A stretch of DNA of 64,000 bases, taken from a virus. A program made the translations under genes and the position numbers. The notes beneath the pieces are model-generated. The model saw nothing but the letters and a program-made list of their open reading frames with translations, was not told the DNA's origin and did no database searches. The stretch covers positions 9,769 to 73,768 of the IMG/VR virus record IMGVR_UViG_3300025917_000002; one strand, written 5' to 3'. Positions within the stretch are counted from its first letter, which is position 1, and each line of letters opens with the position of its first letter. Of this stretch, positions 1-64,000 are shown piece by piece.

Positions 1-625
1 CACAATACCAAATGGCTAAGGCGGCGTCAGACGGTGGTGGTATGAAAATCTTTTTACCATTGGGGTAGAAGCGCTTTCGCCATAACGTGGGACTTACCCA
101 AACCTCGGTTGCAAAACCGCCCGTCGAGTTGACGCGACTACCACGAATTGGTGGATTGCTGATTGGGGGCAATACATACTTAGGCCCGTTCAGATTCTCC
201 CGCTTCGCATCAAAGTAGGCTTCTTGTTTGTTACAGTGTGTAAACTTAAAACGCCCACGGCGATCAACACTAGCATCGCCTAAGAGAGTGCCATGTAGTA
301 AATCGGCACTACCCGGATTGGCGGATACTACGCTATCCCCTATGCGTAACTGGTCTGCTCGCTGCCAACCATCATCGGTCCAAATTTTGTGATCCGCAGT
401 ACAATAGATGGGCTGATCGGTTGCCTCTGTTTTTATGGAGAGCCACGGTGTTCGGCCCGTCTTACCCGACCTAGAAATACGCCGCCATCCAACCACTCTT
501 ACTGGTATGATCTGCCCTTGCTCATCCATCCCCTTTAGTATTGGCGAGCTTTTCTGTAGAACCACATCACCTATTTGGGTATTCCCCCCATCCCATAACA
601 TCAGTCGTACATCACTTGCGAGGCA
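1..625 (-). mobile_element. Intein with LAGLIDADG homing endonuclease in DNA polymerase (partial)
   Basis: Begins CLASDVRLMLWDG (block A). Block B IYCTADHKIWTDDGWQRADQLRIGD. LAGLIDADG motifs LHGTLLGDAS and LAIWYC(D). Confidence 0.9.
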
Positions 626-1783
626 CCCGTAGAACCGCAGGTTTGGCCCCGCGTAGTGCTTCCAAGGGAAGGGCTGGCCGAACCAGCTCGCGACGAACTG
701 CAAGTCCGCTGGAAGATCGGGCTGGAGCGTTCGCCACATGAACAACGTATCATCAATCAATCCCGCAACAGGTAGGCCAGCACGCCCAAGAATAGGATTA
801 TCGAACAGCCAAACATTATGCCCGACCTTAGAGTTAGGGAGTGCAAGGGTACGTCGAGCGACTTCGTCAAAAGGAGATATGAAAGGCAGAGCAATACCAC
901 TGCCAACTCCTGTTGAGAATTGAATGAGCGTAATCTTCTGCCCCAGTTCTTCATTGTCCCCCTCATCCTCGCTCTTACCGGCAGAGCGATCCGTTTCGAT
1001 GTCGTAGCTGATCGTCAAGGCCGGGTCGGCCTTACAGCGCTCGTAGAACGCTTCCGCGTCAGCGGGGCTGGGGTCCGTCTGGTAGCTCAACCTCGGGTCA
1101 TCCATCGGGTTCAGGATGAACGGAGCCTCGGTCAGCAGCGGCTTCTCTACCCTCTTGAGCTGCCCTTCTACCTGCTCCCAACTCGCCACCGTCCTGACCT
1201 GCGCAAGCAACTTCGCAATCTCCAACGCCCTCCGAATGTCCTCAACGAACACCCTAAACAAATGCCCTGCGCCTTGCTGAATGTAGCTGGGATGGTACGT
1301 GGGAACCACGACCAGCCCATCGTACTCGACCGCTTGCAGAACGTAACCCCTCATCTTTGTGCTGGACTGGTCGGTTCCGCTCAGCCCAGTCAGGGTCCGG
1401 TGCGGGATCATGCCCATCGCGAGGACCACTTTGATTTGGGGGTGCGCGGCGATTGCTTCGCGGAAGAAATGTTTACATTTTTCTATAGCCTCAAACTCGA
1501 ATGGCATCCCAAGGAGTTGATTCGCTTGGTTAGGTCTGCAACGAATTGTGTTGGTGATGAGCAAGCTCTGGCGATCTACCCCGAGCAGCTTCAGGGCACG
1601 GGCAAAGACGGACCCGGCAGCGGCCCTTGGTCGAAGTGGGAGTGCATCGTTTTCTTCATGCTGGCCGAGCGATTCTGCCATAACGCATAAGCCGCTCGTG
1701 CCATTTCCCTCTAGGTGGCTGAAGCCACCAGAGCCCGCCAAGGGGCAACCGCTCTCGGCACAATAGCTAGGTTTAGGAATCAA
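1..1783 (-). CDS. SPO1-like DNA polymerase (family-4 uracil-DNA glycosylase domain + PolA 3'-5' exonuclease), intein-interrupted, truncated by left window edge
   Basis: Not in ORF track. Hand translation from TTG at 1783 (overlaps stop of 1780..2013) is open to position 2. UDG4 motifs: C..C, MAESLGQHE, NTIRCRP, VPTYHPSY. Exonuclease motifs: ExoI SYDIET, ExoII GHNVWLFD, DTLFMW, ExoIII LRFYG|C. Confidence 0.88.
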   Translation of the reverse strand, partial: MIPKPSYCAESGCPLAGSGGFSHLEGNGTSGLCVMAESLGQHEENDALPLRPRAAAGSVFARALKLLGVDRQSLLITNTIRCRPNQANQLLGMPFEFEAIEKCKHFFREAIAAHPQIKVVLAMGMIPHRTLTGLSGTDQSSTKMRGYVLQAVEYDGLVVVPTYHPSYIQQGAGHLFRVFVEDIRRALEIAKLLAQVRTVASWEQVEGQLKRVEKPLLTEAPFILNPMDDPRLSYQTDPSPADAEAFYERCKADPALTISYDIETDRSAGKSEDEGDNEELGQKITLIQFSTGVGSGIALPFISPFDEVARRTLALPNSKVGHNVWLFDNPILGRAGLPVAGLIDDTLFMWRTLQPDLPADLQFVASWFGQPFPWKHYAGPNLRFYGCLASDVRLMLWDGGNTQIGDVVLQKSSPILKGMDEQGQIIPVRVVGWRRISRSGKTGRTPWLSIKTEATDQPIYCTADHKIWTDDGWQRADQLRIGDSVVSANPGSADLLHGTLLGDASVDRRGRFKFTHCNKQEAYFDAKRENLNGPKYVLPPISNPPIRGSRVNSTGGFATEVWVSPTLWRKRFYPNGKKIFIPPPSDAALAIWYC

Positions 1784-2013
1784 AGGTGGATTCCCCCACG
1801 CTGTCTGATATAATCCCGTAGAGCTTCCAACCCCGCGATCAGCGGCTCGATCTGGTCAAGCTCCAATTCAATACTGACGCACCGCTCGCCTGATGCCAGC
1901 CACATCTTGCCCTCGTTCTCTTCAACCCACTCGTTTGCGATGATGGTAAAGGACTCGCGGCGAGCCTCCAAGCCCAAGCGTAAACTGTCGGGGGTGTCAA
2001 TGATGTAGCCCAT
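1780..2013 (-). CDS. hypothetical phage protein
   Basis: SD-like GGGAG upstream; stop overlaps the polymerase start. Confidence 0.6.
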   Translation of the reverse strand: MGYIIDTPDSLRLGLEARRESFTIIANEWVEENEGKMWLASGERCVSIELELDQIEPLIAGLEALRDYIRQRGGIHL

Positions 2014-2100
2014 TTTGGTGCGCTCCCATCTGGCGTCGTTTCGCTAGCGGCTGTCGCCGCAAGCTCACTCCGTATATACGTCGATCAACCATCGCGTCCG

Positions 2101-2418
2101 CTACAAATCCGTCCGCAGCTTCAGCGGCATCCAACCGGGCTCGCCCTGGGGCTCGGCCCGCTCGCGCTCCGCGTCCAGCAAGCTCTGCTCGAAGCCGAGC
2201 GAGAGGCTGGTGGTGCCGTCGCCCCGCGTCGGCTCAGGCACAGCGCCCCAGTCCAACCTGCACTTAGGGCACCGGCTCTGGTGGCGCTCGGTAAGATAGT
2301 GCAAGAGGCATTGGTTGCAACGCCGCCACGTTCGGCCCACTTGGTCGATGAGTAAAGAGCTACGGTCCAGCGGTAGCTCAACCCCATCCTGTTCGTTTGC
2401 ATAGGTTACACAGGTCAT
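2101..2418 (-). CDS. CxxC zinc-ribbon protein
   Basis: CNQC...CPKC; start at MTCVTY follows a GGAGG SD. Confidence 0.55.
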   Translation of the reverse strand: MTCVTYANEQDGVELPLDRSSLLIDQVGRTWRRCNQCLLHYLTERHQSRCPKCRLDWGAVPEPTRGDGTTSLSLGFEQSLLDAERERAEPQGEPGWMPLKLRTDL

Positions 2419-2422
2419 TTGG

Positions 2423-2926
2423 TTAGTCCTCCACAATACGCTGACGCAACGCCCGCGCCCAATGCCGCGCCCATTCCGCGTGTAGGCGTCCGCTCATATC
2501 TCCGCCCATAGCTTCAACCGCTTTCTCGATTTCCTCTTTGCTTGGCGGGGCAAACATCGGAATGTCTGGCGGATACGGTTCCTCAAGGTCGTCTGCGGCT
2601 GCTAGATAGCCTTTCACGAACTCAGGATGCAGCCCTTCTGCGGGACGGGAGAGAGATTCCAGCGCATCGCAGAGGCGCGAAATGAATTGGGCGATATGCG
2701 CTAAGAACCCACCCATTGCCTTCTTCTCAAGCGTTTGCTGCCACTCCCGCCCTTCCGCTACCAGTCCTGCTATGTCTGTGGGGAGGGGGTCAGTCGTCCG
2801 CGCATCCCACCCCGAGTTGAAGTACATACGCGCCAGCGCCTTGAGGTTAACCCCGCTGATTGCCTGTTGGACTTCTGAAGGTTCCCAGGTTGCGTTAAAC
2901 GCCTCGTCGCGGTTCTTATCGCTCAT
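2423..2926 (-). CDS. Ead/Ea22-like hypothetical protein
   Basis: Start MSDKNRD preceded by AAGGAG; ATGA-coupled in the leftward operon. Confidence 0.45.
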   Translation of the reverse strand: MSDKNRDEAFNATWEPSEVQQAISGVNLKALARMYFNSGWDARTTDPLPTDIAGLVAEGREWQQTLEKKAMGGFLAHIAQFISRLCDALESLSRPAEGLHPEFVKGYLAAADDLEEPYPPDIPMFAPPSKEEIEKAVEAMGGDMSGRLHAEWARHWARALRQRIVED

Positions 2927-3141
2927 CCTTGCTCCTTGCCCTTTGGCTGCTCGGTGGGTGGCTCCATCCGGCCCAAAACAGCAACCGCGCTCCGTGCTAC
3001 CGAAGGCCATCGGTGATTACAATGTGGGCAATGAACGATGGCAGCGCGAGTCTTCCAAGCGCCTTGGATTGGACCCTCAACGCGGCAACCCCACTTCCCG
3101 CAACGAGGACAACTATTATAGCCTTTTCGGGGCATCTCCAT
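2923..3141 (-). CDS. small zinc-finger protein
   Basis: CPRC..C...CPHC; overlaps neighbours. Confidence 0.55.
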   Translation of the reverse strand: MEMPRKGYNSCPRCGKWGCRVEGPIQGAWKTRAAIVHCPHCNHRWPSVARSAVAVLGRMEPPTEQPKGKEQG

Positions 3142-3622
3142 CCTCCTTCCCCTCTCCTGACAACTGTGGTTCGCTCAGCGCGGCAAGGGCGGCGCGTGCT
3201 TTCATAGCAGCGCAGCGATGCCCGTCTGTAACCCCGATGCCATACTGACCGTTACCAGTTTCGGGATGGTAATAGCTAGTATGAGGGTCAGCGGCAATGG
3301 ATTCCAGCCCCGCCCTCGCCTTTTCCAATGCGGCGGTGAGAGTAGCTATACGCTCCGCAGATAACGCCTCCCGCTTCGATGCTGCGCCTAAATCTTCTTG
3401 ACGTAATCGTGTTTCGGCGGCGAGGGTGGCGACTTGCTGCTCTAAATCGTGCTTTTCTACCTGTAACCGCGTAGGATATTCCGCTTGCTCTTTAAGCTGC
3501 GCATTCTCCCGCTCCAGCTCGGCAATGCGTTGTTCACACGCAACGGTATAGTCATGTAGCTCCTTGGCTGTCGGCCAAGTATGACAATCGCAGACGGCCT
3601 GTTCATTCTTTGCGCTCATCAT
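3116..3622 (-). CDS. coiled-coil hypothetical protein
   Basis: Heptad-rich (RIAELERENAQLK); tiles with the operon. Confidence 0.6.
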   Translation of the reverse strand: MMSAKNEQAVCDCHTWPTAKELHDYTVACEQRIAELERENAQLKEQAEYPTRLQVEKHDLEQQVATLAAETRLRQEDLGAASKREALSAERIATLTAALEKARAGLESIAADPHTSYYHPETGNGQYGIGVTDGHRCAAMKARAALAALSEPQLSGEGKEDGDAPKRL

Positions 3623-3772
3623 CGCTTCCTCGCCTGTTGAGCTATCAGCGGCATTCCATCGTTAGGGCATAACGGGTATTCGTCCTTGCCTACTTCATTC
3701 GGGCCGATCTCTCGCTTGTATCCGCACGTTGGACACTTGGCTATTACTACTACTTTTACACTTCGTTGCACC

Positions 3773-4469
3773 TTACTTGTCATTGCTTCGCTCCTCCCCG
3801 ACCTCTCCAGTCAGGTATCTCATAGCTTTCGGTACGTCGTCAGCGTCGAGCGCGATGGTAGCTTGTTCCAGCAACGCCAGAGCTTCAAACAGGCTTCGTG
3901 ACGCAGTTCCCGATTGGCGTTCACCACTCTGCGCGGCGTTAAGTTCCTCAAGGGCCGATAGTACGCTTTTCATCATTTCCCTCCCCGGCCTTCATCCCCA
4001 CGGATAACCGCCAGAGCATCATCAATCGCTTGGTTATATCTACAGTCTTCACAATCGGGTAGGAGACGGCAGATGTGCGTTATTCGTTCTGCCTCAACCG
4101 CCGCCAAGCACCGCACCTGTTCAGCGGCACGACCAGCGTCCCAAGCATCCGCGATGTCTGGCGGTTGCGCCTGCTTACTCAGCCATGCCCAATAATCAGT
4201 ATCATCTACCTCTTTGCTCATTTGCTTAGCTCCGTTCTTTCTATCCACCGCTTCAGTGCTGAGCGGCTGATCCTGGCGGATAAGATCACCACATTACTTT
4301 GACGTATGTAAATATTTATGGCGTGCTCCTCCTCGTACCACCACGCCTCGGTGCTGCCGCTATGGGGCTTCGCCGGATGTGGCGCACGTCGCAGCTTGCT
4401 TTTAGCCATCGCTCGGCTCCCCGGCCTCGGTGATGCGATGCACAGCAATAATGTGAACGAATACGGCAT
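3773..4469 (-). CDS. three small tandem hypothetical ORFs (3773..3976, 3973..4221, 4218..4409)
   Basis: ATGA/overlap-coupled small ORFs in the leftward operon. Confidence 0.5.
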
Positions 4470-4547
4470 GTAAACTGCCGAATCTCCTGTTGCAGAAAGT
4501 GCATCGCCTGCAATCTCGGCTTTGCTTATAAGGCCAACGATTAAGGT

Positions 4548-5009
4548 TCATGTCGTGCTATCCCCCTCGGTGATGCGTTTGGCAATCTCGCAGCGCCAGA
4601 ACGTGCCGAACACCATCTTGTTTCGATGCGATTTTTCCCATTCGTCAATTAGCTTCAAGACGGCTGTAGTATCTATTCGTCGCTGCTCCTCCCGCCCCTC
4701 AGCGCGGCCCCGCTCGTAGCCTCGCCGTTCAGCCGCCGCCTCAGCGGTTCCCAAGTCTACTAATCCGTCAATTACGCCCTCAGCGCGGCCCTGTGCGCGA
4801 CCGGCTGCGTAGGCAGAAGCGGCGATTACGTGCTTCGCTCTCCGATTCCAGTTAATAATTGTGGTCGCTTTCCGAAAGTGCCAGTTCTGGGTTGCTTGGC
4901 AAGAGCCACAAAACGCCCGCCACTTATTTGTTACATCGGAGCGCATTAGCATCACCGATTCGTCTCCGCAGAACGGACACGGCAACAGCATCTTGTCGTC
5001 ACTCTTGCT
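4548..5009 (-). CDS. Lar-family restriction-alleviation-like zinc-ribbon protein with GxxxG repeats
   Basis: LLPCPFCG...CGSC...IINWNRR is the Lar-type pattern; start MSKSDD after GGAG. Confidence 0.6.
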   Translation of the reverse strand, partial: SKSDDKMLLPCPFCGDESVMLMRSDVTNKWRAFCGSCQATQNWHFRKATTIINWNRRAKHVIAASAYAAGRAQGRAEGVIDGLVDLGTAEAAAERRGYERGRAEGREEQRRIDTTAVLKLIDEWEKSHRNKMVFGTFWRCEIAKRITEGDSTT

Positions 5010-5696
5010 CATGTGGCTCCTTTGCTGTGAGGGCGCGGATACCTCGCGTTGCGAAAACCGGATCGAACCCTTTAACCTCACGCCAATTGTCCGCTAGCCA
5101 ATTCGCTGCATCCTCAATCCCCTGCTCCCATCCCCGCCGCTCTGCTTGCTCGCTGACTTCGCGTAGGGCCTTAGCTATGGTTTGCTGTTGTTGATGAATC
5201 ACAAATCTATCCCCATGTGAGTTCACGGAATCAGGGGCGATGGCAACAACTCAGCCGCCCGTTTATCCGCCCAATCCGGCTCTGCCTTATCGGCTGCGGG
5301 GTCGGCCTGCTGGTTATCGGTTGGCTTGGTCATCGCTCTATCGCCTTTCCACACGAGGGGCAGTACCGCGCATATCCGGTCAACAACTTAGTAGGGTCAA
5401 CCCGTAGGATTAGGTAGATAACACACCCAACCCCGCAGTCCGCACATCTAGCGATAGCTTGAGGTGGGATCAGCACCTCGATAAACTTCTGTTCATTAGC
5501 GGCGGCTTGGGTAGCACGGTCGGTCATTGATAATCTCCCCTGCGCCGCAGCTCAGCTACAAGTTCGTTCCATGCCTGCTTCTTGCGCTCTTGATCTTCCT
5601 CAGACTCGCCTTCGCGGTCGAAGATGCCAATGTCAGAATCAGCAGCTAAGGTTGCTGCCGCGAGTCCACACGCCCATCGTTTTGCTTCTCGTTTGG

Positions 5697-5988
5697 TCAT
5701 TTGGTTTGCTCCGTGAGTTGGGCCAGTCTGCGCCAAGTCATCGGTACAAACACGCCAACCTTTCCATACTCCTTGTCATCTGCGGAATCATCCCACGAAG
5801 CTAGTTGAATTATCTCCGCAACGATTGGCTCTGCTGCTTCTCTCAGTTCGAGATAAGAAGCGATTGCGAGGGCCTCCTGACGCGCATACTGACGCCTCCC
5901 ATGATTCCAAACAAGGTTGCGTTTGCCAGTCGCTCCAACCGAGCCACTGATGCTTATTCAGAATCTCTACCGCTTCGTTAATGTCCAT
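5697..5988 (-). pseudogene. frameshifted hypothetical gene (or assembly indel)
   Basis: Frame 1 reads MDINEAVEILNKHQWLGWSDW. The +1 frame continues RNLVWNHG..QEALAIASYLELRE..QTK* and ends in an ATGA overlap with the next gene at 5700. Confidence 0.5.
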
Positions 5989-6626
5989 CGCTATTCTCTC
6001 CTTGGCTCATTTCTTCTTGCTCCCCTACTTAGTTGGGGCCTCAATCAACAAGCTCATAGTCCCGTCCCTGGATTGCATAGCCCGCACTACGACGGCTGAT
6101 TCGCCCACATTCCAAACAGTGTCGCCGTTGCTTTAACCAATAACCGAACGCTTCTGGTTCTTCCCAAATAGACCAGACGTGCCAAATGTTAAACCTACAG
6201 AGCAGCCGCATTTGTTTGTCGCTCATTTCTTCTTCCCCGCCCCGATGTTTTTATCCAACCGTTCTTTTAACCAGCTTGGTACTTCTCATATGGAGAGTCA
6301 GCGGTTGATCGGGTCGTTCAGGTATCTCCGTTGTTCCGCAGCGGTCCGTACAAAGTCTGACGAGAACTCCCACTCACCATCATCATCGCGACCCGCTTGC
6401 AGCTCCATGATATAAAGCTCCTCTTGGCAGTTGGAGCAGATACCGCTACTGGTACGCAAGCCGCAATCTGGACAAAAATTATTCCCGTTACCCATCGGCT
6501 TATGTCCTCCTTTAGTGCAGCCCATGTTCTAATCCATTTGCCAATTCGTGAACGATTTGCCGTGCTTCATCCGTTGAGCATTTGCAGTTCTTGAGATGCG
6601 AGCCAATTCGATACCACTGCTCTCAG

Positions 6627-6842
6627 CTATACCTCCCCATCCGGCAGCTCTTGCCTCAGCAGCTCGATCCGCTGGCGCACCAGCTCGGCCCGTTCTGTTT
6701 TCTTCTTGCCCAACTCCGTCGTCAAGCTCTCAATGTGCTTGCGCTGGGCTTCGATCTTCCGATCAAGCCCCGCAATCTTGCTCCGAAGCTCCTGCTCTGC
6801 GTTCTTCGCTTTTGGTTCCGTTGTTGTAGCTGTTGCCGTCAT
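6627..6842 (-). CDS. coiled-coil protein
   Basis: MTATATTTEPK start after GGAGAAC SD; continuous heptads. Confidence 0.6.
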   Translation of the reverse strand: MTATATTTEPKAKNAEQELRSKIAGLDRKIEAQRKHIESLTTELGKKKTERAELVRQRIELLRQELPDGEV

Positions 6843-7139
6843 TTCGTGTTCTCCTTTTGGGTTTCCAGTTGTTTGATACGATCCTTGAAATGATTGTATG
6901 AAATAGCCCCAAGGTAGCCCCTTATCCATAAGCTAAACCTTCCGAAAGAACTGCTCCAACTTCGCCACCCTCGGCCCATACCAGATCGGGGCCACCACCG
7001 GGCCGCGCGGCAGCGGCAAGTCCCCTACCAGCACCGTCCTGTCCGGCTTGCAGTTGCAGCAGTTGTTGTCGCAAATCGAGCAGGTGTTGTCGTGGGCGAT
7101 CACCAATAACGTCGGGAACTCGTATGAGCGCATCGCGTG

Positions 7140-7378
7140 CCTCCGGTGGATAAGAGCCCGGTCCCCCCGGTCACAAACCAAACGAGCTACCAAGGGGACC
7201 GAGCCGCCGCGTGAACCGTTATCCCAGCCCCGGCTTGCGCCGAAGTGACCCAGCCAATAAGGGGGGTCCGCTCTGGGGTGTCGGGTCCACTCTCGTTGGC
7301 GGGTGGCGCTGGTAATTTTGCGTTTCGAGGCCCGGAGGAATCCAACCTCGGCCCCGCCAGTTCCACCACCCACCAAGA
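7140..7378 (-). ncRNA. candidate structured RNA / leader
   Basis: Long paired stems TTGGTGGGTGGTG/CGCCACCCGCCAA (enclosing GAGG-TTGGATT-CCTC) and GCTCGGTCCCCTTGGT/ACCGGGGGGACCGGGC, in the gap between SSB and the next ORF. Confidence 0.3.
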
Positions 7379-7379
7379 C

Positions 7380-7991
7380 CTAGATCGCAACGAACTTCTT
7401 AATCCGCCCCTGCGCCGTCATTTCCTCACCGCCAATCGTAACCGTCGGCTCATAAGCGCCGCCCCCGTTCTGCTTGAAGTTCCGCATTCCGTGCTTGACC
7501 ACCTTGTACTTCCCGTCATCCTGCTTCCTGGTGATCTCCCACTCCGTCTCGACTCCAAGCTCGCGGCCCTGCTCAACGGCACGCTCGAAAAGCTGTGCCA
7601 GCTCCGAGTGCTTCCGGCATTGCTTCACTTCGCCCCCGAGGCCCATCGCGTTCAGGATCGTAGGGATAACCGCACTCCCGTCGCGCCTGACCATCGTTGA
7701 AACAAAGATGTTGTTGTTGGGGTAAAGCTGCCGCCCCTCGAACTCACCGTCGGTCACAACGAACACGACTTGCGCCTTGGGCCAGAGGCCGGTTGGCTTG
7801 CCGCTGGCCGGGTCTACCTTCGCCTGCCAGTTAGGGGGAGCCCCGCCCTGAAAGGTGGGCTTGGCCCGGTAAATCCCGTCCGGTATCGGTGGCGGCAGCG
7901 CCGTCGCGTCCAGCTCGGGATCGAATTGAACCTCGTCTTCTTCGAGGTCCAGCGAATTTATATCTACTGCTCGAACCGAATCGTCTGCCAT
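7380..7991 (-). CDS. phage single-stranded DNA-binding protein (DUF669-like)
   Basis: PIPDGIYRA...VFVVTDGEFEGRQL pattern; downstream of the AAA ATPase. Confidence 0.65.
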   Translation of the reverse strand: MADDSVRAVDINSLDLEEDEVQFDPELDATALPPPIPDGIYRAKPTFQGGAPPNWQAKVDPASGKPTGLWPKAQVVFVVTDGEFEGRQLYPNNNIFVSTMVRRDGSAVIPTILNAMGLGGEVKQCRKHSELAQLFERAVEQGRELGVETEWEITRKQDDGKYKVVKHGMRNFKQNGGGAYEPTVTIGGEEMTAQGRIKKFVAI

Positions 7992-8262
7992 TTCTAGTGC
8001 TCTCCTTTTGCAAAAGTTGATTGATAGATACTATCGTTTCAAAACGGAAGGTCATCGTCTTTAACTACGTTCCCGATGACCTCGACCGGCTCCAATGGAA
8101 CCGCGAACTCCGTTTGGTTGTAGTAGAACTCCTTAACCTCAGCAACCCGCTCTCTAAGGGTAACTATCCTACCCCACGGGATGGCGTTGGGGTCTGAGGT
8201 CAACACGCTATGTACTTCATACAACAAGGACCAAAGCTCAGTATCCGTAGGTCGTTCTGTAA

Positions 8263-9201
8263 TCATTTCCTCTGCTCCTTCGCCGCGCCCCTGCGCAGCT
8301 TCTCCTCAATCTCCAACAACCAGTCCAGCCCCCCGGTCAGGCTCGGCTCGTAGTACCCGTTCTTGAACTTCTCATCCTTGAGCAGCTCCGGCAGCTTCGC
8401 CGCAGGAACCCGCACCTTCGCCGGGTAAACGATCCCCGTCTGGGGGTCCGGGTGGCGGGTGAAGTAGACGCGAATCTTATCCACCAGTATCTCCGCGTTC
8501 GTCTCAGGGTCCCGCACGGGCTTCTTGTCCGCCCCGAGCTTCTTGACCGTCACGCTATCATGGTGTAAGCAGTCCCCAAACCACGCGATGCACTTGCTGA
8601 TTGCCTTCTTGCCCGCGATGCTCGGCCCATAGATAGCCTGTCGCTGGTCGTCCTCGCCCTTGCTCTCCAAGGCCGTCCACATAACGTGCTGAACCGGGAG
8701 CTGCCCGAAGTTGTTCACGAACTCGTACATCACGTCCTGGATGAAACCGTAGTAGCTCATGTTGGAGCCGTAGAACGTTTCGCTCCCTTCCACGAACGAG
8801 TAATTAGGGTTCTCGCCGATCTTCGCGCCACGCAGCCGCAAAGCTTTCATAACTGCATCACCGATGCTGGTCAGCCCTTCGATAGCGTAAGCGCCGATCT
8901 CTGCTTTGGCCCAGTCGGTGGGCTTCATCGCGGCGGTGTCACCAGTCGCAACGGGCCACTCGCCCCGCGAGAACTTCCGCATCGTCGCCACTGGCTCTTT
9001 CAGGCTGCCCACTTGGTAGGCTTCGATGATCCCCTCGTCGATCACGTCCTGAATCGGGTCCCAGCCGCCGCCGTCCGCGCTGATGAGCCGAGTCTTCCAG
9101 CCCCCGGTGACGCGGTGGATATACCGCGCAAGTCTGCCAATTTCAGTGGTCTTACCAGTTCCGCTCGACCCATACGAGATACTTGTGGATGCTCTACTCA
9201 T
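8263..9201 (-). CDS. AAA/RecA-like ATPase (Sak4/AAA_24-type recombinase)
   Basis: Walker A YGSSGTGKTT; Walker B-like YAIEGLT; between exonuclease and SSB. Confidence 0.8.
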   Translation of the reverse strand: MSRASTSISYGSSGTGKTTEIGRLARYIHRVTGGWKTRLISADGGGWDPIQDVIDEGIIEAYQVGSLKEPVATMRKFSRGEWPVATGDTAAMKPTDWAKAEIGAYAIEGLTSIGDAVMKALRLRGAKIGENPNYSFVEGSETFYGSNMSYYGFIQDVMYEFVNNFGQLPVQHVMWTALESKGEDDQRQAIYGPSIAGKKAISKCIAWFGDCLHHDSVTVKKLGADKKPVRDPETNAEILVDKIRVYFTRHPDPQTGIVYPAKVRVPAAKLPELLKDEKFKNGYYEPSLTGGLDWLLEIEEKLRRGAAKEQRK

Positions 9202-9476
9202 TTGCTCTCCATTTCAATCCGTATCAGGACTCGGTTGAACTCCCCTTCGGCTTCTGCCCACCGTGCCCTCGCTTCGTCTCTATACTCTGTAGGGGGCCGT
9301 AGTTTCCAGTTCACCGCGCCCCACCGAAAGCGCCCCTCGGCCTGTGCTGCGCGAAGCTCGCGGGGTGAGAACCAGAGCTGTTGATACGGGGAGAAGAACC
9401 ACAGCCCTTCTCGCTCGGCTTTCTCGAATAGTGGTATTAGGGAGGCTACGGGTTCTCGGGTAGCATCAACCGTCAT
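9198..9476 (-). CDS. hypothetical phage protein
   Basis: Coupled to both neighbours; WFSPREL..RFRWGAVNW. Confidence 0.65.
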   Translation of the reverse strand: MTVDATREPVASLIPLFEKAEREGLWFFSPYQQLWFSPRELRAAQAEGRFRWGAVNWKLRPPTEYRDEARARWAEAEGEFNRVLIRIEMESK

Positions 9477-11005
9477 TCTGTAACCTCCATCTCAACCGGC
9501 GTTCTCAACCGATAAAGCCCTGACCCAACCGGATCATCCGCAATCGCCCCCGGCCCAAAGCAGATGTCCACGAATACGCAGGAGCCGCCATAGTCGTGGT
9601 CACAGGCCCCGCGTGTCTGCCTGAACTTCCTGTTCAGCACCGACCGCCGCCCGTCCTCACTAGCTTGCCCAAGCAACGCCAGTCCCTCAACGACCTCTTG
9701 CTCCTGTGCCGTCACCTGCTCGATCCAGTCCTCAACCTCGGTCTGGTTCCTGAAGTAAGGCTCGGGGTTTATAAAGAACGTGGGCAACGGCATCGACGGC
9801 TGAACGTCCCCGCTGAGCAGCAGCGCGACCCACTCTTTCATCGGCATGTGCTCCCAGACGTTGCACTGCGACCAGCTCGTCCCGATGTTGTGCCGCTTGC
9901 CCCCCTCGCAAAGCACAGCTTTGCCGCTCTTGAGCGTCCGGCCCGTCTCGTGCGGAAGCTCACAGTCATACCAGTAGGTATGGGCGTATTGCTTCTCGCC
10001 GAGTAAGCCCGCGTCGATGGACCAGGGGTGGAGCAGCGCGGATTTGATCCGGTAGACGTTGAGCTTTTCGTCGAGTTCCCGGCGACCTTTGAGGAGGTAG
10101 GTCATTTGGGTTCCGTCGATCCGTAGGGGCGTGGGCTCCACGTTCTCATCGTCGGTGCTGTTTAGCTCCCACTGCTGCCGCAACCGCTCCTCAATACAAA
10201 CCATCTCACTGATCCCCTGAACATCATGCCGCCCGCTGTCATCCCGCCGCTTGTCCCAAGAGTTTGCGGTCTTGAGCGACCAGACGTACAAGCCGCCGTC
10301 GCTTCGCTTGCGGAGAAGGGCGTCTGCGCGGGAGCGGAGGGTGATGCCACCGATGAAGTCAGTACCATCACAAGCTCGGCAGAACTCCAACTCAGCTCCA
10401 GATGCCGCCCGTTGTTCTGCCGCAGCGTGGTAAGGGCACGGCTTGGCTGCAACCAGCTCCTTAAAATCCCACCGCTCAACCTCCAGCACTTCATACTCGC
10501 GCAGGAGCCAAGGGAGCCCGTCCGGGTGAGCCGCCCACAGCCGAAGCAGCCCCTCGATCAACGCGGCGTGCTCATCGTGTATGAACTGCATAGACTCGTT
10601 TACGGTCGCGTCTACTTCGTGGGTCTGGTAGGCTTGCTCGAACTCCGCGAGTGCGGCGGCTACGGCGATGTCGATTGGTTCCTTGTGGCTGATCCCACCA
10701 ACATATATAGGAGGTAGGGCAGCGCCTTTACACTTGGGGCAAGTACCACCACCCTGAGTTTCTGGAACAGGCTCACCTTGGCATAGATCACAGATCAACA
10801 TAAGCTGTGGATCATCCAACGCAATCCCAAGCTGGTCAATCTTCAACAGAACCTCAACCCCCCAGTGGATCGCGCTCCCTACCACAAGGGGTAGTGAGAG
10901 GCGAGAACTCTCTAATCCTCTGCCCTCGTACTCAGACCCCAGAAACCGCTTTCGGGCGCACGTCTGAAATTGTTCCACGCGGCTCCGCGAAGTAAAGTAA
11001 GTCAT
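9473..11005 (-). CDS. PD-(D/E)XK / Cas4-like phage exonuclease
   Basis: N-terminal SRSR..FQTCARK, GSAIH, RADALL...WSLKTA and C-terminal Cys cluster; extra CxxC insertions. Confidence 0.75.
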   Translation of the reverse strand: MTYFTSRSRVEQFQTCARKRFLGSEYEGRGLESSRLSLPLVVGSAIHWGVEVLLKIDQLGIALDDPQLMLICDLCQGEPVPETQGGGTCPKCKGAALPPIYVGGISHKEPIDIAVAAALAEFEQAYQTHEVDATVNESMQFIHDEHAALIEGLLRLWAAHPDGLPWLLREYEVLEVERWDFKELVAAKPCPYHAAAEQRAASGAELEFCRACDGTDFIGGITLRSRADALLRKRSDGGLYVWSLKTANSWDKRRDDSGRHDVQGISEMVCIEERLRQQWELNSTDDENVEPTPLRIDGTQMTYLLKGRRELDEKLNVYRIKSALLHPWSIDAGLLGEKQYAHTYWYDCELPHETGRTLKSGKAVLCEGGKRHNIGTSWSQCNVWEHMPMKEWVALLLSGDVQPSMPLPTFFINPEPYFRNQTEVEDWIEQVTAQEQEVVEGLALLGQASEDGRRSVLNRKFRQTRGACDHDYGGSCVFVDICFGPGAIADDPVGSGLYRLRTPVEMEVTE

Positions 11006-11166
11006 CTTTTCACCTTCGGCTTCTCATCCCACTTGTAGCTCTTGCACCTCGGGCAGACCCGTGGCCGCGCTAGCAAGCTGCGCCACTTGTGCCCACAGCC
11101 GGGGCGCTTGCAGGAATGGTTCCAGCCCATAATATCCAGTAATGCGTTGCTTGCTGTTTTCCTCAT
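11002..11166 (-). CDS. small zinc-ribbon protein (CxxxxC-x3-W...P-x2-CPxC-x-S-x2-W)
   Basis: ATG at 11166 just downstream of a sigma70 promoter; paralog at 25513..25656. Confidence 0.7.
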   Translation of the reverse strand: MRKTASNALLDIMGWNHSCKRPGCGHKWRSLLARPRVCPRCKSYKWDEKPKVKR

Positions 11167-11176
11167 TGCGGGGGTG

Positions 11177-11205
11177 ATACTACTACTACTACTACTACCT
11201 GTCAA
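11177..11205 (-). promoter_or_regulatory. sigma70-type promoter
   Basis: TTGACA-17-TAGTAT; spacer made of GTA repeats. Confidence 0.7.
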
Positions 11206-11262
11206 GCGAAAAACACGAGCGAACGAAAATAGTTTGGAAATCGTTACGAAAGGTTCCGCCGG

Positions 11263-11685
11263 TCAACCAAGCACAATAACCTCTCCCGGTTTCCCAAGCC
11301 GCTTCGCCGTCTTAACCGTCCAGCATCCACCACTCTTGACGTGGCTGTTGGTCCCACAGTGGTAGCAGAGATCGAACTTCATCCCCCGGTAGCTCGGGGG
11401 CAGTTCTCGCACGGTGATGCAAACCGTCTTATCGCTGTTCCGCGCGATCAGAATGTTCCGCGCCTTATATCCTTCCCAGTTCCGCCGAGCTGGCGGATAC
11501 TCCACGAACTCAAGCCCGAGCTTCTTGGCTTCCTCGGCTGCCCAGATGTCGATCCCTCCAAGGTGATAAGCGCCACTCACCACAACATCACCAGGACTGA
11601 GCAGCGAGCGGATTGCCACTCTCGCTAGCGCCTCGGTTTCAGCCGTGAACTTTGCAGCTTCCGATCCGACTATTCCGATCTTCAT
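11263..11685 (-). CDS. SLOG/YspA-like nucleotide-binding protein
   Basis: MKIGIVGS, VVVSGA...GIDIWA, ARNILIARNSD. Confidence 0.7.
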   Translation of the reverse strand: MKIGIVGSEAAKFTAETEALARVAIRSLLSPGDVVVSGAYHLGGIDIWAAEEAKKLGLEFVEYPPARRNWEGYKARNILIARNSDKTVCITVRELPPSYRGMKFDLCYHCGTNSHVKSGGCWTVKTAKRLGKPGEVIVLG

Positions 11686-11690
11686 ACAGT

Positions 11691-11829
11691 GTTACCTTTC
11701 TACACAATCGTTACCTTTCTACACGCTTCCGACACTTGTGAAGTGTCGGGATGCATGATCTTGGCAACTGATTTTCCCATGAGGCTGATTACTAATTTAC
11801 CTGCCCGGAAGTGTCGGAAGTGTCGGAAG
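11691..11829. repeat. direct/inverted repeat cluster, putative replication origin
   Basis: GTTACCTTTCTACAC x2; inverted pair TCCGACACTT/AAGTGTCGG; tandem GGAAGTGTC at the helicase 3' end. Confidence 0.5.
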
Positions 11830-13165
11830 ACTCATAAGAGAGTAACCGTAATCCTACCCAAAAACGCTCTTTGGCTTCCCCCCACGTGACTTGGTTAAAC
11901 CCTTTATCCTTTAGCTTTTGAGAGAAGCTCTTACGCCCCAAATGCCACTTGTCATCATTGATTTTGCACCACGCCAGATAGGCCAACCAAATGTCCGTGT
12001 TCCGACACTTCGCGTCCGTTTCCACGCTAACGCAATCCTCGAAAAATTCGGTCAACGCATCCTGCTCAAGTCTATATTTTGCAGTCTCTTCCACCACCAT
12101 TTGAGGGGTCTGTAGACCATGCTCGTACCAAGCCCTTGCCCCCTGTACCACCCAAGCGAGCACAGCAGGTAATTCTTGCAACAACTTACACATCAATTTC
12201 TGATCTTGTTTCTCAGGTGGAATGGGTGGTCCGAGCGTTATCAGCCTGATCCTACGCCAGAATCCGTGCGTGTCGTCCGTTGACCGAGGCTTATGGTTGA
12301 AATTGAGCCAGAATTTCCCTTGGGGTTTGAAGCTGAAATACTCCTTGTTCAAGAACCGCGCCGTTACCTTATGATCCCCGGTCAAGCTCTTGATCCGGCC
12401 CTCATTGAGTCTCATATTTTCTTGAGTCTCACTGGCTACAATGAACCGCCGCCCCGCAAGAGCCGCTACGTCATTCGAGATCGCGGATCGACTGGCATAC
12501 TCGATGGTTGAAAAGGGCATCGTGTATGAGTAAGGCAACAACGCGGCTCCGATCGTATCCATCAACGTAGACTTCCCGTTGGCTCCATTTCCGAATAGCA
12601 TGAACAAACATTGCTCACTCGTTTCTCCGGTGATCGAGTAGCCAACCGCCGTCTGGAAGTAGTGGATCATGTCCATCGGCCCTAAGATGTCACTCACCAC
12701 TTGAGCCCATAAGTCACTTCTCGCCTCCTGGTTATAATCAAGCTCAACGTGCATCGTGATTTTGTGCTCTTGCTTACCTTCTATCATCTTCCCGGTTCTC
12801 AGGTCCACAACCCCATTAGCAACCCCCAACAAATGTGGGATCGAATCCCAGTTCTGGCCCTTGTCCGCCAGTTTCTTGTTGGAAGCGGCTAGATCAATCA
12901 TCGCCTGGAGCTTGGTCTTGTGCTCACTAATCAACGTCCACTTGATCTCTTTAGATCGCGCATCCATCTCCATGCTTTCAGCCAGCAGCCGCCGTTGCTG
13001 AATCGCCTTTTGTGCAAGGCGCATAACTGCGCCATCAGAATCCGGTGCCCACCAATGCTTCTCCCATATGAGCCACCGCTTTTGCCCGTGATCGTATCGT
13101 AGTTTGTTTTTGTAAAAGTCTGCGAAGAATGAAGCGTTGCCAGCTTCGGTCTGATTGTATGCCAC
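11792..13165 (-). CDS. SF3 helicase, P4/D5 primase-helicase C-terminal type
   Basis: D5_N (TEAGNA..F), LLGVANGVVDLRTG, Walker A GNGANGKST, ASET, motif C NHKP, DDTHGFWRR. Confidence 0.92.
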   Translation of the reverse strand: MAYNQTEAGNASFFADFYKNKLRYDHGQKRWLIWEKHWWAPDSDGAVMRLAQKAIQQRRLLAESMEMDARSKEIKWTLISEHKTKLQAMIDLAASNKKLADKGQNWDSIPHLLGVANGVVDLRTGKMIEGKQEHKITMHVELDYNQEARSDLWAQVVSDILGPMDMIHYFQTAVGYSITGETSEQCLFMLFGNGANGKSTLMDTIGAALLPYSYTMPFSTIEYASRSAISNDVAALAGRRFIVASETQENMRLNEGRIKSLTGDHKVTARFLNKEYFSFKPQGKFWLNFNHKPRSTDDTHGFWRRIRLITLGPPIPPEKQDQKLMCKLLQELPAVLAWVVQGARAWYEHGLQTPQMVVEETAKYRLEQDALTEFFEDCVSVETDAKCRNTDIWLAYLAWCKINDDKWHLGRKSFSQKLKDKGFNQVTWGEAKERFWVGLRLLSYESSDTSDTSGQVN

Positions 13166-13703
13166 GTAGTACCCCCACCAAGTGAAAACTCGACTTGCTC
13201 AGCCGTCACAACCCGATCCCGCAAGCTGTAAAAAATCCGCTGGTGAAGACCCGAGAGAAAAGGGAAAAGGCTAGGAAAGCAGCCCCGTCGAACAACTTCC
13301 TAGCCTCAGAGTTTTCACTGTGGGATGCTTTACTTGGTGAGTATACTACCATCCCCAAAGTGGTTCAACAAAAATAACCGTCACCAAAAGCTACGAACCA
13401 CGGTGCGGTCGCACGTCTCGTAGGTGCAAAGGCGGCCCTAGCCGTTCCTGCCCAGCTAGAGCCGCCCGGCCCGCCAGCGGAGGGTTGAAGTACGCCAGCG
13501 GGTTTCTCGTTCGCGGCAGCTACTTGAGCCGCCGCTGAATCATCTCCGCGACTTCCCGCCAATCATCCCCTATGATGATCCCATCAAGCCGGAGTAACCG
13601 CTCGTTCTCGACCTCGCGCGCCGGTCCATCCCCGAGCTGCGCTCGCCAGTACGCCATCTGCCCGGTCAGCGCCAGCTCGTGCTCTGCGTCACTGTTGCAA
13701 CAT

Positions 13704-14021
13704 TCACACATCTTGCTGGCCCTCCTCTACTTTGGCAATTACCGCCGTCATTATCGCAAACAGTCTGCCAACTTCTGGAAACCGCGGCCAGTCAGGCACA
13801 TCTTGACGAAATGCCACACAGAAACCTATAGCGTCCTTACACGCCGCCAGTAACTCAGGAGCCGCAGCGTAAACTGGGAAGTCGTCTATGTGCGCTTCAA
13901 ATGAATGCTGGTTGTCGCAGGCGAACCGAACGCCGTTGATTTCAAATTGGCTCGGACGCCCGACCTCTTGGCACATGTCACATTCACCCGGCGTATGCCC
14001 TGTTTTCTTCTCTGTCGTCAT
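13704..14021 (-). CDS. HTPG..AAAPELL family phage protein
   Basis: GHTPG and AAAPELLAACK motifs; paralog of 15702..16073. Confidence 0.65.
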   Translation of the reverse strand: MTTEKKTGHTPGECDMCQEVGRPSQFEINGVRFACDNQHSFEAHIDDFPVYAAAPELLAACKDAIGFCVAFRQDVPDWPRFPEVGRLFAIMTAVIAKVEEGQQDV

Positions 14022-14032
14022 CGTTCAACCCC

Positions 14033-14215
14033 CTACCGGCTATGATCCGGCTCGTTGTCCAGCTCCTCTATCTCAATGGTGAACTTGTCCCATCCACCAT
14101 AGAGCATCCCGGCAATATGCAAGAGCGAGTTGTTCATCTCCTGCACGTTTCGTGCAACCTCGTGTCTCTCAACTTTCCCGGTTGGGTTCACGCCCTTTAT
14201 GCTTATCGCTTTCAT
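14033..14215 (-). CDS. hypothetical protein
   Basis: Start motif present. Confidence 0.65.
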   Translation of the reverse strand: MKAISIKGVNPTGKVERHEVARNVQEMNNSLLHIAGMLYGGWDKFTIEIEELDNEPDHSR

Positions 14216-14352
14216 CGTTCAACCCCCTCCAACCGCCGCAACGGCGCAGCTGTCGATAGCCTCTTGCTGGTCCACCAGAACAGCACGAACCCGAACAGCT
14301 TTAGTTCGTGCCTCTCCCAGATCACGCCATCTTCAATCGGTCGTCGCCGCAT
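14212..14352 (-). CDS. 46-aa hypothetical protein (not in ORF track)
   Basis: GGAGGT SD; MRRRPIEDGVIWERHELKLFGFVLFWW...; ATGA overlap with next gene. Confidence 0.5.
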   Translation of the reverse strand: MRRRPIEDGVIWERHELKLFGFVLFWWTSKRLSTAAPLRRLEGVER

Positions 14353-14528
14353 GTGCCACCTCCATTTTGAGCCGCTCTACATAATCAAGCAGCAAATCAA
14401 ACACAACCGGCTCAAAGGTAAATCTCGTCAGTCGCGCGCACGCCATTCTCAGCGGTTAGCACCACATTGAATCCGTCGTACCGCGCGTAAACGCCATCAC
14501 CCAGGTAGACTTTCTCGTTGGTGTTCAT
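14333..14528 (-). CDS. YLGDGVY-family phage protein with +1 frameshift at CTT-TGA
   Basis: MNTNEKVYLGDGVY...DEIYL-TGA; the +1 frame continues EPVVFDLLLDYVERLK...*. Confidence 0.55.
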
Positions 14529-14532
14529 CGTG

Positions 14533-14757
14533 TTAGTCCTCCCCAAAAATGCTATCCTGGCACTTCTGGCAAAGCCCCGAGATAGTATACTCACGCCGGG
14601 AAATCTCGTTCCGAAACTCCTCCGCGATCCCCTCACGCCCACAACCAATCGGCGGTGGTACACAACAATCATTCTGGATCAGCTCACGCCGGTCGTGTCC
14701 GAATATCTCTTTAATGGATTGCTCCATCGCTTCGCTTTTCTCACTTGGTTTCGCCAT
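14533..14757 (-). CDS. small zinc-binding phage protein
   Basis: FRNEISRREYTISGLCQKCQD; start motif. Confidence 0.75.
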   Translation of the reverse strand: MAKPSEKSEAMEQSIKEIFGHDRRELIQNDCCVPPPIGCGREGIAEEFRNEISRREYTISGLCQKCQDSIFGED

Positions 14758-15174
14758 AGCTTCAACCCTCCAAAGTGGCTCCTGTAGCCGGTTGCGGGGC
14801 TTTCGCCCCTTCTGTTATCAGGTTCCCCAACCATTCCACCACAGCAACAAAACCACGCCCCACAGTATCAACTGAATCAAGCAAACGGGAATGTAGAAGA
14901 ACACCAACAGCCTATCTTCTATGCGTTGCCTGAATGCCGCACGCCTTTCGCGCTGCTTGCGAGCCTCATGGTTATGTTGTGCAATCCAATCTGGTGTGTA
15001 TGTCATTGGTTGTTATCTCCCGTCACTGAATGGACAGCGGCACAATCGACCCATCCCACCTTACCCTCCGTGGCATACAACCATGCTCCTCAAGCTCCCG
15101 TTGCAGCTCCTCGAACGTTAGCCAGTCGGGGAAAACGAGATCAGCGTTACACGCGCAACAAGTCATTTCGATCA

Positions 15175-15677
15175 TCATTCACTCCCATATTTCTCGTTAG
15201 CCAGATAGATCACGTCCTCAACCGTTGGCTCAACAAGATGCTCTACAACCTCGTGATACCGCATAACATCCTCATGCCACTGTTCACCGTCGAACCACAC
15301 GTAACCGCAAAAGTTATAGGCGGCGTGCTGGGCATATAGCGTTTGGTCTGCGCGTAGCTGCTCGACAACAGTTGCATCTAGCGCATGGTCGAAGTTACTG
15401 TAAACCGAGTCATCGGTTTCGTTTTGTGGCCGCTCTTGCGCTTTCATAAGAAAACCCCCTCCAACGTCAACACCGGGTTATTTCCGTTGTCCTCGTAGTC
15501 CATCGCCCGTACAACCCGGTCCTCGTTCTCATCAAGCCACAGTGCGGCATCGCGTAAGCAGTCGGCGGCGTTGTACCTGATGAAGTGTTTGGACCATTCC
15601 CGCTCGTTCCCCGGTGTCTGATTCGTACTGACACCGGGAGGCATATTTTCCCGCTCGTTCCCCGGTGTTCCATTCAC
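15175..15677 (-). CDS. two hypothetical ORFs (15175..15447, 15444..15677)
   Basis: ATGA coupling; the second has an internal ~20-bp duplication (TPGNERE x2). Confidence 0.55.
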
Positions 15678-15701
15678 CTTTTGGTAGCCCGTTTCGCTCG
15701 C

Positions 15702-16073
15702 TCATCGTGTCACCTCCGCTTTCGCAATCGCAGCTTCGGCTTGCTGTATTACCGGCGCATACCCGGCCTCGTTGTTCTCTCGTTCTGCAACGTGATATAG
15801 CACATCGAGGCAAGACTTGAGCGCAGCCAGCATATCAGGCGCAGCCGCTATGAGCTGGGCATTTGCATACTCCTCCGATTGCTCGTCGGCCACGTCTGGA
15901 ATATCCGCCAAGCGAATCTTACAATCAAACTCTTTCGAGTAAGCTGATATAGATACCACCGGCTCAAACGTGTGACCACGTTCGGCATCCGGGAAGACTG
16001 CATCAACTGACCACGGCCCCGGCGTGTGCCCTTGCTCCCGCTCAACCTGACTCCCAACTTTATGCATACTCAT
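15702..16073 (-). CDS. HTPGPW..ANA.LIAAAPD family phage protein
   Basis: GHTPGPWSV, ANAQLIAAAPDMLAAL. Confidence 0.75.
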   Translation of the reverse strand: MSMHKVGSQVEREQGHTPGPWSVDAVFPDAERGHTFEPVVSISAYSKEFDCKIRLADIPDVADEQSEEYANAQLIAAAPDMLAALKSCLDVLYHVAERENNEAGYAPVIQQAEAAIAKAEVTR

Positions 16074-16276
16074 CTTGCATCCTCCGCAATCCTGTCCTCC
16101 ATTGAGCGAACCTCAATGCTGTCCGGGTCTATTTTCTCAAGCTCTGCGTACTCCTCGGGGCTGCCAAACCTATTGCTATCGTCTCGACAATCCCCGTCGA
16201 AATCCCACGGATGATAGCAATCGCATATGCCACATTCGTAGAGTATGGTCTTGCTGTCTATGGTCCTAGTGCCCAT
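16070..16276 (-). CDS. small zinc-binding protein
   Basis: YECGICDCYHP..GDCRDD; start motif. Confidence 0.7.
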   Translation of the reverse strand: MGTRTIDSKTILYECGICDCYHPWDFDGDCRDDSNRFGSPEEYAELEKIDPDSIEVRSMEDRIAEDAR

Positions 16277-16325
16277 CGTTCAACCCTCCCCCGGCTCCCG
16301 CCGGTTCGCGCGGTCTTTCAGCGCC

Positions 16326-16487
16326 TCAGCTCAATTCACTACAGAAGGACTCAGTATCAATCGGAAACTCATCAACCGTGTCTAAGCCGTCAAGGTATAA
16401 CTGGTCGTAGGCGTCCTGCTCATCCTCCGCCTCGACATGGTAAACCTTCACCTTGCGTTCAATTTCTCGTATCTCAAATATAGGCAT
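16326..16487 (-). CDS. 53-aa acidic protein (not in ORF track)
   Basis: MPIFEIREIERKVKVYHVEAEDEQDAY...; start motif; flanked by 18-bp direct repeats. Confidence 0.7.
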   Translation of the reverse strand: MPIFEIREIERKVKVYHVEAEDEQDAYDQLYLDGLDTVDEFPIDTESFCSELS

Positions 16488-16866
16488 CGCCTCAACCCTC
16501 CGCGCAGTCTTTCAGCGCATCCCCTCCGTTTGTGGTTCGTGGGCCACCGTGCGGCCAACCGTTCGATCTAGCAGCTACGCTTTGCCCCGTATCTCCGCAC
16601 GTGGCTGCCGTTCCCACTTCAACCCAGCCCACGGTATCAACCGGCCCGATAAAACGCTTTAAAACGGCGCGTAGCGCGTTTTCGGTTGGTTCAACCCCCT
16701 CAAACTTTGTAATCGTCTTGATAGCCTGTCATCGTCCAACCCTCCATTTTCCAGCAGTCAAAAGCAAACAGAACGCACGCGAGCACAAGGCCCGCAAACG
16801 CGCAGCCGGCCTTCCAGACCAGCTCTGCAATGAATGGATCAACTTGAATCATTTCGTTCATATCCG

Positions 16867-17433
16867 CTACTCCCCAAAGTAGAAACACCTTGCATACGCC
16901 AACAGCGCCTCTTGAATCCCCGGCTCATAATACTGTGTCCACGGAGTCCCCCAGTCTTGGTGCTCTAGCCAAGCTCTATGAGGCTCCAAGTGTTCGTCAA
17001 GCTCGCCCATGATCCTGCAAGCGGGACCGCCGGTGCATAGCAGAATGCAGAACTGAGCCGGTCTGGTATCAGCGTCGCTCGATCCTGGCGAGTACCAGTC
17101 AGAGCGGACCTCTACGCTTAGCGCGTCCTCCTCGATTGCTTGCCGCGCTTCATCCTCATCGAACGCGAAACCGTCCGGCTCGATCATTCCACGCTCGATT
17201 TGCTCCCCAACCATTTCTCGCAGGGTGTCTATATCGTCTTCGGTATAGTCCTCAACCACAGACTCAATCCCTGCGTCCTCTGTGAGTATTTCCACACATT
17301 GTATGTAGGTTAGCTCAGCCGTATAGACGCCAATCGCCCCTTCTCGATCCAGCTTAGCTACCATCTCCCGAATAGACTCAAGCTGCGCCTTTGCTTGCTC
17401 CTCACTCCGTTCATCTTTCGTTTGTGCAGTCAT
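16867..17433 (-). CDS. conserved-looking acidic phage protein
   Basis: LSVEVRSDW, ILLCTGGPACRI, QDWGTPW; start motif. Confidence 0.8.
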   Translation of the reverse strand: MTAQTKDERSEEQAKAQLESIREMVAKLDREGAIGVYTAELTYIQCVEILTEDAGIESVVEDYTEDDIDTLREMVGEQIERGMIEPDGFAFDEDEARQAIEEDALSVEVRSDWYSPGSSDADTRPAQFCILLCTGGPACRIMGELDEHLEPHRAWLEHQDWGTPWTQYYEPGIQEALLAYARCFYFGE

Positions 17434-17463
17434 CTTTCAACCCTCCAACCCTCAAATTTTGGA

Positions 17464-17559
17464 TTGACGCCCGGCAGGATTTGAACCTACGAAGCCTAGC
17501 GACATAACACAGTTGTGCCCGTCTCGCGTAGGACTTTGACCAATTTCACAGAGCGTCAA
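17464..17559 (-). ncRNA. tRNA-like element / degenerate tRNA
   Basis: Closing stem TTGACGCTC/GGGCGTCAA; D-loop-like GTGAAATTGGTC; T-arm GTAGG-TTCAAAT-CCTGC; anticodon arm replaced by a longer hairpin. Confidence 0.55.
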
Positions 17560-17632
17560 GATGCCCGCGCTCATCTCGGGCAAAAAGCTGGAAGCGGGCT
17601 TTGTGGATCAACCCGCTAGAACCCTTTCTCAA

Positions 17633-18277
17633 CTACAGCGCCAAGCACTGATTCAACTTCTGCTGCTGTTCTACCTCATAGCTCAAGTGACTCTTGAGCG
17701 CGTCCTTTGCCTCTTGCTGCGCATATTCCCCGCCAATAAATCCCCAGCAAGAATCAACGTGGTTGCCGTCCTCATCCTCAATCACATACCCGTATACATC
17801 CCCCCTCAGATACCTGTCATACTCCTCAATCTCCTCTGTCGAAGTATGCTCTAGCCATTTCTCAGCCGTCCCTTTGAAGCTCTTCGGCTTATAGGGCCAG
17901 CTCCCGCACAACTCCTCAAACCGTTTCTTGGTCACATAGGCGAATCCAACCGTGCCACTATCCCAACCGGCTGCGTCTGACCAATGACTCCCCCCGCCAA
18001 CCCAAATGGTAACGCCCGAATGATCCAGCATCCCTATCGGCTGAACCCATAGCACGTCCTCAAACCGTCTCAGATACCGGGCCAGCAGCTTGAATCCTCC
18101 ACGCCGTAGCGCGTCAAGCTCAACATCGCTCGCTTTGCGGTCCCCCAGCTCATAACGTCGATGCCAGTCCACAATAACCGTGAGGTTATCATTCTCACGT
18201 GGGCTCATCGCGTCCTCATCTTGATACAACTTCACGGTGTATCCGTCTTGCTCAAACTCCTCAACTGGATTATCCAT
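17633..18277 (-). CDS. conserved phage/mobile-element protein
   Basis: SPRENDNL, DHSG, WDSGTVGF, YLRGDVYGY, DSCWGFIG; start motif. Confidence 0.8.
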   Translation of the reverse strand: MDNPVEEFEQDGYTVKLYQDEDAMSPRENDNLTVIVDWHRRYELGDRKASDVELDALRRGGFKLLARYLRRFEDVLWVQPIGMLDHSGVTIWVGGGSHWSDAAGWDSGTVGFAYVTKKRFEELCGSWPYKPKSFKGTAEKWLEHTSTEEIEEYDRYLRGDVYGYVIEDEDGNHVDSCWGFIGGEYAQQEAKDALKSHLSYEVEQQQKLNQCLAL

Positions 18278-18310
18278 TTTCTCAACCCTCCCCTTTCAAA
18301 TTTCGGTCAA

Positions 18311-18724
18311 CTACTCAACAATGAACTTGCCCTTACCGCTCCCACCGTCCACAAGCTCATATTCCAACATCGCCAGCTCATCTGTGTGGTCAGCAGCCCA
18401 GCAAGTGACTGGTCCTGGGAATAGGTCCGAATTCTCCCCTTGTGACCAATCGCCCGTTTTATGTAGCGCGTAGTTTGCAGACTCCCCAGCCGCGCTTAGA
18501 AAGCTCAAGAGGCTTTCTAGTCCTTCTTGTAAGCTCCCACCTTGGCAACCCGAGCACAGGTCATTCCCGCTAAACTCTTGACCGTCCGCAAGGTCCACAT
18601 ACCAGCGGTACTGCGTCCGCCCTTCACTAGTCCGCCCATCATACTCAATCGCCAAGGTTGCATCGCCAACCCGCACACCCGGCAGCAACCTGCTAGTTAT
18701 CATCACTGGTGTTCTCAGTTGCAT
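18311..18724 (-). CDS. hypothetical protein
   Basis: Likely start MQLRTP at 18724 after the start motif. Confidence 0.75.
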   Translation of the reverse strand: MQLRTPVMITSRLLPGVRVGDATLAIEYDGRTSEGRTQYRWYVDLADGQEFSGNDLCSGCQGGSLQEGLESLLSFLSAAGESANYALHKTGDWSQGENSDLFPGPVTCWAADHTDELAMLEYELVDGGSGKGKFIVE

Positions 18725-18749
18725 TTTCTCAACCCTCCAACCTAGAAAT

Positions 18750-18917
18750 TTAGTCTGCATCACCCCGCGTTTGCTCTGCCTTCAGGCTATCCCGTATCAG
18801 CCTTCTAATAGCCGCCGCATTCGAGCATCCCCATTCCCTAGCTAGCTTTTCTATAGCTGCCCTTTCCGTCTTATCAAGCGGCACTGGCAACGGCTTACGT
18901 TGTGATACCTTTTTCAT
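18750..18917 (-). CDS. ribbon-helix-helix (CopG/Arc-like) regulator, 55 aa, not in ORF track
   Basis: MKKVSQRKPLPVPLDKTERAAIEKLAREWGCSNAAAIRRLIRDSL; ATG 6 nt after the -10 box (likely leaderless). Confidence 0.75.
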   Translation of the reverse strand: MKKVSQRKPLPVPLDKTERAAIEKLAREWGCSNAAAIRRLIRDSLKAEQTRGDAD

Positions 18918-19067
18918 ATCGTGATGATATCACACTGATATTACCTGTCAAATCCCAGCTAGCCGGTAAGTCGTTTAGCTACAACACCGCCAAACTATTT
19001 TCCCTTTGGTTCCAACAACTTAGTCACAACACGTGATTTATTTTCAAGGTTGTGATATCGTCACGAT
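18918..19067. promoter_or_regulatory. divergent control region with two 17-bp inverted operator-like sites
   Basis: TGTGATATC(A/G)TCACGAT at 18918-18934 (-) and 19051-19067 (+); leftward TTGACA-16-TATCAT. Confidence 0.75.
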
Positions 19068-19069
19068 TT

Positions 19070-19579
19070 ATGAGTACTTCGGAGCTTGAGCTTGATAGCT
19101 CAATCGGTCAGAAGCACCGACACCCTAACTCACTAGCCAACCTACGCCCAGCGTGGCAACCGGGCGAGTCGCCTAACCCTGGCGGCTATCCCAAAAACAC
19201 CCCAAAAGTAAGCGTAGCTTACGCCAAGCTCCTCGCCCTCGATCCTGCTGCGCTTGAATCGTTTCAACCGTCGAACGTCGCGGAAATGATCGCGCTTGAG
19301 CGCATACGAGAAGCTGGGAAGCGTAAGGGCTTGCGTGCAACCGTGGAGATAACGGATAGAATCGAGGGCAAGGCTCCACAACGAATGGAGCTTAACTCCA
19401 CTACTGTCAACATTAACGTGCAGGTCAACCTGTTCCTTGATGCCGCGCGTGACCTCGCGGATAAGCACGGCGTGCCGCTCGAACTCGCACAAGCCCGGAT
19501 GCTCGCCCTCGCCGATCCCGCCCAGCGTGTCGCGCTCGAAGCTGCGCTCGCTGTAGCGCAGGCTACAGAAGAAGCGTGA
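19070..19579 (+). CDS. terminase small subunit (DUF5681-like)
   Basis: HPNSLANLRPAWQPGESPNPGGYPK; DRIEGKA; first rightward gene. Confidence 0.75.
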   Translation: MSTSELELDSSIGQKHRHPNSLANLRPAWQPGESPNPGGYPKNTPKVSVAYAKLLALDPAALESFQPSNVAEMIALERIREAGKRKGLRATVEITDRIEGKAPQRMELNSTTVNINVQVNLFLDAARDLADKHGVPLELAQARMLALADPAQRVALEAALAVAQATEEA

Positions 19580-20002
19580 CCAATCTTACCAGTTTCTTCG
19601 GTGATCTACCTTACGCCCGCGAGTGTAGCGTAGGTTACACACACGCTTGCCCAGCTAACGCACGTCCACACGCGCACGCTTGCCCGCCTCGCGTCCCTGG
19701 CTCGCTAGCTCGCGCAGGTCGAGCGCCAGCCGGTTGCTGGGTACGCCCCGGCGAGGGGGGTGGGAGCGCACAGCGGCGAAGCCGGGTGAGCGGGAGTCCC
19801 GGGGCGAAATGAGGGCTCATGGAAAAATCATGGCCCGACCAACCGGGGCGTAACAAAAGGTTACGGTTGCTCCGGCGCCGCCACCGAAAGTAACAACTAG
19901 GTAGAAAGGTGACGGCCTACCGGGGGGGGGGGGCACGTTCGGCAGGAAATCTCCAAGTGGCCCGGAGTCCCCCTCGAACGCGCGGGGCTGGGAAGTAAGG
20001 GG

Positions 20003-20032
20003 TTGACAGGTGTAAGCGGACGGTGCTACAAT
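20003..20032 (+). promoter_or_regulatory. sigma70-type promoter
   Basis: TTGACA-18-TACAAT with extended TG. Confidence 0.7.
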
Positions 20033-20042
20033 CGACGGCACT

Positions 20043-20408
20043 ATGAACCTTTCCTTATTCAGCAAGATCAACCTGAAGCGGTGCACCTCACCAGAAGGAT
20101 TCAACCATTCGCTCGAAAGTTGGAGTGAGGCCGAGTGGACCAACGCGATTGCTGGCGAGCTGGGTGAGGCCGCTAATCTGACGAAGAAGTTGCTGCGCCA
20201 TCGGGACCGCGTAGCGGGGAACTACAAGCCGGAAGATCAGGACGTTGATTACCTACGAAGGCAAGCGGCGCATGAGTTATGTGATGCGATCATCTACGCC
20301 GATCTGGCGATTCAGCGGCTCGGGTTTGATACGAGCGAGTTATTGATCGGGGTGTTCAACCGGAAGTCTGAGCAGCTCGGGTGTTCTATTCGGTATGAAG
20401 AAGACTAA
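20043..20408 (+). CDS. MazG-like nucleotide pyrophosphohydrolase
   Basis: AGELGEAANLTKK and ELCDAIIY. Confidence 0.8.
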   Translation: MNLSLFSKINLKRCTSPEGFNHSLESWSEAEWTNAIAGELGEAANLTKKLLRHRDRVAGNYKPEDQDVDYLRRQAAHELCDAIIYADLAIQRLGFDTSELLIGVFNRKSEQLGCSIRYEED

Positions 20409-20628
20409 GGCTTTTCTCAACTTCCAATGCAACGCCTGCGACGGGCGCGGGCTGCTGTCGGCGGGCCTCGACTTCGACCCGAGAGCCGAGCGCGAGTCCG
20501 CTGGGAAGTCGCTCCGTGAGGTCGCGCGTTCGATGAAGATCAGCGCGGGCTATTTGAGCGATCTGGAGCTGGGCCGGAGGGCTTGGAGCGAGGGGCTGCT
20601 GGATGATTTCAGGGAGGCGACCCGCTGA
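20395..20628 (+). CDS. XRE-family HTH protein with N-terminal CxxC
   Basis: SLREVARSMKISAGYLSDLELGRR. Confidence 0.8.
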   Translation: MKKTKAFLNFQCNACDGRGLLSAGLDFDPRAERESAGKSLREVARSMKISAGYLSDLELGRRAWSEGLLDDFREATR

Positions 20629-20693
20629 CGGGGGGGGGGCGGTTTTTCTGGCGGCGTTTGAAGTCGCTCGGAGTCCCACCAAAGATAGGGGGT

Positions 20694-21316
20694 ATGAACA
20701 ACATGATCTTGCTCAGCGGAGAATTGGTGGAGCGGCTGGCTCTGGAGCCGGTCGTCGGGGAGCGGTTGGACCTCTGGGGACGTTCGTTTGTTGTGGCAGC
20801 CCCATCGCTCAACTTTGATGCGTGGCGGCTGGCCGAATCGCCCCTTGAATACGCTTGGATGGAGGTAGTTCGGGTGTTCCGGTTGGGATATTACCGAGCG
20901 TTGTGGGCAATCCACGACGCCGGGTTTGGGTACGTTGAGGAGGCGGCGACGATTCGCGTGCGGGACTTGTGGCGAAGGCAGCCAAGCCACGTGAGAAAAC
21001 CACGATGAAACTACACGAGTGGCAAGCACAGCAGCGGGCGGCGGTGGCTCCTGAGTTTGTGCCGGACGCGGAGCGCCAGTGCGCGGGGAAGGAACGGTAC
21101 TTCTCGCGGGCAGATGCGCAGCAGGCCCTCGTAAAGATGCGAGCTTCGGGAAAGGCGAGTGGGCCGCTGAACACGTATCTGTGTTGCCTTTGCGGTGACT
21201 GGCACATGGGCCATCCGCCGAACGTGGGCATCCCACTTGTGGTTGCGTGGGTTTGGAAACCGTGGTGGGTGCGGCTGGCGGATTGGTGGTATGATCGGGC
21301 GCGAGAAAACCGTTGA
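20694..21316 (+). CDS. two hypothetical ORFs (20694..21008, 21005..21316)
   Basis: ATGA coupling; the second has CAGK...YLCCLCGDWH. Confidence 0.55.
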
Positions 21317-21376
21317 TCCCGCCCGCGACCTGTGGTACGATCGCGCCAACTCCTAGTGAGAATAGTGAAACAAGCG

Positions 21377-21421
21377 AGGGGCGGGGCCGTCGGCTTTTAG
21401 GGTCGGCGGCCTTGCTCTTTT
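21377..21421 (+). terminator. rho-independent terminator
   Basis: GGCCGTCGGC/GTCGGCGGCC stem followed by a T-run. Confidence 0.55.
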
Positions 21422-21953
21422 GGGGATGTGATCGCAGCGAAAGTCTGTTATAAGAAGGAGCGGTGATGGCTTGCCAAAACAACCACTCCCAAGCGTATCA
21501 ATGCCGCCGGTGCAAGCGGTATTATTGCCATGAGCACAAGTTGATCTATGACGATGAGTTCTGGTGGTGGAAGTGCAAGGGGCTGGGGCGGCTTCATCGC
21601 ACGACTGCTGATGGGAGGATCATTTTAAGATGATTATCAAGTGGCTCCTCTCCCCGACCAAGCTCCCCCCGTCGCCGCCCTGGTGGCTGGTCATCGTGGT
21701 CTGCGGGGGGATTGGCATTCTGAGGTGGTTGTTTGAGGGCTAAAAAGTACGTCCAGACGCGCGATGGTGATAAGATCGTGGTCGGCGAGGGCCGGTCCCG
21801 GTTGCACAAAATCGCTTGTTGCGACTGTGGCTTGGTTCACGTTCTCAAGTTTAAGCTGGAGGGCTCGGTTATTACGTTTAGGGCGTACCGGGACAATCGG
21901 GCGACCGGACAGCGGCGGCGGAGGGAGCACGAGTTTGTGCCGAGGAAGCGCCG

Positions 21954-24812
21954 ATGACAATAGATATGTCAGCCTACTCCCCCGAGCAGCTCGCGGCCCT
22001 CGATGCTGAGGCGGCGCTTGCGATGGGGGCGGTTGCGGCGATGACCAAGGTGGTCAGGCCGGAGCCGCAGTGGTGCCCTCACAAGCCGAGCGAGCGGCAG
22101 AAACTTTTCCTCGACCTTGATTGCTCGGAGGCATTTTATGGTGGGGCGGCGGGCGGAGGCAAGCAGGTTCCGTTGTCCACTCCCATCCCAACACCCGATG
22201 GATTCACGCAGAATGGAGACTTGCGAGTTGGGGATCGTGTGTTTGATGAGAACGGGCAAATTTGCCGGGTTACGACTTTGTTTCCTACAGAACTTCCGCA
22301 GGTTGCGTATCGTCTCACCTTCGATGACGGCTCTCAAATAGATGCGTGCTCGGAACATCAGTGGCTCACATTTGATGCAAAGGAACTTGGGGCGCTTACT
22401 AGGCGTGATCCTGTATGGAGAGCCCGACGACGGGCTAGGCGAGAGTCTAGGGTACTAGGGACCAAATCCAAAAAGTTTACGGCCAGCCTTATTGCGCGAA
22501 ACATGGCAAATCCCCCACCATCATTACCCCCACCGACTGGATCAATCCGAACCACGGAAGAAATCTATCAGACCCTCTACACAAAAAAGGGTCGGGCCAA
22601 CCATGCAATCCCAGTTGCGGGCGCGCTGAATTTACTTGATGCTGATTTGCCCATTGATCCGTACACACTTGGTCTATGGTTAGGGGATGGGATGTCGGCA
22701 TCGGGTCGAATAGGGATGGCATTAGCTGACGCTGACGAGATTAAAGTACCCTATGTACGGGGGACGCGGAAGATTAGAGAACCCAATGGCGTCACCTCCT
22801 TTTCTGCCTTTGCTACGGACTACTATCCCGATTTACATGTGAGGCTAAAGCAGGCAGGGCTCATAAATAATAAGCACGTTCCAACGGTTTATCTCCGAGG
22901 GTCCCGAAGCCAGCGATTGGCCTTACTCCAAGGTCTGATGGATACCGATGGAACCGTGTCTGATGGTGGCTCGGCTGAATTTGCAAACACAAACAAGCTC
23001 TTAATTGATGCTGCGCATGAACTGATCGTCAGCTTGGGATGGAAAGCCAGAATTATTGAGGGGCGAGCGAGGTGCAATGGTGAGGATCACGGACCAGTGT
23101 GGAATATAAAGTGGACGCCCTCGGACTACGTATTTCGCCTGCCGCGCAAATGCCGAAAGCAGAAACTTGCTGTGCGCCGCACAACCCGATTTCGATACAT
23201 TGTTGATTGCCGCCCGATAGAGCCTGAACCGATGCGCTGTATTGCGGTCGATGCGCCTTCACACTTGTACCTCGTAGGCCGTTCGATGATTCCAACACAC
23301 AACAGCGATGCGCTCTTGATGGCCGCTTTGCAATACGTCCACGTCCCCGGCTACGCAGCAATCCTGTTCAGGCGCACGCTGACGGACCTCGCGCTCCCCG
23401 AGTCCCTAATTCCCCGGTCGTTCGAGTGGCTCAAAGGGCGGACCCCGGCGGTTTGGCATGAGAAGGAGTCGCTTGGGGTGCCGGGGCGGACGTGGGTTTT
23501 CCCGAGCGGCGCGACGCTCACGTTTGGTTATCTGGACACCGAAGTAGACAAGTACCGCTACCAATCCAGCGCCTACCAGTTCGTCGGCTTCGATGAGGTC
23601 ACGCAATTTACCGAATCAATGTATCTTTATCTGTTCAGTCGGCTGCGCCGCCTGAAAGCGATGGACGTTCCGTTGCGGCTCCGGGCCGCAAGCAATCCTG
23701 GCGGAGAGGGCCACGAGTGGGCGAAGGCCCGATTCATTCCCGAGGACTATACGAAGGACCAGGGGAAGGAACTGAAGGTCTGGACGAAGACGTTTGTTGA
23801 TGACGAACAGAAGGAAATCACGACCCAATTCGTGCCGTCGCGGATCACGGATAACCCCGCGCTCGACCAAGCGACCTATATTGATGGCTTGGGGAAGCTC
23901 GACCGCGTTACACGCGAGCAATTGCTCTATGGAGACTGGGCGATCTCCCCGACCGGGCGAACCTACTTCAACCCTGACGCCCTCGCTCTGTTCAAGGCGA
24001 TGCCCGCCGAGATCGGAGAGCTGGTTTTTACCGAGAACCGGCTCGGAGAGAAGCGGCTCATCTTCCAGCGGCGCGAGGACGGGATGCTCAGCGTGTGGCG
24101 AACGCCCGTCGCCGGTCGCCGCTACGTGATGGGCTGCGACGCCGCGCTTGGCAAGGACGCGAACAAGGGCGAAGGCAAGGTGGACCCGGACTGGTCGGTG
24201 GTGCAGGTCCGCGAGCAGGAAACCGGCGAACAGGTGGCGCGCTTTCGCGGTCGGATCAGCGAAGCGTTCTTCGGCGAATATTGGGTCCGGCTCCACCGCT
24301 GGTACAACAACGCTTTCGTCGTTCCCGCCGTTACCGGTGGCTACGGGCGCGCGGCGCTCGTCAGCGCGATGGCGACGGGCTTAGAGGCGAAGTACGTCTA
24401 CTGGCGCGAGGACGAAACAGGGATGCCCGGTCGTCGCCCTACGGGCGCTCCTGACCTCGGTTTCACCGAGTCGGTCGCAACGAGGCCGGTCCTCTACTCT
24501 CTGCTCGACACCGCAATCATCCAGCACGCGATTGAGACTTATGATGCTGTGACGATCAACGAGTATTATGCGTTCGAGATTAACAAGGATGGGAAGCCCC
24601 AGGCGCGCGCGGGCACCAAGGATGACTGCGTGACGGCGGACGCCCTCTGCGTCAAGGGGATGCAGGTCGCCCCCCGCGTCATCAAACCGGCGCTCGGCTC
24701 GTTCGTGCCCCGGCGTAAGTACGGAGGGCCGCAGGCGGCGAGGGACTGGGAGGAGGAGCGGTATTGGAGGGAGCAGATGAAGCCGACGGGGTCGAGGCTT
24801 GATCGGGGGTAG
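21954..24812 (+). CDS. terL: terminase large subunit (intein-containing)
   Basis: Walker A GGAAGGGK|S; Walker B VGFDE; ASNPGG; nuclease YVMGCD, DWSV, KDDCV. Confidence 0.95.
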   Translation: MTIDMSAYSPEQLAALDAEAALAMGAVAAMTKVVRPEPQWCPHKPSERQKLFLDLDCSEAFYGGAAGGGKQVPLSTPIPTPDGFTQNGDLRVGDRVFDENGQICRVTTLFPTELPQVAYRLTFDDGSQIDACSEHQWLTFDAKELGALTRRDPVWRARRRARRESRVLGTKSKKFTASLIARNMANPPPSLPPPTGSIRTTEEIYQTLYTKKGRANHAIPVAGALNLLDADLPIDPYTLGLWLGDGMSASGRIGMALADADEIKVPYVRGTRKIREPNGVTSFSAFATDYYPDLHVRLKQAGLINNKHVPTVYLRGSRSQRLALLQGLMDTDGTVSDGGSAEFANTNKLLIDAAHELIVSLGWKARIIEGRARCNGEDHGPVWNIKWTPSDYVFRLPRKCRKQKLAVRRTTRFRYIVDCRPIEPEPMRCIAVDAPSHLYLVGRSMIPTHNSDALLMAALQYVHVPGYAAILFRRTLTDLALPESLIPRSFEWLKGRTPAVWHEKESLGVPGRTWVFPSGATLTFGYLDTEVDKYRYQSSAYQFVGFDEVTQFTESMYLYLFSRLRRLKAMDVPLRLRAASNPGGEGHEWAKARFIPEDYTKDQGKELKVWTKTFVDDEQKEITTQFVPSRITDNPALDQATYIDGLGKLDRVTREQLLYGDWAISPTGRTYFNPDALALFKAMPAEIGELVFTENRLGEKRLIFQRREDGMLSVWRTPVAGRRYVMGCDAALGKDANKGEGKVDPDWSVVQVREQETGEQVARFRGRISEAFFGEYWVRLHRWYNNAFVVPAVTGGYGRAALVSAMATGLEAKYVYWREDETGMPGRRPTGAPDLGFTESVATRPVLYSLLDTAIIQHAIETYDAVTINEYYAFEINKDGKPQARAGTKDDCVTADALCVKGMQVAPRVIKPALGSFVPRRKYGGPQAARDWEEERYWREQMKPTGSRLDRG
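22164..23303 (+). mobile_element. class-3 intein with LAGLIDADG endonuclease in TerL Walker A
   Basis: Starts QVPLSTPIPTPDG and ends IPTHN|S. WCT triad: EHQW, MRCIAV, PTHN. Endonuclease motifs LGLWLGDG and LLQGLMDTDG. Confidence 0.9.
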
Positions 24813-24828
24813 CCCGCGAGATTTGTGC

Positions 24829-24857
24829 TTGACAGGCTATACCACCTATGGTAAAAA
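24829..24857 (+). promoter_or_regulatory. sigma70-type promoter
   Basis: TTGACA-17-TAAAAA. Confidence 0.55.
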
Positions 24858-24872
24858 TAGAGGCTGCCGAGG

Positions 24873-25520
24873 GTGGTACTTATGAATATAGTCTACAAAG
24901 CTCTGGTCCGATGGCCGGGTGATCTAACCGAGTCTCGCCGACGCAGCCGATTTGGCGATGTGGCTTGGGGCAAAACCCTGAAGGTGTTGGACCGAGAACT
25001 GGCGCTGCTCGGGGCAAGCAACATCATATTCCAAGTTGCTGTTGAGGACCACGACATCAGGCTCGATGGCGGGTTGCGAGCGGGTTCTAAGAAGGAACAT
25101 CCCGGCGTTATTATTACGTTCGATTCAATCCACGGGCCATTGAGTTACTGGACGGATGAATACGATGAGTTTGCCGATAACGTGCGGGCGATCGCGCTTT
25201 CGCTGGAAGCCCTGCGGGCAGTGGACCGCCACGGGGTTAATAAGAAAGGCTCGCAGTATGAGGGTTATAAGAGGTTGCCGGGAGTTGGGGAAACGGGGAA
25301 CGGTCGGCCCCGGTTGGAGACACCGGAACAAGCTGCTAAGTTTGTGGCTAAGCACGTGGATGTACCGAAAGAACTGCTGATGAGCAATAAGTTTGTGTGG
25401 GAGGCTTCTTACAAAGAAGCTGCGAAGCGACTACACCCAGATAATAAAGAGACTGGCGATGATGAGCTGTTCGTCGAGCTACAAGATGCGGCGGTTATAC
25501 TGAAGGGGCATCATGGCTAA
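24873..25520 (+). CDS. phage protein with C-terminal J-domain-like HPD motif
   Basis: RAIALSLEALRAVDRHGV; YKEAAKRLHPDN...FVELQDA. Confidence 0.7.
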   Translation: MVLMNIVYKALVRWPGDLTESRRRSRFGDVAWGKTLKVLDRELALLGASNIIFQVAVEDHDIRLDGGLRAGSKKEHPGVIITFDSIHGPLSYWTDEYDEFADNVRAIALSLEALRAVDRHGVNKKGSQYEGYKRLPGVGETGNGRPRLETPEQAAKFVAKHVDVPKELLMSNKFVWEASYKEAAKRLHPDNKETGDDELFVELQDAAVILKGHHG

Positions 25521-25656
25521 ATCGCCTATTGCCACCAAACAGAAGATCACAAGAATGGTTGAGCTGGTCTGCGGGCGATGTGGCTGGAAGTGGCAGCCCA
25601 AGGTAGAGCGGCCCAAGAAGTGTCCGGGGTGCAAGAATCCGTTGGTTTGGGGATAA
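25513..25656 (+). CDS. 47-aa zinc-ribbon protein (not in ORF track)
   Basis: CGRCGWKWQPKVERPKKCPGCKNP; paralog of 11002..11166. Confidence 0.65.
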   Translation: MAKSPIATKQKITRMVELVCGRCGWKWQPKVERPKKCPGCKNPLVWG

Positions 25657-25848
25657 GCACATGGCCCCAAATAAATCCAGTGAGCAAACCTACGTCGTCA
25701 TCGGCACCATCACCAAGCGCGCCCGCTTCGCGGTTAGCGCAAACAGCCCCGAGGAAGCGATGGACAAGGTAAGGGGCGGCGAGTGGGATAGTGTGGAGCC
25801 GGGGAAGACGTTCGATTGGGAAGTGGAGCGGGCGGAGGAGAGCGTTTG

Positions 25849-26376
25849 ATGGCGCAATCACAACCAATGCAAATTCTGACCTCGCATCAGTCGCAGGACT
25901 GGTACACGCCGCCTTACATCATTGAGATGGTGCGAGAGGTTCTTGGGGTGATCGGACTTGACCCTGCAAGCGATCCGATACCGCAGCGATGGATTAAGGC
26001 CGACCGCTATCTTGATAATCCGTGGGGCCTGAACTGTGCCTGGAAAGCGTCTACCGTGTTTTGCAATCCGCCTTACGGAAAACTTGCAGGGCAAAGTAAT
26101 CAAGCCGTCTGGTCGCTTACTATGTCGGATCAGTACAGGGCGGGCGCTTTCAAAGAAGGTATCTTACTTATCAACTCCACGCACGGTTACAAATGGTACG
26201 AGGAACTTTGGACACGCTACACGGTCTGCCTTGCACGCGAGCGTATCAGGTTCGTCAAGCCTGACGGGACAATCGGCGGTCAGGCAAAACGCGGGCAGAC
26301 CTTTGTTTACTTCGGAGTAGATGATCAGAAGTTTGCGCACGTGTTCGGCAAGCTCGGGAGGATTATCAGACCATGA
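25849..26376 (+). CDS. phage DNA N6-adenine methyltransferase
   Basis: WYTPP, LDPAS, catalytic NPPY, RIRF. Confidence 0.88.
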   Translation: MAQSQPMQILTSHQSQDWYTPPYIIEMVREVLGVIGLDPASDPIPQRWIKADRYLDNPWGLNCAWKASTVFCNPPYGKLAGQSNQAVWSLTMSDQYRAGAFKEGILLINSTHGYKWYEELWTRYTVCLARERIRFVKPDGTIGGQAKRGQTFVYFGVDDQKFAHVFGKLGRIIRP

Positions 26377-27302
26377 GAACCCCCGAAGCGATCAAAGCGA
26401 GCGCCAGTAGCTCCAAACCGGGTGAGCAGACCTCCGCCGCCCACCGCGAGCTGCTCATTATCGAGCTGCTCCTCGACATCAGAGGGTTGCTGGTGGAGCT
26501 TGTTGAGCGGGTGCCGGGGGATTAAAAGCCTGCCTAACGGCAGATCAACTCGTGGAGGACCAATGACCAAAAAGAAACCAAGGTACGGCAAGATAACGTG
26601 GCTTGGGAATACGCAAACCAAAGAGCTACACCGGCTTGTCGAAGGTGAGGCGCACGATCCCCGCTGCCAGCTCTACGAGATCGGCTCGAACCACCGGAAG
26701 GTCACGCGAACGGCGCGGGAGCTTCGGGAGCTTGATTATGACGCTTGCGCGTTTTGTACGCGGAAGTTTCGGAGCCGGGAGAACACCTAAAATGACACTA
26801 CAAGAACTAGCGATTAGGGAACGCCAAGCGCACAAAGATATGCGGGGCGAGCAGCTTCGGCTGGAGCGATTCGAGCAACTGCTCCTACGGCTCAACGAGT
26901 GGCGCGCGGACCCTTCGAGCGTCCGCTGGCAGCCCGTCCAGAAGCTCATTGATGAGTTGGAGCGCGAGCGATGACCATTCTCACCTGGATTCTAGCCGCC
27001 CTCGCGGCTCTGGTGCTACTCGTCATCATCGTAGCGGCTCTGGCCTTGTGGGCCGAGCGCGGAGACAAGTGGGATAATTTTTGGCGCTAGCTCCACCGCC
27101 CCCACCGCCGCTCCGCAATAACCATTGCCCCGCCCCGCGATTCGGCGTACACTCAAGCGCGAAGCAGAACGCCGCAGAGGAAGTCGAATAAGTAGCTTCA
27201 TCATACTGCGTACAAGCAACGGCGTGATGACCAAGCGTATCTTGGCCGTGCGGCGTGGCAGCTCTGCGGCGGTCATGTAAGTACGTCAATGAGGAACGCC
27301 AA

Positions 27303-29714
27303 ATGAGCCTAGCAGAACGCTTCATCCCGTCCGCGATTCGCGGAATGTTCGGCGGAAACGGCGGCCAGCCGCCCGAAGAAATCGCCGAGCAGGAGCCACC
27401 GCCGATTTCCACCCAACTTTCGATCAACAAGGACGAGCTGGAGCGCATCCGGCTCCAAATCCACTCAGACTACGACCTCGCGCTCGACGACCACAACATT
27501 CGGCTCCGCCGATGCGCCCGCCAAGAGGAACTTTGGCGCAAAAAGCCCGGAATGCCCGGCGGCGAAACCGGCGAATCGAACTTCCGCGTTCCCATCTGCA
27601 CCGCCCTCATCTTCGCCAAGCACGCCCGCGAAATCGACGCGATGTTCGGTCCAAAAGCGAGCGTTTCGGCCACCCCGCGCGGCCCTTCGGACACTAAAGC
27701 GGCGAAAAAGGTGTCGATCGCGATGTCCTGGCAGGTCTTGGACAACATGAAGTGCATAAAACCCGTTGCTCTTTGGGCGCTCCGCCGCCTCAAGCACGGG
27801 CGTTCCTTCGCTTTCGTCCCCTGGGAGTCGAAATTCTACACCAAGTACGAAAATGGCGAGCGAAAACGGGTCAAATACCAATCATCTCCGATGATTTACC
27901 CCCTCGGAAACGACGAAATCATGCTCCCAGCCGACGTAGAAGGCTGTGACACCGTTCAGGACGCCCGTTGGGTGATGAGGCGCTACAAAACGACTCCTAC
28001 GGAGATGCTCCAGCGCGAATCCGTGCCCGGAGAGCCCCAAAACGAGGAAGGCGACTGGTACCAAGGGATTTCCGAGAACTTCGAGAAGATCGTTCGGCTC
28101 GGTCGGGACGGCATCAACCGCTACCAGATGTCCAACGAAGATCAATCGAAGGTTGTCGCGGATCGCGATGAGGGCGTCATGCGTGATATGAGCAGCTCCG
28201 TCCGCGAGTACGTCATTGTGGAGGAGCATTATATAAGGTGGAGGATGGAAGTGGGCGCGCCACCCGAGGAGGAAACCGATGAAGATACCGAACTTGAAAT
28301 TTCAGCCGACACTCCCGCCGATGCAGCGCAACCCGCAGGTACTTTTAAGGATGAGCAAGGCGTCGTCAGAGAAATGCTCGAAACTGATCTTGTCGTTCGT
28401 TACGTCCGAGATTTGCACCTCATCGTCGGAATCCAGCGGCTCGCCGAACTCTACCCGGATACGCCGAACAAGCGGCCCATCTTAGAGATGTCGCTGCTGA
28501 ACGACGGACAATACTGGTGCCAAGGCTTGATCGAACTGACCGAGGAGATCGAGCAGGAAATGTCCATCCTCGCGAATAAGCTGATCGAAGCCGTCGGCAT
28601 GTCCATTGCTCCGCCGATCTTCGTCGAACCTACCGTCGGCGAGAACTTCATGAACCGGAAGTATGGCCCCTACGACCTCATCCCGACCGCCAACGCCGCC
28701 GGTGTCCAGCAGATGAAGATCACGCCGCAGATTGAGTCCTTTGCGCAGCTCTGGCTCCTGTTCCAGCAAATCTACGAGCAAGTCACAGGCATCTCACAGG
28801 GGGTTTTTGGCCGGGCGATGGACCAGCCCAACGCCCCCCGCACGCTCGGGGGCCAGCGGCTCGTAGCCGCCGCAGGGGACGTTCGGCTCGCGCTCGACAT
28901 GCGAATGCTCGCCGAGGACCTCACGCGCGTCCTTGAGTGGATTTGGGACCTCTGGCGTATGATGGGCTCCGAGCAGGAGTTCTACCGCGTCGCGGAGGGC
29001 GATGCCCCGCGCGGCACCTTCAACACCGGCGAGGTCAACGAGGGCTTCGCTGCGCTCTCCGCCAAGGAGCGCGAAGCCAGCTACGACTTCTCCTTCCAGT
29101 TCGCAGATGACATGCAGCTCCGCGAAGGTAAGAAGCAGGAAATCCTGCTCGTGATGCAGGTCCTCTCGACCCTTCCGATCATCGCCACGAACCCCGCCGC
29201 TCAGTACCGCCTAGCTGTCGAGTTCTGCGAGGTCTTCAACATCGATTTCACGGAGATCATGGACGAGCCCCCACCGCTCTTTTCGCCGCGTCTGCCGTCG
29301 CTAGAGTGGACCCTTCTGCTCCAAGGTGAAGACATCAACATCCACCCCGCCGACGACGACCAAACCCACATCGACGACCACGAGAACCGCGTCACAGCGA
29401 TGTCGCTCGCTCCCGCCGAAGACCAGGACTGGGACGCGATCCTCGCGATGCGCGAACACGTCATCCAGCACCAACAGCAGATGCTTGCCAAACAGCAAGC
29501 ACAGGAAGTTATGGCCGGGCTGCAAGCGATGCTCGGCGTAGCGCAGGGGGGCGTGCCCGGCCTTGGCGGAGGCGGTGGCCTGCCCCCCGGCAATCCCAAC
29601 GCCCAAGGTATGCAAGGCGCGGGTCAGGCCGGACTCGGCGCGCTCGGCGGCGGCCCCACCATCGGTGGCGGCATGGGCGGGGGGATGGAGGGGATGGGGC
29701 CGGTCGGCGGGTAG
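27303..29714 (+). CDS. portal protein (podovirus/P22-like)
   Basis: About 800 aa, after terL; helical core, EQVTGIS..G..PRT motif, Gln/Gly-rich C-terminal tail. Confidence 0.85.
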   Translation: MSLAERFIPSAIRGMFGGNGGQPPEEIAEQEPPPISTQLSINKDELERIRLQIHSDYDLALDDHNIRLRRCARQEELWRKKPGMPGGETGESNFRVPICTALIFAKHAREIDAMFGPKASVSATPRGPSDTKAAKKVSIAMSWQVLDNMKCIKPVALWALRRLKHGRSFAFVPWESKFYTKYENGERKRVKYQSSPMIYPLGNDEIMLPADVEGCDTVQDARWVMRRYKTTPTEMLQRESVPGEPQNEEGDWYQGISENFEKIVRLGRDGINRYQMSNEDQSKVVADRDEGVMRDMSSSVREYVIVEEHYIRWRMEVGAPPEEETDEDTELEISADTPADAAQPAGTFKDEQGVVREMLETDLVVRYVRDLHLIVGIQRLAELYPDTPNKRPILEMSLLNDGQYWCQGLIELTEEIEQEMSILANKLIEAVGMSIAPPIFVEPTVGENFMNRKYGPYDLIPTANAAGVQQMKITPQIESFAQLWLLFQQIYEQVTGISQGVFGRAMDQPNAPRTLGGQRLVAAAGDVRLALDMRMLAEDLTRVLEWIWDLWRMMGSEQEFYRVAEGDAPRGTFNTGEVNEGFAALSAKEREASYDFSFQFADDMQLREGKKQEILLVMQVLSTLPIIATNPAAQYRLAVEFCEVFNIDFTEIMDEPPPLFSPRLPSLEWTLLLQGEDINIHPADDDQTHIDDHENRVTAMSLAPAEDQDWDAILAMREHVIQHQQQMLAKQQAQEVMAGLQAMLGVAQGGVPGLGGGGGLPPGNPNAQGMQGAGQAGLGALGGGPTIGGGMGGGMEGMGPVGG

Positions 29715-29715
29715 C

Positions 29716-29744
29716 TTGACAGGTGTATGTATGTATGTTATTCT
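29716..29744 (+). promoter_or_regulatory. sigma70-type promoter with TATG-repeat spacer
   Basis: TTGACA-17-TATTCT. Confidence 0.7.
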
Positions 29745-29750
29745 CGCCTC

Positions 29751-29930
29751 GTGTTGAAGGAACGATTAAACCTAAGCATAGGCGAAGAAGCGTCGCACGC
29801 CCTCTCCGACTTGTCCGAGCGCCTCAAGATGAGCAAGACCGCGATCATCGAGGCGGTGCTCATCGAGTGGGCGAAGCGGGAAAACCTAAAGAGCCTCAAG
29901 GCTCCCAAGAAAGGCGGTAGCAAGCGATGA
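29751..29930 (+). CDS. ribbon-helix-helix regulator
   Basis: RLNLSIGEEASHALSDLSERLKMSKTAIIEAVL; GTG 6 nt after the -10 box. Confidence 0.75.
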   Translation: MLKERLNLSIGEEASHALSDLSERLKMSKTAIIEAVLIEWAKRENLKSLKAPKKGGSKR

Positions 29931-31658
29931 AAGGCAGCGTCCCCTGTCCTCAATGCGGCAACCCAGAAACCGACTTGCTCAGCACGACCAACGACTACCG
30001 CAACTACTGCCCGGCTTGCGACGTGCGATTCAGCGATAAGGGGGAGTTTCCCCTAGAGAAAGTGGAGGCAACACCGATGAAAACCCTCGTCCTCAAAGTC
30101 GAACTTCGGGGTGAGAACATCAACGTCGATCTGGACAGCCCGATCATCGTGGGTGTCAAGGCGCTGTTGGAAGCAGCGATTCGTACAAAACGTACCGAGG
30201 AAACCTTGATTGATCTCGCACAGTGGAGTGAATGGGCAACAGGCGTTACCGCCGTCGAAGTCCGCTTCCAGTTCAGTGAGGAGTCCATAGATTGATGAGC
30301 ACCCCCGACGAACGCGGCGTCAACGAGGCCCTCAAGAGCTTCCAAAACTTTTGCCTCGACCAAATCGTCGCGGCTTGGTTCGCCGACGCGCCCGACCCCG
30401 CCGCCCTCACCGACGAAATGCTGGACAAGTGGGAGCGGATGATGCGTAGTCGCTACGGGCGGGCAGCACGGCAACAGTCAGAGGCAACTGGTATCATCAC
30501 GACCGGCGGCACGTGGCTGGATGATGTACTTGAGGAGAGCAAGAAGCGGATCAGGGCGTCCTTGGGTAGGGCGATTAAGGATGCCACACTGACGGCGCAA
30601 GCGGAACGCGAGAAGGCTAATTGATGACCATCGACGTAGTATCCCAATCCAAAGACTACCTCGAACTCTCCGACATCGAGTTCCACCCCCTCGTCCGCGC
30701 CAAGTTCCGCGAGGTCCTCGAAACGGAGGCTCGCAACCTCGAACAAGTTGCCCCTGACCGCCTGCTCAAGTTCCAGGGCCGCATCGAGATGCTGCGGTGG
30801 ATTCTTGACGCGATGCTCCCGAAGATTTTGGCCGAACAGCGCGAACGGGCGAAGGCTGCGGAGGCGAGCGAGTGAGCACTGAATACTGTCCAGTAGGACG
30901 TATCGACTGGCAGGAACTTATGGAGATGGTGCCCCCACCACCTCTACGATGGGATAGCGAGCAAGCTGTTACTCGGCGGTTATACGATGCGGAAACTAAC
31001 CGATATATTTGGGTCGCCGACACAAAACGGGGTGCGGTGTTTGAGTTATTCGGCTCGAACCAAGATGAGGACGGAGACGTTTCTATCAAGCGCATCAGCC
31101 AGTGGCTTGATACGGAGTTAGTAGAGCAATGACCCCAACCATCATCGTCCCTTCTTTCACGTGTCGCCACTGCCGCCGCCCCATCTCTCCGGCTTTCATC
31201 GCGTCGCTCGTCGGCACGAACCCTGCGAACGGTTACTTATGTGAGACGTGTATTGTGCGGGAGCAGGAAAACATGCACCGCCTCCAAGCCTCGCTCAACG
31301 AAGTCACGCTCGACATCGACGGGGCCGCCCCGCCCTGCGCGATCTGCGACACGATCAAGGGAGACGAGCGGGTGCTTGAAGACTACGAAGGCGCGAAGGC
31401 GTTCATGTGCAAGCCGTGCGCGGATGCTTACTTGGTTAGTAATCGAGATAAGCTGAAGGGGACGAAGCTCGAATGGGACTTGAAGCTAAAGTAGAACCGA
31501 CTGACCCTGATGTTTGCCCCAAGTGTCGAGGCGACTTGGGCTGGACCTTACGCGGCTCAATGGACGGCAACCCCTATCGCGGCAACGTCGCAACCTGCCG
31601 TGATTGTGATTACTTTTACGAGCCTAGTGAGGAGTGGCTGCGGATACATAAGCGATGA
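29927..31658 (+). CDS. run of six small hypothetical ORFs, several with CxxC
   Basis: 29927..30295, 30292..30624, 30621..30875, 30872..31132, 31129..31494, 31473..31658, all overlap-coupled. Confidence 0.6.
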
Positions 31659-33337
31659 CCAACGGCCTCGTCAGCATCATAATCCCCTCCCGCAGCGAGC
31701 AATTCCTCGTCCCCACGGTCAACGATTTGTTCGCCAAAGCGGTTGGTCCCATCGAAGTAATAGTGTGCTTGGATGGTGGGTCATGGCCTGATCCACCCCT
31801 ACCGTTCGACCGTGGAAGCCTCACTGTTATCCGCCATTCAGAGTCCCTCGGCACGCGCGCCGCGATCAACGCCTGCGTCGAAGCCGCCAGTGGCGAGTTC
31901 ATCATGAAGTCCGACGCTCATTGCTTGTACGCGGAAGGGTTCGATGAGGCCCTCAAAGCCTCTTGCTTCTCCAACCACGTCGTCGTCCCCCGCCGCAAGC
32001 GCCTTGACGCGGAGAACTGGCGCGTCGAGGAAACCAACCGGCCCGACTGCGACTACGAATACATCCAGTGGCACCCCACCGACTTCGGCGGTCGCGGCCA
32101 CAACATCGCCCGTTGGGAGGAGCGCAACCGGGATGAGTCGCTCAAGTCGATCCCGATCGACGACCTGATGGCCTTCCAGGCGAGCTGCTATTTCATGCGC
32201 CGAGACTACTGGAATTTCCTAGAACTGATGGACGAGTCCGCCTACGGCAAAACCCAAAACGAAGGAGAGGAGATCGCGCTCAAATGTTGGCTCAGCGCCG
32301 GGCGGGTAGTTATCAACAAGCTCACGTGGTTTGCCCACTTGTGGAAGGGCTCCCGCTACCCCCGCGACTACAAGTTCGAGCCGTCCGACCTCGCCCAAGG
32401 CGCGAGCGGCGTTCAGCGGTGGCTCACCGACTCCGCGTGGCCCAAGCAAACGCTCCCGTTCTCGTGGCTGATCGACAAGTTTAACCCACCCGGTTGGCCC
32501 CCCGATTGGCGCGCGCAGGTAATCAATGACCAGTCTCGGCCAGTACCAATATCGCACGGAAGCCGGAGCCCTGATGCCCCCGGCTCTCCGCTACCACAAC
32601 TGGATCAACCAAGCCCTGCACCGGGGCCACTGCCCGCTGAACGCGACGCTCCTAGTGCTGGGGTCGTTCTACCAAAGGATATACGGTCTATGAGCGATAC
32701 GCTTGCCCGCATCCTCGGCAAGTTCAACCTTGACCCGAGGGCTGATTACAGCAAGGTCACGATGCCCCTTACGTTGCGGATGAACCGCACGGAACTTGCC
32801 GCGTTGTTCGCCGAACTCGGTTTCACCGTGGGGGCGGAGATCGGCACGGCGGCGGGAGATTATGCAGAGACGCTCTGTAAAGCGAACCCCGATCTGCTGC
32901 TCCTACATTGTGTGGACAAGTGGCAACCTTACCACGGCTACACCGACCACACCCATAAGACGACGTTGGACGGATTTTACAATGAGGCTAAAGCGCGGCT
33001 CGCACCTTATCCCGTGTTTATGCACCGTGAGTGGTCGTTGGATGCGGCGAAGGAATTTGAGGACGGTTCTCTTGACTTTGTCTACATCGACGCGAATCAT
33101 AGGTACGAGTACGTCGTCGCCGACATCGCCGCGTGGCTCCCGAAGGTCCGCTCGGGTGGAGTCCTCGCGGGCCACGACTTCAACCAGTCCCGCCAGTCCC
33201 GCAAGAAGCTCTTTGGCGTCGTCGAGGCCGTCACCGGCTGGTGCTCCGCCTACAACGTAGCCCCTTGGTTCGTCTGCAAGGGCGAATGGGTTTCGGTCGG
33301 AGATAAGACGCCGAGTTGGTTCTGGGTGAAGCCATGA
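31655..33337 (+). CDS. GT-A glycosyltransferase (ppGalNAc-T/GT27-like) fused to class I SAM methyltransferase
   Basis: VSIIIP, MKSDAHC, EEIALKCWLSAG..WFAHLWK; Pro-rich linker; GAEIGT, DFVYIDANH.YE.V..DI..W.PKVRSGGVLAGHDF. Confidence 0.85.
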   Translation: MTNGLVSIIIPSRSEQFLVPTVNDLFAKAVGPIEVIVCLDGGSWPDPPLPFDRGSLTVIRHSESLGTRAAINACVEAASGEFIMKSDAHCLYAEGFDEALKASCFSNHVVVPRRKRLDAENWRVEETNRPDCDYEYIQWHPTDFGGRGHNIARWEERNRDESLKSIPIDDLMAFQASCYFMRRDYWNFLELMDESAYGKTQNEGEEIALKCWLSAGRVVINKLTWFAHLWKGSRYPRDYKFEPSDLAQGASGVQRWLTDSAWPKQTLPFSWLIDKFNPPGWPPDWRAQVINDQSRPVPISHGSRSPDAPGSPLPQLDQPSPAPGPLPAERDAPSAGVVLPKDIRSMSDTLARILGKFNLDPRADYSKVTMPLTLRMNRTELAALFAELGFTVGAEIGTAAGDYAETLCKANPDLLLLHCVDKWQPYHGYTDHTHKTTLDGFYNEAKARLAPYPVFMHREWSLDAAKEFEDGSLDFVYIDANHRYEYVVADIAAWLPKVRSGGVLAGHDFNQSRQSRKKLFGVVEAVTGWCSAYNVAPWFVCKGEWVSVGDKTPSWFWVKP

Positions 33338-33499
33338 AGTGGAAGGACGAGTCAAAGTTCTCGAAAAGCAAGCGTAAGTATTGGGTGAGAGCGCAAGGTG
33401 ATATTGCTGAGAGGTGGAAAGGTAGTGGCCCCAAACCCGAAACGAGAAGCGAGAAACGGAGGGATCGGTTAGCTCGTGGTATATTAGGCATAAAGAAAA

Positions 33500-35368
33500 A
33501 TGCGTGACCTCTCCATCCTCATACCTTCCCGTCAGGAACCATTTTTGCGGCACACAATCGAGGACATCCTCGCCCGCATCGAAGCGGACACGGAGATCAT
33601 CGCGGTCTGCGACGGGGCCTTGCCGGTAGAGCCGATAGATGACCATCCGCGTGTGAAGTTGGTGCTGCTCCCGAAGTCCATCGGTCAGCGTGCCGCCACG
33701 AACCTCGCGGCTCGAATGTCCAAGGCGAAGTTCATAATGAAGCTCGACGCGCACTGTGCGCTTGACCAAGGCTTCGACGTTAAGTTGATGGCAGATTGCG
33801 AATACGATTGGACGGTTGTGGGAAAAATGTATAACCTCCACGTCTTTGATTGGGCCTGCAAGGTCTGCGGCCACCGCCGCTACATGGGTCCACTCCCGAC
33901 CAAGTGCCTGAACGATGCTTGCCCCGGCACCGAGTTTGAGCAGATCATCGTTTGGAAGCCCCGGCTCCACCGCCTAACCAGCGCGTATCGGTTCGACGCT
34001 AACCTACATTTCCAATATTTTAGAGAGTACACCAAACGGCTCTTTAACGCAGGCAACCACGGCCTGCTCACCGATACGATGTCTCTGCTCGGAGCCTGCT
34101 GGTTTCTCCATCGCGATCGCTATTGGGAACTCGGTGGCCTCGATGAGCGGCACACATCCTGGGGCCAGATGGGCACCGAGATCGCCTGTGCCACTTGGCT
34201 CACGGGCGGTCGCCTCGTCTGCAACCAGAAGACGTGGTTTTCACACATGTTCAGGACGCAGTCGGGGTTTTCGTTCCCATACGAAATGGACGGCAAGGGT
34301 CAGGCTTACTCGCGGGTCCACTCGCGCTGGCTCTGGGTAGAGGGGAACTACCCGAAGATGCTTCGCCCGTTGTCGTCGCTTGTGGAGCAATTCGCCCCCG
34401 TCCCCGACTGGACAGATGAGGCGCTTGAGAACCTGAAGAAGATCGAACGTAAGAAATGGGGAGGTCGAAATGGACCACTTGTACCATTTTCTGGCGACGC
34501 TATCACTAATGGTCAGCCTCGGAGCGTTCTTAGCTCTGACCGCGCAAATAGTAGTAGGGGTAATCAGGCTCATCAAACCGCTGCGATAATCTACTACACC
34601 GACTGCCTGCTCGCCGATCCCATCTACGAAGCCTGCCAGCGCCAGCTCGCCCGCGCCTGTGGCACGATCCCTATCACGAGCGTCTCCCTCGGTAAAGGCA
34701 TAGACTTCGGCGAGAACATCATCATCCATCGGCAGCGGGGGGCGAAGACGCTCTTTCTCCAGCTTATCGCAGGGCTGGAGGCGAGCACCGCCGACTTTGT
34801 GTTCTTCTGTGAGCACGACGTGCTCTACGATAAGAGTTGCTTCGCATTTACACCACCGCGCGACGACGTTTTCTACTACAACGTCTCCCTCGTCCGCGTG
34901 AGCGCGGCTTCCGGTAAAGCCGTGGGCTATCAAGCGAAGCAGCTCTCGGGGCTGTGCGCGAACCGGCTGCTCCTGCTTGAGCACTACTACCGGCGTTTAG
35001 CGCGCATGGCCCTAACCTGTCGCCAAGTCGCGGGCGAAGGCCGCGAACTCCCCCCGAAGTGGCCCGACGGCCACTCCCGCTTCACTGGCTGGGAGCCCGG
35101 CGCAAACTCGCGCGCGGGGCACGAGGTTGATGGCTACAAGAGCGACGTTTGGCAATCAGCCGTACCCTACATCGACATTCGCGACCACGGCACGAACTTT
35201 AGTCGAACGCGCTGGAAGCGTTCCCTATTCTGGGACAAATCCACCTGTGAAGGCTGGCACGAGTTCGCCCCCGGCGAGCTAATTCCCGGCTGGCCGAGCG
35301 CCCCTGTTGGGTGCTTCAGCGAGTTCCTCGCCGACCTATCCAGCTATGTAGCTAACGAAAGTCCTTGA
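33500..35368 (+). CDS. double glycosyltransferase (ppGalNAc-T-like domain + second GT-A domain)
   Basis: LSILIP, MKLDAHC, YWELGGLDE..SWGQMGTEI...WLTGG...WFSHMFR; C-terminal IIYYTD...FVFFCEHDVLY. Confidence 0.85.
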   Translation: MRDLSILIPSRQEPFLRHTIEDILARIEADTEIIAVCDGALPVEPIDDHPRVKLVLLPKSIGQRAATNLAARMSKAKFIMKLDAHCALDQGFDVKLMADCEYDWTVVGKMYNLHVFDWACKVCGHRRYMGPLPTKCLNDACPGTEFEQIIVWKPRLHRLTSAYRFDANLHFQYFREYTKRLFNAGNHGLLTDTMSLLGACWFLHRDRYWELGGLDERHTSWGQMGTEIACATWLTGGRLVCNQKTWFSHMFRTQSGFSFPYEMDGKGQAYSRVHSRWLWVEGNYPKMLRPLSSLVEQFAPVPDWTDEALENLKKIERKKWGGRNGPLVPFSGDAITNGQPRSVLSSDRANSSRGNQAHQTAAIIYYTDCLLADPIYEACQRQLARACGTIPITSVSLGKGIDFGENIIIHRQRGAKTLFLQLIAGLEASTADFVFFCEHDVLYDKSCFAFTPPRDDVFYYNVSLVRVSAASGKAVGYQAKQLSGLCANRLLLLEHYYRRLARMALTCRQVAGEGRELPPKWPDGHSRFTGWEPGANSRAGHEVDGYKSDVWQSAVPYIDIRDHGTNFSRTRWKRSLFWDKSTCEGWHEFAPGELIPGWPSAPVGCFSEFLADLSSYVANESP

Positions 35369-35393
35369 CACACCACCCCTAGTGGGCTATGCT
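35365..35393 (+). promoter_or_regulatory. sigma70-type promoter for head genes
   Basis: TTGACA-17-TATGCT. Confidence 0.7.
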
Positions 35394-35440
35394 CGCCAAC
35401 CAGAGGGCCAACATGCTCTCGCGCTACGCCTAAAAACTTT

Positions 35441-36307
35441 ATGGCTAAAGAAACGGACGAAACCGAAGACACCACCGCAACCGAAGACCTCGACCAGCCC
35501 GACGAAGCAGCCGAGGATACCCAGCCACTTGAACTGCCCGACGATCCCGAAGAACTCAAGAAGTTCGCCACAAGCGCGGCTTCCGAACGAGAGCAACTTC
35601 GGCGTGAACGTGCGCAGCTCCAAAGCGAACGAGACAGACTAAAGGAACTGGAGGAGGAGCAACGTACCAAGGCTACCTATTGGGCCACGGACGCCGAAGC
35701 GAAAGCTGCCGAGTTGCGACAACTGAGAGGTAAGGCTACGAAGCAGCCCAAGGCTGAGGCCGCCGAAGCCGCTGAGGATGACGAAGAACTCGCCGTCCTC
35801 GCCGCCAACGGTATGAAGCTCAGCGACCTCAAGCGCATGTGGCAGGCCGACGCGGACAAGGCCGCTAAGCGAGAACGGGTTGAGGCCACCAATCAAGGCG
35901 CTCACGCCCGGCAGATCGTCACTGATTACCCCGATCTGGCTAACGACAACTCGCCGCTCTCAAAGGCGACGATAGCAGAGATGGAGATCATCAGCCGTGA
36001 CGACCCGACGCTTAGCGATCAGGCTACGTTCGAGCTGGCCACTCGCCGCTCTGCGGCGAGGTTGGGAATCGCACCGCGCAGCGTAGCGGCGGCCAACGGC
36101 AAGTCGCCCGAGGAAACCGAACGCGCGCGCAGGCGTGCGGCGCAGGGCGGCCCAACCGGCAAACCAGCAGCCTCGAAAGGCGCAGTCGTCGTCACCGACG
36201 CAGACCGAGCGATGGCCCGCAAGATGAACGGTGGTCAGGACGTGCCCGACAAGCTGTTGATCGAGGCAAAGAGGCGTCTAGCCGACGGCCAAGCGGCCCG
36301 TGCGTAG
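35441..36307 (+). CDS. head scaffolding protein
   Basis: Acidic N-terminus, coiled coil, basic C-terminal helix; upstream of capsid. Confidence 0.75.
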   Translation: MAKETDETEDTTATEDLDQPDEAAEDTQPLELPDDPEELKKFATSAASEREQLRRERAQLQSERDRLKELEEEQRTKATYWATDAEAKAAELRQLRGKATKQPKAEAAEAAEDDEELAVLAANGMKLSDLKRMWQADADKAAKRERVEATNQGAHARQIVTDYPDLANDNSPLSKATIAEMEIISRDDPTLSDQATFELATRRSAARLGIAPRSVAAANGKSPEETERARRRAAQGGPTGKPAASKGAVVVTDADRAMARKMNGGQDVPDKLLIEAKRRLADGQAARA

Positions 36308-36376
36308 CTCAAGTAGCAGTCGTTCTTCCAGAACTCCTTCCAAACGTCTCGTCCGCATCACGCGGAGCGAGAATCC

Positions 36377-37174
36377 ATGTCAAGTCAGCCGACCGAAGCA
36401 GCCGATGCACGGACCATCGGCCAGTACAACACCGATCCCCTAAACAAACAGCAACGTGGCCGTTTGCACTACCTCGGCTGGAAAAACGTAGACATCGCCG
36501 AGATGACCGTGGCCGGTGCGCTCGCCAATCTCAAGGCTGGTAGCGCGAAACCCGGCAGCAAAGCCTTTCTCAAGAACCAAGTTAATCCGTTGACTGGCAC
36601 CAAGGATGTCAGCGAGCTTGTCGGCAAGTATTCCAACGAGGAGATCGAGAAGCGTGCTGGCAACGCTCCGCTCCCAAGTGGTGTGCAGGTAACAGTCGAT
36701 GAGTTTACCCGTAAATGTCAGCAAGCGGCTACCGAACCCTTCGTCATGGACGAGTACACGGGCCGCGTGACCAAGGGCGCGGACCCGATGAACGCAATGC
36801 TCCATGAGATGGAGGAGCGTTATTGCGTTTATAAGGACGGGTTCGACAAGGAAGGTAAGCCCGTCAAGGTCCGAACCCCTACTCGACGCTTCCGCTTCAC
36901 CCATCCAAGTGAGCCGCCAGTCCTCGGGCCAGCGTGGGACCCCGTTTACGATCAAGTCACTGGTAAGCGCGTCCAAGTTGGAGAACTGTTCATGGTCTGG
37001 ATGCCGGTGGAAATCTACCAAGAGGGTCGCGAGAAGCCAAACCTTGAGCGTTCACGCCGAATGACCGGTGCGATCGAGAAGAACAAGTCCGACCAGATGA
37101 GCAGTGACGGCGAGAGCGCAAACGTCACCGAGGGCAAGTTTGAAATCGGTAAGTCAGAGGCGTATTACGCCTAG
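36377..37174 (+). CDS. head-module hypothetical protein
   Basis: Long ORF between scaffold and capsid genes. Confidence 0.7.
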   Translation: MSSQPTEAADARTIGQYNTDPLNKQQRGRLHYLGWKNVDIAEMTVAGALANLKAGSAKPGSKAFLKNQVNPLTGTKDVSELVGKYSNEEIEKRAGNAPLPSGVQVTVDEFTRKCQQAATEPFVMDEYTGRVTKGADPMNAMLHEMEERYCVYKDGFDKEGKPVKVRTPTRRFRFTHPSEPPVLGPAWDPVYDQVTGKRVQVGELFMVWMPVEIYQEGREKPNLERSRRMTGAIEKNKSDQMSSDGESANVTEGKFEIGKSEAYYA

Positions 37175-37265
37175 CGGCGGCAAAGCCGCCGGTCGGGGTT
37201 CTCGCTGAGTCGAGAGTCCATTCGATGGCCTCCAAGAACACGAACAAAAAAGAGAGGAACTGAAA

Positions 37266-37817
37266 ATGGCTAACGTTGACAACCCAAATGGATTTGCTTT
37301 CACCAGCTTGAACAACCCGAACCCCCCGGACACTAAGCAGTACGTCAAGCTCGTTGGCGTCGCGCAGGCATTCTTCCAACAGGAAGTTGCGTTCCAAGCC
37401 GCGTCGTCTACGCTCTCCGAGGGCAAGGGGGCGATTACGCCGCTTGGCACGCCTGGCACCACCGTCATCATGGGTGTCTGCCAGAACCGAGGTGCAGCTT
37501 CCCTCAAGACTCGCCACCACGTCATCGTTGACCCCCGCGCCGAGTTCATCGCGCAAGACGACGGCGACACTAACGGCGTCGATGCCACCGAAGCAAACCA
37601 GAATGCCAACGTCTCGCTTGGCGCAGGCAGCGCCACAACCGGCTTCTCCGGCAACGAAATCGACGAAGCCTCCATCGCCGTCACCCTCGGTCTCGATCTC
37701 CAGCTGATCGGGCTCGCCCCCGACGTGAGTGCGGTCGGAAACGCCTTCGGCAGCAGCCACGTCCGAATGATTTGCCGGTTCCACGTGAACCGATTTGCTC
37801 GAAGCGCCGGGCTGTAA
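37266..37817 (+). CDS. capsid cement/decoration protein
   Basis: MANVDNPNGF...VIVDP..F.AQ, Ala/Gly-rich; directly before the capsid gene. Confidence 0.7.
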   Translation: MANVDNPNGFAFTSLNNPNPPDTKQYVKLVGVAQAFFQQEVAFQAASSTLSEGKGAITPLGTPGTTVIMGVCQNRGAASLKTRHHVIVDPRAEFIAQDDGDTNGVDATEANQNANVSLGAGSATTGFSGNEIDEASIAVTLGLDLQLIGLAPDVSAVGNAFGSSHVRMICRFHVNRFARSAGL

Positions 37818-37852
37818 GCCTAGCGCCACTTTTATAAGTGAGGTAAACGAAA

Positions 37853-38821
37853 ATGCCGATGCTCAGGACCCAATACCCCGAGCTATTCCAGCTCGATACG
37901 GTCACGCAGACGCGGCTCTCATTGCTGGAGTCCCTGTCTGACATGGCCTTCGATATGTTCCCACCCGAGTTCAACAAGATCGTCCGTGAGTCCGACGGGG
38001 ACGGCACGGGCGAAACCGATAAGGCGATGGGGGGCTTCGGGCTCCCGCAAGAGGTCGATGGTGAACTTGGCGGAGTCCACTACGATGTCCAGTCCCAATG
38101 GTTCCAACAGACATACATTTTTGGGCGATTCACCCTTGGTTTCATCGTCTCGCTCGAAATGCAGGAAGACGACCAGTGGGGCTTGGCTGGCACCCGATCG
38201 AAGAAGTTTGGGCGCTCGTGGAAGCAGCTTCCCGAAGTCCTCGTCGCCCGCCTACTCAACGAGTCCTTCACCTCGACGACCCAAAGCGGGATCATGAACG
38301 CCGGTCGCAGGTCGCCGGATGGAGTTGCCCTGTTCTCCACTTCCCACCCCAATCCGGGGCCGGGTGGTGGCGTCCAGTCCAACACCAACGCCAGCGGCGG
38401 CGTTGCCCTCTCACACCAGGGGCTTGAAGCCATGATGATCCGTATGGCCTCGCGCACGGATGACCGGGGGATTCCCGTCAACACGCCGATGAAGAAGCTG
38501 GTCGTGCCGAAGGAACTCTACCCACGGGCTCTCGAAGTCACGGGGTCGAGCTTCCGAACGGACACCCTGTTCCGCGTTGACAACGTGCTGAACAAGGTCT
38601 ACCCGATCGAGGTCATCCAGAACCACAACCTCACGAGTGCAACCGCCTACTTCGGCTTCAGCGATTCCGAGCAATGCGGACTCCGCTGGATTTGGCGTCG
38701 CCGCCCGACCCGCCGTATGTGGAAAGACCCGAACACCGAAGCCATGCACGTCGCGGGGAGCGCGCGGTTCGATTTCGGTTATTCTCACAGTTTTGGAAGT
38801 GACGGCGACCCCGGGGCCTAA
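37853..38821 (+). CDS. major capsid protein (HK97 fold, Mu gpT-like)
   Basis: LGFIVSLEMQEDD, DGVALFSTSHP, DDRG.P, KLVVP.EL, LTSATAYF. Confidence 0.88.
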   Translation: MPMLRTQYPELFQLDTVTQTRLSLLESLSDMAFDMFPPEFNKIVRESDGDGTGETDKAMGGFGLPQEVDGELGGVHYDVQSQWFQQTYIFGRFTLGFIVSLEMQEDDQWGLAGTRSKKFGRSWKQLPEVLVARLLNESFTSTTQSGIMNAGRRSPDGVALFSTSHPNPGPGGGVQSNTNASGGVALSHQGLEAMMIRMASRTDDRGIPVNTPMKKLVVPKELYPRALEVTGSSFRTDTLFRVDNVLNKVYPIEVIQNHNLTSATAYFGFSDSEQCGLRWIWRRRPTRRMWKDPNTEAMHVAGSARFDFGYSHSFGSDGDPGA

Positions 38822-38830
38822 TGATTAGAT

Positions 38831-39448
38831 TCAAGGGGTTACGGCCTTCTTTGGACGGGGCGGACGTGGTTTAACGATGTCCGAGATTGTTGAGAAATGG
38901 AGGCCGAACTCGGCACCGAGGGCGGTTAGCTTTTCGCCTTGGGCGCGACGCTGGCGAATCTCTTCACGCTGAGCATCGGAAACTTTTGACGAGCCGTTCT
39001 TTTCGCCCCGGAGTGCCCGTTCTGGATTGCGATGAAGATAATGAGTATCACCTTTAGGACATCGGCCAAGAGCCATTGCGTGATCGACGTTCTCGCGGTG
39101 CGTGATATATCGCAGGTTGGTTATGCGATTGTTCAATGGGTAGCCGTCTTGGTGATCCAACTCAAGGCCCTTCGGCTTTGGGCCGAGGAACGTAGCAGCA
39201 ATCACGTTACCAACTTCAAGCCATCGCCCCTTGCCGTTCCCATCCCACAATTGAACCTTGTAGCGGCCTTTTTTAGTCAAGCCGTAGCGAAGATAACGAA
39301 CATGTTCGCCCAACGGAGTCGAACTAAAGGCGATGTCTCGGCGAATACGGCCAAGGGTAGATGCGGAGTAATGGATATAGAGGGGAATCGTTTTCCACTC
39401 TTCCAGTTGCAATTCAGCATCGGTAAAGGTAGGTTGCTCAACAGGCAT
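38831..39448 (-). CDS. NUMOD4-HNH homing endonuclease
   Basis: EEWKTI..YSAST.GRI, ELDHQDGYPLNNRITNLRY..RENVDH, GEKNGSSK, C-terminal HTH; antisense to the structural operon. Confidence 0.88.
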   Translation of the reverse strand: MPVEQPTFTDAELQLEEWKTIPLYIHYSASTLGRIRRDIAFSSTPLGEHVRYLRYGLTKKGRYKVQLWDGNGKGRWLEVGNVIAATFLGPKPKGLELDHQDGYPLNNRITNLRYITHRENVDHAMALGRCPKGDTHYLHRNPERALRGEKNGSSKVSDAQREEIRQRRAQGEKLTALGAEFGLHFSTISDIVKPRPPRPKKAVTP

Positions 39449-39550
39449 GGTCTGAAGCCTCCTTTCAGGCTGTGTCTTGAGCCCGCGATGTTCAACGCAT
39501 CGACGGGCTCGCTTATTGTACCAGACCCAGTGTTCTAAAGGAACAATGTC

Positions 39551-39898
39551 ATGCCAATCGCAAACATAGATTTCGAGTTCTGGCACGCAGACGACTCCAC
39601 CGGCTCGCACAGATCAAAGGTGCGAGTCGAGGTGATCGCAGGCGTTTGCCGCGTCTACGTCCAGAAGACTGAGGGGCGGGGGCCGTTTCCGGTGTTCCTT
39701 TACGGCACGTTAACGATGGCGGAATCACCGTCGGCGAGCGCATCAGTTTCGGCCAGCCCGAGCGTTAGCTCATCGGCGTCACCATCGGCTAGCCCAAGTG
39801 TGTCGGCATCGGCATCACCGTCAACCTCGGCTTCAGCTTCGCCGTCTACGTCAGCTTCGGCGTCATCGTCGGTATCGGCTTCAACCAGCCCAAGCTAG
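39551..39898 (+). CDS. small putative virion protein with 57-aa (Ser-X)n tail
   Basis: Short beta-rich N-domain followed by [13 protein letters not shown]... Confidence 0.8.
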   Translation: MPIANIDFEFWHADDSTGSHRSKVRVEVIAGVCRVYVQKTEGRGPFPVFLYGTLTMAESPSASASVSASPSVSSSASPSASPSVSASASPSTSASASPSTSASASSSVSASTSPS

Positions 39899-39910
39899 GA
39901 GGTCTGAACT

Positions 39911-40512
39911 ATGGCAAAAACGAAAGCTCCACCAAAAGAAACACCGCTCAAGACCTTCGAGCCAAGCCCAATTCCCGGCGACACGTTCCACGAGCGCGGC
40001 CCGGCGATCCGCGTTGGCAAGAAGGAAGGGCCGCTGCCGGGAAACTTCCCCGGCTACCACCAGCTCAAGGTAGCGGGATTCACGACCTACGGGTCGGCTC
40101 GCACCATCGTCGATCTCAAGTTGATCGCGAATTTGGACGAGCCGACCCAAAAAGCAGTCGAGAAGGCCCTCGAAGAATAGCAGTTGGTTGTATCTAGTGC
40201 TTCTCTGAGGGCGGGCCACAAACGCCCGTCCTTTTTTGCAGCAGGAGGTGCAGTATGGCTAAGAAAGTGATCGTCAAGCAGAAGGCGAAGGTTAAGCCGG
40301 TAGTCAAGCGTAAACCACGCTACGACAGCGCGCAGGTTCACACCGCCCAAGCAATCGGGCGGCGACACGTTGAGCTCCGCAACGGCCCTGACGGCTACGA
40401 GATGGAGCTGATCGTCGGCACCGACAGCGGCGACCGCCACTTGGCAACGCTGGTGTTCGAGCCCGCCGAAGCCAAGAAGCTGCGGGACGGGCTGGTTGCG
40501 CTTGTAAAGTAG
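39911..40512 (+). CDS. two small basic hypothetical proteins (39911..40180, 40255..40512)
   Basis: Strong GGAGGT SDs. Confidence 0.7.
40209..40237 (+). terminator. rho-independent terminator
   Basis: GGGCGGGC/GCCCGTCC stem + T6. Confidence 0.75.
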
Positions 40513-40518
40513 GGAACG

Positions 40519-41439
40519 ATGGCAGAAACCCTTGGGGCGTTCAGACTGCGAGTATCGAAAACCCCGGTTGGCGCGTCGGTTGATCCCGACGTTCTCAACG
40601 GTGAGATAAATGATTGTGTGGAGAGAATCTGCCGTGCCTTCCCGTGGACCCGCCTCAAGCAGCAATCGGTCTTGCAGACCGTGGCGGAATACACCACGGG
40701 TACAGTTGACATTGCTCTCGGCGCGACCTCGGGCACGGGTACCGGAACCACGTTCACAACTGCAATGACCGGGCGTTTCATCCGCCTTAGCAATCTCCTC
40801 CCCCCTTACATCTTCACGTTCGTCTCTACCACATCGTTCACTATCGACCGTCCCTTCGAGGGGGCTACGCTGGACGACGCGGGATTCAAAATCTACCAGT
40901 CGATCTTCGAGCTACCGGCGACGCTGGAATCCATCAGCAGCCTTCGCAACCTGACCTTCGGCTACGACCTGAACCCCGAAACCCGCGAGTGGCTCGACCG
41001 CAACGCAGCCGCGCGCTACGCCTACGGCCAACCGGCGATGTACGTGCCAGCCGAGGACAGCGCAGCGGGGCTACAACAAATCGAACTCTACCCCGCGCCA
41101 ATCGTCTCGCAGGGCCTTGGGATGGACTGGCGAACGCAACCGCCCCTGTTCGATCTTGAGAACCTCGACACGGACGACACCTTCCCCGACTGGTTCTCGA
41201 TGCCAGCGGTGATGGCGGGGGTTCTGGCCTCGCTCTACCGGCTACAGGGTGAACAGGCCCTTGCGCAGATGGAAGAAGCTCGGTTCCTGATGCTCGTTCG
41301 CGAGATGCAAAGCGAAGACGCGCGGCGGATGCCGCCTCAAACGATGCGCCAAGCAGATCGCTACGTGATGCACCGGGTTCGGCGCGCGAACCACGGGGAC
41401 GATTACGACATAACGAATTGGTCCGACGCAGGGAGCTAA
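40519..41439 (+). CDS. head-tail adaptor / neck ring protein
   Basis: IND..ERI....PW, FELP, GQPAMY, IELYPAP pattern with an inserted beta domain. Confidence 0.65.
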   Translation: MAETLGAFRLRVSKTPVGASVDPDVLNGEINDCVERICRAFPWTRLKQQSVLQTVAEYTTGTVDIALGATSGTGTGTTFTTAMTGRFIRLSNLLPPYIFTFVSTTSFTIDRPFEGATLDDAGFKIYQSIFELPATLESISSLRNLTFGYDLNPETREWLDRNAAARYAYGQPAMYVPAEDSAAGLQQIELYPAPIVSQGLGMDWRTQPPLFDLENLDTDDTFPDWFSMPAVMAGVLASLYRLQGEQALAQMEEARFLMLVREMQSEDARRMPPQTMRQADRYVMHRVRRANHGDDYDITNWSDAGS

Positions 41440-41448
41440 GGAGGACTT

Positions 41449-41781
41449 ATGCCGGGCACCACACAGGCATTTCACGCACCAACAACAGCGACCATCGCCG
41501 CAGCCGGAACCAAGACCGGCTCGATCGGCTTCGGCTCGTTCACACGGGGCATCTTTATCCTGCCTGCCGGTTACGAGGGCACAGGCATAACTTTTGAGGT
41601 CAGCGTGGACAATGACACGTTCGTTCCGCTCAACAACGATAGCGGTGCAGTCCCCTTGGTAGTTGCTGCGAGCAAGGGCTACGCGCTTCCAACGGGTCTT
41701 GCTGGGGCTCTCTACTTTAAGATCGTTGCGGGCACAACACAAGCTGCGGATCGTGTGATCCAGCTGAGCCTGAAATCTTAG
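41449..41781 (+). CDS. small beta-rich virion protein
   Basis: ITFEVSVDNDTF; GGAGG SD. Confidence 0.65.
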   Translation: MPGTTQAFHAPTTATIAAAGTKTGSIGFGSFTRGIFILPAGYEGTGITFEVSVDNDTFVPLNNDSGAVPLVVAASKGYALPTGLAGALYFKIVAGTTQAADRVIQLSLKS

Positions 41782-41810
41782 GGCGGTTCAATGTACCGCG
41801 TTAGCAAACG

Positions 41811-41840
41811 GGGCTGAGGCAGCGGGCCTCGGCCCTTTTT
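41811..41840 (+). terminator. rho-independent terminator
   Basis: GGGCTGAGGC/GCCTCGGCCC + T5. Confidence 0.75.
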
Positions 41841-41858
41841 GGTTGAAGGAGAATTACG

Positions 41859-42371
41859 ATGGCAAGTGGCGATACCCTAGCGATCCTCTATCCCCAACAC
41901 AACAACCCGCCCGCCGCCGCTTACGCGACTCGTGACACGCGCAACGGTCATCCGGTTCTGAACTTCGACGGCGCTACAGACGAGGAAGCGGTCTTCTCGT
42001 CCATCTTGCCCCGCCGCTACGCCGGGGGCGGCCTGACCGTCAACCTCTGGGTCGGATGCGCCTCGGCAACGACCGGCACAATGCGCTGGCAGGCAGACAT
42101 CGAGCGGGCTGGCATCGCCGATGGCAGCGGCTTAGATATTGACAGCGACGGCTTCACCGGCACGTTCGAGTCCAACGGCGTGTCCGCCCCAGCCGCAACG
42201 GGCCAGTTCGCGGTCTGTGCCATTACCATCACCAGCGGCGCGCAGATGGACTCGCTGGCGGTGGGCGAGCCTTTTCGACTGAAGATCAGGCGTGACGCGG
42301 ATGGGACGAGTGGCACGGACAATATCACCACCGACTGCCAATTGTTGGCAATAGAAATTCAGGAGACATAA
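41859..42371 (+). CDS. beta-sandwich virion protein
   Basis: [17 protein letters not shown]; precedes the LamG gene. Confidence 0.65.
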
Positions 42372-42375
42372 TCGG

Positions 42376-44466
42376 GTGGCGCGTTTATTTGACGGCACCA
42401 ATGACTCGCTTCAAGCCGCGTCTGTTGACCTCTCAGCGGTCGATAAGCTCACGCTGTCCCTATGGCTCTGGTGGGATGCCTTCGCCAACAACGATGACCT
42501 TGCCTTAGAGTTCACCGCCGATGCAGGCGGTAACGTCGGTTCCTTTTATCTCGATCCGAACCACTCAACCAGCGGTGCTTTCCAAGTGCTCATCGGCCCA
42601 ACCGGCTCCATAACTCAAGGAACCTTTACCCGTCCCAGCGCAGCAGCTTGGCATCACTACGTCATCCAGCTCGACAAGTCAACCAATCCTGATTCGATTG
42701 CAGTCTGGGTTGACGGCGTTTCTCAGACCTTTACCTACGGTAGCCAAGTTGACCAAGGCAGCAACTTCGCCAATGCGACGCTCAACTTCATGAGCCGGAA
42801 CAACGCTTCGCTGTTCGGCGCGGGGCGACAGGCTGAGGTGGCGATCTGGCCGGGGGTACTACTGGACCAAGCTGAGATCACCGCGCTCGCGCAGGGGTAT
42901 ACGCCGGACCAAATCCGCCCAACTGCCAAGCCTTACTATTGGCCGCTGCACGGGCGTAACTCGCCTGAGAACGAGTTGTTCTTCGGAGCTAGCGCAACGG
43001 TCAACGGCGCGACCCAGACCGACCATCCGCGCATCATTGAGCCACGGGCATTGGAGTTCCAGACCGAGCCGATTGGTACGAGCCCGAGCCCATCGGTTAG
43101 CCCGAGCACGTCGCCGAGTGCGTCCCCTTCGGTGTCCGCCTCAGCATCACCGTCTGTCTCGCCCAGCACCTCTGAGAGCGTGTCACCGTCTACATCCGAA
43201 TCAGGGAGCGCGTCGCCAAGCGTCAGTCCAAGCCCGTCTCCTTCTACCAGCCCATCGGCGTCGCCCTCTGCCAGCGCGTCCGCTTCGACGAGTACGTCCG
43301 AGTCTGCCTCACCTAGCGTTAGCCCAAGCGCAAGCGGAAGCGAGTCCCCGTCCACGAGCGCCAGCGCGACCGGCAGCGTCAGCCCGAGTACCTCGCCCTC
43401 GGCCTCGGCATCGGGTAGCACGTCGGCCAGTACCTCAGCTAGCGCATCGTCCAGCACATCAAGCTCGCGCTCTGCCTCGGCATCGCCATCCCATTCGGTT
43501 AGCGCGAGCCCTTCGGCGTCGGTGAGCGAGAGCCCCTCAGTCTCAGCGTCGCGCTCCGCGTCGGCCTCGCCTTCCACATCCGTCAGTTCGTCGCCGTCTG
43601 CAAGCGCGAGCCTCAGCGGTTCGGCCTCCGCAAGCCCTTCGGCCTCAACATCCGTCTCGTCCTCAGCTTCGCGCTCACCATCGGTCAGCGAGTCCGGCAG
43701 TGCCAGCGCCTCAGTCAGCGCATCATCCGGCGAAGAAGAAGTCCCCTGTGACCTGACCCTCGCGAACCTACGCTTCCGCGTTCTTGACATGCTTGACGAC
43801 GTGCCCGGTCGCTACTGGACCCCGGCTGAGATCGACCACGCAATCAACGTTGCGCAGCGGCTCTGGTGCCTTTTGACCCTGTGCCTCGAAAAGACCGTAG
43901 TTTATACCCTCTCAACGGACGGTCGCGCCTTCTATCTTATCAGCGACCAGATAGACGACTTCATCGTGCCCCTCCGCGTGAGCCACACGGGCGGTGCTCG
44001 GCTCAAGTCGGACACCATCCATAACCTCGATCTCCGTAGCAGCACTTGGCGCGTCACGCCGGGTCCGCCCACGCGCTACGCGCAGTACGGCTTCGACCTT
44101 CTGGCTATCACGCCGCAACCCACGGTCGCTTCGACCTTGACTATTACCTATGCAGCGGAGCCGGTTGAACTCGTGGCGGACGCCGACGTACCGGACATCC
44201 AGCCGGAACAGCAGGTTCACCTTGAGCAGTTCGCGTTCTGGTTCGCGAGGTTGAAGGAGGGCGGAGCGGAACTACAGAATGCAGTGGCGAACCTCAATAC
44301 GTTCCTCGATGCGGCGACCAAGTATGCGTCGTTCACGAGGGCACGGTCACGCGCTCAGCTCTATGACAACATCCCTTTCGACGTGGCATCATTCGATCGC
44401 GGTCGTTTCGAGATCAAACTGAAGAACCAGCCCCGAATGGAAGCGAGGAAAACCAGTGGTACTTAG
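42376..44466 (+). CDS. LamG/ConA-like domain + 216-aa (Ser-X)n stalk + adaptor-ring-like domain
   Basis: FDGTND, LTLSLW, WHHYV, VWVDG, G..AEVAIW...L...EI; Ser tract 43081-43728; [28 protein letters not shown]. Confidence 0.8.
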
Positions 44467-45085
44467 CGTCGCAACCCTCATCACTCAGCTCTACCCGCAG
44501 CTCCACGGCAGCAGTGAGGCGGACCTAGTTTTCACTGATGACGATGACATGGTTCGCCTGTTCTCGGACGCGATCAAGAACCTCGCTCAACGGTTCGGCG
44601 TGTTCGTCCTGCGCCACATCAACCGCTCGCTCGTCCAGGGGCAGCTTTACTATGACGCGCCCCCTCGCCACCTCTCCACGCTCCACGTCGCGATCCTCGA
44701 AACGGGTAAGCCGCTTGCTGCCAGTTCCACCAAGGAACAGGAGCTTCGCTCGACGGCGTATGAGACGACGCAAGCAACCGCCGCCAAGCCAATCCGCTGG
44801 TGGATCGAAGACAAGGCTGGCGTCAACCGGGTAGGGATCGTGCCCCTGCCGGGGGCGGATGACTCGGGGAACCATTGGGATATGGTTTATCATGCTTACT
44901 CTTGCAACGTACTAGAGGGGATCGAGACGAACCACACTTGGGGTGATTATCTCTCGCACGTAGTTATGGCCGATCTGTGGACACCGGAGTCCGACTTCTC
45001 CATCCCCGAGAGCGCCAAAGGCTACCGAGCGTTAGCCAATCTGTACGAAGCGGTCGCTGAGAAGCTGTGGAACAAAGCTCAGTAG
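44456..45085 (+). CDS. adaptor/neck ring paralog
   Basis: [22 protein letters not shown]. Confidence 0.6.
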
Positions 45086-45097
45086 GAGAACCTGTAG

Positions 45098-48000
45098 ATG
45101 CCGTATCAGAAAAGCGTCCAACGAGTGCTCGCCGGTTCCACGAACCTCCGCGCCCGCGCCACGGAAATCCCCGGTGACGATAACCAGAAGTCCGTCAACA
45201 TCGCCTTCGACCAAGCGGGCGGCCTCCGCTCGCGCAAGGGCCACGATCTCATCTGCACCGCCAGCGGTTCCGTCAGCCAGATGCTCCGCGCGATGGGTTC
45301 CCGCTGGCAGGCCACCAAGGAAGCCTATATCACCGGCTTCAAGAAGTACGTCTGGAAGATGGGCGCGGGTGAGGTAGATAAGGCTTGTCAGACGATCATC
45401 AGCACAACGGGGCCGCGCAAGAGCGACGGGACGAATGATTGGCGCTGGATTCCGGTTGCGCCCACCGACGCTCCCGTCATCGAAGCCGCCGAAGAAGTCC
45501 TCACGGTTGTCGATGAGTTCACGGGGGGCTGGTCCAAGGATACGGATATAACGGTTGATGAGGAGGGCAACCGGACTGATGACGACGGGAACCTGCTGAA
45601 CGAGGACGGCAACCCGGTTGACGCGGACGGCAACTTGCTCTCGGGCTTTGATGCCTTGGGATATGACTACGACTCGCATGGGCTGCGCGTAAAGGGCGGG
45701 ACCAACAAGGTAGTTTCCTTCACCAAATCCGTTGAACTCGACCTGTCCGACGGGTTCGACCTGAACGACCTGTTCCGCGTGCGCCTGCGAGCCAAGAAGT
45801 GGTCAAGCATCGTCGGCGTCAGCTTCGACGTGGACGTAAACGATGGCTCTTTCCAGAAGGACTACTATAAGGTTCGGATGCCGCTCAAGGAGATTCTGAC
45901 CGCCAAGAAAGAGACGGTCACGTTCTATATTCGCAAGCGGCTGCTGGAGGTTGGGGACGCAGCCAAGAACAAGAACCGCTACGGCTCGTTTGAGCGCATC
46001 GGCTCGACCACGGATAAGGACTGGAGATCGGTCGTAGCTCTCCGCGTGAAGGTGGAGTTCTCCATCCAGACCAAGTTCTGGTTTTCGAATTGGGTGATGA
46101 TCGGCGACGCCGACAATACGCTCGAAGGTGACGACTTCCAGGTCTGCTACACCTACGATACCGAAGACGGCCACGAGTCGAACCCCTCGCCTTGGAGCGA
46201 CCCGATCGTTGTCAATCACGTTGCGATTAAGGTCACGGACATGGTGACGAGCGGTGACGAACAGGTCATCGGCCAGAACATCTACCTGCGTGGGGGCACC
46301 CTCGCGCTGCCCTACCGGGTCAACGGAGCCAAGCTCGGCGAGGACGGCCAACCCACGGAAACCGAGCCGATCACCGGGGCTGAATACACCATCACGGCCA
46401 ACGCCAACGAGCTTTCCGATCTCGACATCGTTCTGGAAGACGACCATGATGACCCACCGGATGCGACGGGCCTTGCTGACGCTCCGTTTTACGGTCGCCT
46501 GCTCGCCTTTAAGGATGCCCGCTTCTACTGGTCGCACCAAAACAAGCCCTTCGCTTTCGCTAATCCCGATGGCCCCGACGGTGACTGGGACGAGATCGAC
46601 GAGAACGCGGGAATCATCAAGCGGATGGTCGTGCGGTTCCAGCAGACCCGGCTCTACTGCGAGAACGCGATCCTGGTTCTCGAAGGCGACCCGGCGGACG
46701 CGCTGGCCGTCATCCATCCATCCGGCGTCGAGATGGGCACGCCCTCGCGCTTCGGCGTCTGCAAGGCCGTCGGGGGCGTTGACGTGGCTTATCTCGGTGG
46801 CGGCATCTACCTCGTGGACGACAGCAGCGTCCAGAAGATTTCCGAAGGGGTCGAGCCAATCTTCCAAGGGCTCAGCACCAACCTGTGGGACGGCACGGTC
46901 GCCTCGCCAATCGGCGACCCGACCACCGTTGCTGTCGGTTACGAGGACGGTATTATCTACGTCAGCTATGACAACGGGATGCTGGCGATGGACTTGCTGC
47001 GCCGCCGCTGGTTCCAGGACTCGCGCCGGTTCACCTGCTTCCAGGCTGAGGGCGAAGTTGGCCTACTCGGCGGCCAGTCTAGCGGTAAGGTTCTCCACCT
47101 GAACACCGGCAACACCGATGAGGGGGCCGCGTTCCCGATTGACTTTCTGAGCAAAGCCTACGACTGCGGTATCAGCGATAACGAGAAGCGGTGGGAGGAC
47201 ATCACCATCTTCCATGATACCGCCAACCAGGACTTGACCGTCAGTATCTACCCGTTTGAAACCGCCGCCGTTCAGAGCGTGGTCATTAATAGCGGCTTGC
47301 GGACCCGCACGGTCATCCAACTCAACGATGGGAATGGTATCCGTTCGCGGAACCTCGCGGTTCGCATCACGGGCGACGTGACGAACCCAATCTTCATCGA
47401 CGCGATTGACATCAACTATTACCCCGAAGCCCGCGAGGCGAAGTCCTATGACACAGCGGTCAGCGACGCCGGAACGCCGAAGGTTAAGCTGATCCGCGAG
47501 GTCCAATGTGACCTTGAGAATGATGGTCCCGTTACGGTCACGGTCGAAGGCGACGTGCCGGGTTTTGCTCTCGGCATCACCCGAGAGTCGCACACGCTCA
47601 CGGCTAATCCGTTTCGGCACACCGAGCCCGTCGTGATGACCTCGCCGAGCCTCATCTACGGTCACGATTTCCGCGTGGTCGCAAGCGCCGACAGCGGGCA
47701 CTTCCATATGTTCGGTGTGCGCGCGCTGGTCCAGTTCATCGGGACGTATCTGCACGGCACGAAGGGCGAGTACTACCTCAGCGACCCGATGGACTTTGGC
47801 TCCGAGCGGGTCAAGCTGGTTAAGGAGATTGAGATCATCTACGCTACGCTCGGGACGGTCGAGGTAACCATCTATACCGATCTGCCGGGAAACGCCGTCG
47901 TAGCGCGCGGTGTTACGTTCCTGCCCGCGACGCCTACCGCAGCGGTTGTCGGCGGTGAGCAGAGCATTAAGATTCCGCTTGTTGGAACGATCAAGGGGCG

Positions 48001-48178
48001 GTTGCTTCAGCTCAAGCTGGAGCCTTCGACGGACTGCCGAGTCGAAGCAATCCGGTTCTGGATGAAGATGATTGGAGCCCCAAACGCGACGCCGTGGCAG
48101 TGGTTTGACTTGCCGCTTGACCGGACCCAAGATGCGATCTGGGTGCCTCTAGCCTTTGGTGAAGATCAGGTAGCGTAG
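45098..48178 (+). CDS. tail nozzle / packaged-DNA stabilisation protein (P22 gp10 / T7 gp12-like)
   Basis: 1026 aa beta-rich; N.AFDQAGGLRSRKG, ESNPS, GRLL.F, FYWS, SKAYD.G...KRW; position after adaptors. Confidence 0.7.
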   Translation: MPYQKSVQRVLAGSTNLRARATEIPGDDNQKSVNIAFDQAGGLRSRKGHDLICTASGSVSQMLRAMGSRWQATKEAYITGFKKYVWKMGAGEVDKACQTIISTTGPRKSDGTNDWRWIPVAPTDAPVIEAAEEVLTVVDEFTGGWSKDTDITVDEEGNRTDDDGNLLNEDGNPVDADGNLLSGFDALGYDYDSHGLRVKGGTNKVVSFTKSVELDLSDGFDLNDLFRVRLRAKKWSSIVGVSFDVDVNDGSFQKDYYKVRMPLKEILTAKKETVTFYIRKRLLEVGDAAKNKNRYGSFERIGSTTDKDWRSVVALRVKVEFSIQTKFWFSNWVMIGDADNTLEGDDFQVCYTYDTEDGHESNPSPWSDPIVVNHVAIKVTDMVTSGDEQVIGQNIYLRGGTLALPYRVNGAKLGEDGQPTETEPITGAEYTITANANELSDLDIVLEDDHDDPPDATGLADAPFYGRLLAFKDARFYWSHQNKPFAFANPDGPDGDWDEIDENAGIIKRMVVRFQQTRLYCENAILVLEGDPADALAVIHPSGVEMGTPSRFGVCKAVGGVDVAYLGGGIYLVDDSSVQKISEGVEPIFQGLSTNLWDGTVASPIGDPTTVAVGYEDGIIYVSYDNGMLAMDLLRRRWFQDSRRFTCFQAEGEVGLLGGQSSGKVLHLNTGNTDEGAAFPIDFLSKAYDCGISDNEKRWEDITIFHDTANQDLTVSIYPFETAAVQSVVINSGLRTRTVIQLNDGNGIRSRNLAVRITGDVTNPIFIDAIDINYYPEAREAKSYDTAVSDAGTPKVKLIREVQCDLENDGPVTVTVEGDVPGFALGITRESHTLTANPFRHTEPVVMTSPSLIYGHDFRVVASADSGHFHMFGVRALVQFIGTYLHGTKGEYYLSDPMDFGSERVKLVKEIEIIYATLGTVEVTIYTDLPGNAVVARGVTFLPATPTAAVVGGEQSIKIPLVGTIKGRLLQLKLEPSTDCRVEAIRFWMKMIGAPNATPWQWFDLPLDRTQDAIWVPLAFGEDQVA

Positions 48179-48295
48179 GTAGCATAACATGCCAAACGGG
48201 CTGCTCAGATCACACTTACGTAAATTAACCGTAACCACCTGATCTTCATGATAGGATAGATGTAGTTCAAAGTTCACAAGACGATAAGGAGCGTA

Positions 48296-48751
48296 ATGAA
48301 ACAGTTAATGCTTGGATTCGTTCTTACGGGGCTTTTGATAAGTCTCGCCTCGGCTGCGCCGAGGATACCTAGTACAAAGGAGAGAGTAATGCCAACTGGA
48401 ACCATAGCTGTCAATTCGTCAAGCCAATTAACCCTTGGCGGTACGGTTGTGTTTGATGTGACTTTTGACCCGCCGAACCTAGACCAAAAAACAAAGCCAT
48501 CCGGCGGGGTACGAATCATGTTGGAAGCCTCTGTCCCGGTAGGATCAGGCCCGCCCGGTGATGTTCTGTACCGTGATGAAAAACATTACGATCAGCCTTT
48601 TGTATTAGGCGAAGGCGGGACTTGGGAAGGTACACAATGGAGTGACGTGGGAGGCCCGGCGCACATACGAGCCGATCTTTTCTACTGGGACTACAAAGAC
48701 CCGCAGCAGCGCTTCAAGTGGCTGGCGACTGTCGAATTCGAGGCGAACTAG
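48296..48751 (+). CDS. secreted/periplasmic protein (moron-like)
   Basis: Signal peptide MKQLMLGFVLTGLLISLASA; AT-rich flanks. Confidence 0.7.
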   Translation: MKQLMLGFVLTGLLISLASAAPRIPSTKERVMPTGTIAVNSSSQLTLGGTVVFDVTFDPPNLDQKTKPSGGVRIMLEASVPVGSGPPGDVLYRDEKHYDQPFVLGEGGTWEGTQWSDVGGPAHIRADLFYWDYKDPQQRFKWLATVEFEAN

Positions 48752-48881
48752 TCTAAATGGCTTGGGGGAGTATCTGAAAAAACCGCCAGCACTCTTATGG
48801 CGCTGACGGCTGCCGCGCCAACTAAATGAAAGGAAAACGTGGCAATACGGTCAGTATAGTCTTTATTTCTCGGATCACCTA

Positions 48882-50732
48882 ATGTCTTGGGGAGTACCAA
48901 AACTAGGGACGTTGGTTGAAGACCCTGTGAGCGGGGGCAACTTCACCCTAATTGAGCCCGCGGGCGTGGCACAGGGTGACCTGATGATTGCCTGTATTGC
49001 CTACCGTGGTAATGCGGCGATTACGGCTCCTGCTGGCTGGTCTACCGTAGCCACGGCGCAAAACACGGGCGACACCGACGCCACAAACGGCATCGCGAGT
49101 GGCGTGATGTTCTACATCACTCGTGGCGCGTCTGCCCCTGATCTAGTTTGCACGCGGACAGCCGGGGATGTGGTTCAGGCACGGGTTATTTCTTACTCAG
49201 GATATTCGGGTGTATACGATACTGGCACGTCTCGCACGCTCGCTGTTGCCTCGGCTACTGCTACGACGGCCTCGTTCGACACCGTTGTAGCGAACGAACT
49301 AATCGTTGCTATGGTGTCGGGCGGGGATAATTACAGCGTTTCGACGGGCTTCGATGCGACTGATCCGGCTACCGCATCAGGTACAACCGCCGACACAACG
49401 ACAGCTCCAACAGCAGGGACGTGGATACTCCGACACCTATCGGGGACGGGGACAGGTGCCGACTCAACTTTGGTGATAGGCGATGCAATTCGAGCGACGG
49501 CGGGCGCGACCGGGCAGATATCTTGTGTGCTATCAGGAATAGCCCAACAGGTGATGGTTGCGGGCGCGTTCAAGGTCAGGTATGCGACGGTTGTGTTGAA
49601 TAGCCCTGCTGATGCGTCGTCGGATCCAGATACAACGCCTACACTGGACTTTACCGGCACGGACCCAGATGGCGATTCGCTTGAGTACAACGTACGAATA
49701 AGTGGTGTAATTGATAAATATAGTGATGGCAATATAAGTGGTTACTCGTCGTTTGGCGCGACCACTGGCGATCACGGTAACGGGCAATCATTTACTGGTA
49801 CGGGTCAAACCCTACGCGCTGTCGAGTTTATGTTAGCAAACTTGTTAGGGTGTACCGGGAACGCAGTAGCAAAGATTTATGCGCATTCTGGTGCGTTTGG
49901 TACGTCATCTGTCCCCACCGGAGCAGCACTGGCTGTCTCTGATAATCTTGATGTGTCCACGCTGCCAACAGCACTAGATTATACATCTTCAACGGTTTTA
50001 ACTTTTTCGGGTGCTAATCAAATTGTTTTAACCAACGGTACGAAATATGTGGTTAGTTTGGAATATGAATCTGGCAGCACTCTTAGCATTCGATTGGGTA
50101 TAGATACTACATCTCCTGGCCATGCTGGAAATTGTATCATCAAGAATAGTTCTGATGTGTGGAACGCGCTGAACACCACCGACATCTGCTTTTCTGTGGA
50201 TTTCTTTGTACTCAATAAGTTCTCTGCGTCAGATGCGGGGTTCGTCAATCCGGATACAGGCGGAGATACCCACCCGTTTAATTCAGGCGAGAACATTCAA
50301 TATACAGTTCAGGCAGGAGACGCCTTAGCCCCTGAGACTTATTCTTGGCGGGTCCGGGCTATTGATCCTGCTGGCAGTAACAGCTATGGAGAGTGGTCAG
50401 CAACACGGAGCTTTACCATTACGGTCGTAGGAAGCACCAGCGAATCGGCTAGCCCTTCCGTCTCATCTTCCGTCTCTCCTTCCACGTCCCAATCGGTCTC
50501 GTCGTCTACCTCTGTATCCACGTCAGAGTCCGTTTCGCCGTCTGTAAGTTCGTCCATTTCACCATCGGTCAGCGAGAGCGCAAGTTCGAGCGTCAGCCCA
50601 AGCGCAAGCCCTTCAGCATCCCCATCAACCTCACCATCATCAAGCGTCAGTCCGTCGGCGGGTATACAGCCATTACCCTTAGTCTTTTCCCGACGTGGTA
50701 TGATACTGACACACAGGAGATATATCCCATGA
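48882..50732 (+). CDS. multidomain fibre/spike protein with Ig/FN3-like domain and 75-aa (Ser-X)n tail
   Basis: GDLMIA..APAGW domain, TPTLDF..DPDGDSLEY, YSWRVRAID..WS; Ser tract 50433-50657. Confidence 0.75.
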   Translation: MSWGVPKLGTLVEDPVSGGNFTLIEPAGVAQGDLMIACIAYRGNAAITAPAGWSTVATAQNTGDTDATNGIASGVMFYITRGASAPDLVCTRTAGDVVQARVISYSGYSGVYDTGTSRTLAVASATATTASFDTVVANELIVAMVSGGDNYSVSTGFDATDPATASGTTADTTTAPTAGTWILRHLSGTGTGADSTLVIGDAIRATAGATGQISCVLSGIAQQVMVAGAFKVRYATVVLNSPADASSDPDTTPTLDFTGTDPDGDSLEYNVRISGVIDKYSDGNISGYSSFGATTGDHGNGQSFTGTGQTLRAVEFMLANLLGCTGNAVAKIYAHSGAFGTSSVPTGAALAVSDNLDVSTLPTALDYTSSTVLTFSGANQIVLTNGTKYVVSLEYESGSTLSIRLGIDTTSPGHAGNCIIKNSSDVWNALNTTDICFSVDFFVLNKFSASDAGFVNPDTGGDTHPFNSGENIQYTVQAGDALAPETYSWRVRAIDPAGSNSYGEWSATRSFTITVVGSTSESASPSVSSSVSPSTSQSVSSSTSVSTSESVSPSVSSSISPSVSESASSSVSPSASPSASPSTSPSSSVSPSAGIQPLPLVFSRRGMILTHRRYIP

Positions 50733-51217
50733 GCCGAATGTACCGAGTTCCGTTTACTGGCACCTTAACCAACGCAGGGGGCGACAGTGATTTGCTGAGC
50801 ATCCAGCCCGCCGATGACAAGCCGTGTAAGATCGCCGGGTGGTTTATTAGCCAAAGCTCGGAGATTGGTGATGTCCAAGAGGAGAATCTGCGCATTACTG
50901 TAAGGCACATGACCGCAACCGTTACTATTGGCAGTGGTGGGTCCGCAGTGACGCCTGTACCTCGGCGACCCGGTACTGACCTTGCTGCTGGATTCGTTGC
51001 GCGATGCAATGACACAACCGTTTCGACGACCAGTGGCACGAGCACAGTCTGTGAGGAGCTGGGATGGAACGAACGCAGCACTCCTTGGGAGCGGTTTATA
51101 CCAGAAGAATTCCGGTTGCAGGCGGTGCAGGGTGAAGTGTTGATTGTCCGATGTGAATCAACTCCCGCTGACGACCTTACAATCGAAGTTACGTTCTTTG
51201 TCGAAGAAGAAGGCTAA
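50729..51217 (+). CDS. beta-sandwich virion protein
   Basis: ATGA-coupled; about 160 aa, ends FVEE. Confidence 0.7.
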   Translation: MSRMYRVPFTGTLTNAGGDSDLLSIQPADDKPCKIAGWFISQSSEIGDVQEENLRITVRHMTATVTIGSGGSAVTPVPRRPGTDLAAGFVARCNDTTVSTTSGTSTVCEELGWNERSTPWERFIPEEFRLQAVQGEVLIVRCESTPADDLTIEVTFFVEEEG

Positions 51218-51224
51218 AAGCTGA

Positions 51225-53084
51225 GTGGCAACTTTCCACCGTTATAGGCTATTCAAGCTACCGCGTGCGCGGTGGATACCTAGTCGCACCCAAGTTAGCC
51301 CTTCCACGTCCGAAAGCGCCAGTCCAAGTCTTAGTGAGTCGGTATCACCTAGCGTATCGCCGTCTGTTAGTCCAAGTGTCAGCCCCAGTGTAAGCCCATC
51401 TGTTTCTGAATCACCGTCACCGTCAGTATCTCCCTCAGAGAGCGCATCGGCGAGTGAATCAACGTCACCGTCGATCTCTGAGTCCGTTTCGCCGTCCACG
51501 TCGGAATCGTCATCCATCTCGCCGTCAACGTCCGAGTCGGCTTCTCCGTCAGCGTCCCCATCTGTAAGCCCGAGCTTATCGGAAAGTGCATCACCATCGG
51601 TTAGTCCCTCTACATCTGAGTCGATCTCACCATCAGAGTCCGAAAGCTCAAGCCCGTCTCCGAGCGAGGGTGTAGAATGCGACGAGCCAAGGACCCCAAA
51701 TATCACACGAAACCACGATGTCGGACAGAATGCGTGGGCTAATACCGACAACGCCAAGGTCCCAGATTCCGCCTTCGCTACCGTTCTTTTCCCTGTTGAC
51801 GGAGCCTCACTGAGCGACTATCTCTTGGTCAGAGACTTCGGGTTTACAATCGACTCATACACCATCATCGAAGGCATAACGGTCGAGGTTCTGCGCAAAG
51901 CAGATATGCTCGGGGTTAAGAGTGCCAACATCAATCTCGTTAAGGATGCGGACCAAGCTGTTCCTGTAGTATTTTCTGGCAACGATCCGGCAGTTGGCGA
52001 CACCCTGCCTCTTATATCTAACTACAAAGCCTACGGTGGCACCTACGAACTATGGGGAATGAGCTGGACAGCGGCGGAGATTAACTCGCCCGCGTTCGGG
52101 GTGTGGATACAGCTTAATGGTATAGATACACCAGGGGCAACGGCTTCTATAGACGCTGTTCAGGTAACGGTCTGTTATCTACAGACTGCATCTGTGTCGG
52201 AGAGCGCATCGCCATCTGTATCGCCTTCGACTTCGGCGTCAACATCCGAGAGCCCAAGCCCCAGCCTGAGTGAGAGCGCAAGCCCGAGTGTTAGCCCGAG
52301 CACGAGCCCATCGGTCAGTGAATCGGCCAGCTCCTCAGTATCCGAGTCGGTGTCGGCGTCCACATCCGAGTCCGCTTCACCTAGTGTTAGCTCGTCGACT
52401 TCTCCGTCTGTATCACCGTCGGTATCGGTATCTGTGTCGGAGTCTGCGTCGCCTAGCGTTAGCTCCTCGGTGTCGCCTTCGGTGTCGGCCTCGGCTTCTG
52501 AGTCATCGTCCGAATCATCATCAGTCAGCGGCTCCGTGTCCCCATCGGTGTCACCGTCTACTAGCGAGAGTGCCAGTGCCTCAGTAAGTCCGTCGTTGTC
52601 ACCAAGCGTTTCACCATCAGCGTCCCCAAGCGTAAGTCCCAGTCCAAGTGAAAGCGCAAGTGCCAGCGTTAGCCCTAGCATCAGTCCGTCTACCAGCCCA
52701 TCGGCCAGTTCGTCAGTATCATCGTCATTATCAGAGAGCCCGTCACCATCGGCTTCACCGAGCGTAAGTCCATCTGTATCACCGTCTGCATCACCGTCTA
52801 TATCACCGTCAACATCCGAGTCCGCCTCGATCAGCGGCAGTATATCACCATCTACATCACCATCACTGTCCCCCTCACTTTCGCTTAGTGCCAGCCCATC
52901 TCCCAGCCCTAGCTTCTCCTTCGCGGTCTGCCCGGAGGTGGGGGAGGCCGTAGCTACGTTCACGGTGGTAGCATGGAGCGGCCAAACATCGGGAGCGGCC
53001 ACAGCGGTTCCAGCAGATGTTGCTTGGAGTGGTATTATCTCAGGGCAGGCAACGGCGGCGTTCACCGAGGTCCCATGCGTTTAG
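51225..53084 (+). CDS. mucin-like protein: two (Ser-X)n tracts flanking a beta domain
   Basis: Tracts 51297-51665 and 52191-52919; central DFGFTI..IEGI.V, YGG..LWG.SWT.AEINSP.FGV. Confidence 0.8.
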
Positions 53085-53255
53085 AGATGAGCATGAAACC
53101 AGAAACCTTGTTGAAGCTCGCCGCGTGGTTCGAGGCGAGGGCCAAACGAACGGAGTGTGGCGGTTGTAAGCGGCGGGCGCTCCGGTTGGCGCGGGTAGCT
53201 CGGCGGGCCGCACAGGCAAAAGTTGATGAAGCCCTAAACGTGGTAGAGGAGGCCA

Positions 53256-54299
53256 GTGGCAAAGAAAAGCAAGAACTTACGTAGCGGAATCCCGCTGCTC
53301 GGCGGATCGCTCATCGACGATCTGAACGCGATGGGCGAAGCTGCGGGCAAGCCGGGTATGGGCACGAGGCTCGCTACTGAGCTGAACCGCCGCTTCATCA
53401 CGATCAACACGAGACAGGACGCGCAGGCGGGGCTGCGGGGGTCAGTTGCGATTGCGCCCCAGAAACGGAGGGCGAGCAGGGGAGCCCCCGCGCCGGGGCT
53501 CTTGCTGCGCCAGAACCGAATCGGCGAAGTCGATGACGCGATCAACGATGACGAGGTACCGAACTGGGGACAGGTCCGGGGGCTATTTACCTGCGAGCAC
53601 TTCGGTGGGCACGTCAGCGGGTTTCCGGGGTGGGTTGAGGAGTGCGTTGAAGGAGAGAAGGCAGCAGCCGGTGAGGGCATTATGCCCTACTTCTTCGGCT
53701 GGACGGTCCACATTCCCCCCGAGGCAGATACGTTGGTTATCGACCCGTTTGCTGGCGAAACGGTTATACGCTTATGGTCATTCGTTCTACCGGAACCTGC
53801 CATAGTAGATCGTGTCAGCTACTATATGCAGATATTTACTTTCACCTCTATACCTCCAACCATCAATATAGGTCTTTATGATGTCAATCTTAACCTGATT
53901 TTTGAGACTGGCGGGATAGATGTTAGTGACCCAGCAAATCCCGCAGTGGTAGAGGACGGAGCTTTCACCTTTGAGCTTGACCAATCTTACGATCTGGCGT
54001 CAGGTGAATACTTTCTTGCGTTTGCTAGCGGTGTCTGTATGCGAATGATCGGTATAGCTACCAGTCCGTTCTCACTGGCCTTGCTTAACCACGCCGAAGT
54101 GCAGGATGAAGGACTTACTACCCCCGGCCCCTACGGTCTGCGATTTTTTGAGTTCGACGTTGGCACGTCTACCACAAAACCTTATGACGAATTGCCGTCT
54201 GTTATTGATGCAACCACTGGGACATTTGTAAATATGTATGAACTACATGAAGACGTGCCGATGATTCTATTTGAGGGAGTAAAGGCGCAATATGGTTAG
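53256..54299 (+). CDS. putative tail-associated protein
   Basis: Long ORF after the fibre genes; AT-richer C-terminal beta domain. Confidence 0.65.
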   Translation: MAKKSKNLRSGIPLLGGSLIDDLNAMGEAAGKPGMGTRLATELNRRFITINTRQDAQAGLRGSVAIAPQKRRASRGAPAPGLLLRQNRIGEVDDAINDDEVPNWGQVRGLFTCEHFGGHVSGFPGWVEECVEGEKAAAGEGIMPYFFGWTVHIPPEADTLVIDPFAGETVIRLWSFVLPEPAIVDRVSYYMQIFTFTSIPPTINIGLYDVNLNLIFETGGIDVSDPANPAVVEDGAFTFELDQSYDLASGEYFLAFASGVCMRMIGIATSPFSLALLNHAEVQDEGLTTPGPYGLRFFEFDVGTSTTKPYDELPSVIDATTGTFVNMYELHEDVPMILFEGVKAQYG

Positions 54300-54643
54300 C
54301 GGGTGGGCGACAGTACCAGAATCAATCGTGGCGCACTACTTCGATGAGCAATGCTGCCGAGGATGTGCGGCGTTTCAGTCGGCGTGTGGGACGTATGATC
54401 TTGATTCCTTGGATGGGGTAAAGCCCATTAGTGAGGTTGGCGTGCCTCCGTGTTCGCGGTGTGTGCGACGCGCGGAACAACGCATAGGGCGGCAGGCCCG
54501 CAAAAAGCCTACCGAACCCCAATAACTTGTGCTATGATGCGGCTCAGAGCGGAGACTTATGGTTATGGTTAAAGCACTACGGCACTACCTATGGAAGCGA
54601 AGGCTGTCACCGTTCTGGCGGGAGTGGCTCCGAGGCTAGCTGG

Positions 54644-55135
54644 ATGGCAGCAACGGCAACTAAGCCGATGATCGAGCTTCGAGACTTTGACCCGTCCGAT
54701 TGGCCCGTTGTCTGGAAGTGGATAGAACGGTACTACTGGAAAGTCGCTGATGACTACGCCCCAAAAACTCTCCGCGAGTTCGTTGACGCCAGCATCAGGC
54801 GGGGGTCCCGAAACTTCGGGGTCTACCGCGACGGCGAACTCGGTGGGCTTATCATGTTCGACCAACTCAGCCCCCTTCTCGTCGAGTGCCATATCTACTT
54901 CAAGCGATCCTTCTGGGGCTGGGCGACGACCGCCCCGGCCCTGCGTTTGGCATATGCATGGGCGACTGGCCCCGGTGGCTACAAGAAGGGCACGTCGCCG
55001 GTCTTTGAGAGCAACCGGCTTATGGTGCGACTGCTGGAACATCTGGGTGCGGTACAGGAAGGTTTCTTTCGCAACCATACCACCCAGCGAGGCAAGCCGG
55101 TGAACGTACTCTACTTTTCGATCTTCAAGGAGTAG
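54644..55135 (+). CDS. GNAT acetyltransferase (P22 gp14/T7 gp13-like position)
   Basis: ECH.YF...FWG, V.ESN......LEHLG..QEG.FR. Confidence 0.8.
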   Translation: MAATATKPMIELRDFDPSDWPVVWKWIERYYWKVADDYAPKTLREFVDASIRRGSRNFGVYRDGELGGLIMFDQLSPLLVECHIYFKRSFWGWATTAPALRLAYAWATGPGGYKKGTSPVFESNRLMVRLLEHLGAVQEGFFRNHTTQRGKPVNVLYFSIFKE

Positions 55136-55138
55136 CTC

Positions 55139-55669
55139 ATGTCTGGACTATTCGGATCACGCCCACAGACTTCGACATCGGATCGGTCCTTCGAGGACAC
55201 GTCCACGACCGGGGGCGTTCGCAGCGGCAAGCAGCGGCATCTGTTCCGCGATACGCTGGACCAGTTGCTCGCGAGCATCAGCCAGGGGCCGCAGGTCATG
55301 CAGTCCGATCGAGACGCAATGCGCGGCACGATCAACAAGTCTTATAACGCGGCGCAGGCGCAGATCGAGAGTGGACTGACGGGACGGGGCTTCGGGAACA
55401 GTGGGAAGCTCGGGAAGGCTTTTCGAGATTTGGACATCTCGCGGGCGGGGGATTTCTCATCCGGTGAGATGAGCCTACAGAACCAAGCTCAGCAGCAATA
55501 CGCGCAGATGATCGGGTTGGCCTTGCCCTATCTAACGCCCGGTGATTTCACGACGGTCAGTTCGGGTAGTTCCAGCGGGACGCGGACTCAGCCGGGGCCG
55601 AGCATCTTTGACAAGTTGTTAGGCTATGGATCGCAAGCCGCCGGGATCGCCGCGCTGGCCGGTGTCTAA
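55139..55669 (+). CDS. small ejection/pilot protein (paralog 1)
   Basis: MSGLFGSR, S/T-rich, L..RG.G.SG, Gly/Ala C-terminal helix. Confidence 0.7.
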   Translation: MSGLFGSRPQTSTSDRSFEDTSTTGGVRSGKQRHLFRDTLDQLLASISQGPQVMQSDRDAMRGTINKSYNAAQAQIESGLTGRGFGNSGKLGKAFRDLDISRAGDFSSGEMSLQNQAQQQYAQMIGLALPYLTPGDFTTVSSGSSSGTRTQPGPSIFDKLLGYGSQAAGIAALAGV

Positions 55670-55680
55670 GGAGATCAACG

Positions 55681-56316
55681 ATGTCTGGACTATTCGGATC
55701 ACGAGATCGAACGGCAACAGAGTCGCAGAAGTATAGCAAGACGGCTACGACCACGGGCGAGCGGACGCCTCGGCAGACCAGCCTTTTCAACGAGATCATC
55801 GCGCAGCTCAACGAGACGATCAATCAGGGGCCGAACGTGAGGCCAGAGGACCTTGCGGCGATGCGGGGTCAGGTGAAGGGGACGTATGGGCAGATTGCTC
55901 CGCGCGTGGGTGCGGCGTTGAAGTCCCGTGGGATGAGCGCGACCGGCGGCAAGCCTTCGTCATCGCCGTCACCCGGTGGGAACTTCCGAGGCATAGATAT
56001 CGCGCAGGGGAACCAGATGGCGGCGGGCAAGTCGAACCTCGCGGACCTCGCGAGGCAGCGATATATGCAGTCGATTGGGATGGCGTTCCCACTTACGAAG
56101 CCGACGACAACCGTTTCGACCAGCACGGGCACCAAGACCGGGAGCGAGACGCAACCGGGGCCGAGCTTGTTCGATCAGATGTTGGGGTACGCGAGCCAGA
56201 TCGCAGGGATCGCGGCGGGGTTTGGGGCGTTCGGCTCGCCGGGAATGACGGGTAGACCGGACCAAGTACCGTGGGGAGCGGGGCCGGGATTCGGCGCGAT
56301 GTACGGTGGTATCTGA
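55681..56316 (+). CDS. small ejection/pilot protein (paralog 2)
   Basis: First 23 nt identical to paralog 1; QPGPSLFDQMLGYASQ. Confidence 0.7.
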   Translation: MSGLFGSRDRTATESQKYSKTATTTGERTPRQTSLFNEIIAQLNETINQGPNVRPEDLAAMRGQVKGTYGQIAPRVGAALKSRGMSATGGKPSSSPSPGGNFRGIDIAQGNQMAAGKSNLADLARQRYMQSIGMAFPLTKPTTTVSTSTGTKTGSETQPGPSLFDQMLGYASQIAGIAAGFGAFGSPGMTGRPDQVPWGAGPGFGAMYGGI

Positions 56317-56939
56317 TGAGCACAGCTTATAACAGCCACGTCACCGTCAGCTCGCCCTTCGGCGTGGCGGACCTCCCGACGCTGTTCGTTTGGCGCAACC
56401 GGCTGCACCGTTGGAACGGTGAGCCCGAGGAGGAACTTGGCTCGTTTATGGATGAGCATCTTGCGCGGGAGAACGTAGAAACGTGGGCGGCCTACCGGGA
56501 CGGGGAACTCGGAGGTTATCTGGAGGCCAGCCCCGGCGAACTTTCGTTCGCCACCGATGGGTCGGTCGCGGCGGTCGCACGGGTCGAAATGATCTTCAAG
56601 CGCGAGTTCTTCAAGCGGCGACCGGAGGAGGAGAACGGCGCGAGTGCAGGGGGCCAGCACGTAACGCAGCCCGCGTTGAACTTAGTGCTGCGGGAACTGT
56701 TCGACGGTGAGTTTGAGCTGGTCTTCTTTCCGCTTGCAGCGGGCAACCGCCCGATCCAATCGCTCGTGCAGTCGGTGGGAGCAGCGAAGGTCGGCGTCGT
56801 AGACGACGGCATCAGCCTTTGGCTGCTGTCGCGGGAGGAGTGGAGGCTAGCGAACGCTTCGTTCGTTGCGGAGTATGAACGGGTAAACCCACCGCCGCCG
56901 GTTGAGATCGTTGAGCCGATGATGGAGTACGCCGAATGA
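56316..56939 (+). CDS. GNAT-like paralog
   Basis: Shares YRDGELGG and F-K-R-x-F motifs with 54644..55135. Confidence 0.65.
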   Translation: MSTAYNSHVTVSSPFGVADLPTLFVWRNRLHRWNGEPEEELGSFMDEHLARENVETWAAYRDGELGGYLEASPGELSFATDGSVAAVARVEMIFKREFFKRRPEEENGASAGGQHVTQPALNLVLRELFDGEFELVFFPLAAGNRPIQSLVQSVGAAKVGVVDDGISLWLLSREEWRLANASFVAEYERVNPPPPVEIVEPMMEYAE

Positions 56940-58084
56940 GCTATCAATGGGAACCGCCTGATCTGATCGGCCCGATCCTGAAGGGCCTCCAGATACGCTC
57001 CTACCTCGAAGATATTAAGTCGCGGCGGGAGGAGCGCAAGCAACGGGCGGACTATCACCGGATGCAGATCGAAGCTCATCAGCAGGACCGGGCGATCAAG
57101 ACGTTTCAAATGCAGCGGGACTTGGCAGACATGGGGGCTATTCCGGCGCTGCCGAGTGACACGGGCCAGAACGATGAAGCGATTGCGGCTGCGGTGAACA
57201 TTACGCCGGAGAACCGGCGACCGCTGCTTGAGGCTCCGGGCATTGGACGATACCGTATGCCGAGTCAAGGAGATCGGTTTAAGCGAGCGTCGGTGCTCGC
57301 TGAGCAGAAGGGGATCAACGAGGGCATCGCAGAGAAGGCTAAGACCTCGATCTCCGACCCGAACATCGCTATCGACTTCCCCGGTATCGGTAAGGTTCCA
57401 GTCCCGAGATCGCAGACGATCAACGCGCTGAGGTTCCAGCGCGAGTTAAAGAACGGCAAGCTGATTAGCCCGAAGACCGAAACAGACGAGCAGACGGGCA
57501 TCACTTATTTCCGCGCAATCGACGCGGAGACGATGGAGCCGGTTGAGATAGAATTTCCGACGCGATCGACGCCGAAGCCGAAAACGACAACCGGCCAGAA
57601 GACCGAGCACCAACTGTTCGTAGAAGAACATACCTTACAACAAGAATCACGGGCAGAAGCAAAGGATGTAAACGACGCACTGAAACATTGGAGAGAACTC
57701 GCTAATGAAGCGATAAGGCTGGACGCTCCTGATCCAAGCGACCCCAAGAAGCAACCGCCTGATCCGAGAGTTAGCCCCGAGTGGAAGGCCGCACGTGCTG
57801 AGGCAGAGGCCGCTGCTAAGCAGTATCCGTGGGCGCTTCAGTATACCGAGGACGAACGCGGCTATCCATACCTCAAGGACATCAGGGGAGAGGCATGGGC
57901 ACCTCCAAGATCGGGACAGAAGGCAACGACAACATCCACATCTACATCGGCAAACAAGAAGCCAGCAACCGCAGCGGCAGCATCCATCACCCGTCGCCAG
58001 TATCTCCAAGCCGTCAAGGACCTCGGGAAAGCTGCCGCCGACGCCGAGGTCAAGCGGCGCAATCTAACAATCATAGAAGACTAA
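56936..58084 (+). CDS. ejection protein (medium)
   Basis: Charged/helical; position before the giant ORF. Confidence 0.6.
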   Translation: MSYQWEPPDLIGPILKGLQIRSYLEDIKSRREERKQRADYHRMQIEAHQQDRAIKTFQMQRDLADMGAIPALPSDTGQNDEAIAAAVNITPENRRPLLEAPGIGRYRMPSQGDRFKRASVLAEQKGINEGIAEKAKTSISDPNIAIDFPGIGKVPVPRSQTINALRFQRELKNGKLISPKTETDEQTGITYFRAIDAETMEPVEIEFPTRSTPKPKTTTGQKTEHQLFVEEHTLQQESRAEAKDVNDALKHWRELANEAIRLDAPDPSDPKKQPPDPRVSPEWKAARAEAEAAAKQYPWALQYTEDERGYPYLKDIRGEAWAPPRSGQKATTTSTSTSANKKPATAAAASITRRQYLQAVKDLGKAAADAEVKRRNLTIIED

Positions 58085-58089
58085 GCTAA

Positions 58090-61000
58090 ATGCAAGCCAA
58101 GTCCTACTTCGACAAGCTACTGGGTAGCGATGCCAGCCCACTGCAACAGGCTGAGCAGGAAGCAGAATTGGCGAGGTTGCGCGTAGAGGCAGCGGTGGCT
58201 AAGCGGAATCAGGTTGTTGAAAGTGCGCCACGGGAAGCGGCGAGCTACTTTGATCGAATGCTATCGACACGCGCTGCGCCGTTGACGCCTGCGCCGCCGG
58301 TGAAGACGCCCCTGATCGGCGCACCCGGCAAGGGTGGAGCCAGCAACCTTGCGCCCGATCCCGCGACGGGTGGAACGGGCATCGTCAAGCCGCCAAACCC
58401 CCAAGCCCAAGCGAATAAGATGATCGACCAGATGCTTGCTGATAGCACCAAGAGCGATCAGTGGAAGCAGATGCAGGAGGACATGGCCGCGAGGGCTGAG
58501 GCTGCCGGGTTGCCCCCCACGGCGGACCCGCGCACGCGGCTCTTAGATGCGATCAACCGTGCCGAGAAAGCGGGGTTCAAGACTCCGCATTTCATAGGAA
58601 CTCCCAAGGAGCCAAGCGGCGATCGGGGCGTTTCGCGGGACGTTGAGAACCTTGTTACGTCGCTGAAGGCGCAGGAGAGGGCTACGCCTGCGGGACCGGC
58701 GCGGGATGCGATCGCGCGGCAGCGAGCTTATTGGGAGCAGGAAGCCGCGCAGGGGATGAGCGCCGGGGAGTGGCAGGCGCAGACAGGAGAAGGGGACGTG
58801 CTTTACCCGCACGAGGCGACGAATCGCCAACCCGTTGGCCCTCCACTTGAGCTTACCGAGCTACGCAACACGCAGGACCGCCCACCCGTACCCGAGCCAC
58901 CGGAGGCCCTTGCCGCGCAGATGGAAGCGTTGCAGGCAAGGCGCGGGAAGCGCCGTGCGGTGCTGGTGACGCCGGGTGAGCAGCTACCTCCGATCCCACC
59001 GGGTTACGAGGTCACGCGGACCTCCGCTGGGACGTTTATCCATCGGCCTGACCTTGCGCCGGATGATGTGATTCGCTCGGTGGACGCGGGGACGTACCAG
59101 GAGTTGCTTGGAATCCACGAGCCGAAGTCACCGCAGACGACAGCAGCGGTGGTCGCGCGGGATGAGCAAGGACGCGAGCTGTTCGCCGCGCTGGCTTCAC
59201 CGAAGAACGTCGTCAGACAAGCGCGCGAGGTCAAGCGCCAGTTCCCGAAGGCTAAGGTAAGGATGGAGCAGCCCGAACAGGTGCTTGCGGGGCGGGGTGC
59301 GCCACAGCAGTTCGCGCCGGAAGACCTCGCCGCCGCCCACTTTGAGGTGCTGAAGGCTGGCGACATGCTGAAGAAGCTGACGCCGGAGCAGTTCGAGGGA
59401 CTGGTTGCGCCGCTGAAGGCGAAGGGATGGGAGGTTGGGGCAGACTACGTCAAGCCGCCACAGGCTGCACCGGGGCAGTATCCGCTGTGGGAGCGGCAGC
59501 TCGTAGGAAAGGGCGCACCCTCTGAGGCTCCAGCAACGCCGCCTTCGGATGCCGATTATGGTATGCCCCCTGAGACTCGGCTGCTGAAAAGTGAGAAGGT
59601 TGGTCGCCTCGCGAGCGGTGTGGTAGATGTCGGCAAGGGCATGGTCGCAATGATTCCCGCAGCTGGTGAGATCGCTGTTGATTCCCTGGTGGGTAAACCG
59701 GGACTGGCTGGCAAGAAACTTTGGGATATGCTTGGAGAACCACAGCTTGCGGAGTACAGGAAGGCACAAGAACTCGCCCGTGCGCGGGGCTACACAGATG
59801 GTAGAGCCGCTCTCGCCGACCCAGAAGTGGCTCAGCACTTTGCTGCTGCATTCACACCAATGGTAGGCCCAATGGCGAGCCACGCAATAGACCGGGCTCG
59901 CAGTGGGGATATAGCGGGTGCTATCGGCGAGGGGATTATGATTGCTGCGCCGATGGCCCTACATGGAGTCAGGGGTAAGTTCAAAGGTAGTAAGGTAGCT
60001 AAGGAGGTAGCCAAAGATGCCGAAACAATACGAAGCGATGCGGGACAAGTTCGCGAAGGGCGCACCGAAGGACAGCCCGAAGTACAACCGGGCGCAGTCG
60101 AAGGCAGCGGCGATTTACAACGCGAAGCACCCAAACGCGCCGGTGAGCAACAAGTCGCACGGGAAGAAGGGAAAGTAACAGCAGAGCCGCCAGCAAAGCC
60201 CATAGCTAAGGCTACGGAGGCCGAACCGGCCCCACCACTCAACGAGCGCGAGGCCGCAGCCGCCGAGTCCGAAGCCGCCCGCGTCAAGGCCGCGCAGGGC
60301 GAGTTCGACGTACTTGGGCCAGAGGACTTCGGGATTCCCAAGGGCGGAGGTCCACTGAAGCCCGGAGAGAAGTTGGGGATGCGGGAGATCAAGCCGACCT
60401 ACCGGGAAACGGTGGAGATGTTTGGGCCGGAGTATATGAAGCGGGGGTTGGGGGAGGAGCAGACGGTGGCGATGCAGGGAGTGGAGGCTGCGGAGCCCAA
60501 GACCGAAGCCCTGCCCAAACCCGAGCAACTGAGCCAAAACTTCCGCGCCGGTACGAACAACGCAACGATGGTATTTACCGATGCCAACCAGCGCGACTTG
60601 TTCAAGCTCGGCAGCATCACCAAGAAGTCCGAGCGGGGCGGTGGTGAACAGGGGGTCAGCTTTGCACCGGCAGCGGTGGGTAAGGCGGCTGACCTAAAGG
60701 CGAGCTTGGCGGAGCGGATGGGCATACCGGAGAGCGAGGTTGCGAGCCTAGCCCGACAAGTGGGGATGGATGTACGGGCGCAGATGAGGGGTGTGAAGCA
60801 TCTTGAGACGCGGCAGTTGGTGGATAACGTGGGTAGAGCCAAGGCCCCCGAGCCGCAGCCGGTAGGGGCGGCCCTGGAGCCAGCGGCGACGCTCCCAAAA
60901 GCAGGGGGAGAAACACCCAAAGCCCTCGCAGCCCGTGAGGCCGCAGCGAAGCTGGAAGCTCTTGGCCCCGAACCCCATAAACCAAGCCCCGAGAAACGGT

Positions 61001-64000
61001 TCTTTGGCGCAAGAGGGAGGGAAGGAGCGGACCCGGCGGTTGTTGCTCGCTACGACGCCGAAGTGAAAGCTCATAACGCTTGGCGACGGAAGTACGGCAT
61101 TCTCAAGAAAGCAGAAGTCGGGACCTCCAACGCGGCATTTTATGAGCGGCAAGCGGCTGCGGCGGAGCCCCCGAAGGCCCCGCTAACCGAAGCCCCCGCC
61201 AAGCCCAAGCCAATCGCCCCCGAAGGCTTCGGTCGCGCCAACAAGCTCGTCAAAATGGACGAAGCGGCTCAGCTCTGGGAGGAGTTCAAGGAGAACCAGA
61301 AGAAGAAAAGGGGGAGCGGGGGTTTAGATACCGAGGACATCACCAAACTCGTCAAGATCGGGGCGGCTTACGTTGAGGGGGGCGCGCGGGAACTCGGGGC
61401 ATTCACGAAGCATCTGGTCGATCTGGTCGGCGAGGAAGCTCGGGCTTGGGCACCGTTGATTCACGAACGGGCCGTGCGGTTCGTCGATAGCGGCGAGCTG
61501 CGCGACCTGACCGGGGCGAAGAACGCGATCGTTGAAGCGGAGCGGGCGCTGCGTGGTATGGCTCCGGTTGAGAAGCAGATGTACGCGGCGGGCGGTGAGT
61601 CCTTCCTTGAAGCCAAACGCCGGGTTGATTCTGATCCGACCTACGCGCCGACGCTGGCGGCAGCGGTTGCCGAACGGGTCCGCCCCTTGGACGTGGTTGA
61701 AACTTATGCACTCGGTCACGACCGAATGAAGATCAAGAATGCGATACGGGCTAAGGAAGCGGAGATCGCAGAATTGATCGAGGCAGGCAAGGACCCGGCT
61801 GAAGCCAACCTTGCGCTGGCCGCGTTGGAAGATGCCTGGAACGTAAACGACCAAGCACTCGTGAAGGGCGGACGGGAACAATCCGCCGCGTTCAACGCAC
61901 GGAAAATGATCGAGCGAGATGATTATGAACTGCTACCAGTGCTGAACCGGGTCAGAGTAAACAGTGGTAAGGCCGAGGTTGCCCCGGAGCTACGGGCCGA
62001 ACTCAAAGACCTAACCGACAAGTTCGCGGCGGCGGAAGCGAAGCTCGAAGCCCAAGGGGACCGCATGAAGGCCCTAGAAGCAGAACTGGCCGTGAAGCGC
62101 ATCGCCAAGGACGCAGAGCGGACCACGAGGAAGGCCAAACGGGCCGAGACGAAAGCCGAGCTTGACACCGAGTTCGCCGCCCTCAAGGTACAGTTCGCCG
62201 AGGCTCGCAAGGAGGCCGGTCGCGCCCAAGCCTCGGGCTTCGCTTCCATTGATCCCGAAGGCAAACTAACCGCGCTCGTCGGCAAGATGGCATTCAATCG
62301 GTTCAAGGCTGGCGTCACAACCGTTGAAGGCATCGTCGATGGTATCTATAGCGAGCTTTCCGACCAGCTCCAAGGGCTGAACAAGGACGACGTGCGAGAT
62401 GCGATCAGCGGCTATGGACGCGATCCGAAGCGGCGGACGGTAAACGAGGCGCGGCGAGAATACAACAAGCTGCTTAGTGAGATGCGCCAGATGGCCGGTG
62501 ATCTTTCGCCCCAAGAAAAGGCCCAACGCACGCAGCTACAGAACCGGATCAACGTGATGCGTGAGCAGCTTGCCAGCGGCCACTTCGAGCAGCCCCAGAA
62601 GCCGCCCCGCGTACAGAGCAGCGAGGTCGCCCGGTTGGTGGTTGAGCGGAACCGCTTGAGGTATGAGATTGATCGACGGGTAGCTCAGCAGAAGCGGACG
62701 CATCCGCTGAACGTCGCGACCTCCGCGCAGCAGAGTGTGATGCTTGGTAATCTGGTTGGTATCGCGCAGGATATTGTGAGCACCACGGGGGGCAATATCA
62801 GTGCTACCCCACAGATGATTCCGGCGGTGTTGCTGGACGCGCTGCAAGGCACGCGCACGAAGCAACGGGTCAACACCGTGCTTGGGCCGGTAGAACTGGC
62901 TAAGGCCATCGGCAAGGGGCTGGCGAACGTGCCGAAGGAAGCGAAGGAAATCGCCAAGCACGGGCTCAGCGAAAAGCAAGCCCGCGAGCAGGAAGTACCG
63001 CACGAGATGAACAGCGGTAATAAGACGCTGGACAAAGCGGTCGCGGCGGTGAGCCGATCACGCTCGATCGCAGACCTTCCTAACTGGGAAGTCGGGATGG
63101 AGATCGCCCGGCGAGAGTCGTCTAAGGCGGTCGCCAAGACTGAGGCACTGCGGGGCGAGACGGCCAAAGGTGATGTGAGCAAACGGGCAAAGGAAATCTA
63201 CGATAACATGTCCCTAGCGGAGCATCTGGACATCGCGATGGACGCGGCGGCTGCGATCGCAAAGACCGAGGCCACGCAGGAAGCTCGGGTAAGGACGTTC
63301 AAGCAGGATAACTTCTTCAGTGACCTTGTGCGAAGCGCGATCACGGATAAGAGCGGAAAGGAGATACCGTCCCGGCGGTTTGTCGTGCGCTTTATCCAGC
63401 CGTTCGAGAAGGCGATGAGCAACTATATCAAGGCGGGGTTTGACCTGTCGGGGCCGGGGGTTTTCACGGGGCTGGCCCGAGCTTCGATCAACCTTGCTCG
63501 GCCCGAGCGGTTTGGTGGGGACGTGATGAAGCTGCGGGAATCGCAGCGCAAGGCGAACCTTGCGTTCTCGCGGGGCGTCACGGGCGGCACCGGTGGCTTG
63601 CTCCTCGGTTACACGCTGGCGAATCTCGGCGTCATCGGCGACCCCAAGGATGAGGAGAACAAGATGAAGGGCCGGGCGGCTTCGCTCCACTTCGGTGACA
63701 AGAGCTTTGACATCGGCTGGATGGGTCCGTTCGCGGTGCCGGTCGCGATAGGCGCGGGTATCTACTATGACCAAGCCGAGGGGGCGAAACACGCATTCGT
63801 CCGCAGCATGACGCAAGCTCCATTCGTGCGCGGCGGGCGACAGCTTTATAACTGGACGCAGGCAGCGGAAGCGAAAGGGGCGGAGCGAGTCGGCACGATA
63901 GCCGGGCAGATCGTATCAAGCAGGACCATACCTGGGTTTGTTCGAGACGTTGCTCGGCTCGCGGACGCAGGGAAGGATCGCGAGCAAAAGGGCTTCATGG
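58090..64000 (+). CDS. giant internal virion/ejection protein, >1,900 aa, truncated by right edge
   Basis: Not in ORF track. ATG at 58090 (MQAKSYFDKLLG); frame appears open to the window end; Ala/Glu/Pro-rich and helical. Confidence 0.8.
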   Translation, partial: MQAKSYFDKLLGSDASPLQQAEQEAELARLRVEAAVAKRNQVVESAPREAASYFDRMLSTRAAPLTPAPPVKTPLIGAPGKGGASNLAPDPATGGTGIVKPPNPQAQANKMIDQMLADSTKSDQWKQMQEDMAARAEAAGLPPTADPRTRLLDAINRAEKAGFKTPHFIGTPKEPSGDRGVSRDVENLVTSLKAQERATPAGPARDAIARQRAYWEQEAAQGMSAGEWQAQTGEGDVLYPHEATNRQPVGPPLELTELRNTQDRPPVPEPPEALAAQMEALQARRGKRRAVLVTPGEQLPPIPPGYEVTRTSAGTFIHRPDLAPDDVIRSVDAGTYQELLGIHEPKSPQTTAAVVARDEQGRELFAALASPKNVVRQAREVKRQFPKAKVRMEQPEQVLAGRGAPQQFAPEDLAAAHFEVLKAGDMLKKLTPEQFEGLVAPLKAKGWEVGADYVKPPQAAPGQYPLWERQLVGKGAPSEAPATPPSDADYGMPPETRLLKSEKVGRLASGVVDVGKGMVAMIPAAGEIAVDSLVGKPGLAGKKLWDMLGEPQLAEYRKAQELARARGYTDGRAALADPEVAQHFAAAFTPMVGPMASHAIDRARSGDIAGAIGEGIMIAAPMALHGVRGKFKGSKVAKEVAKDAETIRSDAGQVREGRTEGQPEVQPGAVEGSGDLQREAPKRAGEQQVAREEGKVTAEPPAKPIAKATEAEPAPPLNEREAAAAESEAARVKAAQGEFDVLGPEDFGIPKGGGPLKPGEKLGMREIKPTYRETVEMFGPEYMKRGLGEEQTVAMQGVEAAEPKTEALPKPEQLSQNFRAGTNNATMVFTDANQRDLFKLGSITKKSERGGGEQGVSFAPAAVGKAADLKASLAERMGIPESEVASLARQVGMDVRAQMRGVKHLETRQLVDNVGRAKAPEPQPVGAALEPAATLPKAGGETPKALAAREAAAKLEALGPEPHKPSPEKRFFGARGREGADPAVVARYDAEVKAHNAWRRKYGILKKAEVGTSNAAFYERQAAAAEPPKAPLTEAPAKPKPIAPEGFGRANKLVKMDEAAQLWEEFKENQKKKRGSGGLDTEDITKLVKIGAAYVEGGARELGAFTKHLVDLVGEEARAWAPLIHERAVRFVDSGELRDLTGAKNAIVEAERALRGMAPVEKQMYAAGGESFLEAKRRVDSDPTYAPTLAAAVAERVRPLDVVETYALGHDRMKIKNAIRAKEAEIAELIEAGKDPAEANLALAALEDAWNVNDQALVKGGREQSAAFNARKMIERDDYELLPVLNRVRVNSGKAEVAPELRAELKDLTDKFAAAEAKLEAQGDRMKALEAELAVKRIAKDAERTTRKAKRAETKAELDTEFAALKVQFAEARKEAGRAQASGFASIDPEGKLTALVGKMAFNRFKAGVTTVEGIVDGIYSELSDQLQGLNKDDVRDAISGYGRDPKRRTVNEARREYNKLLSEMRQMAGDLSPQEKAQRTQLQNRINVMREQLASGHFEQPQKPPRVQSSEVARLVVERNRLRYEIDRRVAQQKRTHPLNVATSAQQSVMLGNLVGIAQDIVSTTGGNISATPQMIPAVLLDALQGTRTKQRVNTVLGPVELAKAIGKGLANVPKEAKEIAKHGLSEKQAREQEVPHEMNSGNKTLDKAVAAVSRSRSIADLPNWEVGMEIARRESSKAVAKTEALRGETAKGDVSKRAKEIYDNMSLAEHLDIAMDAAAAIAKTEATQEARVRTFKQDNFFSDLVRSAITDKSGKEIPSRRFVVRFIQPFEKAMSNYIKAGFDLSGPGVFTGLARASINLARPERFGGDVMKLRESQRKANLAFSRGVTGGTGGLLLGYTLANLGVIGDPKDEENKMKGRAASLHFGDKSFDIGWMGPFAVPVAIGAGIYYDQAEGAKHAFVRSMTQAPFVRGGRQLYNWTQAAEAKGAERVGTIAGQIVSSRTIPGFVRDVARLADAGKDREQKGFM

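Follow-up and report, generated by a model that had tools for sequence, protein, structure and literature searches.

The closest described counterparts of the protein analysed here are the head-to-tail adaptors of podophages, such as SU10 gp11, T7 gp11, GP4 and A1002 gp47 (Pfam family PF24175), which have so far been treated as compact, passive couplers of about 200-240 aa that hold fibres or collars non-covalently on their dock domain. In SU10, the adaptor ring has 12 copies and the portal is held by the adaptor's C-terminal embracing loop. Accessory structures have also been described at head-tail junctions, some of them whiskers with terminal knots (PMC4759559). The lactococcal neck passage structure, the fibritin whiskers of T4 and the collars of DEV, GP4 and A1002 are all separate polypeptides, often trimers, that dock on neck proteins.

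Serine-rich-repeat (SRR) proteins of bacteria are glycosylated by GtfA/GtfB-type enzymes, and in mycobacteriophages of the Che8 and Corndog type, phage glycosyltransferase genes adjoin structural genes and are presumed to modify virion proteins. The targets in these mycobacteriophages are C-terminal extensions of siphophage capsid and tail-tube subunits, and their virion glycosylation is cited in a passage of PMC11256854. The SRR adhesins SraP, GspB, PsrP and Fap1 of Gram-positive bacteria present a binding region on a long O-glycosylated Ser-rich stalk with an anchored end (PMC7661464), and the binding region of SraP includes a legume-lectin-like module (PMC4047093). Export of SRR proteins goes through the accessory Sec system, and LPxTG serves as their anchor (PMC4047093, PMC7661464).

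The window analysed here is a stretch of 64,000 nt (positions 9,769 to 73,768 of record IMGVR_UViG_3300025917_000002) from an uncultivated, short-tailed phage (podophage) known only from metagenomes. One of its genes links a LamG/ConA-like head, a Ser-X tether and an adaptor anchor covalently in a single chain (Table 1). The product shares its family, predicted fold and capsid-to-nozzle gene position with the podophage adaptors but, unlike these compact single-domain proteins, it is 696 aa long with an N-terminal arm of 455 aa of its own, and its gene is flanked by two adaptor-fold paralogs. The start codon is GTG with a ribosome-binding site (AGGAGA) 9-10 nt 5' of it, and the protein start MARLFDG agrees with the N-termini of homologs. 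An internal start yielding a plain adaptor was ruled out, as the junction has no start codon (ATG, GTG or TTG) preceded by a ribosome-binding site. A tblastn search with the whole protein against 50,697 GenBank phage records gave no match.

Table 1. Features of the fused gene and of the genes discussed with it (positions in the window)
Feature	Position	Strand	Description
Complete fused gene (head, tether, anchor)	42376..44466	+	696 aa; both domain matches in one open frame
LamG/ConA-like head, N-terminal	42376..43065	+	aa 1-230; PF13385 at aa 6-167
(Ser-X)n tether	43081..43728	+	aa 236-451, 216 aa
Junction cysteine, aa 458	43747..43749	+	first residue of adaptor domain
Head-to-tail adaptor domain	43741..44466	+	aa 456-696; helix bundle, beta dock, conserved C-terminal tail
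Adaptor-fold paralog, upstream	40519..41439	+	306 aa; small beta domain inserted at aa ~58-124
Adaptor-fold paralog, downstream	44456..45085	+	209 aa; start overlaps end of fused gene by 11 nt
170-aa gene, immediately upstream	41859..42371	+	travels with the LamG head
Conserved tail protein, nozzle/hub-like by position	45098..48178	+	1026 aa; downstream
Portal protein, SU10_portal-like	27255..29714	+	PF23899, 28.7 bits, just under cut-off
Glycosyltransferase, tandem	33500..35368	+	PF00535; first domain GT27 (polypeptide GalNAc-transferase)-like
Glycosyltransferase fused to Methyltransf_24	31655..33337	+	PF00535, PF13578; D-A-H-C motif
Protein with terminal Ser-X tail	39551..39898	+	115 aa; tail 56 aa
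Protein with Ser-X tract, then short C-terminal peptide	48882..50732	+	616 aa; tract 76 aa
Protein with two Ser-X tracts flanking a globular domain	51225..53084	+	619 aa; tracts about 124 and 244 aa

The sequence-only reading had described the protein as a LamG/ConA-like domain and a Ser-X tract of 216 aa, a length that proved exact, followed by a neck-ring-like C-terminal domain resembling the products of both flanking genes (40519 and 44456). By sequence, profile and predicted structure the C-terminal domain is indeed adaptor-like. Pfam SU10_adaptor (PF24175) matches it with E-values of 7e-13 to 8e-14 (49.9-53 bits, cut-off 27), and the family profile matches the GP4 adaptor 8jov, an entry with 12 chains (E = 6e-5). 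The AlphaFold (AF2) model (pLDDT 95.4) has helices at residues 7-46 and 159-205, strands within 50-139 and a tail at 206-241, the same order of secondary structure as the published adaptor layout, and four residues of this tail region (R202, Y208, D209 and P212) are nearly invariant. The top 16 Foldseek matches were all solved podophage portal adaptors, including those of SU10, GP4, Moo19, Pa223, A4, N4, KHP30, DEV, VP1 and crAss001, with a probability of 1.00 and TM scores of 0.5-0.69 for SU10, GP4, N4, DEV and crAss001. Single-sequence searches of the PDB with the three adaptor-fold paralogs returned nothing significant. Since the grip on the portal is C-terminal in SU10 and the C-terminal tail is conserved here, the N-terminus is, by analogy, most readily taken as the free end. 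Extending from the homologs, the domain would be one of 12 subunits that ring the portal clip, and the 696-aa protein might form a homododecamer whose arms stay attached.

The likeness to the flanking genes stood at the level of profile and fold and failed in pairwise BLASTP, which found no similarity among the three products. The upstream paralog matches SU10_adaptor at 28.1 bits, its AF2 model (pLDDT 76) has adaptors as top Foldseek matches (E = 6.6e-6), and it likewise has a long C-terminal tail. Its inserted beta domain is similar to side-fibre N-termini. For the downstream paralog, which does not have the C-terminal tail, hhalign gave a match to the adaptor family (98.7% probability, E = 1.8e-16), and a profile search of the PDB with it gave nothing significant. 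With three such paralogs, the fused protein may not be the portal-proximal ring, and a ring of mixed paralogs could mean fewer than 12 arms. In 11 related viral contigs the genes for the major capsid protein, the 40519-like protein, the adaptor, the 44456-like protein and the large tail protein follow in the same order, so that there, as in the window, the adaptor gene lies between the capsid and the nozzle or tail genes. The adaptor ring is expected to pair with the portal protein, which has 31-33% identity to its counterparts in relatives. The nozzle/hub-like gene is syntenic in all relatives and its product is 60% identical in G001, a complete 71.8-kb relative. At the same position in G001 there is also a homolog (64% identical) of the 170-aa gene, which was not found in relatives with stand-alone adaptors. 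In the ESM Atlas, the nozzle/hub-like protein had weak named neighbours at best and the 170-aa protein only unnamed viral clusters; searches of Pfam and PHROGs left most of the tail genes nearby, and the fibre-like genes in relatives, without a match.

For the N-terminal head, Pfam Laminin_G_3 (PF13385) scores above its cut-off when the first 230 aa are scanned alone (E = 1.4e-7, 32.2 bits, cut-off 27.6), and a six-frame search found it, at 32.8 bits, as the sole such domain in the genome; it was not listed in a Pfam scan of the full-length protein. The head is 62-65% identical to those of the homologs P0012, P0029 and P0034 and is thus more conserved than the anchor (39-50%). Homologous heads (P0029, P0012) score 32-46 bits against Laminin_G_3 and other heads up to 69 bits. 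In a search of genome contigs with P0029, the sole match was to an unrelated domain in a MAG of a deltaproteobacterium, which gave no pointer to the host. Profile searches of the PDB with the head found no significant solved lectin and gave only insignificant matches, to a glucanase and a lyase (E = 0.03-0.5), and no GH16-type E-x-D-x-x-E motif was seen by eye. The head may be called lectin-like in the sense that it might bind carbohydrate, LamG being a fold rather than proof of sugar binding.

In the tether, 107 of the 112 serines fall in one period-2 register (52% Ser overall), and the residues between them are mostly A, P, V, T, E or G. The tract is overlapped on the opposite strand by a long ORF (42936-43790). 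Four virion-module proteins carry six Ser-X tracts between them. For one of these, stop-codon read-through from 39551 into 39911 was ruled out, since after the TAG come another in-frame stop and a ribosome-binding site with ATG. Two GT2 genes sit between the portal and capsid genes. The product of the gene at 33500 has the motifs D-A-H (D-x-H; aa 83-85) and H-x-F-R, and its sequence matches in the PDB were all animal ppGalNAc-transferases (12 of 12, best E = 3.9e-6). Neither GT2 gene is the portal or terminase gene, assignments that were ruled out because both encode glycosyltransferases and the portal and terminase (21954) lie elsewhere.

It is hardly credible that the fusion is an artefact, whether a mis-called ORF or a chimeric assembly across a low-complexity repeat, an assembly join being, beside a C-terminal domain unlike an adaptor, one of two outcomes that the sequence-only reading had named as fatal to its proposal. 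Assemblers can be misled by low-complexity DNA, and the antisense ORF across the tract is a further reason for caution, but the tract is not a simple repeat in its DNA (all six Ser codons are in use and tandem repeats are only weak) and the parent record is closed, at 73.8 kb with terminal repeats. Moreover, an independently assembled metagenome contig (L013) has the identical junction, with a diverged Ser-X tract in frame with a 96%-identical adaptor domain, and in G001 the same LamG head is joined to the same type of anchor by a linker of non-repetitive DNA. Many independent long contigs show this head-anchor architecture. N-terminal arms of 97-833 aa are present in 27 of the 150 best family representatives and in 18 of the top 21, at least seven of the 27 carrying LamG heads on other linker types, and Laminin_G_3 and SU10_adaptor are both Pfam-significant in six homologs. 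As to whether homologs lack the fusion, most are stand-alone adaptors of ~230 aa (220-270), whereas the closest clade is nearly always armed. The arm is built into the adaptor in this clade, while relatives with plain adaptors have a neighbouring fibre gene, which adjoins the stand-alone adaptor in L002, L004 and L007. It is a different question whether the tether is glycosylated. The Ser-X tract could be a bare flexible spacer, with the glycosyltransferases modifying host envelope glycans or only other virion proteins; relatives link head to anchor through Pro-rich or Gly/Thr/Leu-repeat linkers without any GT, so glycosylation is unnecessary for the arm as such. We nevertheless consider a bare spacer rather unlikely. 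The tract in L013 keeps its period and length, with Ser at every second position, despite divergence of the X residues and only 61% identity in DNA, which indicates selection for Ser periodicity and not for sequence. The only solved relatives of the GT27-like enzyme glycosylate Ser/Thr of polypeptides. Further, the only other viral contig with a homolog of this GT, from an unrelated phage, has an adjoining protein of 1838 aa with ~1,350 aa of Ser-X, whereas GT2 genes were absent from five relatives (completeness of at least 95% in four) and Ser-X tracts from complete G001 and from the stretches examined of the other GT2-lacking relatives; enzymes and tracts thus co-occur in two genomes and are both lacking in five. 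Given GT27-like enzymes in the head module and this co-occurrence, a circumstantial but well-backed case, the tether is probably coated with sugars by the phage's own mucin-type enzymes.

The fate of the arm and the target of the head were weighed in the same way. All 27 of the clearly N-extended homologs have a cysteine exactly where the adaptor domain begins, irrespective of their type of linker, and it is mostly absent or variable in stand-alone homologs, which begin 1-3 residues later. Such an invariant residue could signal cleavage of the arm: the arm would be removed or rearranged at the cysteine by self-cleavage or a protease, leaving a mature ring of plain adaptors and a LamG/Ser-X part that is released or non-covalently held. 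This seems very doubtful, as the residues before the cysteine are without conservation, a catalytic motif of the intein or Ntn kind was not seen, another conserved cysteine, at the end of helix 2, suggests a staple instead, and the strong conservation of the head argues for its continued use. Nor do we think it at all likely, though the idea has some appeal, that the head acts within the virion and does not bind the host, attaching instead to the glycosylated Ser-X tracts or the fibres of the phage itself as a collar or mesh, or holding or sensing fibres in the manner of T4 whiskers. The fibritin whiskers are a neck-borne precedent, a glycan is presumed on four virion proteins, and the 170-aa protein that always accompanies the head could be a partner. 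Against this, G001 has the same head without Ser-X tracts or GT, and binding of the phage's own glycans therefore cannot be the head's general role.

We thus favour, with moderate confidence, an adaptor-ring subunit whose N-terminal arm, an O-glycosylated tether, displays lectin-like heads at the neck as accessory adhesins. Following the SU10 example, the C-terminal 241 aa would form a ring at the portal clip, and the arm would leave the ring at the invariant cysteine and pass through the 216-residue tether to the head. Judging from gene content and co-occurrence, the tether would be O-glycosylated in the infected cell by the two D-x-H GT2 enzymes, the glycans making it an extended, protease-resistant bottlebrush. 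As a rule of thumb, stiffening by glycans might let such an arm extend for tens of nm, against about 10-15 nm for a bare coil. Around the neck, up to 12 flexible heads would form a crown, and they may make the first reversible, multivalent contact with polysaccharide of the host surface or a matrix, ahead of tail engagement.

The sequence-only reading had compared the arm with eukaryotic mucin-stalk receptors. The bacterial SRR adhesins are a nearer parallel: they share the layout of a globular head on a long Ser-rich stalk with an anchored end, and the alternating Ser-X composition resembles SRR repeats. With mucin-like and SRR-like stalks the locus shares a long low-complexity Ser-rich tract and a nearby candidate polypeptide O-glycosyltransferase. 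SRR proteins are, however, bacterial surface proteins, whereas here a putative virion ring subunit serves as the anchor, with GT-A, GT27-like enzymes as the candidates; the protein has no signal peptide or LPxTG, starting with LamG and ending with the adaptor domain, and the likeness is an analogy only, with no homology implied. The enzyme at 33500 shares the metal-site motifs of the animal ppGalNAc-transferases (CAZy GT27) but has no ricin-type lectin domain (Pfam lists GT2 only), and its presumed acceptor is a dense Ser-X tract in the bacterial cytoplasm rather than Pro/Thr/Ser-rich tandem repeats. In contrast to the mycobacteriophage extensions, the Ser-X tracts are long and strictly periodic, and one lies inside a podophage adaptor arm. 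Unlike the separate neck appendages, the arm is part of the ring subunit, on a flexible single-chain tether. It was also rightly said to differ from trimeric tail fibres: its polarity is reversed (head N-terminal, anchor C-terminal), its shaft is of low complexity and it matches no fibre family. To our knowledge, no built-in neck arms of this kind have been described, and a literature search found no adaptor with a fused N-terminal arm, which, given incomplete coverage, is weak evidence of novelty.

A whole clade in which adaptors bear arms of 100-830 aa, frequently with a LamG tip, alters the inventory of podophage neck parts and offers a new place to seek host-range determinants, and its three stacked or mixed adaptor paralogs make a concrete target for structural biology. 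The Ser-X version ties the arm to a phage enzyme related to animal mucin-type O-glycosyltransferases; this system could reveal the means and the purpose of virion glycosylation by phages and could give a tool for dense O-glycosylation in the bacterial cytoplasm. More tentatively, and we would not yet bet on it, a mobile phage 'mucin kit' of GT27-like O-glycosyltransferases and (Ser-X)n tracts, grafted into several virion proteins, may turn the portal adaptor into up to 12 glycan-stiffened, lectin-tipped arms that are locked or released at the junction cysteine. In that case the ring of adaptors would itself be a receptor-binding organelle, and animal-type mucin O-glycosylation chemistry would be in use by prokaryotic viruses.

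The C-terminal domain of the 696-residue protein encoded at 42376-44466 (hereafter the target) is a podophage adaptor. The Pfam family SU10_adaptor matches residues 461-650 at 50-53 bits against a cut-off of 27, and our search of 1.84 billion representative proteins returned 459 relatives of residues 456-696. A profile built from 110 relatives matches the adaptor of Ralstonia phage GP4 (8jov, an entry with 12 chains) with an E-value of 6e-5. The AlphaFold2 model of the domain, made from the same relatives' alignment, reaches a pLDDT of 95.4 and runs through two N-terminal helices, a beta domain, two further helices and a C-terminal tail, in the arrangement known from solved adaptors, with their split helix bundle, beta dock and C-terminal domain. 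All of the top 16 Foldseek matches in the PDB are adaptors, including those of SU10, GP4, Moo19, Pa223, cyanophage A4, N4, B2, KHP30, DEV, VP1 and crAss001. The sequence-only reading had called this domain adaptor-like, and the Pfam, profile and structural matches bear it out. The SU10 adaptor is a dodecamer that sits between portal and nozzle and holds the portal by its C-terminal embracing loop. Given this grip, and since the C-terminal tail is conserved across the target's adaptor family, the N-terminus would be the end free for extension.

The target is a single open frame that starts at GTG, downstream of an AGGAGA site; homologs begin with matching residues. When the first 230 residues were scanned alone, Laminin_G_3 was found on residues 6-167 (32.2 bits, E = 1.4e-7, above the curated cut-off), and a six-frame search that recovers this domain found it nowhere else in the genome. 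Residues 236-451 form a 216-residue Ser-X tract in which 107 of the 112 serines fall at every second position, with chiefly Ala, Pro, Val, Thr, Glu and Gly in between. All six serine codons are in use and Tandem Repeats Finder detects only short, weak arrays in the tract DNA, so the periodicity lies at the protein level and is not a DNA repeat. The head, tract and adaptor-type domain described earlier are thus all present where they had been placed.

An assembly join across the repeat would be another way to obtain this layout, but the same junction recurs in L013, an independent metagenome contig of 1,485 bp, where a 207-residue Ser-X tract is fused in frame to an adaptor domain. The adaptor domains of the two are 96% identical as protein and the tract DNA 61%; the L013 tract retains 102 of the ~107 periodic serines, yet 48 of 91 X positions. 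Period and length have been kept while the sequence diverged, which points to selection on the former and not on the latter. Whether homologs lack the N-terminal fusion has a divided answer: among the 150 best representatives, the majority are stand-alone proteins of 220-270 residues, but 27 carry N-terminal extensions of 97-833 residues, among them 18 of the 21 closest. Laminin_G_3 lies upstream of the adaptor domain, at Pfam significance, in 6 of 10 long homologs scanned. Three homologs (P0012, P0029 and P0034) have the head as in the target at 62-65% identity and anchors at 39-50%, whereas their linkers are unlike that of the target, being Pro-rich, built from repeats of Gly/Thr/Leu type, or supplemented by an extra domain. 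P0034 is encoded in G001, a complete 71.8-kb relative whose local gene order is that of the window. The contigs that encode the homologs measure 12-72 kb, and the sources leave these proteins unnamed or label them "hypothetical". The head-anchor layout therefore does not stem from an assembly join; the fusion of arm to adaptor is real and recurrent. That the head is more conserved than the anchor argues, at the level of sequence, for a working binding module.

The window covers bases 9769-73768 of its IMG/VR source record (73,768 bp, ~58% G+C), which comes from an uncultivated phage and has direct terminal repeats of 127 bp and a completeness rating of 100%. The structural genes lie on the plus strand, and the endonuclease gene that follows the major capsid gene lies on the opposite one. 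The terminase contains a LAGLIDADG-like domain (residues 320-370, upstream of the Terminase_6N match) which may be an intein or homing-endonuclease insertion. We also observed a GNAT-type acyltransferase-like gene within the tail module (PHROG E = 5e-8), whose product could modify glycan or protein.

Features of the window and of related contigs (L002, L004 and L007)
Feature	Position	Strand	Remarks
Terminase large subunit	21954-24812	+	952 aa; LAGLIDADG insert
Portal	27255-29714	+	SU10_portal-like
Two glycosyltransferase genes	31655, 33500 (region 31655-35368)	+	between portal and scaffold/capsid genes
Scaffold-region genes	between 33500 and 37853	+	
Major capsid protein	37853	+	
HNH/NUMOD4 homing-type endonuclease	38831-39610	-	directly after major capsid gene
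39551	39551-39898		115 aa; past capsid gene region; C-terminal 56-aa Ser-X tail
40519	40519-41439	+	306 aa; preceded by small genes
41449	41449	+	follows 40519
41859	41859-42371	+	170 aa; just upstream of target
Target	42376-44466	+	696 aa
Junction cysteine	43747-43749	+	aa 458 of target
44456	44456-45085	+	209 aa; follows target
Tail protein	45098	+	1026 aa; then more tail genes
48882	48882-50732		tail-module protein; one Ser-X tract, 76 aa
51225	51225-53084		tail-module protein; two Ser-X tracts, 124 and 244 aa
GNAT-like gene	54527-55135		within tail module
Open frame	58090-63999		>1,970 aa; runs past end of window and of linear record
Fibre-like genes	L002:2528-3982, L004:10728-12017, L007:10855-12072		downstream of stand-alone adaptor

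Both glycosyltransferase genes, 31655 (a GT2 and Methyltransf_24 fusion) and 33500 (a tandem GT of GT2 type), match Glycos_transf_2 in Pfam. In a plain sequence search against solved proteins, 33500 matched animal polypeptide N-acetylgalactosaminyltransferases only (12 matches, best E = 3.9e-6). A D-A-H-C motif occurs in both proteins, and the H-x-F-R/K motif reads H-M-F-R in 33500 and H-L-W-K in 31655, positions which we take to be the metal-binding sites of GT27 enzymes. The genome holds six Ser-X tracts in four virion-module proteins (39551, the target, 48882 and 51225). The product of 39551 is possibly a glycosylated head decoration; read-through of its TAG was rejected because a second stop and the ribosome-binding site of the next gene come after it.

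A GT2 search that recovered both genes from the window's own genome found no match in five relatives, of which four have genomes at least 95% complete. The complete G001 lacks Ser-X tracts altogether, as well as homologs of both glycosyltransferases and of the other tract-bearing proteins. Only one other viral contig, L023, has a relative of 33500 (43% identity). There (L023:1-8683, IMGVR_UViG_3300032053_014596) the glycosyltransferase homolog and one further gene are followed by an 1838-residue protein with ~1,350 residues of Ser-X and, downstream, a terminase-like gene; besides the glycosyltransferase homolog, L023 shares no gene with the window phage. By eye, the N-terminus of 48882 is similar to that of the giant L023 protein. 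The two-way co-occurrence, although drawn from few genomes, is a clear sign that enzyme and tract act together, and the target tether is probably O-glycosylated.

The target's resemblance to its flanking genes also held, all three being of adaptor fold. The 44456 protein is a clear paralog: in hhalign it matches the family over 182 columns (98.7%, E = 1.8e-16), although it has no C-terminal tail. SU10_adaptor matches 40519 barely over the cut-off, and the first Foldseek matches of its AlphaFold model (pLDDT 76) are the GP4, Pa223 and SU10 adaptors; it has a small inserted beta domain, similar to side-fibre N-termini, and a long, basic C-terminal tail. The order 40519-like gene, adaptor, 44456-like gene and large tail protein is kept in 11 related viral contigs. 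We know of no solved podophage with three consecutive adaptor-fold paralogs, which may form stacked or mixed rings. Of the three, the target comes nearest to solved adaptors, and it retains the embracing tail; it is therefore favoured as the portal-proximal ring. In several related contigs the counterpart of the fused arm is split off, as a fibre-like gene (405-484 aa) directly 3' of a stand-alone adaptor. The 41859 protein has a homolog of 64% identity in the LamG-headed G001 and none in relatives with stand-alone adaptors. Its Atlas model has a pTM of 0.91, and in one Atlas cluster of similar structure 35% of the members carry collagen repeats.

A cysteine opens the adaptor domain in the target, in L013 and in all 27 clear N-extended homologs, whatever the linker type, while most stand-alone homologs start just past that position and lack it. 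N-extended and stand-alone homologs alike conserve a second cysteine, at domain position 48, where helix 2 ends. The junction cysteine could act as a staple at the arm exit, form a disulfide between subunits or mark a site of processing; in the last case the arm would not remain on the ring.

The simplest reading of these data is an accessory adhesin. The target would be one subunit of a ring at the junction of head and tail and would show a lectin-like head on an N-terminal arm, the arm serving as a flexible and probably O-glycosylated tether. Homologs point to 12 subunits per ring, so that as many as 12 heads could surround the neck and make a first contact, multivalent and reversible, with polysaccharide of a surface or matrix. 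As far as computation reaches, the adaptor fold, the recurrent fusion and the co-occurrence of glycosyltransferase and tract support the interpretation first offered by the sequence-only reading, a lectin on a mucin-like stalk fused to a neck-ring subunit. The whiskers of T4 are a neck-borne appendage made from a separate protein. Separately encoded appendages are likewise known from the lactococcal neck passage structure (PMC4759559) and from podophage collars, whereas the target adaptor bears its own arm; our literature search, of incomplete coverage, found no report of such an adaptor. The closest functional analogy is with bacterial serine-rich-repeat adhesins, in which a glycosylated Ser-rich stalk projects the binding region (PMC7661464); part of that region in SraP is a legume-lectin-like module (PMC4047093). 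Judged from its sequence, the target would be a variant of the podophage adaptor with a built-in arm.
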